Assembly (NCBI GenBank): GCA_031425655.1
Contig: JANPJS010000149.1
Coordinates: forward strand, 1 to 20,018
Length of the DNA stretch: 20,018 nucleotides
Direction of reading: 5' to 3'
From: Abditibacteriaceae bacterium
GTDB taxonomy: Bacteria > Armatimonadota > Abditibacteriia > Abditibacteriales > Abditibacteriaceae
In this document: positions 1 to 20,018 of the stretch, one piece after another
How positions within the stretch are numbered: the stretch's first letter is position 1
Layout of the letters: each line of letters opens with the position of its first letter
The notes under the pieces: generated by a model
What the model was told of the DNA's origin: nothing
Seen by the model: only the letters and a program-made list of their open reading frames with translations
The model's database searches: none
Translations under genes and position numbers: made by a program

Positions 1-674
1 GCGATGGCGTGACCGATGCCCGCGCTCAAGCCGCGCAGCCGCGCCCGATTGAGCTGCACTTCGATGTAGTTGCGCGCACTGATTTGCGAAGTGTGCGCTT
101 CCATCGAGGCTTTCCACGTTGCGACAGTTTCTGAAACATCCACTAAAATCGGCGTGATGTCGTGCGGTTCGGCTTCGAGTGAAACGGCGTAAAAGAAGAG
201 TTGCGTAATCGAATGCGGCGCGAACTCGCGCAATTCCTCAACGCCGCCGTAACGCGCAAGGCGGGCGGCGTCACGCACTAAGCGGCCCAGGCGAGCGTGA
301 TCGGGATGCTGGTTTTCGACCACGCTCGGCGCAAAAACAAGGGCCGGTTTAAGGCGCCGAATAAGAGAAGCTATTTTCAAGGCGTGAGCGGTGCGAACTT
401 CCAGATGAGCATCGCCATCCAGTTCGAGAAATTCCAGCGTTGCCCCTAAAATTTCTGCGGCATGTTGCGATTCTGTGGTGCGAATTTCGGGCGTGCCGTA
501 AGTTCCGGCCTCGCCGCGCGAACAAACGACCATGTGAACGGGCCTTCCGGCGCGTGTTTCCGAAGTGATCACGCCGCCGCATCCAAACTCGATGTCGTCG
601 GGATGCGCTCCAAAAGCCAAAAGCGACGGCAAATCGGCAGCGGTATCAATCGGGAAATTGGGTGTAGGCTTCAT
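1..674 (-). CDS. PIG-L/LmbE-family N-acetylglucosaminyl deacetylase, BshB1-like (3' end runs off the window)
   Basis: Absent from the ORF track because there is no stop in the window. Manual translation from ATG 674: MKPTPNFPIDTAADLPSLLAFGAHPDDIEFGCGG...VVCSRGEAGTYGTPEIRTTES...ENQHPDHARLG...RARLRGLSAGIGHAI. It has the AHPDD and HPDH zinc-deacetylase motifs. The start is uncertain (TTG near 632 is an alternative). Confidence 0.85.
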   Translation of the reverse strand, partial: MKPTPNFPIDTAADLPSLLAFGAHPDDIEFGCGGVITSETRAGRPVHMVVCSRGEAGTYGTPEIRTTESQHAAEILGATLEFLELDGDAHLEVRTAHALKIASLIRRLKPALVFAPSVVENQHPDHARLGRLVRDAARLARYGGVEELREFAPHSITQLFFYAVSLEAEPHDITPILVDVSETVATWKASMEAHTSQISARNYIEVQLNRARLRGLSAGIGHAI

Positions 675-1419
675 TCAAATGCTCAATCGGGTCGCGCGGC
701 ACATAAGTAATTTCGGGGGCATCGTCTTGGCGCAGATATGCTTGTTCGCCAGCTCCGCACACGTAATGCGTGCAACCAACAACCGATTGCATCCACGTCA
801 GGCGCGTGTCACGCGCCGGACTCACTTGCTCTTTCGTAAAAGCCGTCGGCGGCAGGCTCACGAACGAATCGCCGCCTTCGTGCAGAGTGAAAGCCTCGTT
901 GCCGTAGCGGGCACGCACGATTTCACCCTGATACGGAACGTCCACGAAAAAGTCCGGCACCTCGCAAGCGGCGCGGCGAAATGCGGCATCACTCGAACGC
1001 ACGACGCGAATGCCATCAAGCAAGCCCATAAATTCATACATTTGCAGGCAAAAATCCGCGACATTTGTCAACGCAGCGCTTTGGAAGGCTTCTACGGCGC
1101 GCGAATCCAAATAATCGGGCAAGCGCCGCAAGGTTTTCTCTTTCCATTCGGGCAAGACGCGCTTCAAATGTAAAGGCGTAAATTTGCGTTGAATCTTGTT
1201 GGCGAAAGCGAAGTTCATTTCGCAGGCGGCGCCGGAATCGTGGCGATGGAGAATGGTTTTTGTTTCGCGCGGATCATGATCGCTATCGTGGTAGAAAAAG
1301 ACGATTTCTCCGCCGATTTCGCTTTGCAGACGCCGCGCCGCCGTGAATTTGGCAACGAGAAAGCGCTTCGGAAAAAACCCGCACGGCTGCTGGCCAAAAC
1401 AAATAATCGGGTCGCTCAT
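646..1419 (-). CDS. Short BshC-like protein (putative cysteine-adding ligase, Rossmann core only), 257 aa
   Basis: ATG 1419 overlaps the symporter stop (ATGA). Motifs FGQQPCG..AK, IVFFYHDSDHDPRE and SPARDTRLTWMQSVV..HYVCGAGEQAY occur in the same order as the BshC motifs I recall: GQQxG..K, VFWxAxEDHDxxE and FSxxVxxRPLxQ...GPGExxY. Confidence 0.65.
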   Translation of the reverse strand: MSDPIICFGQQPCGFFPKRFLVAKFTAARRLQSEIGGEIVFFYHDSDHDPRETKTILHRHDSGAACEMNFAFANKIQRKFTPLHLKRVLPEWKEKTLRRLPDYLDSRAVEAFQSAALTNVADFCLQMYEFMGLLDGIRVVRSSDAAFRRAACEVPDFFVDVPYQGEIVRARYGNEAFTLHEGGDSFVSLPPTAFTKEQVSPARDTRLTWMQSVVGCTHYVCGAGEQAYLRQDDAPEITYVPRDPIEHLNEAYTQFPD

Positions 1420-3131
1420 CGAAGAGAATCGCTTTCCTCTTTCGGAGAATTTTGGCCCAACATCGCCTGAAAAATCAGCGCAATAACCATGCACATCGCG
1501 CAGCCGATGATGTTATACCAGAGGTAACTGATCTTGAGCACGTTGTAAAGCACGAAAACCAGCAGTTGCGCCACAATGGCCGCCCAGAAAATCGCCGTTC
1601 CTCCGATGCGCCGCACGAAGAACGCTACCAAAAACATCGCCAGAACTACGCCGTAAAAAATCGAACCTAAGATATTGACCGCTTCGATTAAATTCTCGAC
1701 CATATTGGCGAAAAGCGCGAAGCCGATGGCGACAAGGCCCCAGAAAATCGTGAAATAGCGCGAAGCCTTCACATAATGGGCATCTTCGGCGTCGCGTTTC
1801 ACCAGATGACGATAAAGGTCAACGGTTGTCGTCGAACCCAGCGCGTTCAATTCGGCGGCTTTGGAAGCTAAAGTTGACGAGAAAAAGACCGCAATCAACA
1901 AACCGATTAAACCGTGCGGCAAGTGACGCAAAATGAAAGTGATGAAAACGTAATCGGAATCGCTGGCTTTGGCATCGGGAGTAGCTTTTTGCAGCGCCTT
2001 TTTGGCTTCGGCGCGAATATCTTCGCTGCGTTTATGCGCTACTAAAGCCGCCGCGCGCGTTTTGACTTCTAATTCCGGGTTAGTGCCGTGTTTGGCTTCG
2101 AGCCACCGGCGAATGGCGGCTTCTTTTTCGATGTGCGAGGCGTCGAACTTCTTTTCCAGCGAACGCAGTTGGCCGTCTGAATCCTGCGCCAAAGCCGCTT
2201 TCCATGCGGTTTCGTTGAAGAAAACCGGCGGTTTATCGAACTGATAGAACACAAAAAGCAAAGCGCCCAGCAGCAAAATAAAGAACTGCATCGGAATCTT
2301 GCAAACGCCGTTGAACATCAGCCCCAGACGGCTTTCGCGCAAAGACGCACCGGAAATATAACGCTGAACCTGCGATTGATCCGTCCCGAAATACGAAAGC
2401 GCCAAAAACATTCCGCCTAATAGGCCCGACCAAAAGGTGTAGCGCTTATCCGGGTTTAATGAGAAATCTACCGCTTCCAGCTTGTTGAATCCGCCCGCCA
2501 CAACAAACGCATCTGGCAAAGTGATTTGCGATTGTAATCGCACGAGTAAAACGACAAAAGCCGCTGCCATGCCCGCGAAAATAACGCCTAATTGATACTT
2601 TTGCGTATGACTGACGGCGTCGCTGCCACCAGCGACCGTATAGGCAATCACGACCAGACCGCTGCAAATAATCGTCGCGTCCAACCTCCAGTTCATTACG
2701 GTCGAAAGCACAATCGCGGGCGCATAAATGGTGATGCCCGCGCCCAGTCCGCGCTGCAAAAGAAAGAGAGCGGCGCCCAGCAAGCGCGTTTTAGTATCGA
2801 AGCGCTGTCCGAGAAATTCGTAGGCGGTATAAACCTTAAGGCGCCGGTAAATCGGCAGGAAGAAAACCGAAATGATAATCAGCGCGAAGGGCGCGCCGAA
2901 GTAATTTTGCACAAAGCCGAGGCCGTCTTCGTAGCCCTGCCCCGGCGTCGAAAGAAAAGTAATGGCGCTGGCCTGCGTAGCCATGACGGACAGGCCAATA
3001 ACCGGCCAATTCGTGTCGCCCACACCTTTCAAATAAGTGTTGAGGTCACGGCGGCCCCGCGTGCGCCACACGCCGTAAACCGCGATGCTGAGGATCGTGC
3101 CGAGCAGCACCAAGTAATCAAGCAGATTCAA
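1416..3131 (-). CDS. Sodium:solute symporter (SSS family), about 571 aa
   Basis: Many hydrophobic helices and SSS motifs (SVMATQASAITFLSTPG, TAYEFLGQRFD, YFGTDQSQVQRY, GLIGLLIAVFFS). The likely start is TTG 3131, overlapping the upstream stop (TTGA), rather than 3212. Confidence 0.92.
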   Translation of the reverse strand: MNLLDYLVLLGTILSIAVYGVWRTRGRRDLNTYLKGVGDTNWPVIGLSVMATQASAITFLSTPGQGYEDGLGFVQNYFGAPFALIIISVFFLPIYRRLKVYTAYEFLGQRFDTKTRLLGAALFLLQRGLGAGITIYAPAIVLSTVMNWRLDATIICSGLVVIAYTVAGGSDAVSHTQKYQLGVIFAGMAAAFVVLLVRLQSQITLPDAFVVAGGFNKLEAVDFSLNPDKRYTFWSGLLGGMFLALSYFGTDQSQVQRYISGASLRESRLGLMFNGVCKIPMQFFILLLGALLFVFYQFDKPPVFFNETAWKAALAQDSDGQLRSLEKKFDASHIEKEAAIRRWLEAKHGTNPELEVKTRAAALVAHKRSEDIRAEAKKALQKATPDAKASDSDYVFITFILRHLPHGLIGLLIAVFFSSTLASKAAELNALGSTTTVDLYRHLVKRDAEDAHYVKASRYFTIFWGLVAIGFALFANMVENLIEAVNILGSIFYGVVLAMFLVAFFVRRIGGTAIFWAAIVAQLLVFVLYNVLKISYLWYNIIGCAMCMVIALIFQAMLGQNSPKEESDSLR

Positions 3132-3295
3132 GCGAACACTCTCGATAATATAGTGAGTAAAAGCACATAAATTAGGAAAACGATGACTACAAACCTGTAA
3201 ACACTGCTCCAAGTGGGCAGAAGTGGCAGGCTGGTGCCGTCGTCTTCGGGAGTCGGGGGAACGTCAACTTTTGGTGAATGAGGATCGAAGTTCAT
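3128..3295 (-). CDS. 55-aa single-TM membrane protein, probable accessory subunit of the symporter
   Basis: MNFDPHSPKVDVPPTPEDDGTSLPLLPTWSSVYRFVVIVFLIYVLLLTILSRVFA. It fills the gap exactly, with ATGA and TTGA overlaps to its two neighbours. Confidence 0.75.
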   Translation of the reverse strand: MNFDPHSPKVDVPPTPEDDGTSLPLLPTWSSVYRFVVIVFLIYVLLLTILSRVFA

Positions 3296-5796
3296 CGGCC
3301 CAGCGACACCAAATTCGCAAGAAGGCGATAAGCGCCCGGCACTCCGGCAGGAAGTTGGCGAAAGAAGGCCAGCCCCGTATAAACGAAGTTGCCCCGACCA
3401 TGTGGAGCCACCAAAAGCCCGCCTTTGAGCGCTTCTTCGCCCGCATCGCCCGCTGCCAATAAAGGCGTAAAGCGCGCGTCCCACTGGCTTGGATAGTAAA
3501 TGCCGCGCTCTTGAACCCAGCCCTCAAAATCAGCCTGAGTAATCTTGTTGGGCGTATTAAACGCAGGATGATCCGGCGCCAGCAGAGTCACGGGCGCGTT
3601 CTCGTTTGTCACGCGCAATCCCGATAGCGCGAGATCAAACGGCGCGATTTGCTTGACTTGCAGATTATTGGGCCGATTGTATTGGGCGATGACATTTCCG
3701 CCACCTTCGACATAAGCAAACAAACCGGCCAAGCCGCCAGCCAAATCGGTTCGCACATTAAAAGCGCGCACGCCGATGACAACGGCATCGAAGCGACGCA
3801 GGCGTTCCGGGGCTAAATCCGCGCCCGATAACGACGTGACGACATAACCCATTTCTTCGAGTGCAGCCGCTACGCTGTCACCTGCGCCGGGCAAATAACC
3901 GACTTCGCGGCCACGAATGGCCAGATCAAGAACAATCGCTTTCAGCCGCGCCGGTGATTGAACTATGAGCCGGGGAATATGCGCGTAATTGATTTCCACG
4001 CGCTGCGTGTCAATCTGTTTTCCATCCACTTCGGCCCGCGCCGTGATATTCGCTGAGATTGCTCGATTGGGCGCTGTGACGTTGAACGAAAGTCGTGCGC
4101 GTTCGCCACTTGCGGCAAGGCGAAACGCCTGTGTCGCCGGCTCAACTTTCCAATCTGCCGGCAAATCTAACCGAAGCCAACCGGAAGTATTGGCACGCGA
4201 AGCAACGACTTCGACGATTACGGGCCGGGAAGCGCCGGGCGCAAAAAGACGCACCTCGCTGGTAAGATGCAGCGATACCGGCGCAATAATTTCCAAGCGC
4301 CTGCGTGATTCGCCTTTATTCGGGTCGGTGAGAACCTGCACCGGCTCGTCGTCTAAGGTTATGCGCTGGCCGCCAATCTCAAAGATGTGTTGCACCACAA
4401 AAGGCGGCGCATTTTCAGCCTGACCGATCAACTTTGGGTCAGTGACACGCGCCATGCCTGCCGTCGGCTCGTCGCGCAGCCAGTAGGGTTGGCTCAGGGA
4501 CATTTCGGGTAACAACTGCAATGTTTCGCGCGTCGCCGCTACTCTCGGCTTCAATGGAATCATCTCAGACACCTGAGCGCCATTCGCCGGGTATTTCACC
4601 GCCAACCACTTGACAGGCACAGCAGAGCGCGCTGTTGCCGCATGACGCAGGTTCATCTTATCGCCGGACACGACTCCGGCTTGAGGAACAATTGTTTCAA
4701 CGGTCAGGCCGACGCAATGCCCGATAATCAGGTCAAGGTCGCGGCGTTTTTCCTCCACGATGGAATCGGCGGGTAGGGCATTCAATCGGGTGCGGAGTTG
4801 CAAAAGTGCGGGGATGCTGGCGTCAGGCTTGTTTTGGTCAAAGGCGGCCAGAACTTCGTTCGCCGAACGGGCAACGTCGGCCCCGCCCGGCACGCGGTTC
4901 CAGGTGCTGTCCACACCTTCCAAAATGTCTTTGGTTGCCGGTTCGCCGCCCAAAAGCTGAAAGGTTTCCGCTCGCGCTTCGCCGGCTGTGTAACCGGCAA
5001 AACCCTGACTGATATGCATGGCGCGGCTACGCTCGGCGATTTTCGTGAACGGCTGACCAAGCACGGGATCAACGCCGCTGATGTCCATTTGCAACGCGCC
5101 GGCTCCGCGCCCATTCTGCAAAATTCTCTTTGGCTGCCAAGTTTTCAGTGCGCCCAGTTGCTCCGGGAATGCTTTGGCATCACCGGCCAGCTTAAAGGCT
5201 TCAACCGCTAAAACAGCCGAAGCGGTGTGGTGCCCATGCGTGCCGCCGGGTTCAGGCGAAAAGCGAGTAATGATAACGTCGGGGCGAAAGGTGCGAATGA
5301 TGCGAACGACATCCGCCAACACCTGCTGATGATCCCAGATATTGAGGGTTTCGCGGTAATCTTTGGAGAATCCAAAGTCCAGCGCGCGTGTGAAGAATTG
5401 CTGTGCGCCATCAAGTCGTCGTGCCGCCAAAAGCTCCTGAGTGCGAATCATGCCGAGCTGCGCGCCGAATTCGCCGCCAATCACGTTTTGGCCGCCATCG
5501 CCGCGCGTCAGGGAAAGATAAGCGGTGCGATAAGCCCGTCCTCGCGCCAGATAAGTAATGAGTTGAGTGTTTTCATCGTCGGGATGAGCCGCGACGTAAA
5601 GCACGCTACCCATCTCACGAAAACGGCGAAGTTCCTGTTGAATCGCAACGCCCGACGGCGATGCTTCAGCCGCCGCAGGGCGTTGTCCCACAAGCGCAGC
5701 GCACAGCACAGCCGCGATTACAGGAAATTTAGGAAGAGAACTTTTCAGGGCGCTCCGGTAGCGATTGAGCGACACGAACGACTTGATAATAAACAT
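3292..5796 (-). CDS. Large exported PIG-L/LmbE-family deacetylase with a NEW3/Ig-like domain and a C-terminal class I glutamine-amidotransferase-like domain
   Basis: Signal-like N-terminus (VIAAVLCAALVGQRPAAA), AHPDDE, TRGDGGQN, R..E...AR and HGHH motifs. An Ig-like segment (LRLDLPADWKVEP) precedes a GATase-like tail (FDAVVIGVRA..YVEGGGNVIAQY..GAYRLLANLVS). The start is uncertain (TTG 5802, ATG 5796 or later). Confidence 0.88.
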   Translation of the reverse strand: MFIIKSFVSLNRYRSALKSSLPKFPVIAAVLCAALVGQRPAAAEASPSGVAIQQELRRFREMGSVLYVAAHPDDENTQLITYLARGRAYRTAYLSLTRGDGGQNVIGGEFGAQLGMIRTQELLAARRLDGAQQFFTRALDFGFSKDYRETLNIWDHQQVLADVVRIIRTFRPDVIITRFSPEPGGTHGHHTASAVLAVEAFKLAGDAKAFPEQLGALKTWQPKRILQNGRGAGALQMDISGVDPVLGQPFTKIAERSRAMHISQGFAGYTAGEARAETFQLLGGEPATKDILEGVDSTWNRVPGGADVARSANEVLAAFDQNKPDASIPALLQLRTRLNALPADSIVEEKRRDLDLIIGHCVGLTVETIVPQAGVVSGDKMNLRHAATARSAVPVKWLAVKYPANGAQVSEMIPLKPRVAATRETLQLLPEMSLSQPYWLRDEPTAGMARVTDPKLIGQAENAPPFVVQHIFEIGGQRITLDDEPVQVLTDPNKGESRRRLEIIAPVSLHLTSEVRLFAPGASRPVIVEVVASRANTSGWLRLDLPADWKVEPATQAFRLAASGERARLSFNVTAPNRAISANITARAEVDGKQIDTQRVEINYAHIPRLIVQSPARLKAIVLDLAIRGREVGYLPGAGDSVAAALEEMGYVVTSLSGADLAPERLRRFDAVVIGVRAFNVRTDLAGGLAGLFAYVEGGGNVIAQYNRPNNLQVKQIAPFDLALSGLRVTNENAPVTLLAPDHPAFNTPNKITQADFEGWVQERGIYYPSQWDARFTPLLAAGDAGEEALKGGLLVAPHGRGNFVYTGLAFFRQLPAGVPGAYRLLANLVSLGR

Positions 5797-5802
5797 ACGC
5801 AA

Positions 5803-6357
5803 TTACTTCTTGACTGTGAAATGCACCGAGTATTGCGTGTTTTCCCACATCATTTTCAGCACTCCGCTGTTGGCATCGGCCCCTCTTTCGACCGCCATCG
5901 TGAACTGATCAATGGCGTTTGGCAGCGTGTCCTTCTTTAAATCAACACGAACGAGGTCTTGCTTCTCGTCATACTGCCCGCCCCATTGACCAACTTGCTT
6001 GCTGATAATCAGCTTGGCCGTTCCGTCTGCTGCAGGCAGCGTGAAAAGCGTGACCGCACCGGCAGGGATTGTCGTGCCGCCTACGTCAATCGGCTGCTGT
6101 GTGACCAGCATCGTCGCTTCGTTAGCGCCAGTGCGCCACACCTGGCCAAAAGGCACAAGGCCGCCCCAAATTTTGCGCGCGGCGCCGGTTTTGGGGTCTT
6201 TGGTAAACGGACGGCTGTAGTAAACCGTGACACGATTGCCGGCGACAACGGTGCCGGAAATGTCGGGCGGGCTGACGCGCTTTTGCTGTGCCATCAGCGG
6301 CACCGAAGCGACTAACAGGGTGGCTGCGGCGCAGCCCAGAAACTGACGTTTATTCAT
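5803..6357 (-). CDS. DUF2911-like exported protein, 184 aa
   Basis: ATG 6357 with an AGGAGA RBS and a signal peptide. Motifs RVSP, VYYSRP, IWGGLVPFGQVWRTGANEAT, IPAG..LFTLP, QWG..YD..QDLVRV and MWEN are typical of DUF2911. Confidence 0.85.
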   Translation of the reverse strand: MNKRQFLGCAAATLLVASVPLMAQQKRVSPPDISGTVVAGNRVTVYYSRPFTKDPKTGAARKIWGGLVPFGQVWRTGANEATMLVTQQPIDVGGTTIPAGAVTLFTLPAADGTAKLIISKQVGQWGGQYDEKQDLVRVDLKKDTLPNAIDQFTMAVERGADANSGVLKMMWENTQYSVHFTVKK

Positions 6358-6451
6358 GGTATCTCCTAAGAATCTCTGGAAGTTAAACCTGTGGATGCGC
6401 CTTTGTCTATGTCGGTAAGACTGTTGACGACACATTCAAAAGAAAGTCAGG

Positions 6452-6898
6452 CCTCATATTGGCAGCCGCGAGGCCCGCGACGAAGAAGTTGTTTTGTCGC
6501 AGCCTCTTGATCTCTTTGGCAAGCGCCGGGCGCAGGCGGGTGTCGCTGCTGCCGGATTGCGCCGCGCCGAGGCAGACGCCACGCTGTCCGAGCGGTCACT
6601 GGTGGTGCAGGTCAAAAATGCCGCCGCCGACCTATATGCCGCGCAGGAAGCCGAATCGTTGGGAGAAGTTCAAGTCGAAGTGGCCGTGCTGTTCCGTGAC
6701 GCCGCCGCGCGCCGTGCCCAGCTTGGCGATGTGCCACTGGTTCAAGTGCAGCGCGCCGATTTGGAACTCTTGCATGTGCAAAACGAGCTGACGAATGCTC
6801 AGGCCGAGCGTTTGGCGCGTCAGGCCGCGCTCACTCAATTGATCGCGCAGCCGCCCGAAACCCCGCTGCGCGTGGCCCTGCCGCTTGCCACCGGAGCG
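6452..6898 (+). pseudogene. Internal fragment of a TolC/CzcC-family outer-membrane efflux protein
   Basis: PHIGSREARDEEVVLSQPLDLFGKRRA...AARRAQLGDVPLVQVQRADLE...QAALTQLI is one OEP repeat. There is no signal peptide, RBS or second repeat, and the frame runs into a palindromic element at 6901. Confidence 0.75.
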
Positions 6899-6900
6899 GT

Positions 6901-6971
6901 TGTCATTCCGAGTGGAGAGGGCGCCCGTTTTGCTCGTGCCTCGTCCTGCCCCGCCTACGCTCGGAATGACA
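6901..6971. repeat. REP/MITE-like palindromic element
   Basis: Perfect 12-bp inverted repeat TGTCATTCCGAG (6901-6912) / CTCGGAATGACA (6960-6971), extending imperfectly inward. Confidence 0.7.
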
Positions 6972-6996
6972 CGTTTCTGTTGTCCTGAAAATCCTA

Positions 6997-7010
6997 ATGC
7001 GATTGCCCTG
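6997..7010 (+). mobile_element. Possible isolated IS end (ISAs1-like terminal inverted repeat)
   Basis: ATGCGATTGCCCTG (reverse complement CAGGGCAATCGCAT) resembles ISAs1-family termini as I recall them. It directly abuts the point where adaptor-like coding sequence begins. No transposase or partner end was seen. Confidence 0.35.
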
Positions 7011-7301
7011 ACCCGCGCCCTCATAGACAACCCCGGCCCGCTGCGACCCGGAATGTTCGCGCGCGGCCAAATCCAGACTGGCCTCGGCCAGTTGTCTCTC
7101 ACGGTTCCTGCATCCGCCGTGTTGGAAGACGGCGCGGCCAAAGTCGTCTTCGTGGCCCAAGGCGGCAAATACCAGCGGCGCGAGGTGACAATTGGCAACG
7201 AAAGCAATGGGCGCATTGAAGTCAAGAGCGGCTTGAAACAGGGCGAAACCGTAGTCACTGACGGCGCGCCCTCCCTGCGCGCTCAAGCCGCAAAATCGTA
7301 A
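7011..7301 (+). pseudogene. C-terminal fragment of an RND periplasmic adaptor (CusB/CzcB-like MFP)
   Basis: TRALIDNPGPLRPGMFARGQI...VPASAV...VFV...RREVTIG....IEVKSGLKQGETVVTDGA is the beta-barrel end and membrane-proximal domain only. Confidence 0.8.
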
Positions 7302-7322
7302 TTCTCAAGGAGATTGGAAGAA

Positions 7323-8426
7323 ATGAAGCACATCAAATTGTTGATAGCCTTGTCCGCCGTTTTGGGTATTGGCCTGCTGGCCGGATGCGGTTCGCAAAAC
7401 GGCGGCACAACGGAAACCGCCACGACAGAAACAGGCTCGCAAACCATCGCCAAAAGCGGCGCGCCCGAAGGCAGCAGCGCGCAGGAAGCGGCAGCTAAAA
7501 CCGGCGAACATCACGCCGATGAAGCAGAAGCCGCCAAGACCCACACGCACAGCACTAAGCTGGCTTTCAGCAGCGAACCGGCAGCCTTGCCTGTCGGCAA
7601 GGCCGCGACGTGGACGCTGAAAATCGCCGATGCCCAAAGCGGGCAGCCGGTCAAGAACTTTGATGTCGTCCACGACAAGCTGATGCATTTGATCGTGGTG
7701 AAAAACGACCTGTCGTGGTTCAACCACATTCATCCCACTCACAAGGGCAATGGTAGTTTTGTCGTCACGACGACCTTGCCAAAGGCCGGCACCTACAAGC
7801 TCTACGCCGACTATACACCCACAGGCAAGGCGCAAGAGGTGCCGCAGCATGAGTTCGCTACCGGCGGCGCGCAGCCGGCGCCAAGCTCGGTGCTTTTGGT
7901 GCCCGACAAAATGCAGGGCGCGTGGATGACCAAAAAAGTCATCGCGCATCCCGAAGGCGAGCCGGAAACCAAAGGCGGCGCGACCTACGAGGTCGCTCTG
8001 ATGCCCATGCCAATGCCGCTCTTAGCCGGTCAGGATTCGATGCTGCACTTCCAAGTCCGCGACGCCAAAGGCCAGCCGATTAAAGATTTGCAGCCTTATC
8101 TCGGCGCGCTGGGCCATTGCGTGATTTTGTCCAGCGATACCAAAGGATATTTGCACTCGCACCCGATGGAAGGTGGCGCCAAGCATGACATGAGCAAGAT
8201 GGGCGACATGAAAAGCATGAAGCACAGCGCGCCTCCCAAGAGCGGCGGGCCGGATGTTATGTTCCACACCAACTTCCCGTCGGCGGGGCTTTACAAGGCG
8301 TGGGGCCAGTTCATGCACAAGGGAAAAATCATCACAGCGGCTTTCGTGGTCAAAGTCGGCGCCGCCAAAATCAGCGCAGCCTCAGACGGCCACAACCACG
8401 ACGAATCGAAGCCGCATTCGCATTGA
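7323..8426 (+). CDS. His/Met-rich two-domain lipoprotein, putative periplasmic copper/heavy-metal-binding protein
   Basis: AAGGAG RBS, ATG 7323 and lipobox LLAG-C. Two related domains (HDKLMHLIVV..DLSWFNHIHP and YLGALGHCVILS.D..YLHSHP), a Met-rich loop KHDMSKMGDMKSMKH and a His-rich tail. Confidence 0.75.
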   Translation: MKHIKLLIALSAVLGIGLLAGCGSQNGGTTETATTETGSQTIAKSGAPEGSSAQEAAAKTGEHHADEAEAAKTHTHSTKLAFSSEPAALPVGKAATWTLKIADAQSGQPVKNFDVVHDKLMHLIVVKNDLSWFNHIHPTHKGNGSFVVTTTLPKAGTYKLYADYTPTGKAQEVPQHEFATGGAQPAPSSVLLVPDKMQGAWMTKKVIAHPEGEPETKGGATYEVALMPMPMPLLAGQDSMLHFQVRDAKGQPIKDLQPYLGALGHCVILSSDTKGYLHSHPMEGGAKHDMSKMGDMKSMKHSAPPKSGGPDVMFHTNFPSAGLYKAWGQFMHKGKIITAAFVVKVGAAKISAASDGHNHDESKPHSH

Positions 8427-8427
8427 T

Positions 8428-8518
8428 TTTGAACCACAGAGACACAGAGAAGAAAGAGAAAGCTTTGGGCCTGAACCCAAACTTAATTCTCAAAATCTCT
8501 GTGTCTCTGTGGTTCAAA
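8428..8518. repeat. Long intergenic palindrome (REP/MITE-like hairpin)
   Basis: Perfect 23-bp inverted repeat TTTGAACCACAGAGACACAGAGA (8428-8450) / TCTCTGTGTCTCTGTGGTTCAAA (8496-8518), with nested inner stems GAGAA/TTCTC and TTTGGG/CCCAAA. Confidence 0.85.
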
Positions 8519-8541
8519 TAATGATTACTTCAGGAGACAAA

Positions 8542-8904
8542 ATGAAGTTACAAAAGACAGCCGCCCTCGCAGTGGGCGCGTTCCTCTCGACAGCCGTCGT
8601 CGCGCCGCAAATCGCTTTCGTGCACGGCAAGGCAAAGCACAAAGACCAGCACGCCACCGTGACCGTTGATGGCAACGGATACCATCCGGCGACGCTGAAC
8701 CTCAAAGGCGGCAAGCCGGTTCATTTGACCTTTGTCAGCAAAGGCAAGGGCTGCGCCAATGCGGTCAGCATTCCTTCGCTGAAAAAGACGTTCAACCTCA
8801 AGCCGGGCCAGAAGAAGGAAATCGTTTTCACGCCGAAAAAAGGACAGACCGTCGCGTTTGCCTGCTCCATGAATATGTTCAAGGGCAAAGCGGTAGCGAA
8901 GTAA
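8542..8904 (+). CDS. Exported cupredoxin-domain protein (CupA-like), 120 aa
   Basis: AGGAG RBS, ATG 8542 and signal peptide. The pattern GYHP..L..GKPV.LTF....C...V.IPSL...FTP...FACSMNMFKG supplies Cys, Cys, Met, Met ligands. Confidence 0.85.
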   Translation: MKLQKTAALAVGAFLSTAVVAPQIAFVHGKAKHKDQHATVTVDGNGYHPATLNLKGGKPVHLTFVSKGKGCANAVSIPSLKKTFNLKPGQKKEIVFTPKKGQTVAFACSMNMFKGKAVAK

Positions 8905-8957
8905 TTTTTCGTGCGCCCAACACCGCCCGCTTCGCCCAACAGATTATCCATTGGCTC

Positions 8958-8986
8958 TTGGCGCTTATACCCATGTGGGGTATATT
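8958..8986 (+). promoter_or_regulatory. Sigma70-type promoter for csoR-copA
   Basis: TTGGCG (8958-8963), a 17-bp spacer and TATATT (8981-8986), overlapped by the first operator. Confidence 0.7.
8966..8984. promoter_or_regulatory. CsoR operator 1
   Basis: TATACCC-ATGTG-GGGTATA is the C/G-tract palindrome typical of CsoR operators, directly upstream of csoR. Confidence 0.85.
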
Positions 8987-8996
8987 CTCTTAGTGA

Positions 8997-9013
8997 ATAC
9001 CCCTCATGGGTAT
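8997..9013. promoter_or_regulatory. CsoR operator 2
   Basis: ATACCC-CTCAT-GGGTAT is a second copy, centred 30 bp downstream of operator 1. Confidence 0.82.
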
Positions 9014-9043
9014 ATAAGCAAGCCTGAACTGGAGGAAACCCTT

Positions 9044-9334
9044 ATGGACGACGAATCGCGCAAAAAGGTGAAATCGCGCACAAACCGCATTGCCGGCCAG
9101 GTCGCCGGCATTCAGAAGATGATTGACGAAGACCGTTATTGCGTTGACATCTTGAATCAGATTTCTGCGGTGCGCTCGGCGCTGGACGCGCTGGGATTGG
9201 AACTGCTGGGCAAGCATCTGGAAGGGTGCGTTTTGGGACACGGCACCGACTCAGAACACCACTGCGCCAAGCCGCTGAGCGAGGAAGAATTGGTGGCGGA
9301 AATGCAGACGGTGATCGCACGATTTTTGAAATAA
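9044..9334 (+). CDS. csoR: Copper-sensing transcriptional repressor, CsoR/RcnR family, 96 aa
   Basis: GGAGG RBS and ATG 9044. RIAGQVAGIQKMI..RYCVDILNQISAVRSAL...HLEGCV carries the Cys-His-Cys ligand set. Confidence 0.92.
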   Translation: MDDESRKKVKSRTNRIAGQVAGIQKMIDEDRYCVDILNQISAVRSALDALGLELLGKHLEGCVLGHGTDSEHHCAKPLSEEELVAEMQTVIARFLK

Positions 9335-9352
9335 GAACAGGAGGTGAAACCA

Positions 9353-11863
9353 ATGGCAACAGCAACAAATACCAAAGTGACAGACCCGGTTTGTGGGATG
9401 GAGATCAACTCGAAGGACGCGGCAGGACGCAGCGATTTTGGTGGCGCAAGCTATTTCTTTTGCTCTGATTCGTGCAAAGCGAAGTTTGACGCCGACCCGA
9501 CTCAATATGCCGTTGAAGAAGCTGGCGAGGAGCATGATGTCTCCGCCACTGAAGACAGCGCGACAATGGAAGGCGGCACAGAGCGATGCGATTTGCCGCT
9601 TCTGGGGATGCACTGCGCCGCTTGCGCGGGGCGCATCGAGAAGGTGTTGAACAAAACGCCGGGTGTTGAGAAGGCGAGCGTGAACTTTGCCACGACGCGC
9701 GCCACGGTGCATTACGACGCGGCGCAGACCGATCCCATGCAGTTGCGCGCGGCGGTGCAGAAGGCCGGCTACGACGCCATCGTGCCGGAGCCAGCTTCGG
9801 AAGATGCCGGGCTGGATGAATCGTCCAACGCTGAAACGCAGGCGCGCGAAGCAGAATACAACGCGCAAAAGCAGAAGTTCACTATCGCTTTGGCGCTGAC
9901 GGTTCCCGTGCTTTTTCTGGCGATGGCGGGGCATTTGAACGCCTCATTGGAGCGGATGCTGAACTTCCCCGGTCGCGTCTGGCTGGAGATGATTTTAACC
10001 GCGCCGGTTTTGTTCTGGGCAGGCCGCGAATTTTTCACCGGCGCGTGGGCGGCGGCCAAACACCGTGCCGCCGACATGAACACGCTGATCGCCATCGGCA
10101 CCTTCGCCGCCTTTGCTTACAGCGCCGTGGCGACCTTCGCGCCGCAGATTTTCATGACGGCTAACAGTCATGCTGCAAGCGGTGGCCATGCCATGACGGC
10201 GGTCTATTATGAAGTGGCCGCCAGCGTGGTGACGCTGATTCTGATGGGCCGCTTGCTGGAAGCGCGGGCGCGGGCGCGCACATCGGGCGCTATTCACGCT
10301 TTGATGGGCTTGGCGCCCAAAACCGCGCGCGTCGAGCGCGACGGAGCAGAGCAGGATATTCCCATCAGCGCCGTGCTGGTCGGCGACATTGTTATCGTGC
10401 GCCCCGGCGAAAAAGTGCCGGTGGACGGCGAAATTGTGGACGGGCAATCGAGCGTGGACGAATCCATGCTGACCGGCGAACCGATGCCGGTGTCGAAGAA
10501 AGCTGGCGATACGGTTATCGGCGCGACGCTGAACAAGACGGGCACTTTTCGTTTTAAAGCGACCAAAGTTGGCAAAGACACGGTTTTGCAGCAGATCGTG
10601 CGTTTGGTGCAGGAAGCACAAGGCTCCAAAGCCCCAATTCAGCGCATGGCCGACCAGATTTCCGGTGTCTTCGTGCCGATTGTGATTTGCATTGCCATTG
10701 CTACCTTCATGGCGTGGTTCATCTTCGCGCCGGTTGAAAGCCGCTTAACCCTTGCCCTGCTCACCTTCGTTTCCGTGCTGATTATCGCCTGCCCCTGTGC
10801 GTTGGGATTAGCAACGCCAACCGCGATCATGGTGGGAACCGGGCGTGGGGCACAAAGCGGCGTGCTGATCAAAAGCGCCGAGGCTCTGGAAACCGCTCAC
10901 AAGCTGGATACGATTGTGCTGGACAAAACCGGCACCATCACCCAGGGAAAGCCTGCCGTCACCGACATTGTGGCGCAGGACATCGAAGAAAACGAGCTGC
11001 TGCGTTTGGCGGCTTCTGCCGAGCGGGGCAGCGAGCATCCGTTGGGCGAAGCCATCGTGCGCTCGGCGCAGGAGCGCGGCCTTAGCCTTTCGCAGCCGCA
11101 GGAGTTCAACGCCATCGCCGGGCATGGCATTGAGGCGACGGTGGACGGGCGCAAAGTCCTACTCGGCAACGCCAAATTGATGATGGAGCGCAATATCTCC
11201 GGTGGCAAAGACGAGGTTCGCAGTCTGGCTGAAGGCGGTAAAACCCCGATGCTGATCGCGGTGGATGGCCGTTTCGCCGGTATTATTGCGGTCGCTGATC
11301 CCATAAAAGAATCGTCACGCGCCGCGATTGAGCGTCTGCATCAGCTTGGTTTAGAGGTCGCCATGATGACCGGCGACAACCGCGCCACAGCGGAAGCCAT
11401 AGCGCGGCAAGTTGGCATCGAGCGGGTTTTAGCCGAAGTTCTGCCCGAAGGCAAAAGCGCCGAAATCAAAAAGCTGCAAGCCGAAGGCAAGCGCGTGGCG
11501 ATGGTTGGCGACGGCATCAACGATGCGCCGGCTTTGGCGCAGGCTGACGTGGGGATTGCGATGGGCAGCGGGACGGACGTGGCGATGGAAGCCGCCGACA
11601 TCACCTTAGTCAAGGGCGACCTGAACGGCGTGGCCTCCAGCATCGCACTCTCGAAGGCGACCATCCAAAACATCAAGCAAAACTTGTTCTTCGCCTTCAT
11701 TTACAACGTGCTGGGCATTCCCATAGCCGCAGGGTTACTTCATCCCTTCACCGGCTGGCTGCTCTCGCCGATTATCGCGTCCTTGGCGATGGCCTTGTCC
11801 AGTGTCAGCGTGGTCGGCAATGCGCTGCGCTTGCGCGGCTTCAAAGTGGAAAGGGGGGCCTGA
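9353..11863 (+). CDS. copA: Cu(I)-translocating P1B-type ATPase with N-terminal YHS and HMA domains
   Basis: AGGAGG RBS and ATG 9353. Motifs [14 protein letters not shown] (YHS), MHCAAC (HMA), [33 protein letters not shown] and MALSS identify the P1B-1 subtype. Confidence 0.96.
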
Positions 11864-12150
11864 TGGATACAGCCGAAATCTTCGTTCTTATTGGCGGCAC
11901 GCTTTTGATCGCCTTTACGCTCTGGTTTTTCTTTGGCAAGCGTGAAGAGGAAGCCGCCACTGTCACCGCCGAGGGAAAGCCGCTTTACGAGTGCCCGATG
12001 CACCCTTGGATTACCAGCACCGACCCCGCAGCCAACTGCTCGCTGTGCGGCATGAAGCTGGTGCGGCGCGGCGATGCCGGTGCGAAACACGAGGCTTTAC
12101 AGCAGGGACACGGCTCGCCGTCCTCTCATGGCTCAAAGCCGCATCACTAA
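11863..12150 (+). CDS. Small membrane-anchored heavy-metal-binding-domain protein, 95 aa
   Basis: TGATG overlap with copA. N-terminal TM helix ending WFFFGK, YECPMHP..ANCSLCGMKLV motif and His-rich tail. Confidence 0.85.
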   Translation: MDTAEIFVLIGGTLLIAFTLWFFFGKREEEAATVTAEGKPLYECPMHPWITSTDPAANCSLCGMKLVRRGDAGAKHEALQQGHGSPSSHGSKPHH

Positions 12151-12188
12151 ATCAGCAGACCACAACAGGCCAAACAGGAGATGAGGCA

Positions 12189-12761
12189 GTGGAAACTACT
12201 AAAGGCATAAAGTGCGGCGCGTGCATAAGCTATGTGGCGGAAGCTGGTGGGCGCGTTTTTTTACTGTTGTGGTTGGCCGCTCCTTGTATTGTGGCAGCAT
12301 CCGATGCGCGTCCTGTTGCACCGCTAAAACTTGGCGCTAAGCAGCCTGCCCAGATCATTTATCACAAGACCTTGGAAAAGGCGTTGAAGGCCGCGCAAAA
12401 GTCCAAGCGGCCCGTGCTGGTCTACTTCCATGCGGCGTGATGCAGCCCCTGCAAGGCGATGGAGCATAGGGTGTTAACCGATGCCCGCGTCGTTGGCGCC
12501 GCGAAGAAATGGGAGGCGGTGCGCGCCGATATGGACAAGGAAAGCTCACTGGCCGTGCGCCTGAAAGTGGAGCGTCCACCGACTCTGGTATTCCTGACGG
12601 CGCAAGGACGTGCCGCCGGGCGCCACGAAGGGTATGCCGAGGTTTCCGATGTTCTCAAAGTGCTGCGGGTCGCCCATGCCCAGGCCGCGCCGCAGAAGAG
12701 CCAAAAGCAAAGCAACCTGAAACAGCAGAAACGGGCCGCTCCGAACAAATCTTCCCATTAA
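12189..12761 (+). pseudogene. Exported thioredoxin-family protein interrupted by an in-frame TGA (12438-12440)
   Basis: AGGAG RBS and GTG 12189. ORFs 11991..12440 and 12459..12761 share a frame and read LEKALKAAQKSKRPVLVYFHAA*CSPCKAMEHRVL...VERPPTLVFL...RHEGY, a thioredoxin fold with the stop at the Trp position of WCxxC. Confidence 0.75.
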
Positions 12762-12772
12762 GGATCAATTTT

Positions 12773-13987
12773 ATGTTTGACACATTCGTTCACCACCGTT
12801 CAGTCCGCCGGGTCAGAGGTGTCTTGGGATGCCTCGGAGTTTTCATAGCAGCATGGTCGTCGTTGGCCTGCGCGCAGAATGCGCCTATTGTTACTGTTGC
12901 GCGGGTGCCCTCCGGCGGCATTCAACCGCAGATAATCGCCAAAAACGGCATCTATCATCTGGCTTATTTGAAAGGCGACCCGAAAGCCAACGACGTATTT
13001 TATGCGCGCTCGACGGACGGCCAGAATTGGAGCGCGCCGCTGCGCGTCAATTCGCAGCCGGGCAGCGCCATCGCGATGGGCACCATTCGCGGCGCTCACT
13101 TATCAGTGGGCCGCAACGGGCGCGTTTTCGTGGCGTGGAACGGCTCCGGCAGCGCGCAGCCGCGCCTCGATTTTGTGCCGGAAAGCGCGAAAAAATATGG
13201 CGCTTCACCGTTCTTGTTTTCGCGCTTGAAGGAAGATGGCAGTGCCTTTGAGCCGCAGCGCAACCTGATGACCAAGACCTTCAACCTGGATGGCGGCGGC
13301 TCCTTAGCCGCTGATGACGAAGGCCGCGTTTACCTGGTCTGGCACGCCAATGACAGGGATGGGCAGGACGAAGCCGGACGGCGGGTGTGGATCGCGCGCT
13401 CCAGCGATGACGGCGCGACCTTTAGCACCGAAACGCCGGTCTGGAACGAGCCGACCGGCATTTGCGGTTGCTGCCAAATGCGGGTTTTAGCAGAAAACGG
13501 CGGCACAGTCACACTCCTCTATCGCTCGGCAGGCGAAGTGGTCAACCGCGACACCTACGCGCTGGTTTCCAACGACAAGGGAGTCACCTTTCAGGGCCTC
13601 AAAATCCACGATTGGAAAATCGGCGCTTGCCCGATGAGCAGCTACTCTCTGATAAAAGACGGCGCACGCCTGTTGGCCGCCTGGGAAAGCGACAAGCAGG
13701 TTTTCTTAGCGCCGCTGGGCGCTGACATGAAGCCGCAGGGCATCGCGCCGGCACCCGGCAAAGGCGACAACCGCAAGCATCCTGTATTAGCCGCCAATAA
13801 GGACGGTCAGATTTTGATGGTGTGGACGGAAGGCACCGCCTGGGCACGCGGCGGCAGGCTGCGGTGGCAAGTCTTTGACGCGCAAGGCCGCGCCCTCGGC
13901 AAAGCCGGTGAACAAGATGGCTTGCCCGTTTGGAGTTACGCCACGGTGATAGCCGGTTTGGACGGGAAATTCACCGTTCTCTATTGA
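12773..13987 (+). CDS. Exported BNR/Asp-box (sialidase-like) beta-propeller protein with CGCC and GACP motifs, about 404 aa
   Basis: AAGGA RBS, ATG 12773 and signal peptide (..SSLACA-Q). Asp-boxes STDGQNW, SSDDGATF and SNDKGVTF, plus ICGCCQ and WKIGACPM. Confidence 0.8.
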   Translation: MFDTFVHHRSVRRVRGVLGCLGVFIAAWSSLACAQNAPIVTVARVPSGGIQPQIIAKNGIYHLAYLKGDPKANDVFYARSTDGQNWSAPLRVNSQPGSAIAMGTIRGAHLSVGRNGRVFVAWNGSGSAQPRLDFVPESAKKYGASPFLFSRLKEDGSAFEPQRNLMTKTFNLDGGGSLAADDEGRVYLVWHANDRDGQDEAGRRVWIARSSDDGATFSTETPVWNEPTGICGCCQMRVLAENGGTVTLLYRSAGEVVNRDTYALVSNDKGVTFQGLKIHDWKIGACPMSSYSLIKDGARLLAAWESDKQVFLAPLGADMKPQGIAPAPGKGDNRKHPVLAANKDGQILMVWTEGTAWARGGRLRWQVFDAQGRALGKAGEQDGLPVWSYATVIAGLDGKFTVLY

Positions 13988-14122
13988 ATTTGGTCGTCGG
14001 ATGGATGCTCTATAGAGATGTTCAAATCTGATAGATTCGGCCATTTAGCGGATGCCCGCATTCCGCGAAAACCCCAAAATATTCCTTGATGCCACAACCA
14101 CGGCATCGGGGAATGAATAGCC

Positions 14123-14635
14123 ATGCGGAACGTGCGAAAGGGCATTAGCAAGCAACCAAATATAGGAGCGCCGTTGGCGTTGCTGCTGGTTGCTCTGCTG
14201 GTCGTCGTGCATCCAGCATCGCAGTTGCTTTGCGTCTTCATGCCCTGCGGGGTGTTAGCCGCAGAGCATGCCAAGCAACCAGTGCGCGCGTGCTGCCGCA
14301 AAGACAAGGCCTCGCAGCCGACAACGGCTTCCTGCTGCAAGAAGAAGCAAGCCGCAAGCGATTGCAATCCGTTACCCGACAATAGCAGGCCGGATACAGC
14401 GTGCTGTGGCGACGCTCGGAATCACAATTATGTGAGCGGCAAGACACTGCGCCTTGCGCCCAAATTCTCGCATTGGCAACACGTTTCTTATCCTCTTGTC
14501 GCGGTGCTGCTGCCCAGCATGCCGGACGTTGCGCCGAAAGTCATCCGCCATACGCTGCGCGACGGCCCCAGTTCTCCACCGGCTTCGCCTTTTCTCCGTC
14601 CCGTGTTGGGACGCGCTCCCCCTGAGTTGGCTTGA
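14123..14635 (+). CDS. Cys-rich DUF2946/CutF/CruR-like leader protein with a C-terminal RAPP arrest motif, 170 aa
   Basis: N-terminal hydrophobic segment, 9 Cys (CVFMPC, three CC pairs, one single) and a Pro-rich C-terminus ending LRPVLGRAPPELA*. It lies upstream of exported metal-handling genes. Confidence 0.7.
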   Translation: MRNVRKGISKQPNIGAPLALLLVALLVVVHPASQLLCVFMPCGVLAAEHAKQPVRACCRKDKASQPTTASCCKKKQAASDCNPLPDNSRPDTACCGDARNHNYVSGKTLRLAPKFSHWQHVSYPLVAVLLPSMPDVAPKVIRHTLRDGPSSPPASPFLRPVLGRAPPELA

Positions 14636-14800
14636 TGGGCCTGCCTCGCGGCATTGCCCTGTTCGCCTCGGCCTGCCTCCGATTGCGGCTTTCGCTTGCG
14701 GAAGCCAGAGCGGGTTGAACGCAGAACGCAATCCACCGACGTTTGACGTTCGGGTGCGGCCCGATGGCACGCATCCACCCAAACCACAACTCAGGGAGTG
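14614..14800 (+). promoter_or_regulatory. Predicted anti-SD/SD long-range stem linking the RAPP codons to the RBS of the next gene
   Basis: CCCTGAGTTG (14620-14629) is the exact reverse complement of CAACTCAGGG (14787-14796). Pairing extends over GGGAGTG (14794-14800) with a 2-nt bulge and one G-U pair. Confidence 0.65.
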
Positions 14801-14806
14801 AGTGAA

Positions 14807-15559
14807 ATGACATTGAATTTGAAAACCATTGCAACCGGCTTGGCCATTGGAGCCAGCCTGATGAACTTTGCGCCGTCTTCGGTGCAGGCGGCGGACGCCG
14901 CACTGGGCACCGCGCAGCAAGCCGGGCCATTTACCGTGACGCTGATCGCTTCGCCGCAACTGGGCCGCACCCGTTTTGAGGCGCGCGTCAGCCGCGATGG
15001 AGCTTACGTCACCGACGCGCAGGTTCGCCTTAGCCTCTCGATGCCGTATCACAAGCACGGCGGCACCTCAGACCGTCTCGCCGATGTGGACGTGAACCGT
15101 CAGGGCGGACAATACGCCGGCTCGATCAAGTTGAAGATGGAAGGCATCTATCAGGCGCGCGTGACCGTGCAAGGCGCCGGGCAAAAAGGCGCCGCCGCTT
15201 ACAGCTTCAAAGTCGGCAAGAACGCCGCAAACGCGCATCTGGGAATGTGGCATCCGGCAGGCAACTTTGAAGTGCGCTTCACCACCGATCCGGCCACGCC
15301 TAAAGCCGGCGAAAACAAGCTGCGCGTCCAAGTGGCGCGCGATGGTCAGCCCGTCAGCGGCGCGACAGTGAAGCTGCATCTTTCGATGCCGGGAATGCGG
15401 ATGGCCGGAGCGGTTGTTTCCTCTACGCTCTCACCCAGCGGCAACGCTTACGAAGGCACTGCCAAGCTGATTCATTCCGGTGACTGGCAGGCGCACATCA
15501 CAGTGAACGCCAACGGCACTAAGGGCATCGCTACCTACAACTTCACGGCAAGCGAATAA
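14807..15559 (+). CDS. Exported protein with two YtkA/FixH-like Ig domains, 250 aa
   Basis: GGGAG RBS, ATG 14807 and signal peptide (..SVQA-A). Internal repeat AG.F.V...RDG..V..A.V.L.LSMP...Y.G..KL...G.(Y/W)QA, with loops SMPYHKHG and SMPGMRM. Confidence 0.75.
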   Translation: MTLNLKTIATGLAIGASLMNFAPSSVQAADAALGTAQQAGPFTVTLIASPQLGRTRFEARVSRDGAYVTDAQVRLSLSMPYHKHGGTSDRLADVDVNRQGGQYAGSIKLKMEGIYQARVTVQGAGQKGAAAYSFKVGKNAANAHLGMWHPAGNFEVRFTTDPATPKAGENKLRVQVARDGQPVSGATVKLHLSMPGMRMAGAVVSSTLSPSGNAYEGTAKLIHSGDWQAHITVNANGTKGIATYNFTASE

Positions 15560-15569
15560 GCCTCAGCGA

Positions 15570-15610
15570 CACTCCACCGGCTACAGTGACAAACCGTAGC
15601 CGGTGGAGTG
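15570..15610. repeat. Intergenic 15-bp perfect inverted repeat (hairpin)
   Basis: CACTCCACCGGCTAC (15570-15584) / GTAGCCGGTGGAGTG (15596-15610). There is no U-tract, and a small CCCGT-TTCGG-ACGGG hairpin follows (15617-15631). Confidence 0.75.
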
Positions 15611-15652
15611 ATCGTTCCCGTTTCGGACGGGCACCAAGCGAAGGAGGCTGCC

Positions 15653-16420
15653 ATGAAACCGATTCTTTCCCGCATTTTTGTGTTGGCGTTTGCCAGTTGG
15701 ACTGCGTTCAGTTTGCTGCCGGCCCACGCCAAAGATAAGCCCTTGCTGGGCAAGCCACAGGCTGCCGGGCCATTCCAAATTACGCTCTCCACGATTCCCG
15801 TTGCGCCGCAAGCCGGCGTGAACCGCTTCCGCCTGGAAATCTTCCGCAAGGGAGAAATTGTGAGCGACGCGCAGGTGTCGCTCACCCTCACCATGCCCTT
15901 GCACCGGCATGGCGGACGTTCGGACAACGAGCCGGAAGTCACGCCGCGTCTGGTCTTCGCTAACGGCACTTATCTCGGCACTGCCCGCCTCACCATGCAA
16001 GGAGTGTGGCAGGCACAGATTTTCGTGAAGTCTGCCGCTGGTAAGGGCAAAGCGACTTACCGATTTACCGCCGGCAAAGCGGCGCCCCTGCATCTGGGCA
16101 TGGCGCACATGGCGGGCGATTTCGTTGTGACGCTTACTACCGAGCCGCCTACACCCCAAGCAGGCGACAATCGCTGTGTCGTTTCCGTCAACCGCGACGG
16201 GCAAGCGGTTCAGGACGCAAATGTCAGCGTGGATTTTAGCCGTCCCGCCAATCAGCCCCCGACTTTTTCCGTGACGCTGGCGCGCAACAACAACCGCTAT
16301 GAAGGCACCGCGACTCTGCCGGAGCCGGGCGATTGGGAAGCGCACATTACCGTTCAATCCGGTGACACCAAAGGCACGGCGCTTTACCAGTTCCGCGCCG
16401 GTCATTCACAAGGACCATAA
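15653..16420 (+). CDS. Exported protein with two YtkA/FixH-like Ig domains, paralog of the upstream gene, 255 aa
   Basis: AAGGAGG RBS, ATG 15653 and signal peptide (..PAHA-K). Aligns by eye with 14807..15559 (LG..Q.AGPF..TL, DAQV.L.L.MP.H.HGG.SD, HLGM.H.AG.F.V, GDW.AHITV....TKG.A.Y.F.A). Confidence 0.78.
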   Translation: MKPILSRIFVLAFASWTAFSLLPAHAKDKPLLGKPQAAGPFQITLSTIPVAPQAGVNRFRLEIFRKGEIVSDAQVSLTLTMPLHRHGGRSDNEPEVTPRLVFANGTYLGTARLTMQGVWQAQIFVKSAAGKGKATYRFTAGKAAPLHLGMAHMAGDFVVTLTTEPPTPQAGDNRCVVSVNRDGQAVQDANVSVDFSRPANQPPTFSVTLARNNNRYEGTATLPEPGDWEAHITVQSGDTKGTALYQFRAGHSQGP

Positions 16421-16425
16421 AGGCG

Positions 16426-19400
16426 ATGACCATGAACAGACACTTGCGCGCCCTTTGGCGCGCGATGCTGTGGCTTTTAATCTTCGCTGTGCCTTCACAG
16501 GCGCAGCACGAAGGACACGGCGGAGCGCCGCCCGCTACTAATGGAACTTCCGGCGTGCAGGCGATGGCCGGGCCGTATCGCGTGACGCTCCGCAGCGATC
16601 CGCCGGTGGTGCCGGTCGGCAAGGCGACGCTGCTGCTGAAAATCACCGACGCGGCGGGCCAGCCGATTGAAGGCGCGCAGGTGCGCGTGCTGGCGAAGAT
16701 GCCCGCCATGAACATGGGCGAAGTGGAGCAAAGCGCCACGCCCGATTCCCGCGAGGCGGGCTTATATCGCGTGCCCGCCGCCTTTGCGATGGCGGGCGGC
16801 TACGACGTGAAAATCAGCATCAGCGCCGCAGCGGGACAAGCTACAGCGACGATTGCGCTGCAAACCGGACAGAATACCGCTACGGCCCAGAAGCGTTTTT
16901 CGTGGCCGATTATCGTCGGCGCCCTTGTTCTGCTTGGCCTTGCGCTGTTAATTTGGCGTGGCAGGCGCGAAGGCACTTTCAATGTGCGCGCGGCGCTCAA
17001 TCGTCAGACCATCGGTGGCGTTGCCCTCCTGTTGCTCATGCTGGCGATTGCTGTTTATGCGGTGCGAAATTTTCGGCGGCCCGGCGCTATGACGCCAATT
17101 GAAGCGCAGGCCATGCAGATGGAGTTGCCGGCGCCGCCCGGCGTCCTGGCGGTGCAACTGGTCGAGGTTGAAACCGGCGAAGTGCGAAGCAGCGTGCAAT
17201 ACACCGGACAGGCGGCAGGCTTCGCCGAGCAGGACGTAGTGACGCGCGTGGCGGGCAACCTTCTCTGGATGCCGCTTTACGCCGGTGATTCCGTGAAGCG
17301 CGGTCAGCTTTTAGCGCGGCTCGACACCAGCCAATACGACCCGCAGGTGGCCGAGCGCCGCGCGATGGTTGGGCAGGCGCAGCAGCAGGCCGACATCGCC
17401 CGCGTGGAATATCAGCAGGCGTTATCCGGCGTGAATCAGGCGCGTTCCGAAATCGGCTCCAAACGCGGTGCCCTTGACGATGCGCGCGGACAGGATGAGA
17501 AAAGCGCAGCGGAAATCCGCGCCCGTCAGAACATGGCGCAGGATGTTTCCAGCCAGGCGGTGCGCGCCCGCTCCGAAATCACGCGGCGCCGCGCGGCCCT
17601 CGACGAAGCCCGCCACGACGAGGCCAAAGCCAAGTCCGAGGCCCTGACTAAAGCCGGCGCCCTCGAAGACGCGCGAGCCGGCGAGCGCAAGGCCAAAGCC
17701 GCCTCGCAGGAAGCGCAAACCGCGTTGCGCGGCGCGAAGGGCGCCCTCGATGAAGCGCAAAGCGACGTGACGGCGGCGCGCGAAGAAAAGTCCAACGCCG
17801 AGGCTGATGTCGCAGCGGCGCAAACCCAGACCGCCGACGCGCAGGCACAAGTCGAAGCGGCGCAGGCCGATGTGGATTATTGGAAAAACGAGATCGCGCG
17901 CATGACGGCGCTGCTCAAAGAAGGCGCGGTTTCCAAAGAAGAGTTTCAGCGTGAGCAAGCGCAAGCGGCGCAGGCCGCAGCAAAGCTGCGACAAGCGCAG
18001 GCACGAGTCAATCAGGTGCAGGCCGAGATTCGCGGCGCCGAGTCGCGGGTTCGCAAAGCCGACGCCATGATCGCCAGCGCAACAGCCAAAGCCACGCAAG
18101 CACAGGCCGCCATCGAAGGCAGCCAGTCGCGCATTGAGCAGGCGCAGGCCGACATTGCCGGTGCGACGGCGCGCGTGGCGCAAATGCAGGCCGATGTCGA
18201 AGCCGCACAATCCGAAATCAAAAGTGCCGGTTCGCGAGTGCAGCAAGCAAGGGCCGAAATTAAAGGCGCCGAAGCCGAAGCCGGCGGCGCCCTTGCCCGT
18301 GTCCGTGCCTCGCAGGCCGATGTGGACGCCGCACGGGCCGAAGCCAAAGCCGCCGCCGCAAGGGTGCGCCAGAGCGAAGCCGATGTGAGCAGCGCACAAG
18401 CGGCGGCGCGTTCGTCCGAAGCGGCGGCCCGCGCTATGCAGGGCCGTATCGCGGCATCGCAATCGGGCGTGCGCCAAGCCGTCGCTTCGCTCACCAGTGC
18501 CACGACCACGCGCGGCTACACGGAAATCCGCGCGCTCGTGGATGGTGTTGTCACGCAGCGTTTGATTGCGCCGGGCACGCTTGTGCAGCCGGGTCAGGCG
18601 ATTCTTAAAGTCGCGCAAATCAATCCGATTCGCTTGCAGGCCAACGTCGCGGAAGATGACCTAAGTGCTGTCCGTGTCGGCGCCGGGGTGACGGTGCGCT
18701 CCGGGAAAAGCACAATTCAAGCGCGGGTTACCTCCGTCACGCCCGCCGTGGACCCGACTGCCCGCACCGGCACCGTCGAGGCGATTGTGGCGAATCCGCA
18801 AAAGCGCCTATTGCCGGGACAGTTCGTAGAGATGGAAATCTTCACCGGCCAGAAGTTCAACACGGTGCGCGTGCCGTCGCGCGCCGTGCGCCAACGCACG
18901 CCGCCGTCAGGACAGGTGCTTTCCACACAGCCGCAACATCTGGTATGGCTGGCGGAACCGGCTTCAGACGGCCAGTTCACGGTGCGCGCCACACCCGTCC
19001 GCGTTGGGCTTGCCTCCGATGACAAAACCGAAGTTCTCAGCGGCTTGAAGCCGGGCCAGAAAATCGTGGTTGCGGGTTACCAGTTTCTCAAGGACGGCGA
19101 TACGGTAGCCGCCGGGCCAACGAATGGGCTACCGGGGCCAGCGAAGGCCAGTGAGCATCAGCATGGCGCGATGCCTGAAAGTAGCGCTCAACGGTCCAGC
19201 ATCGCCATCACAGAAAAAGGCTTCGAGCCGGCGCAAATCGAAGTCAAGCGCGGCCAATTGGCGCGCGTGAGTTTCACCCGCAAAACCGATGCGACCTGCG
19301 CCACCGAAGTCGTGTTTCCCTCGCTGAATATCAAAAAGTCGTTGCCACTCAATCAGCCGGTGACGATTGAATTTACGCCGCGTAAGGCAGAGACGCCGTT

Positions 19401-19446
19401 CGCCTGCGGCATGAAGATGTTCAAGGGCAAGGTCGTGGCGCAGTGA
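16426..19446 (+). CDS. RND efflux periplasmic adaptor (MFP) with N-terminal YtkA-like domain, two TM helices, a very long coiled coil and a C-terminal cupredoxin domain
   Basis: Lipoyl halves (GDSVKRGQLLARLD; IRALVDGVVTQRLIAPGTLVQPGQAIL), beta-barrel (PAVDPTARTG..NPQKRLLPGQFV), membrane-proximal domain (EVLSGLKPGQKIVVAG) and tail GFEP..C..FTP..FACGMKMFKGKVV. The start is 16426 or 16432. Confidence 0.88.
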   Translation: MTMNRHLRALWRAMLWLLIFAVPSQAQHEGHGGAPPATNGTSGVQAMAGPYRVTLRSDPPVVPVGKATLLLKITDAAGQPIEGAQVRVLAKMPAMNMGEVEQSATPDSREAGLYRVPAAFAMAGGYDVKISISAAAGQATATIALQTGQNTATAQKRFSWPIIVGALVLLGLALLIWRGRREGTFNVRAALNRQTIGGVALLLLMLAIAVYAVRNFRRPGAMTPIEAQAMQMELPAPPGVLAVQLVEVETGEVRSSVQYTGQAAGFAEQDVVTRVAGNLLWMPLYAGDSVKRGQLLARLDTSQYDPQVAERRAMVGQAQQQADIARVEYQQALSGVNQARSEIGSKRGALDDARGQDEKSAAEIRARQNMAQDVSSQAVRARSEITRRRAALDEARHDEAKAKSEALTKAGALEDARAGERKAKAASQEAQTALRGAKGALDEAQSDVTAAREEKSNAEADVAAAQTQTADAQAQVEAAQADVDYWKNEIARMTALLKEGAVSKEEFQREQAQAAQAAAKLRQAQARVNQVQAEIRGAESRVRKADAMIASATAKATQAQAAIEGSQSRIEQAQADIAGATARVAQMQADVEAAQSEIKSAGSRVQQARAEIKGAEAEAGGALARVRASQADVDAARAEAKAAAARVRQSEADVSSAQAAARSSEAAARAMQGRIAASQSGVRQAVASLTSATTTRGYTEIRALVDGVVTQRLIAPGTLVQPGQAILKVAQINPIRLQANVAEDDLSAVRVGAGVTVRSGKSTIQARVTSVTPAVDPTARTGTVEAIVANPQKRLLPGQFVEMEIFTGQKFNTVRVPSRAVRQRTPPSGQVLSTQPQHLVWLAEPASDGQFTVRATPVRVGLASDDKTEVLSGLKPGQKIVVAGYQFLKDGDTVAAGPTNGLPGPAKASEHQHGAMPESSAQRSSIAITEKGFEPAQIEVKRGQLARVSFTRKTDATCATEVVFPSLNIKKSLPLNQPVTIEFTPRKAETPFACGMKMFKGKVVAQ

Positions 19447-20018
19447 AAATCAATTTCGGCGCCGCGCGGCCTTCGATTCAGCGTTGGTCCATCGAGCATC
19501 CCTACACGGTCATCGCGTTTTACGTCGCGGTGGTGGCACTGGCGTTTATCGCCATTACGCAGCAGGTGCCGCGCCGCTTCGCGCCTTACATTGAAAGCCC
19601 GCTCGTCGGCGTGGTCACCACGATGCCGGGCCTCTCGGCACAGGAGATGGAAACCTATATCTCCAAGCCGATTGAGGAGCAATTGGTCAACATCAAAGGT
19701 TTGCGTTACATTCGCTCCACCTCGCAGGACGGCTTTTCGATTGTCTCCATCGAGTTTGAATACGGGACAGACATCCGCAAGGCGATTTTCGATGTGCAGG
19801 CACTGATGAACGTCATTCAATCGAGCCTGCCCATTACCGGCTCGAATCTGAAACCTTCGTGGGTTGTGCCGATTGACCCGCTGAATATCCCGATTCTCTC
19901 GCTGAGTTTGCGCGGCGACCCGGCGCAGGGCTGGGACATGGCGAAGGTGCGGGAGTTCGCCGACAACACCGTCGTCAACCGCCTGAAAACTGTGCCCAAC
20001 GTGTATTCGATTGTGCCG
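19443..20018 (+). CDS. RND efflux permease (AcrB/CusA/CzcA family), 5' part only
   Basis: GTGA overlap with the adaptor stop. Manual translation: MKINFGAARPSIQRWSIEHPYTVIAFYVAVVALAFIAITQQVPRRFAPYIESPLVGVVTTMPGLSAQEMETYISKPIEEQLVNIKGLRYIRSTSQDGFSIVSIEFEYGTD..., open to the window end. Confidence 0.92.
   Translation, partial: MKINFGAARPSIQRWSIEHPYTVIAFYVAVVALAFIAITQQVPRRFAPYIESPLVGVVTTMPGLSAQEMETYISKPIEEQLVNIKGLRYIRSTSQDGFSIVSIEFEYGTDIRKAIFDVQALMNVIQSSLPITGSNLKPSWVVPIDPLNIPILSLSLRGDPAQGWDMAKVREFADNTVVNRLKTVPNVYSIVP

Follow-up and report, generated by a model that had tools for sequence, protein, structure and literature searches.

A seven-gene operon with a half-size BshC-like protein and an exported PIG-L hydrolase: a possible system for synthesis and recycling of a bacillithiol-type thiol

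Organization of the operon

The window examined here, that is, the whole 20,018-nucleotide stretch of DNA from an Abditibacteriaceae bacterium, contains six open reading frames, confirmed as real, that all lie on the minus strand and are coupled (Table 1). The stop codon of the DUF2911 gene is separated by 6 nt from the ATG of the gene for a large exported PIG-L protein, a gap that shrinks to 0 if the in-frame TTG at 5802 is the start; the latter gene is joined by an ATGA overlap to a 55-aa ORF, this ORF by a TTGA overlap to an SSS symporter gene, and the symporter gene by an ATGA overlap to the gene for a protein that we denote mini-BshC, which the following bshB1-like gene overlaps by 29 nt. 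The initial annotation had depicted a six-gene operon with overlaps or gaps of a few bases throughout. The common orientation and the coupling hold, but the last overlap is longer than that, and the operon in fact comprises seven genes because the overlap of the window with contig C106 reveals bshA after bshB1. A scan for promoters and terminators yielded counts at chance level only.

Table 1. Features of the operon; positions refer to the window unless contig C106 is named
Feature	Position	Strand	Remarks
DUF2911 gene	5803-6357	-	184 aa; PF11138, 134 bits, E 4e-39
Large exported PIG-L gene	3292-5796	-	834 aa; start ATG; PF02585 above cut-off
55-aa membrane ORF	3128-3295	-	single helix
SSS symporter gene	1416-3131	-	571 aa; start TTG; PF00474 and TIGR00813 above cut-off
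Mini-BshC gene	646-1419	-	257 aa
BshB1-like gene	1-674, running off the window edge	-	247 aa full-length; last 23 codons on contig C106
Segment shared with the beginning of contig C106	1-141		141-nt exact identity
bshA	C106 about 183/231-1394, beyond the window		TIGR03999 above cut-off

The predicted biosynthetic proteins

The family assignment of BshA is firm (TIGR03999, 402.8 bits versus a cut-off of 273.7; E 1e-92 to 2JJM and 2e-90 to 5D00, BshA of Bacillus subtilis). The BshB1-like protein, scored on 224 of its 247 residues, reaches 142.7 bits against the TIGR04001 cut-off of 182.5, and its full-length homologues from other cassettes score 116-140; its best solved relatives are BC1534, TT1542 and the BshB1 structure 6P2T, and the HPDD and HPDH motifs are conserved. 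This protein is likely to be the cytoplasmic deacetylase that removes the acetyl group; some genomes that encode mini-BshC lack bshB1.

Mini-BshC matches no Pfam or NCBIfam family and shows neither the profile nor the length of canonical BshC (PF10079, about 540 aa). Only 3 of 48 family members hit PF10079, and only at E 0.022; a sequence search against the PDB produced no link to BshC; and hhalign matches between the two families were not significant (probability 0.3% and 2.7%), although the GQQ and DHD motifs fell in register. The compact structural model (pLDDT 95), by contrast, has the BshC core fold: the top Foldseek match is BshC (4WBD, E 1.6e-10), VIA superimposes 238 of the 257 residues on residues 82-518 of the 4WBD chain (Z 20.4, rmsd 2.5, 13% identity), the next best among 48,161 chains has a Z of 14.3, and the atlas matches are BshC Rossmann clusters (0.91). 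The initial designation as BshC-like is thus upheld, by structure alone, for a protein of half the canonical size. According to the model, mini-BshC is the Rossmann/HUP-type core of BshC minus the N-terminal 80 residues and most insertions, and its length suggests that the long coiled coil is missing too. We discarded the possibility that the gene is a degraded or shortened bshC: a search restricted to 141-450 aa gave 6,837 homologues, of which the top 120 measure 255-287 aa, and the model is compact; an unrestricted search returned nothing longer than 475 aa among the best 150 of 264 matches.

When the two families are compared by eye, mini-BshC has counterparts of GQQ, of DHD..E, of G-x-x-E-x-x-Y and of the following arginine (E225/Y228/R242), motif residues that we take to have active-site roles in BshC. 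The second motif, W-x-A-[TS]-E-D-[HD]-D in BshC, reads F-[YC]-H-D-S-D-H-D in mini-BshC, in which F42, H44 and D45 are invariant where BshC has W, A and T/S, so the donor or the product of mini-BshC could differ from that of BshC.

YpdA, the usual reductase, and BrxA/B, components of the canonical bacillithiol redox network, each scored over the cut-off in 0 of 21 genomes with mini-BshC, several of them incomplete (one near match, in G122, had 306.5 versus 339.9 bits). Among nine genomes with canonical BshC, YpdA was detected in five, leaving four without it, and BrxA/B in three. GshB is absent from the host genome too.

The exported PIG-L hydrolase

The large PIG-L protein (model pLDDT 87) consists of a signal peptide (approximately aa 1-43), the PIG-L domain (61-300), a helical linker, an Ig-like beta-sandwich (approximately 365-625) and a class-I GATase-like domain (628-834). 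The PIG-L domain resembles LnmX and MshB (VIA Z 19.3 and 19.1, respectively) and retains the HXDD+H metal motif (H71, D73, D74 and H190); these residues, together with R118, D140 and the entire H187-G-H-H190 stretch, are invariant in 65 aligned sequences and are counterparts of the motif and of the Arg, Asp and His substrate residues described for LmbE proteins (PMC4101496). A hydrophobic leader is present in 52 of 58 homologues. Export of the protein and a zinc site are supported by the signal peptide and the intact motif, and the natural substrate may be the amide of a thiol or its S-conjugate. The protein is below the equivalog cut-offs for Mca (43.8 versus 277) and BshB2 (24.6 versus 195) and far under those for MshB and BshB1. 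The fold of the C-terminal domain is GATase-like (VIA Z 17.1 to STM3548, 16.1 to a ThuA-like protein and 15.2 to the glutaminase domain of GMP synthetase); a catalytic cysteine nucleophile is absent, there being no cysteine in aa 625-834. The sequence Q705-Y706-N707 is invariant at the presumed elbow, and the lone common cysteine column (782, 44 of 65 sequences) is not kept in this protein.

All 22 full-architecture plasmid homologues of this enzyme (29-37% identity; nine are near-copies from Aminobacter) lie within about 7 kb of a gene for an ArgH-like lyase, and the three plasmid clusters inspected also encode an ABC importer, a ROK protein and a sugar kinase; in Roseomonas, the cluster includes a ROK kinase and a NagB-II-like protein, as would be expected if GlcN-malate were converted to glucosamine and fumarate. 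This context is an independent line that points to a glucosaminyl-malate product. The lyase-linked homologues comprise a separate, long-branched clade in a quick tree, and the three lyases tested all scored above the ordinary argH cut-off.

The symporter, the small membrane protein and DUF2911

The symporter belongs to the SSS family (TIGR00813, 206.6 bits versus a cut-off of 184); among proteins of solved structure, it comes closest to anion carriers (SMCT1, E 3e-42; SMVT, 4e-39; 5NV9, 6e-36; NIS, 3e-32), with a weaker match to vSGLT (3e-20). In 77 of 80 loci, its gene lies upstream of mini-BshC at a distance of no more than 9 kb, and it stays beside mini-BshC in two loci where other genes have moved (L010 and L012). 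The 55-aa ORF was found in all 65 loci in which the large PIG-L and SSS genes are no more than 700 nt apart, and its products share a G-x-P-x(2-4)-W-x3-Y motif ahead of the helix. Small genes precede other SSS transporters, and by analogy the 55-aa protein is probably a partner subunit of the symporter.

Inspection of the DUF2911 protein by eye suggests an N-terminal Sec-type signal peptide; its homologues have hydrophobic N-termini throughout and are often encoded as short and long forms in tandem. A Tat signal, considered because of the KRQFL sequence, was rejected as the homologues lack it. An atlas search returned one unnamed cluster only (0.80), and nothing that we found assigns DUF2911 a function, which the initial annotation had hoped to derive from this operon.

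Conservation and distribution of the cassette

Of 558 related loci, the 80 best were compared around mini-BshC; counting for each gene the loci with enough flanking sequence, the upstream genes are SSS (53 of 53), large PIG-L (52 of 53) and DUF2911 (52 of 53), and the downstream genes are bshB1 (56 of 63) and bshA (60 of 63), a grouping beyond chance. Large PIG-L accompanies mini-BshC genome for genome (10/10 in a set of 201 genomes and 27/27 in a set of 61) and persists in genomes whose operon has been split (G305, G335 and G336). Counting the genome on which the sample was centred, 10 of the 201 genomes in a Verrucomicrobiota-centred sample encode mini-BshC itself; in Melainabacteria, it is encoded by 27 of 61 genomes. 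The bshA gene was detected in 11 of the 201 genomes, ten with mini-BshC and one with canonical BshC, and in 10 of the 121 from the host phylum, two with mini-BshC and eight with canonical BshC (PF10079 was run on 10 genomes and the host's own genome, not on all 121). No bshA genome of either sample has both forms, so that, in distribution, mini-BshC stands in for canonical BshC, with the qualification that related genomes in these samples are not independent counts. No canonical bshC was seen in 38 metagenome loci.

The initial annotation had reasoned that a tie to bacillithiol would fail if DUF2911, PIG-L and SSS occurred mostly in genomes devoid of bsh genes. In the samples searched, the opposite was observed: bshA is present alongside large PIG-L in 10 of 10 genomes of the Verrucomicrobiota-centred sample and 6 of 7 of the host phylum, and this co-occurrence, together with bshA in the operon, strongly supports the link. 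In G075 (85% complete), large PIG-L is present and neither bshA nor bshC was found. The PIG-L protein is not generally required for bacillithiol synthesis: it is missing from G195 and from four genomes of the host phylum, all of which carry both bshA and bshC.

The cassette is found in Verrucomicrobiota, Planctomycetota, Melainabacteria and Abditibacteriaceae. In two quick trees with many open forks, the second of which omits three loci without a long ORF, the non-Verrucomicrobiota sequences are nested within Verrucomicrobiota; the nesting and the patchy distribution suggest horizontal transfer of the cassette. We found no published description of it.

Proposed function and alternatives

On balance, we favor, by a modest degree, a dual role for this self-contained cassette: synthesis of a thiol of the bacillithiol type and recycling of the core of this thiol across the inner membrane. 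BshA would couple UDP-GlcNAc with L-malate, the BshB1-like protein would likely remove the acetyl group, and mini-BshC, judging from its fold and distribution, would do the work of canonical BshC, the ligation of cysteine to GlcN-malate. In the periplasm, the exported zinc hydrolase would cut the acyl-glucosamine amide of the thiol, its disulfide or an S-conjugate, derived from the cell itself or from its neighbours, and probably would take GlcNAc-malate as well; the symporter, with its small partner, would then bring GlcN-malate back in, coupled to Na+, for re-ligation, and DUF2911 would be an exported accessory. The signal peptides, the zinc site, the resemblance of the symporter to anion carriers, the missing YpdA and Brx proteins and the lyase and kinase context of distant homologues all lend salvage indirect support. 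The initial annotation had viewed the operon as possibly one of thiol salvage, overlooking bshA; with bshA present, salvage without synthesis was rejected, and a synthesis pathway plus probable salvage is indicated. A bolder picture, doubtful when its parts are taken jointly, is that the thiol is renewed not by YpdA but through hydrolysis on one side of the inner membrane and re-ligation on the other: spent thiol would be cut in the periplasm, GlcN-malate re-imported, and bacillithiol or a new variant rebuilt by the minimal ligase, while the exported enzyme would have also replaced BshB in some lineages, and other bacteria would consume bacillithiol-derived GlcN-malate via an amidase, a fumarate-eliminating lyase, a sugar kinase and a deaminase.

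The exported enzyme might, instead, be mainly the GlcNAc-malate deacetylase of the synthetic route, with an intermediate that exits, loses its acetyl outside and re-enters via the symporter, the finished thiol not being the main substrate. The dispensability of bshB1 speaks for this scheme: 7 of 27 mini-BshC genomes of one family lack the cassette-type gene (in three of them, nothing matches TIGR04001 at E<=1e-12), in all seven mini-BshC is followed directly by bshA, their other small PIG-L proteins reach only about 62 bits, and the same loss is seen in five metagenome loci and in L025 and L028; the tenacity with which the symporter gene stays beside mini-BshC fits as well. Nevertheless, bshB1 is the rule among loci with full flanks, no recurring exporter gene was found in the 80 loci, which counts against the favored reading as well, and an unrelated small PIG-L protein might substitute, as a review describes for MshB/Mca and BshB/Bca (PMC5790435). 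We consider this scheme, which is compatible with the favored reading, rather unlikely. Comparably improbable is the idea that mini-BshC adds a group other than cysteine, yielding a new, non-redox N-acyl-glucosaminyl-malate turned over by the exported module. The low identity and half length of mini-BshC and its family-specific invariant residues are in line with this idea, and the missing YpdA and Brx proteins fit a non-thiol product just as well as a thiol; against it, mini-BshC swaps one for one with canonical BshC across bshA genomes and, by eye, has counterparts of several of its motifs, and the lack of GshB in the host leaves room for a thiol role.

Still less probable, in our opinion, is that the module acts on the thiol but that its symporter, instead of taking up GlcN-malate, transports either the whole thiol or the product on the cysteine side. 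The specificities of the related carboxylate and anion carriers do vary, but the catabolic clusters pair the hydrolase mostly with a sugar-type ABC importer, the later enzymes in them act on the amino sugar, and the symporter is linked most tightly to the enzyme that would consume GlcN-malate. That DUF2911, large PIG-L, the small protein and the symporter form an amino-sugar scavenging unit that merely co-travels with bsh genes is very improbable: on the contigs of L172, L179 and six low-GC metagenome loci, PIG-L and SSS do stand with no bsh gene next to them (several of these contigs are short), and distant PIG-L homologues are catabolic, but the genome-for-genome co-occurrence persists after rearrangement, overlaps of stop and start codons run through the entire cassette, and a separate PIG-L clade is also present in host-phylum genomes with bshA and bshC.

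Comparison with known systems

According to Hiras et al. 2018 (PMC6282198), Verrucomicrobia and Planctomycetes have no documented or predicted low-molecular-weight thiol, and both that survey and one from 2025 (PMC12719100) demanded BshC homologues of similar length, a requirement that mini-BshC, given its size and low identity, would fail. If our reading is correct, some lineages of Verrucomicrobiota and Planctomycetota, as well as Melainabacteria, are predicted to have a thiol, and the cassette would offer a first route for extracytoplasmic bacillithiol turnover and provide a pathway context for DUF2911, for an SSS subfamily and for a large family of PIG-L proteins of 830 aa. Reconstitution of the BshC reaction was still lacking according to a 2018 review (PMC5790435); a natural half-size BshC would reveal which parts are dispensable and would be a simpler enzyme for assay.

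The cassette shares with the BshA-BshB1/B2-BshC pathway of Bacillus subtilis, Chlorobiota, Bacteroidota and Deinococcota a BshA, a probable zinc deacetylase of BshB1-like type and a third protein with the BshC core, and differs in its putative ligase of 257 rather than about 540 aa, which escapes PF10079 and BLAST-based surveys with a length requirement, in the absence of YpdA and BrxA/B from most of its hosts and in the four envelope genes of the same operon. Compared with 4WBD, mini-BshC shows apparent counterparts of GQQ, DHD and G-x-x-E-x-x-Y, is altered at the W, A and E positions of the second motif, and lacks some 200 residues of the spanned range, apparently including the dimerising coiled coil. 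The exported enzyme has the PIG-L fold, the HXDD+H motif and the conserved Arg, Asp and His substrate positions of Bca (BshB2) and Mca, but these characterised proteins are small and cytoplasmic whereas the cassette enzyme combines 834 aa with a signal peptide and Ig-like and GATase-like domains; similarly, the cassette symporter differs from SMCT1, SMVT, NIS and 5NV9 in an insertion of about 90 residues and in its probable small partner. Glutathione salvage combines a periplasmic gamma-glutamyl transpeptidase with uptake. By analogy, the system proposed here would follow the same logic, the thiol being cleaved outside the cytoplasm and a building block re-imported, with unrelated proteins and chemistry.

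Gene content and organization

The six tightly coupled minus-strand ORFs described in the initial annotation were all found (see table), but its count of six genes proved to be one short. The window is the complete contig C149 (JANPJS010000149.1), the left end of which has 141 identical bases in common with C106, a second contig of the same genome; the deacetylase (247 aa) terminates on C106 and is followed there by bshA, and therefore the operon consists of seven genes. The C106 BshA reaches 402.8 bits (TIGR03999 cut-off, 273.7), and its matches to solved BshA structures have E of about 1e-90. The junctions, previously described as ATGA/TTGA overlaps or gaps of a few bases, indeed include three 4-nt stop/start overlaps and a 6-nt gap, but one is a 29-nt overlap. 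The nearest named relatives are Abditibacteriaceae. Immediately downstream of bshA, at about 1560-2519 (-) of C106, transposase-like remains (ORF 2139-2519), presumably IS630-like, mark the right border of the cassette.

In the rest of the window, an outer-membrane efflux protein (PF02321) and a probable efflux adaptor are represented by short, apparently degenerate pieces (6494-7301, +), interrupted by a palindromic repeat (near 6955-7013) that recurs on many contigs; a heavy-metal island, probably for copper, occupies 7314-20018 (+).

Features of the window and of plasmid-borne, putatively catabolic clusters
Feature	Position	Strand	Basis
DUF2911 protein	5803-6357	-	ORF and profile match
Large PIG-L protein	3292-5796	-	ORF and profile match
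55-aa membrane protein	3128-3295	-	ORF
SSS transporter	1416-3131	-	ORF and profile match
257-aa protein (mini-BshC)	646-1419	-	ORF
BshB1-like deacetylase	off the left end of the window	-	ORF
YtkA-like lipoprotein	within 7314-20018	+	profile search
Presumed CsoR-like protein	8951-9334	+
P1B ATPase with YHS and HMA domains	9344-11863	+	profile search
BNR-repeat protein	within 7314-20018	+	profile search
1006-aa RND adaptor with YtkA and cupredoxin domains	within 7314-20018	+	profile search
Presumed start of RND pump	19443-	+
ROK regulator, ABC importer, ArgH-like lyase, sugar kinase, and large PIG-L or NagB-II-like protein	L100:1902-12373 (Aminobacter); L101:1-12484 (Bacillus sp. F19); L102:2136-12346 (Parasedimentitalea); L114:3666-12511 (Roseomonas)		plasmids

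A predicted miniature BshC

The 257-aa protein was not recognized in Pfam, NCBIfam and PDB sequence searches, hhalign gave no significant match between it and BshC, and its own genome (97% complete) contains no match to PF10079; the lengths of the homologs are uniform, about 257 aa. The best Foldseek match of its AlphaFold model (pLDDT 95) is B. subtilis BshC (4WBD, E 1.6e-10), which is also the best match in the VIA-align structure comparison (Z 20.4, rmsd 2.5, 238 residues, 13% identity, chain residues 82-518), with class I LysRS as the runner-up (Z 14.3), and a language-model atlas also indicates BshC (0.91). This fold match, obtained where profile methods were silent, bears out the earlier BshC-like call, and the protein is, judging from its model, a miniature BshC. 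By eye, the BshC motifs GQQ..G..P....K, DHD..E and G-x-x-E-x-x-Y and a later Arg, which we take to line the active site, have counterparts in G9-Q10-Q11, D47-H48-D49, G222-E225-Y228 and R242. Divergent full-length relatives (P0246, P0247, P0250, P0255 and P0286; 32-44% identity) have altered GQQ and HDSDHD motifs.

Among 201 genomes sampled around one Verrucomicrobiota genome, bshA was found in 11, of which 10 carry mini-BshC and the remaining one, G195, carries canonical BshC; of the 121 host-phylum genomes, the 10 possessing bshA divide into 2 having mini-BshC and 8 having the canonical protein; and canonical BshC is absent from ten further mini-BshC genomes tested, one of which (G121) also belongs to a profiled sample. 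This complementarity is genetic evidence for mini-BshC as a BshC, and the protein quite probably ligates cysteine. The stretch preceding DHD, again by eye, reads W-x-A-[TS]-E in BshC versus F-[YC]-H-D-S in mini-BshC; set beside this difference, a product without cysteine has to be considered, and we regard it as improbable.

Conservation and distribution of the cassette

A GTDB genome scan with the 257-aa query yielded at least 558 relatives, of which the best 80 were analyzed; by title, these come mostly from Verrucomicrobiota and also from Planctomycetota, Melainabacteria/Obscuribacterales and Abditibacteriaceae. Within this set, mini-BshC is preceded by SSS in 53/53, by large PIG-L in 52/53 and by DUF2911 in 52/53 loci with >6.5 kb upstream, and followed by bshB1 in 56/63 and bshA in 60/63 loci with >3 kb downstream; the small ORF accompanies PIG-L and SSS in each of the 65 loci that have the two <=700 nt apart. 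With shadow frames excluded, every other gene family is seen in at most 5 of the 80 loci, and the cassette is therefore self-contained. It is distributed patchily, being present in 2 of the 121 host-phylum genomes, 10 of the 201 sampled genomes and 27 of the 61 genomes sharing a family with one Melainabacteria genome, the latter two counts each including a center genome picked for having the gene. In a quick tree, the other phyla are nested, with weak support, among Verrucomicrobiota, and transfer of the cassette between phyla appears likely.

In the 21 genomes with mini-BshC, YpdA never exceeded the cut-off (there was a single near match) and neither did BrxA/B; among 9 canonical-BshC genomes, YpdA did so in 5 and BrxA/B in 3. 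GshB was not found in the host genome. The 2-Mb genome G195 carries, along with YpdA and BrxA/B, a methyltransferase-bshC-bshB-bshA operon (L099:738-4068), possibly for N-methyl-bacillithiol synthesis.

The exported enzyme and a model of synthesis and turnover

The 834-aa large PIG-L protein has a hydrophobic N-terminal leader, as do 52 of 58 homologs by a hydropathy rule (not SignalP). In the predicted model, its PIG-L domain matches LnmX and MshB (Z 19) and is joined by beta-sandwich domains and a class-I GATase-like domain nearest STM3548 and ThuA-like proteins, which lacks a conserved Cys and is therefore not an ordinary glutaminase. LmbE enzymes share an HXDD+H metal motif and Arg, Asp and His substrate positions (PMC4101496); the counterparts, mapped by motif, are invariant (H71, D73, D74, H190, R118, D140 and H187). 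DUF2911 homologs have a signal peptide throughout, and no functional assignment was found in the language-model atlas or the literature; upstream of large PIG-L (L020-L088), they often form a tandem pair, short (~185 aa) and long (~290 aa).

What is established is the gene content and order, the identity of BshA, the fold shared with BshC, the complementary distribution, the co-occurrence, the metal motif and, by a simple rule, the export signals. An N-acyl-GlcN-malate amide would be cleaved outside the cytoplasm and the glucosaminyl-malate (GlcN-malate) imported; we give the whole synthesis-plus-turnover model slightly better than an even chance. In the 27 mini-BshC genomes of the Melainabacteria family, bshB1 adjoins mini-BshC in 18, is cut by contig ends in 2 and is missing in 7, where bshA directly follows mini-BshC; small PIG-L proteins elsewhere in three bshB1-less genomes score about 62 bits. 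The same order occurs in 5 of 38 metagenome loci; canonical bshC was found in none of the 38, and in six low-GC loci and two others among them, the retrieved stretch includes PIG-L and SSS and no bsh gene. The bshB1 losses, though few as independent events, suggest that the exported enzyme and the symporter can supply GlcN-malate. The same genomes bear on a synthetic deacetylation loop through the exported enzyme, with bshB1 lost in some and retained beside mini-BshC in most; we consider such a loop unlikely. By sequence, the symporter resembles anion carriers (E 3e-42 to 3e-32) more than vSGLT (3e-20); that it carries a cargo other than the GlcN-malate of the turnover model is still less likely.

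The proposed linkage of the exported enzyme to thiol synthesis held up in profiling: in two samples, large PIG-L and mini-BshC are found in the same genomes without exception (10/10 and 27/27), and large PIG-L is kept despite a split operon in G305, G335 and G336 and is found in 7 of 121 host-phylum genomes, 6 of them with bshA, so that an unrelated passenger module is very improbable. In four of these host-phylum genomes, it belongs to a separate clade and stands alone, with neither SSS nor DUF2911 in the flanks retrieved and canonical bshC elsewhere in the genome. This clade is seen at L117-L119 (G042, G015 and G055), in one host-phylum family having canonical BshC and YpdA. Five bshA/bshC genomes lack large PIG-L, which is thus not required for bacillithiol synthesis.

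Distant homologs in putative catabolic clusters

A plasmid search with large PIG-L returned 33 records; among the 30 listed, 22 match the whole architecture (29-37% identity), each with an ArgH-like lyase within ~7 kb of the hydrolase, although 9 of the 22 are Aminobacter near-copies. The three clusters inspected contain genes for ABC import, for a ROK protein and for a kinase of the PfkB or NagK-like type; the leader is absent from both alphaproteobacterial plasmid enzymes and present in the Bacillus one. Among 14 lyase records without the hydrolase, four were examined: Roseomonas encodes a ROK kinase along with a NagB-II-like protein scoring 313 bits (cut-off 430), Shinella and Deinococcus have sugar ABC genes, and Haladaptatus has none of these. 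A fumarate-eliminating lyase, an amino-sugar kinase and a deaminase are what GlcN-malate consumption would need, and the plasmid clusters, whose lyase is annotated as argH, read as a putative pathway by which GlcN-malate or bacillithiol is catabolized. The synthetic and the catabolic context, unrelated to each other, thus appear to converge on the same product of the hydrolase family, an independent clue to its substrate; however, the plasmid homologs form a distant clade in the tree, and all three tested lyases exceed the ordinary argH cut-off.

Relation to known systems

According to Hiras et al. (PMC6282198), no thiol is documented or predicted for Verrucomicrobia and Planctomycetes, and a 2025 survey (PMC12719100), which leaves these phyla unmentioned in its main text, applied length and identity filters that mini-BshC would fail. 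The BshC reaction had not been reconstituted as of a 2018 review (PMC5790435). In the literature covered, which excludes most subscription journals, we found neither a short BshC nor the cassette described, and no account of bacillithiol being turned over outside the cytoplasm or catabolized. The cassette is a real and conserved variant of the bacillithiol system that is apparently undescribed in print. Mini-BshC does not belong with canonical BshC by profile or by length, nor does the large hydrolase, far under the Mca, MshB and BshB cut-offs, belong with the Bca/Mca S-conjugate amidases by score; in its overall working, the cassette would resemble a bacillithiol pathway to which an exported Bca-like step has been added.

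Follow-up and report, generated by a model that had tools for sequence, protein, structure and literature searches.

The codons of a C-terminal RAPP motif in a cysteine-rich leader sequester, in the computed fold, the Shine–Dalgarno (SD) site that belongs to the gene at position 14807, and a ribosome placed on these codons is computed to release it. The locus lies within the window, the whole 20,018-nucleotide stretch of DNA from an Abditibacteriaceae bacterium (GCA_031425655.1 JANPJS010000149.1:1-20018) that we analyzed, and its features are listed in Table 1. We consider it very likely that the locus is an RNA switch run by the ribosome at RAPP, and likely that the input to this switch is a metal; given a metal input, it is fairly probable that the metal turns the downstream operon on. 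The complete account that we favor, with some reserve, is a metal switch that works co-translationally in the manner of CutF/SecM, in which a metal-prolonged stall would open translation of the operon.

Table 1. Features of the leader, the operon and its island (window coordinates), and sister leaders of the same genome
Feature	Position	Strand	Description or basis
Leader ORF, 170 aa	14123..14635	+	N-terminus basic; export segment hydrophobic; Cys-rich region and Pro-rich linker; GRAPP plus three residues at the C-terminus
Predicted signal peptide or signal anchor, residues 16-33	14168..14221	+	Hydrophobic sequence; sole helix in low-confidence AlphaFold model
Putative metal-binding region: C37, C42, C57-58, C71-72, C81, C94-95	14231..14407	+	Sequence; presumed binding
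RAPP motif, residues 164-167 of 170	14612..14623	+	Sequence
Anti-SD arm: RAPP codons and next two codons	14614..14629	+	MFE fold, pairing analysis
Spacer, forming several hairpins locally and closed by the long helix	14636..14786	+	Fold
Sequestered arm with SD GGGAG (14794-14798) and ATG (14807)	14787..14809	+	Sequence, fold
Gene 1: double-YtkA protein, exported, carrying Met/His motifs	14807..15559	+	PF13115, E 1.4e-24
Gene 2: double-YtkA protein, paralogue of gene 1 (48%)	15653..16420	+	PF13115, E 1.8e-28
Gene 3: YtkA, RND membrane-fusion (MFP) and cupredoxin fusion, Met-rich	16426..19446	+	Profile matches
Gene 4: RND permease, cut by contig end	19443..20018	+	Profile matches
Repressor of CsoR/RicR type and Cu ATPase of CopA type, located upstream within this island	8951..11863	+	PF02583; NF052430 (below cut-off); TIGR01511
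C16 leader (Cys-rich, CxxC)			Heads OEP-MFP-CDF-CzcA-ZntA-type operon
C256 leader (1 Cys, 16 His)			Heads OEP-MFP-CusA/CzcA operon
C28 leader			Heads exported MerB-like/YHS/cupredoxin genes
C59 leader			Heads 56-aa secreted Cys-rich peptide

A sequence-only reading of this DNA had described a Cys-rich, exported-type ORF ending in GRAPPELA with RAPP at 14612–14623, and re-reading of the sequence agrees: the ORF at 14123–14635 terminates as G-R-A-P-P-E-L-A-stop. Its basic N-terminal region and the ensuing hydrophobic helix (residues 16–33) form a candidate export signal, judged from sequence and model; the AlphaFold prediction, computed with five sequences in the input, reaches a pLDDT of 45.5 and is uninformative apart from this helix. 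The leader contains nine cysteines, including three CC pairs and no CxxC (CC pairs in place of a CxxC had been noted earlier), and its last pair, C94–C95, lies 68 residues before Arg164. The RDG..GRAPP signature is kept in homologues sharing 61–65% (P0002), 44% (P0005), 41% (P0011) and 36% (P0026) identity with the leader. C37 and C94–C95 are invariant in all five members of this subfamily, and they are the only cysteines that are; two of the five members are His-rich, with other cysteines replaced by histidine. Searches of Pfam and NCBIfam returned no family match for the leader (0 Pfam families at E<=0.1), and none of the leaders searched scored above a cut-off. A 6-bp inverted repeat is present at 14088–14107, directly 5' of the leader's own SD.

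Nucleotides 14620–14629 are the exact reverse complement of 14787–14796, as previously proposed, and ten is the length of the longest Watson–Crick match. The minimum free energy (MFE) fold of 14590–14830, suggested earlier as a check, contains a helix over the SD and has an energy of −99.3 kcal/mol (z −3.28), which none of 200 shuffled sequences equaled. This helix pairs 14614–14629 with 14787–14804 through 16 bp with two single-base bulges and stops 2 nt 5' of the ATG at 14807; the claim of a duplex of about 14 bp over the GGGAG ribosome-binding site (RBS) is thus upheld as to coverage of the SD and amended as to length. The bases paired with the SD are those of the two proline codons (14618–14623), and the 10-bp core has a mean pair probability of 0.93 in four different fold windows. 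The two arms are separated by 157 nt, and 171 nt lie between the leader stop and the ATG.

Folded alone, the spacer has a z of −1.5, and structured spacers occur in 44/83 relatives. A requirement of the spacer hairpins for closure of the helix is not supported, as the modeled helix survives a shuffled spacer in 59 out of 60 folds. A consensus scan of 13900–14900 detected no sigma-70-like promoter and no terminator, including in the 14636–14790 segment, where the sequence-only reading had considered an independent promoter as an argument against the switch. An Rfam search of 13900–14900 yielded no match at E<=5.

Opening the SD costs 11.8–13.6 kcal/mol in the free RNA. The cost falls to 4.7 kcal/mol when the footprint of a ribosome on RAPP is blocked and the upstream RNA is allowed to refold, and to 2.6–2.7 kcal/mol when folding is restricted to the RNA 3' of the ribosome. 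The earlier proposal that a ribosome at RAPP covers the anti-SD and frees the RBS fits this geometry and these energetics, as well as the paralogues and relatives described below. A ribosome terminating on the leader leads to an equal opening cost of 2.6 kcal/mol, so that arrest would set the dwell time rather than the geometry. The arm being covered by terminating ribosomes too, and a CsoR-type gene being located nearby, one could imagine an unregulated translational coupling in which the helix is opened by each ribosome that completes the leader and RAPP does no more than extend its stay; control would in truth be exerted on transcription, for example through CsoR, and the leader would serve as a secreted metal-binding peptide. 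We judge this improbable because a RAPP-type motif is conserved at the peptide level, 2–5 codons from the stop, in 93/98 leaders (its arginine is encoded by five different codons among the 98 relatives) and because the cysteines begin abruptly 60 residues before RAPP: across 94 leaders, 113 fall in the 60–69 residue bin as compared with 6–11 per bin between 10 and 59. Such a spacing is meaningful only for a nascent chain and therefore counts against simple coupling.

Among 1612 other SD-containing start regions of the same genome, only two pair equally well with the leader window, which argues that the pairing is not due to chance. A fortuitous match between C-rich proline codons and a G-rich SD has to be weighed, since CCN codons pair with any GGAG and, using a loose duplex score, the cognate RBS is the single best partner in only 2/58 related loci; the scarcity of equivalent RBS windows, the preference of five out of five paralogues for their own RBS and the compensatory changes presented below nevertheless make it a very remote explanation.

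These paralogues emerged from a screen of the same genome (G000) for ORFs with RAPP or RGPP in their last 16 residues, which returned 24 ORFs, five of which combine a GRAPP ending with a hydrophobic N-terminal part. The five leaders have distinct tails, and in a 5x5 matrix the best partner of each is its own RBS; the numbers of genome RBS windows (out of ~1612) pairing equally well are 2, 22, 10, 15 and 77. As the four sister leaders were absent from the sequence-only reading, they provide independent support for the switch. The C16, C28 and C256 leaders (L026, L027, L029) each possess an anti-SD of their own, and two of these loci use UUG starts. At the C59 locus (G000:C59:1-736, L053), as in L036, L039, L041-L045, L050 and L051, the leader heads a secreted peptide of 38–56 residues with dense CC/CxxC motifs, which we take to be metallothionein-like from its resemblance to exported metallothionein; in this subfamily, the small peptide is followed 3' by a terminator-like hairpin. 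In L036 and L042, the first gene, 90–410 nt past the leader stop, looks decayed, yet pairing between its RBS and the tail of the leader persists.

The targets of all five leaders in this genome are metal-related. This observation, together with the exchange of cysteine for histidine in sister leaders (the C256 leader, with a single Cys and 16 His, precedes a CusA/CzcA-family pump), speaks against a stall switch responding to the redox or disulfide state of the envelope or to export load, with no metal involved. We hold that version to have little likelihood, even though the nine cysteines could form disulfides, a thioredoxin-like gene lies upstream and RAPP uORFs are also found 5' of DsbA and thioredoxin genes (PMC12992588; here and below, what we cite refers to the available parts of each paper).

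We subsequently turn to the relatives. A RAPP-type leader precedes the orthologous MFP gene in 46/62 genome loci with at least 3 kb of upstream sequence and in 45/80 metagenome loci; at the 62 genome loci, the control motifs AAPP/AGPP and KxPP were found in none and the reversed motif in 11. For 58 loci (10 duplicates and 4 leaders lacking a start having been removed from 72), in which the choice of start took no account of pairing, the cognate duplex averages −16.5 kcal/mol versus −12.7 kcal/mol for swapped partners (permutation z −10.3, uncorrected for kinship). Over 40 clusters, the excess of cognate over swapped pairing is greatest between +0 and +12 nt from the Arg codon, at −2.12 +/- 0.59 kcal/mol, and declines to either side. 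When ATC/ATT/CTG starts were allowed post hoc, cognate pairing at the stall site reached p<0.1 in 40/98 loci, compared with 4–11/98 at four upstream offsets (7 leaders without a start were left out). Blocking the RAPP footprint lowers the SD opening cost by at least 3 kcal/mol in 29/54 loci, after dropping 4 loci with gaps >330 nt, versus 1/54 for an upstream block and 5/51 for a block in the spacer. The first proline codon of RAPP is CCT in 66/98 leaders, as compared to 222/1105 for the other leader proline codons.

The signal is uneven across the family, and specific pairing is absent in more than half of the relative loci. In a held-out genome set (52 loci minus 8 duplicates and 6 without a start), the blind ATG/GTG/TTG rule gave an excess of −1.56 +/- 0.90 kcal/mol, with 5/38 loci at p<0.1, no better than the control offsets (6/38 at −60 and at +30); the post hoc rule allowing ATC/ATT/CTG starts raised this to 12/41. 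At gaps of at least 150 nt, the family pairing signal is weak (8/35 versus 6/35 at offset −60). The 14123–14810 locus is a strong case despite this weak long-gap family signal.

Compensatory changes in homologous loci, proposed earlier as a check, were found in one subfamily and not in another. A subfamily of eight sequences shares a 12-bp helix with 92.7% of cells paired and 3/12 pairs changed on both sides, a level of covariation matched by one out of 500 shuffles, and RNAalifold gives the same helix; this helix was first spotted by eye in these very sequences, whose members are kin. The helix is also conserved in a subfamily of 15 sequences (71.9% paired versus 31–51% when slid), but its covariation does not exceed that of shuffled alignments (142 and 203/500 reach it) and RNAalifold predicts no structure. 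Covariation evidence is limited to these related subfamilies since DNA of a direct orthologue of the leader was not found: 0/194 candidates among metagenome contigs with P0002 as query, 0/285 among genome contigs with alignment A3, and only G000 itself among 31 genomes of the class.

In a subfamily mostly from Fimbriimonadaceae, to which the 15 sequences belong, the sequestered SD lies ~55–65 nt past the leader stop and precedes an AUC or AUU that is in frame (L145, L150, L151, L157, L159, L164, L166, L171, L173, L174, L176, L178, L179, L182, L202, L204), with the first ATG/GTG/TTG ~25–30 codons further on and a conserved CGxxxCxC in between. These AUC and AUU codons are probably non-canonical start codons behind the RAPP switch.

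The operon starting at 14807 probably handles copper. The CopA-type ATPase of the island scores 630.7 bits against TIGR01511 (cut-off 397). A full-length orthologue of gene 4 (in L030) scores 288 bits as opposed to the CusA/CzcA cut-off of 701, and, as the RND is not recognizable as CusA/CzcA, the term copper rests on the neighboring genes. The permease at 19443–20018 and its orthologue at L030:4452-7940 fall below all curated subfamily cut-offs, and the latter is Met-rich (54 Met in 1162 aa); they possibly represent a clade of Cu/Ag-type RND proteins in Armatimonadota that is as yet undescribed. Most of the operon's named relatives come from Armatimonadota, with Abditibacteriaceae and Fimbriimonadaceae among the best matches.

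Several further observations concern the island. A thioredoxin-like domain spans two frames at 11991–12761 (ORFs 11991–12440 and 12459–12761), possibly reflecting a frameshift or a pseudogene. Fragments of an outer-membrane efflux protein and the C-terminus of an MFP, in different frames, at 6494–7301 are what remains of a further RND operon where the copper island begins. An exported BNR-repeat protein is encoded at 12509–13987, immediately 5' of the leader, and L018 has proteins like it in the vicinity of YtkA genes.

We propose that, as long as no ribosome occupies RAPP, the RAPP codons and the next two would pair with the SD of the gene at 14807 across the folded 157-nt insert and that the paired SD would, according to the computed fold, keep the YtkA–YtkA–MFP–RND operon untranslated. 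The leader would be threaded through Sec during its synthesis. With RAPP at the peptidyl-transferase center, the Cys cluster, at least 68 residues upstream, would have cleared the tunnel and the membrane and would reside in the periplasm; sensing outside the membrane is suggested by this Cys-to-RAPP spacing, as ~30 residues are accommodated in the tunnel and 17 across the membrane (Ozturk et al., 10.1101/2022.11.11.516240). Arrest at RAPP, expected from RAPP peptides tested elsewhere, would place the ribosome exactly on the SD-pairing nucleotides and leave the SD free; since the stall codons hide the RBS of the operon, a stalled ribosome should switch the operon on. Normally, export pull or the folding of disulfides would soon end the arrest. 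Binding of the cysteines by a thiophilic metal, in view of the neighboring genes most likely Cu(I)/Ag(I), could lengthen the arrest, so that the operon would be translated when metal is in excess.

In the RAPP class, the stall register has the P site holding peptidyl-RAP-tRNA and the A site occupied by Pro-tRNA (PMC10951233, PMC12992588). Arrest was observed in vitro for 7/7 C-terminal RAPP/RGPP proteins of S. lividans and for CruR, and RAPP arrest is species-dependent (PMC12992588).

The direction of regulation is argued by analogy, and metal-prolonged stalling, as in CutF, appears reasonably probable for an RND operon adjoining copA. The same switch could work with the opposite sign, as in CruR: arrest would then be the default ON state, and metal would free the chain, allowing the helix to re-form and Rho to finish the transcript, which would turn OFF an operon that delivers or scavenges copper. 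The leader indeed carries the RAPP of CruR, whose arrest is relieved by Cu (PMC9426467), and not the PPP of CutF. YtkA/CtaK supports CuA assembly, and B. subtilis YtkA serves this assembly and not efflux (PMC13344008), a role that fits the opposite direction of regulation. The genome also contains a Rho gene, and throughout the family the tails of the leaders are rich in C (C/G 1.7–1.9). The RND, CopA and CsoR-type repressor of the island, however, point to detoxification, as do the CzcCBA/ZntA-type and metallothionein-like genes behind the sister leaders; the last 90 nt of the leader show no marked C>G stretch, and the CxxC–RAPP spacing of CruR (45) occurs in 0/94 leaders. We consequently regard the opposite sign as unlikely and retain metal-prolonged stalling as the preferred direction.

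Taken jointly, the data allow the tentative suggestion, which we put forward as rather doubtful, that Armatimonadota control their metal-export and metal-binding genes by a set of nascent-chain sensors that are paralogues of one another and have private anti-SDs in their stall codons. The ligand set of each leader (CC-rich, CxxC or His-rich) would be read out beyond the membrane, the anti-SD would reach an RBS at a distance of 25–300 nt through occlusion and not through melting by a helicase, and leakage would be kept low by weak start codons, namely UUG and, in one subfamily, AUC/AUU. Were this so, the leaders would constitute a translational regulon, orthogonal and metal-coded, that fills the role of two-component metal sensors, and a single genome would offer five switches open to testing. 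Because these five natural variants have different ligands and targets, exchanging their sensor and RNA modules would make ligand specificity and sign testable. The yet unnamed GRAPP leader family would combine an explicit RNA output, the stall codons being the anti-SD, with a ligand-to-stall spacing of at least 60 residues. Such leaders could act over gaps >100 nt, present in 57/98 loci, which Ozturk et al. thought unlikely in the available text. The only characterized metal-sensing arrest leaders in the literature found, CruR and CutF, act in opposite directions.

Several known systems share part of this architecture. Our literature search, which mostly covered journals open without subscription, retrieved no description of RAPP stall codons acting as an anti-SD or of the GRAPP leader family. 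The RAPP motif of the leader, conserved at the peptide level, places it with the ApdA/ApdP/CruR class of arrest peptides, on the presumption that it arrests; no SD-sequestering hairpin is predicted for the ApdA/ApdP RAPP peptides in the accessible parts of PMC10987492 and PMC7897499. The leader also resembles the small secreted RAPP/RGPP uORFs, which are exported, have RAPP near the C-terminus and neighbor metal-homeostasis genes (PMC12992588); the targets named there are TonB, YcnI, PCu(A)C, PepSY and DsbA, and stem-loops, efflux and YtkA go unmentioned in the available portion of that paper.

The likeness to CruR (Bp2923, DUF2946/PF11162) of Bordetella pertussis comprises a predicted export signal, a C-proximal RAPP three residues from the end and a 162-nt gap to a copper-related operon (PMC9426467). 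The DUF2946 analogy drawn in the sequence-only reading does not extend to membership, which we rejected: the leader has no PF11162 match and no CxxC 45 +/- 2 residues before RAPP, its nearest Cys being 68 away. A whole-genome PF11162 search gave one sub-cut-off match elsewhere (13.9 bits) and none at the leader locus, and 0/94 related leaders have a CxxC 43–47 residues before RAPP. An Atlas look-alike with DUF2946 in 23% of its members (rank 27, score 0.91) is a lead only. CruR moreover acts by Rho-dependent termination, with metal relieving the arrest and a TonB importer as target, according to the same source.

In SecM–secA, VemP, MifM and uDF_RQH, as proposed here, a stalled ribosome disrupts an SD-sequestering stem; those leaders monitor Sec/YidC and head translocon genes (PMC10987492, PMC7897499), whereas the genes downstream of ours encode YtkA, YtkA, MFP and RND and not secA, secDF or yidC.

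Another close parallel is CutF–cutO of Rhodobacter capsulatus, with an exported Cys-containing leader, a C-terminal proline motif, an SD-hiding stem and a copper-related target (10.1101/2022.11.11.516240 = PMC9973294; 10.1101/2025.02.05.636593). The leader has PP within its last 15 residues, a same-strand neighbor within 1000 nt and, in silico, a stem in which the downstream SD is concealed until stalling opens it; its length of 170 aa exceeds the published filter of <150 aa, which is operational and not mechanistic. The sequence-only reading did not know the combination of such a leader with a YtkA/RND operon to be described; outer-membrane-efflux (OEP) and RND genes are in fact the commonest neighbors of CutF-like leaders, whose metal sites vary between Cys and His (10.1101/2022.11.11.516240), and YtkA is not named in the available text. 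The supplement text of PMC9973294, in the parts available, likewise contains no mention of Armatimonad, Abditibacter, Fimbriimonas, YtkA or PF13115, and the protein lists of its 29 CutF-like clusters may hold relatives. The leader differs from CutF by RAPP in place of PPP, by CC pairs in place of CxxxC, and by 68 instead of 45 residues between metal site and stall motif. Its stall codons are themselves the anti-SD, so that the ribosome would occlude an arm of the helix, whereas the CutF ribosome melts an intergenic stem-loop, and it would act over a gap of 171 nt, whereas Ozturk et al., in the accessible text, expected that only short gaps would permit unfolding of the stem. In summary, the leader would work like CutF–cutO and SecM–secA and carries the RAPP motif of CruR.

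Follow-up and report, generated by a model that had tools for sequence, protein, structure and literature searches.

A 397-residue alpha-hairpin in an RND periplasmic adaptor, and the co-varying lengths of envelope-spanning proteins across Armatimonadota

A periplasmic adaptor of the RND efflux type, encoded in the genome of an Abditibacteriaceae bacterium, carries a predicted alpha-hairpin several times longer than that of E. coli AcrA. The stretch of DNA analysed here (hereafter the window; 20,018 nt) is the whole of contig C149 and ends inside the permease gene that follows the adaptor (Table 1). Most likely, the long hairpin is one manifestation of an envelope that is wide throughout the phylum. 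We consider it probable that the hairpin builds a tube across an unusually wide periplasm, about 41-46 nm in the window's family, a figure that is calculated and not measured there. We also lean, if only slightly, toward a broader reading, in which envelope width is genome-encoded in Armatimonadota: all pump adaptors, TamB, and MlaD would lengthen in family-specific steps, widths from about 30 to more than 45 nm would be readable from sequence, and a 30-nm tube of twelve helices would cross the thick wall to reach TolC.

Table 1. Features of the window, in order along the forward strand.
Feature	Position	Strand	Basis
YtkA-domain protein and stand-alone cupredoxin, upstream of the repressor	7314..8904	+	Pfam
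Metal-sensing repressor	8951-9334	+	PF02583
Copper-translocating P-type ATPase	9344-11863	+	TIGR01511 631 bits, cut-off 397
Small HMBD protein	11863-12150	+	PF19335
Two secreted double-YtkA proteins, upstream of the adaptor	14798..16420	+	PF13115 twice in each
RND periplasmic adaptor (membrane fusion protein) with fused YtkA and cupredoxin domains, 1006 aa	16426..19446	+	TIGR01730, Pfam, Foldseek
YtkA-like domain, aa 48-130, with conserved Met	16567..16815	+	PF13115 46 bits
Two transmembrane helices (predicted), aa 160-182 and 193-215	16903..17070	+	hydrophobic stretches; helices in AlphaFold model
Lipoyl (barrel-sandwich) domain, first half	17227..17325	+	sequence anchors; AlphaFold strands
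397-residue antiparallel alpha-hairpin, predicted ~29-30 nm	17326..18516	+	between lipoyl halves, residue 300 end to residue 698 start
Hairpin tip: R492, L496, S503 (RLS-type TolC-contact motif), turn centred on G499	17899..17934	+	
Second lipoyl half, beta-barrel, and membrane-proximal domain	18517..19116	+	PF13437, PF16576; structural model
CupA-like cupredoxin domain with C958, C994, M996, M998	19177..19440	+	PF13473; CupA structure match
RND permease, 5' part	19443..20018	+	Pfam, TIGRFAM; rest on contig C147 (141-nt overlap)

The original prediction of an RND adaptor with a very long hairpin was confirmed, with the limits of the hairpin moved outward from 17335-18515 (394 aa). The open reading frame scored 168 bits against TIGR01730 (cut-off 94.9), and a split lipoyl domain around a central alpha-hairpin is followed by beta-barrel and membrane-proximal domains, the architecture of membrane fusion proteins (MFPs). 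AcrA, MexA, and MacA were the top Foldseek matches of the adaptor model. Two other assignments were rejected: an HlyD-type adaptor of a type I secretion system (TIGR01843, 44.8 bits against a cut-off of 208.65; the partner is an RND and not an ABC protein), and a heavy-metal (HME) adaptor of the CusB/CzcB type (TIGR00999, 130 bits against a cut-off of 319). The YtkA domain lies behind a likely signal peptide and is likely periplasmic; its residues M92, M95, M97, and M122 are each conserved in 90% or more of the 56 proteins aligned. The two hydrophobic helices that follow likely anchor the adaptor in the inner membrane, and the cupredoxin domain occupies residues 918-1005 in the Pfam match. At the hairpin tip, R492 and L496 are invariant in all 56 aligned proteins, and R492, L496, and S503 are spaced as in the E. 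coli AcrA sequence, which we take to be the spacing of the RLS motif at adaptor tips. The motif name follows the excerpt of PMC4446572.

From the sequence alone, about 390 residues rich in Ala, Gln, Arg, and Glu and nearly without Pro had been noted between the lipoyl halves, with a central tip motif near nt 17878, arms of about 190 residues each, and a length of about 28 nm if straight. We counted 397 residues (Ala 27.5%, Gln 11.3%, Arg 9.8%, Glu 8.6%), with a single Pro at the very start. The tip motif begins at residue 485, which is indeed nt 17878, and the arms measure 199 and 199 residues when counted to the centre residue 499. The predicted length was of the right order but slightly low: we obtained 29.1 nm from a rise of 1.485 A per arm residue, and 30 nm when scaling from Aquifex EmrA (168 residues = 127 A). 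A coiled-coil analysis, suggested earlier as a check, gave hydropathy periods of 3.50 and 3.49 in the two arms (each reached by 1 of 2000 shuffles), and one heptad register runs through 28 heptads in both arms without a break. In the C-terminal arm, one heptad position is large and hydrophobic in 21 of 28 heptads, and two positions hold Ala in 18 and 20 of 28; the small-residue face is broad and, judged from its composition, would suit packing on two sides. Covariation between the arms was best on the anti-diagonals +4 and -3 from exact symmetry in all three length classes, but with z of only 1.9-2.7 and recurring every 7.

A homologue search returned 232 matches among 8000 scored candidates of 553-1761 aa, a size range that bars relatives with short hairpins. 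The best 120 of the 232 were used; with the query they form a set of 121 proteins, in which one match is the same gene as the query. The inter-lipoyl lengths in this set were 173, 215, 229, 271, 299, 313, 355, and 397, all 5 mod 7, and changed only in steps of 14. The arms were equal in all 118 homologues with a located tip (the tip was unlocated in three), and a second, separate pattern gave 96 matches among 120 proteins, 94 of which had the tip halfway along. In the six pairs of well-sampled length classes, the distances of the inserted blocks from the tip overlapped between the two arms, as for the block separating 215 from 271 (53 and 56); this matching was absent in two of three length classes with a single member. 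AcrA (75, counted by hand), MacA (89), and several cyanobacterial relatives (117) fall into the same 5-mod-7 series, so that the window hairpin equals the AcrA length plus 23 heptads per arm; other cyanobacterial relatives have 118. One homologue of the 355 class is labelled Chloroflexota by its source; of the three with source names, the other two are Armatimonadota.

The earlier suggestion to look for a TolC gene behind the permease was borne out on the overlapping contig C147, where the remainder of the permease is followed by a 191-aa ORF that matches no family and then by a 462-aa TolC-family gene (C147:3837-5225). The operon order is adaptor, permease, small ORF, TolC. Among five loci from named genomes, one contains a full-length relative, with the same gene order (L003, Abditibacteriaceae bacterium). 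The two double-YtkA genes upstream likely belong to the adaptor's operon. The permease is of ordinary size, and the TolC-family protein has two OEP repeats of ordinary length. By analogy with AcrAB-TolC and MacAB-TolC, six adaptor copies would assemble into a long tube linking this normal-sized permease to a normal-sized TolC, as a hexamer with a sealed helical barrel that docks tip to tip through the RLS motif; the periplasm bridged would likely be about twice as wide as in E. coli. The idea of a self-formed conduit thus survives only insofar as most of the tube would consist of adaptor, a TolC gene being present behind the permease.

The cargo of the pump is likely copper, as far as domains and neighbouring genes indicate. 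The cupredoxin domain matches S. pneumoniae CupA (2mry/4f2e) with E 4e-13, and C958, C994, M996, and M998 align with it; a CupA-like fold with a Cys ... Cys-Gly-Met-x-Met motif marks it, by fold and residues, as a CupA-like copper chaperone domain with putative Cu(I) binding. A Leptolyngbya plasmid encodes, within a heavy-metal cluster, an uncharacterised permease that shares 45% identity with the one here, and cyanobacterial relatives sit beside heavy-metal regulators and a P-type ATPase. The permease of this pump scored below every RND subfamily cut-off, with its best scores on multidrug models; against TIGR00914 (CusA/CzcA), scanned without about 145 N-terminal residues, it reached 283 bits (cut-off 701). 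Its identity is 22% to CusA and 24% to Synechocystis CopA, and orthology to the Cus/Cop systems, Synechocystis CopBAC included, was rejected. At the sites of the periplasmic Met triad of CusA, presumably positions 573, 623, and 672, the permease has F, V, and V, with a Met 1-3 positions away at each in this alignment of 22% identity. Because the permease fails the CusA/CzcA cut-off and, in this alignment, does not show an exact Met triad, the copper assignment rests on context. In the proposed sequence of events, the P-type ATPase would move Cu(I) into the periplasm, where the YtkA and CupA-like domains, both tethered, would keep it close to the inner membrane and hand it on to the permease, and the permease would expel it through the adaptor tube.

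Long hairpins are not confined to this operon. In all six adaptors of the genome that were measured by profile, 358-448 residues separate the lipoyl halves, a spread of 90; five of the genes lie next to RND permeases and the sixth beside a likely ABC transporter. A seventh candidate has about 315. A lipoyl-domain search of 40 relative genomes gave 246 matches, of which 150 were considered; 3 rows from the own genome, 15 frames shorter than 290 aa, 5 longer than 1100 aa, and 3 at contig starts were left out, 120 of the remaining 124 were taken, and 107 were measured. With the six from the window's genome, 111 of 113 adaptors from 38 genomes have a hairpin of at least 190 residues. The range is 316-448 in the own family (n=61), 284-335 in the rest of the class (n=9), and 57-321 in the rest of Armatimonadota (median 243, n=43). 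Controls gave 75-121 in E. coli, 117-180 in cyanobacteria, 69-177 in two planctomycetes, and 61-180 in a myxococcal genome; these controls from outside Armatimonadota are few (14 of 27 loci measured, some of the other 13 having long frames), and E. coli AcrA and CusB fall below the profile cut-offs used for measuring. In the comparison of hairpin length with taxonomy, proposed earlier, the window's family lies above the median for the rest of the phylum and above the controls measured. Two Deinococcus/Thermus plasmids contained no lipoyl-domain match, and a search of the ESM Atlas returned generic adaptor clusters only (356-469 aa).

In a tree calculated from the parts outside the hairpin, six clades mix members from the family with members from outside it (supports 0.63-1.0), and in all six the family members exceed every member from outside. 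From outside to family, the lengths are 230 and 386, 226 and 324, 290 and 358-448, 267 and 316-379, 315 and 392, and 292 and 376-432. Six adaptor orthogroups thus lengthened in parallel in the family. The window's own orthogroup has matches in 100 of 301 phylum genomes; 70 of its 102 matches were taken and 69 measured. Their lengths range from 187 to 397 and are nearly fixed within families, with 60 of 69 at 5 mod 7 and a length of 215 in 32 of 69; the window hairpin is the longest among them. Inside the family, longer hairpins arose in two separate clades of this orthogroup.

Other envelope-spanning proteins are long as well. TamB of this genome has 2411 aa (1259 in E. coli), MlaD has 637 (419 in Veillonella), and a 626-aa protein has two LptA-type matches. 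For the first 40 relatives, with medians over all adaptors by family, the rank correlation with hairpin length was 0.67 for TamB (14 families), and MlaD was uncorrelated in the first 14 families (rho 0.22). Long TamB proteins were predicted beforehand for the long-hairpin families f18 (383) and f34 (315), and the prediction held: the TamB frames are 2843 and 2894 in f18 (a third frame has 310) and 2008-2261 in all six cases in f34. In short-hairpin families they are 1506-1861, save for one frame of 887, and four of 40 genomes had no match. The other adaptors of these families measure 380-441 in f18 and 316-380 in f34, versus 166-285 in the short-class family f31 (13 of 20 loci; 2 lipoyl carriers were dropped and 5 went unmeasured).

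At the family level, the Spearman correlation of hairpin length was 0.81 with TamB (24 families) and 0.71 with MlaD (26 families); without the window's class the values are 0.69 and 0.64. Contrasts on the adaptor gene tree, whose deep support is weak, had the same sign in 15 of 20 cases for TamB and in 20 of 25 for MlaD. Four TamB frames shorter than 1500 were dropped; with these included, rho is 0.74 by family maximum and 0.53 at the genome level, and the contrast r falls from 0.81 to 0.44 if one contig-cut TamB frame is kept. Within the family, in the set of the first 40 relatives, there was no correlation with hairpin length (rho -0.08), and genome G040 breaks the trend, with a TamB of 2882, an MlaD of 797, and adaptors of 230 and 290. 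These statistics are rough, because TamB and MlaD lengths are those of open frames and the tree is that of the adaptor gene. Across families, the lengths of the hairpin, the other adaptors, TamB, and MlaD co-vary.

The lengthening of the other adaptors, TamB, and MlaD runs in parallel across the lineage and makes a wide periplasm likely. A very wide periplasm had been among the readings first put forward; the six adaptors of 358-448 and the co-variation with TamB and MlaD support it, as does Fervidibacter sacchari, another member of Armatimonadota, whose periplasm measures 55.5 +/- 3.5 nm by cryo-ET with a peptidoglycan layer of about 12.5 nm (excerpt of PMC11535203), the width in the window's organism being itself an estimate. 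Tripartite pump spans, from models, are quoted as 17-22.5 nm, and adding the 23.9 nm of extra hairpin gives 41-46 nm. By the same arithmetic, a gap of 55.5 nm needs about 500-530 residues; the longest hairpin measured has 448, so that either the ruler is not exact or the pumps stand at narrowed sites. Local narrowing is plausible, because the membrane spacing of E. coli, 30-32 nm centre to centre under osmotic stress (excerpt of PMC8824477), exceeds the span of its own pump. Hairpin length is accordingly claimed to scale with the width of the periplasm and not to be an exact ruler of it. The SLH-porin tether consists of a short coiled coil with 0-19 collagen-like triplets. The short tether, its length estimated from rises per residue, suggests that the outer face of the wall lies near the TolC end, so the extra hairpin length would cross the peptidoglycan and the space beneath it. 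The SLH-porin stalk was rejected as a second ruler, its spacer being unrelated to hairpin length in 29 of 30 loci. OmpM homologues have been reported in Armatimonadetes (excerpt of bioRxiv 10.1101/2021.05.31.446380).

We regard it as very unlikely that the 397 residues instead form a short, folded-back bundle of several helices, like that of CusB (excerpts of PMC4158417 and PMC4446572), within an ordinary periplasm. The AlphaFold models, suggested earlier as a check, agreed in part. The window protein, modelled from a mixed-length alignment of 56, breaks at the mirror positions 365-381 and 618-629, as a bundle might, with confidence below 50 and near sites where most rows lack the newest 21-residue blocks; in two CzcB-like paralogues of the genome, moreover, tip-like motifs containing Pro recur and might form turns. 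In contrast, the 355-class relative P0008, modelled with 25 rows of its own length, has helices at 304-473 and 479-644, unbroken over 170 and 166 residues and joined by one short turn. This model, the equal arms growing in matched blocks by steps of 14, the single Pro, and the unbroken heptads speak against the folded-back bundle that the original prediction had allowed for, and against a bundle of the CusB type; a straight two-helix hairpin is the best reading. It is scarcely credible that misassembly of repetitive coding DNA produced the length, even though the sequence is Ala-rich and of low complexity and the genome, of metagenomic origin, is split into 327 contigs. The coding region of the hairpin contains no tandem array with a period above 10 nt, its internal repeats share 66-93% of their letters at spacings mostly in multiples of 21 nt, two relatives of 89-90% identity in other, independent assemblies have the same 397 residues, and insertions are matched in both arms. 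Misassembly by repeat expansion, named earlier as a possible objection, is ruled out by the two relatives.

A straight hairpin could also be unmatched to the width of the envelope, heptad duplications having been tolerated and the surplus taken up by tilt, bowing, or sliding along TolC; the envelope would be modestly wider, and the trend in TamB and MlaD would reflect shared ancestry or a general lengthening of proteins. We judge this unlikely, although several observations agree with it: the absence of a correlation within the family, the outlier G040, the 90-residue spread within one genome, the relatedness of the families and the weak deep support of the gene tree behind the contrasts, and the fact that TolC and the permease are the sole controls for lengthening. 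A wide periplasm accounts better for the parallel growth in six orthogroups and in two clades of the window's orthogroup, for lengths that are fixed within families, such as 215 in nearly half of the measured orthologues, for the conserved RLS tip, and for the out-of-sample prediction in f18 and f34; moreover, the roughly 10 nm of TolC in the periplasm could take up under half of the additional 24 nm. The identity of the cargo is a separate matter, since a long-tube pump for Ag, Zn, Co, Ni, or an organic compound is also compatible with a wide envelope. The low identity of the permease to CusA and CopA, its scores below the subfamily cut-offs, and its preference for multidrug models would fit such a pump, which we nevertheless hold to be doubtful given the Cys/Cys/Met/Met domain and the Met-rich YtkA domain on the adaptor, the copper ATPase and metal repressor nearby, and the heavy-metal neighbourhood of the cyanobacterial relatives.

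AcrA, MexA, and MacA share with the window adaptor the domain order, fold, tip motif, 5-mod-7 length series, and an operon with permease and TolC; their hairpins measure 47-67 A (excerpt of PMC4158417), compared with about 29-30 nm for the 397 residues here, and the YtkA domain, the two membrane helices, and the C-terminal cupredoxin distinguish the window adaptor from them. Aquifex aeolicus EmrA (PDB 4TKO) is described in the same excerpt as having an exceptionally long hairpin of 168 residues and 127 A, with heptad shifts. Both are two-stranded antiparallel coiled coils extended by heptads, as adaptor hairpins in general vary (excerpts of PMC4446572 and PMC8277102), but the window hairpin is 2.4 times longer and has no register break. 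EmrA is long because its MFS partner lacks a periplasmic domain, whereas the window's RND partner has one. The window hairpin thus exceeds the longest solved hairpin length (EmrA, 127 A) by that factor.

E. coli CusCFBA and Synechocystis CopBAC (excerpt of PMC4335983) share with the window likely copper export and a chaperone beside or on the adaptor. The CusB hairpin, however, is a folded bundle of 27 A, and the window's chaperone is CupA-like and fused, unlike CusF. CupA of S. pneumoniae is a separate chaperone for a P-type ATPase. It has the same cupredoxin fold with Cys/Cys/Met/Met (2MRY, 4F2E); in the window the domain is fused to the periplasmic end of the adaptor. In the Leptolyngbya NIES-3755 cluster (BAU15778/BAU15777), a YtkA/FixH-type domain lies on or beside the adaptor, as in the window; among plasmid records, clusters of this type are the nearest relatives with a name beyond the phylum, but the hairpin has only 117-118 residues. 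Helical length close to envelope distance has a precedent in two other Terrabacterial proteins. The Deinococcus periplasm is 121 nm. Deinococcus SlpA has a helical length of 28 nm for an envelope distance of 30 nm (PMC9388160), and the long MlaD of Veillonella parvula measures 23.5 nm for a periplasm of 24.2 nm (excerpt of PMC10665443). MlaD is a lipid bridge and SlpA a wall tether, whereas the present case concerns an efflux adaptor family, with scaling across a phylum. We found no description of long adaptors in Armatimonadota in the literature searched, which included few subscription papers.

Beyond the original prediction, the long hairpin is a lineage-wide trait, and the YtkA and CupA-like domains point to copper. 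The new elements are that all paralogues have grown in parallel, that their lengths co-vary with those of TamB and MlaD, a trend from which a prediction was made that held, and that a measured width is linked to the trend. If true, the adaptor would form a 30-nm tube, more than twice the longest adaptor hairpin found described. How trans-envelope machines cope with wide envelopes is a question for most Terrabacterial diderms; here the pump seems to stretch the adaptor alone, by matched heptad blocks and with permease and TolC unchanged, independently in at least six paralogous families. If hairpin length tracks width, it would provide a sequence-readable gauge of the periplasm in uncultured bacteria, and the natural series from 75 to 397 residues would bear on whether the length of the pump determines the spacing of the membranes, follows it, or narrows it locally.

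Two CzcB-like adaptors are encoded in the genome to which the window belongs (G000; contigs are numbered C). In the N arm of both, a tip-like Ala-Gly-x-Tyr...Pro motif recurs every ~45-52 residues, and the C arm carries repeats that match those of the N arm. These repeated tip-like motifs may mark either places where a rod bends or genuine fold-backs. A leftover of a TolC-adaptor operon lies in the window. Its TolC fragment and the paralogues on C16 and C256 are 68-74% alike; the fragment is joined, via a short element (~6915-7010) with many copies across the genome, to the end part of a CzcB-like adaptor. A seventh adaptor-like protein has 9 Pro among its inter-lipoyl residues; no transporter was recognised among the long frames flanking its gene.

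In two genomes, G000 and that of a relative with the same operon order (locus L003), a small ORF is located between the permease and TolC genes. The G000 copy is without a Pfam or NCBIfam match, and no family match was obtained for the likely secreted 170-aa protein.

Features in the window, in other contigs of its genome and in locus L003
Feature	Location	Strand	Remark
Small ORF	L003:8642-9271		
Small ORF	G000:C147:2922-3497		
Likely secreted 170-aa protein	window 14123-14635	+	several Cys-Cys pairs; upstream of YtkA genes
Thioredoxin-like frame	window 12225-12761	+	broken by TGA
TolC-adaptor operon leftover	window 6459-7301	+	
CzcB-like adaptors (448 and 358 residues between lipoyl halves)	G000:C16:19576-21966 and C256:7515-10139	- (C256)	
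Seventh adaptor-like protein	G000:C171:17065-19137	+	~315 residues between lipoyl halves
626-aa protein	G000:C124:31689-33569	-	many beta-jellyroll repeats; two LptA-type matches
SLH-porin tether	G000:C264:3760-5724	-	collagen-like run

The TGA in the thioredoxin-like frame (12438-12440) immediately precedes a CxxC. Since it occupies the position where the family usually has Trp, a nonsense change or an error is likelier than selenocysteine.

The 626-aa protein is encoded in an lpt-like cluster and is a candidate for a lengthened lipopolysaccharide bridge. In the genome of another relative, G040, the TamB and MlaD frames (2882 and 797, respectively) are among the longest seen, whereas the adaptors have just 230 and 290 residues between the lipoyl halves; the bin may be mixed, or else G040 genuinely departs from the length scaling.

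In the SLH-porin (OmpM/SlpA-like) tether, a Gly-X-Y collagen-like run separates the SLH domain from a short coiled coil, with 12 triplets in G000 and 0-19 in relatives (loci L191-L219). The word "collagen" is absent from the main text of the published papers on OmpM/SlpA-type tethers that were checked. A collagen triple-helix spacer inside a wall tether may be a candidate topic in its own right.
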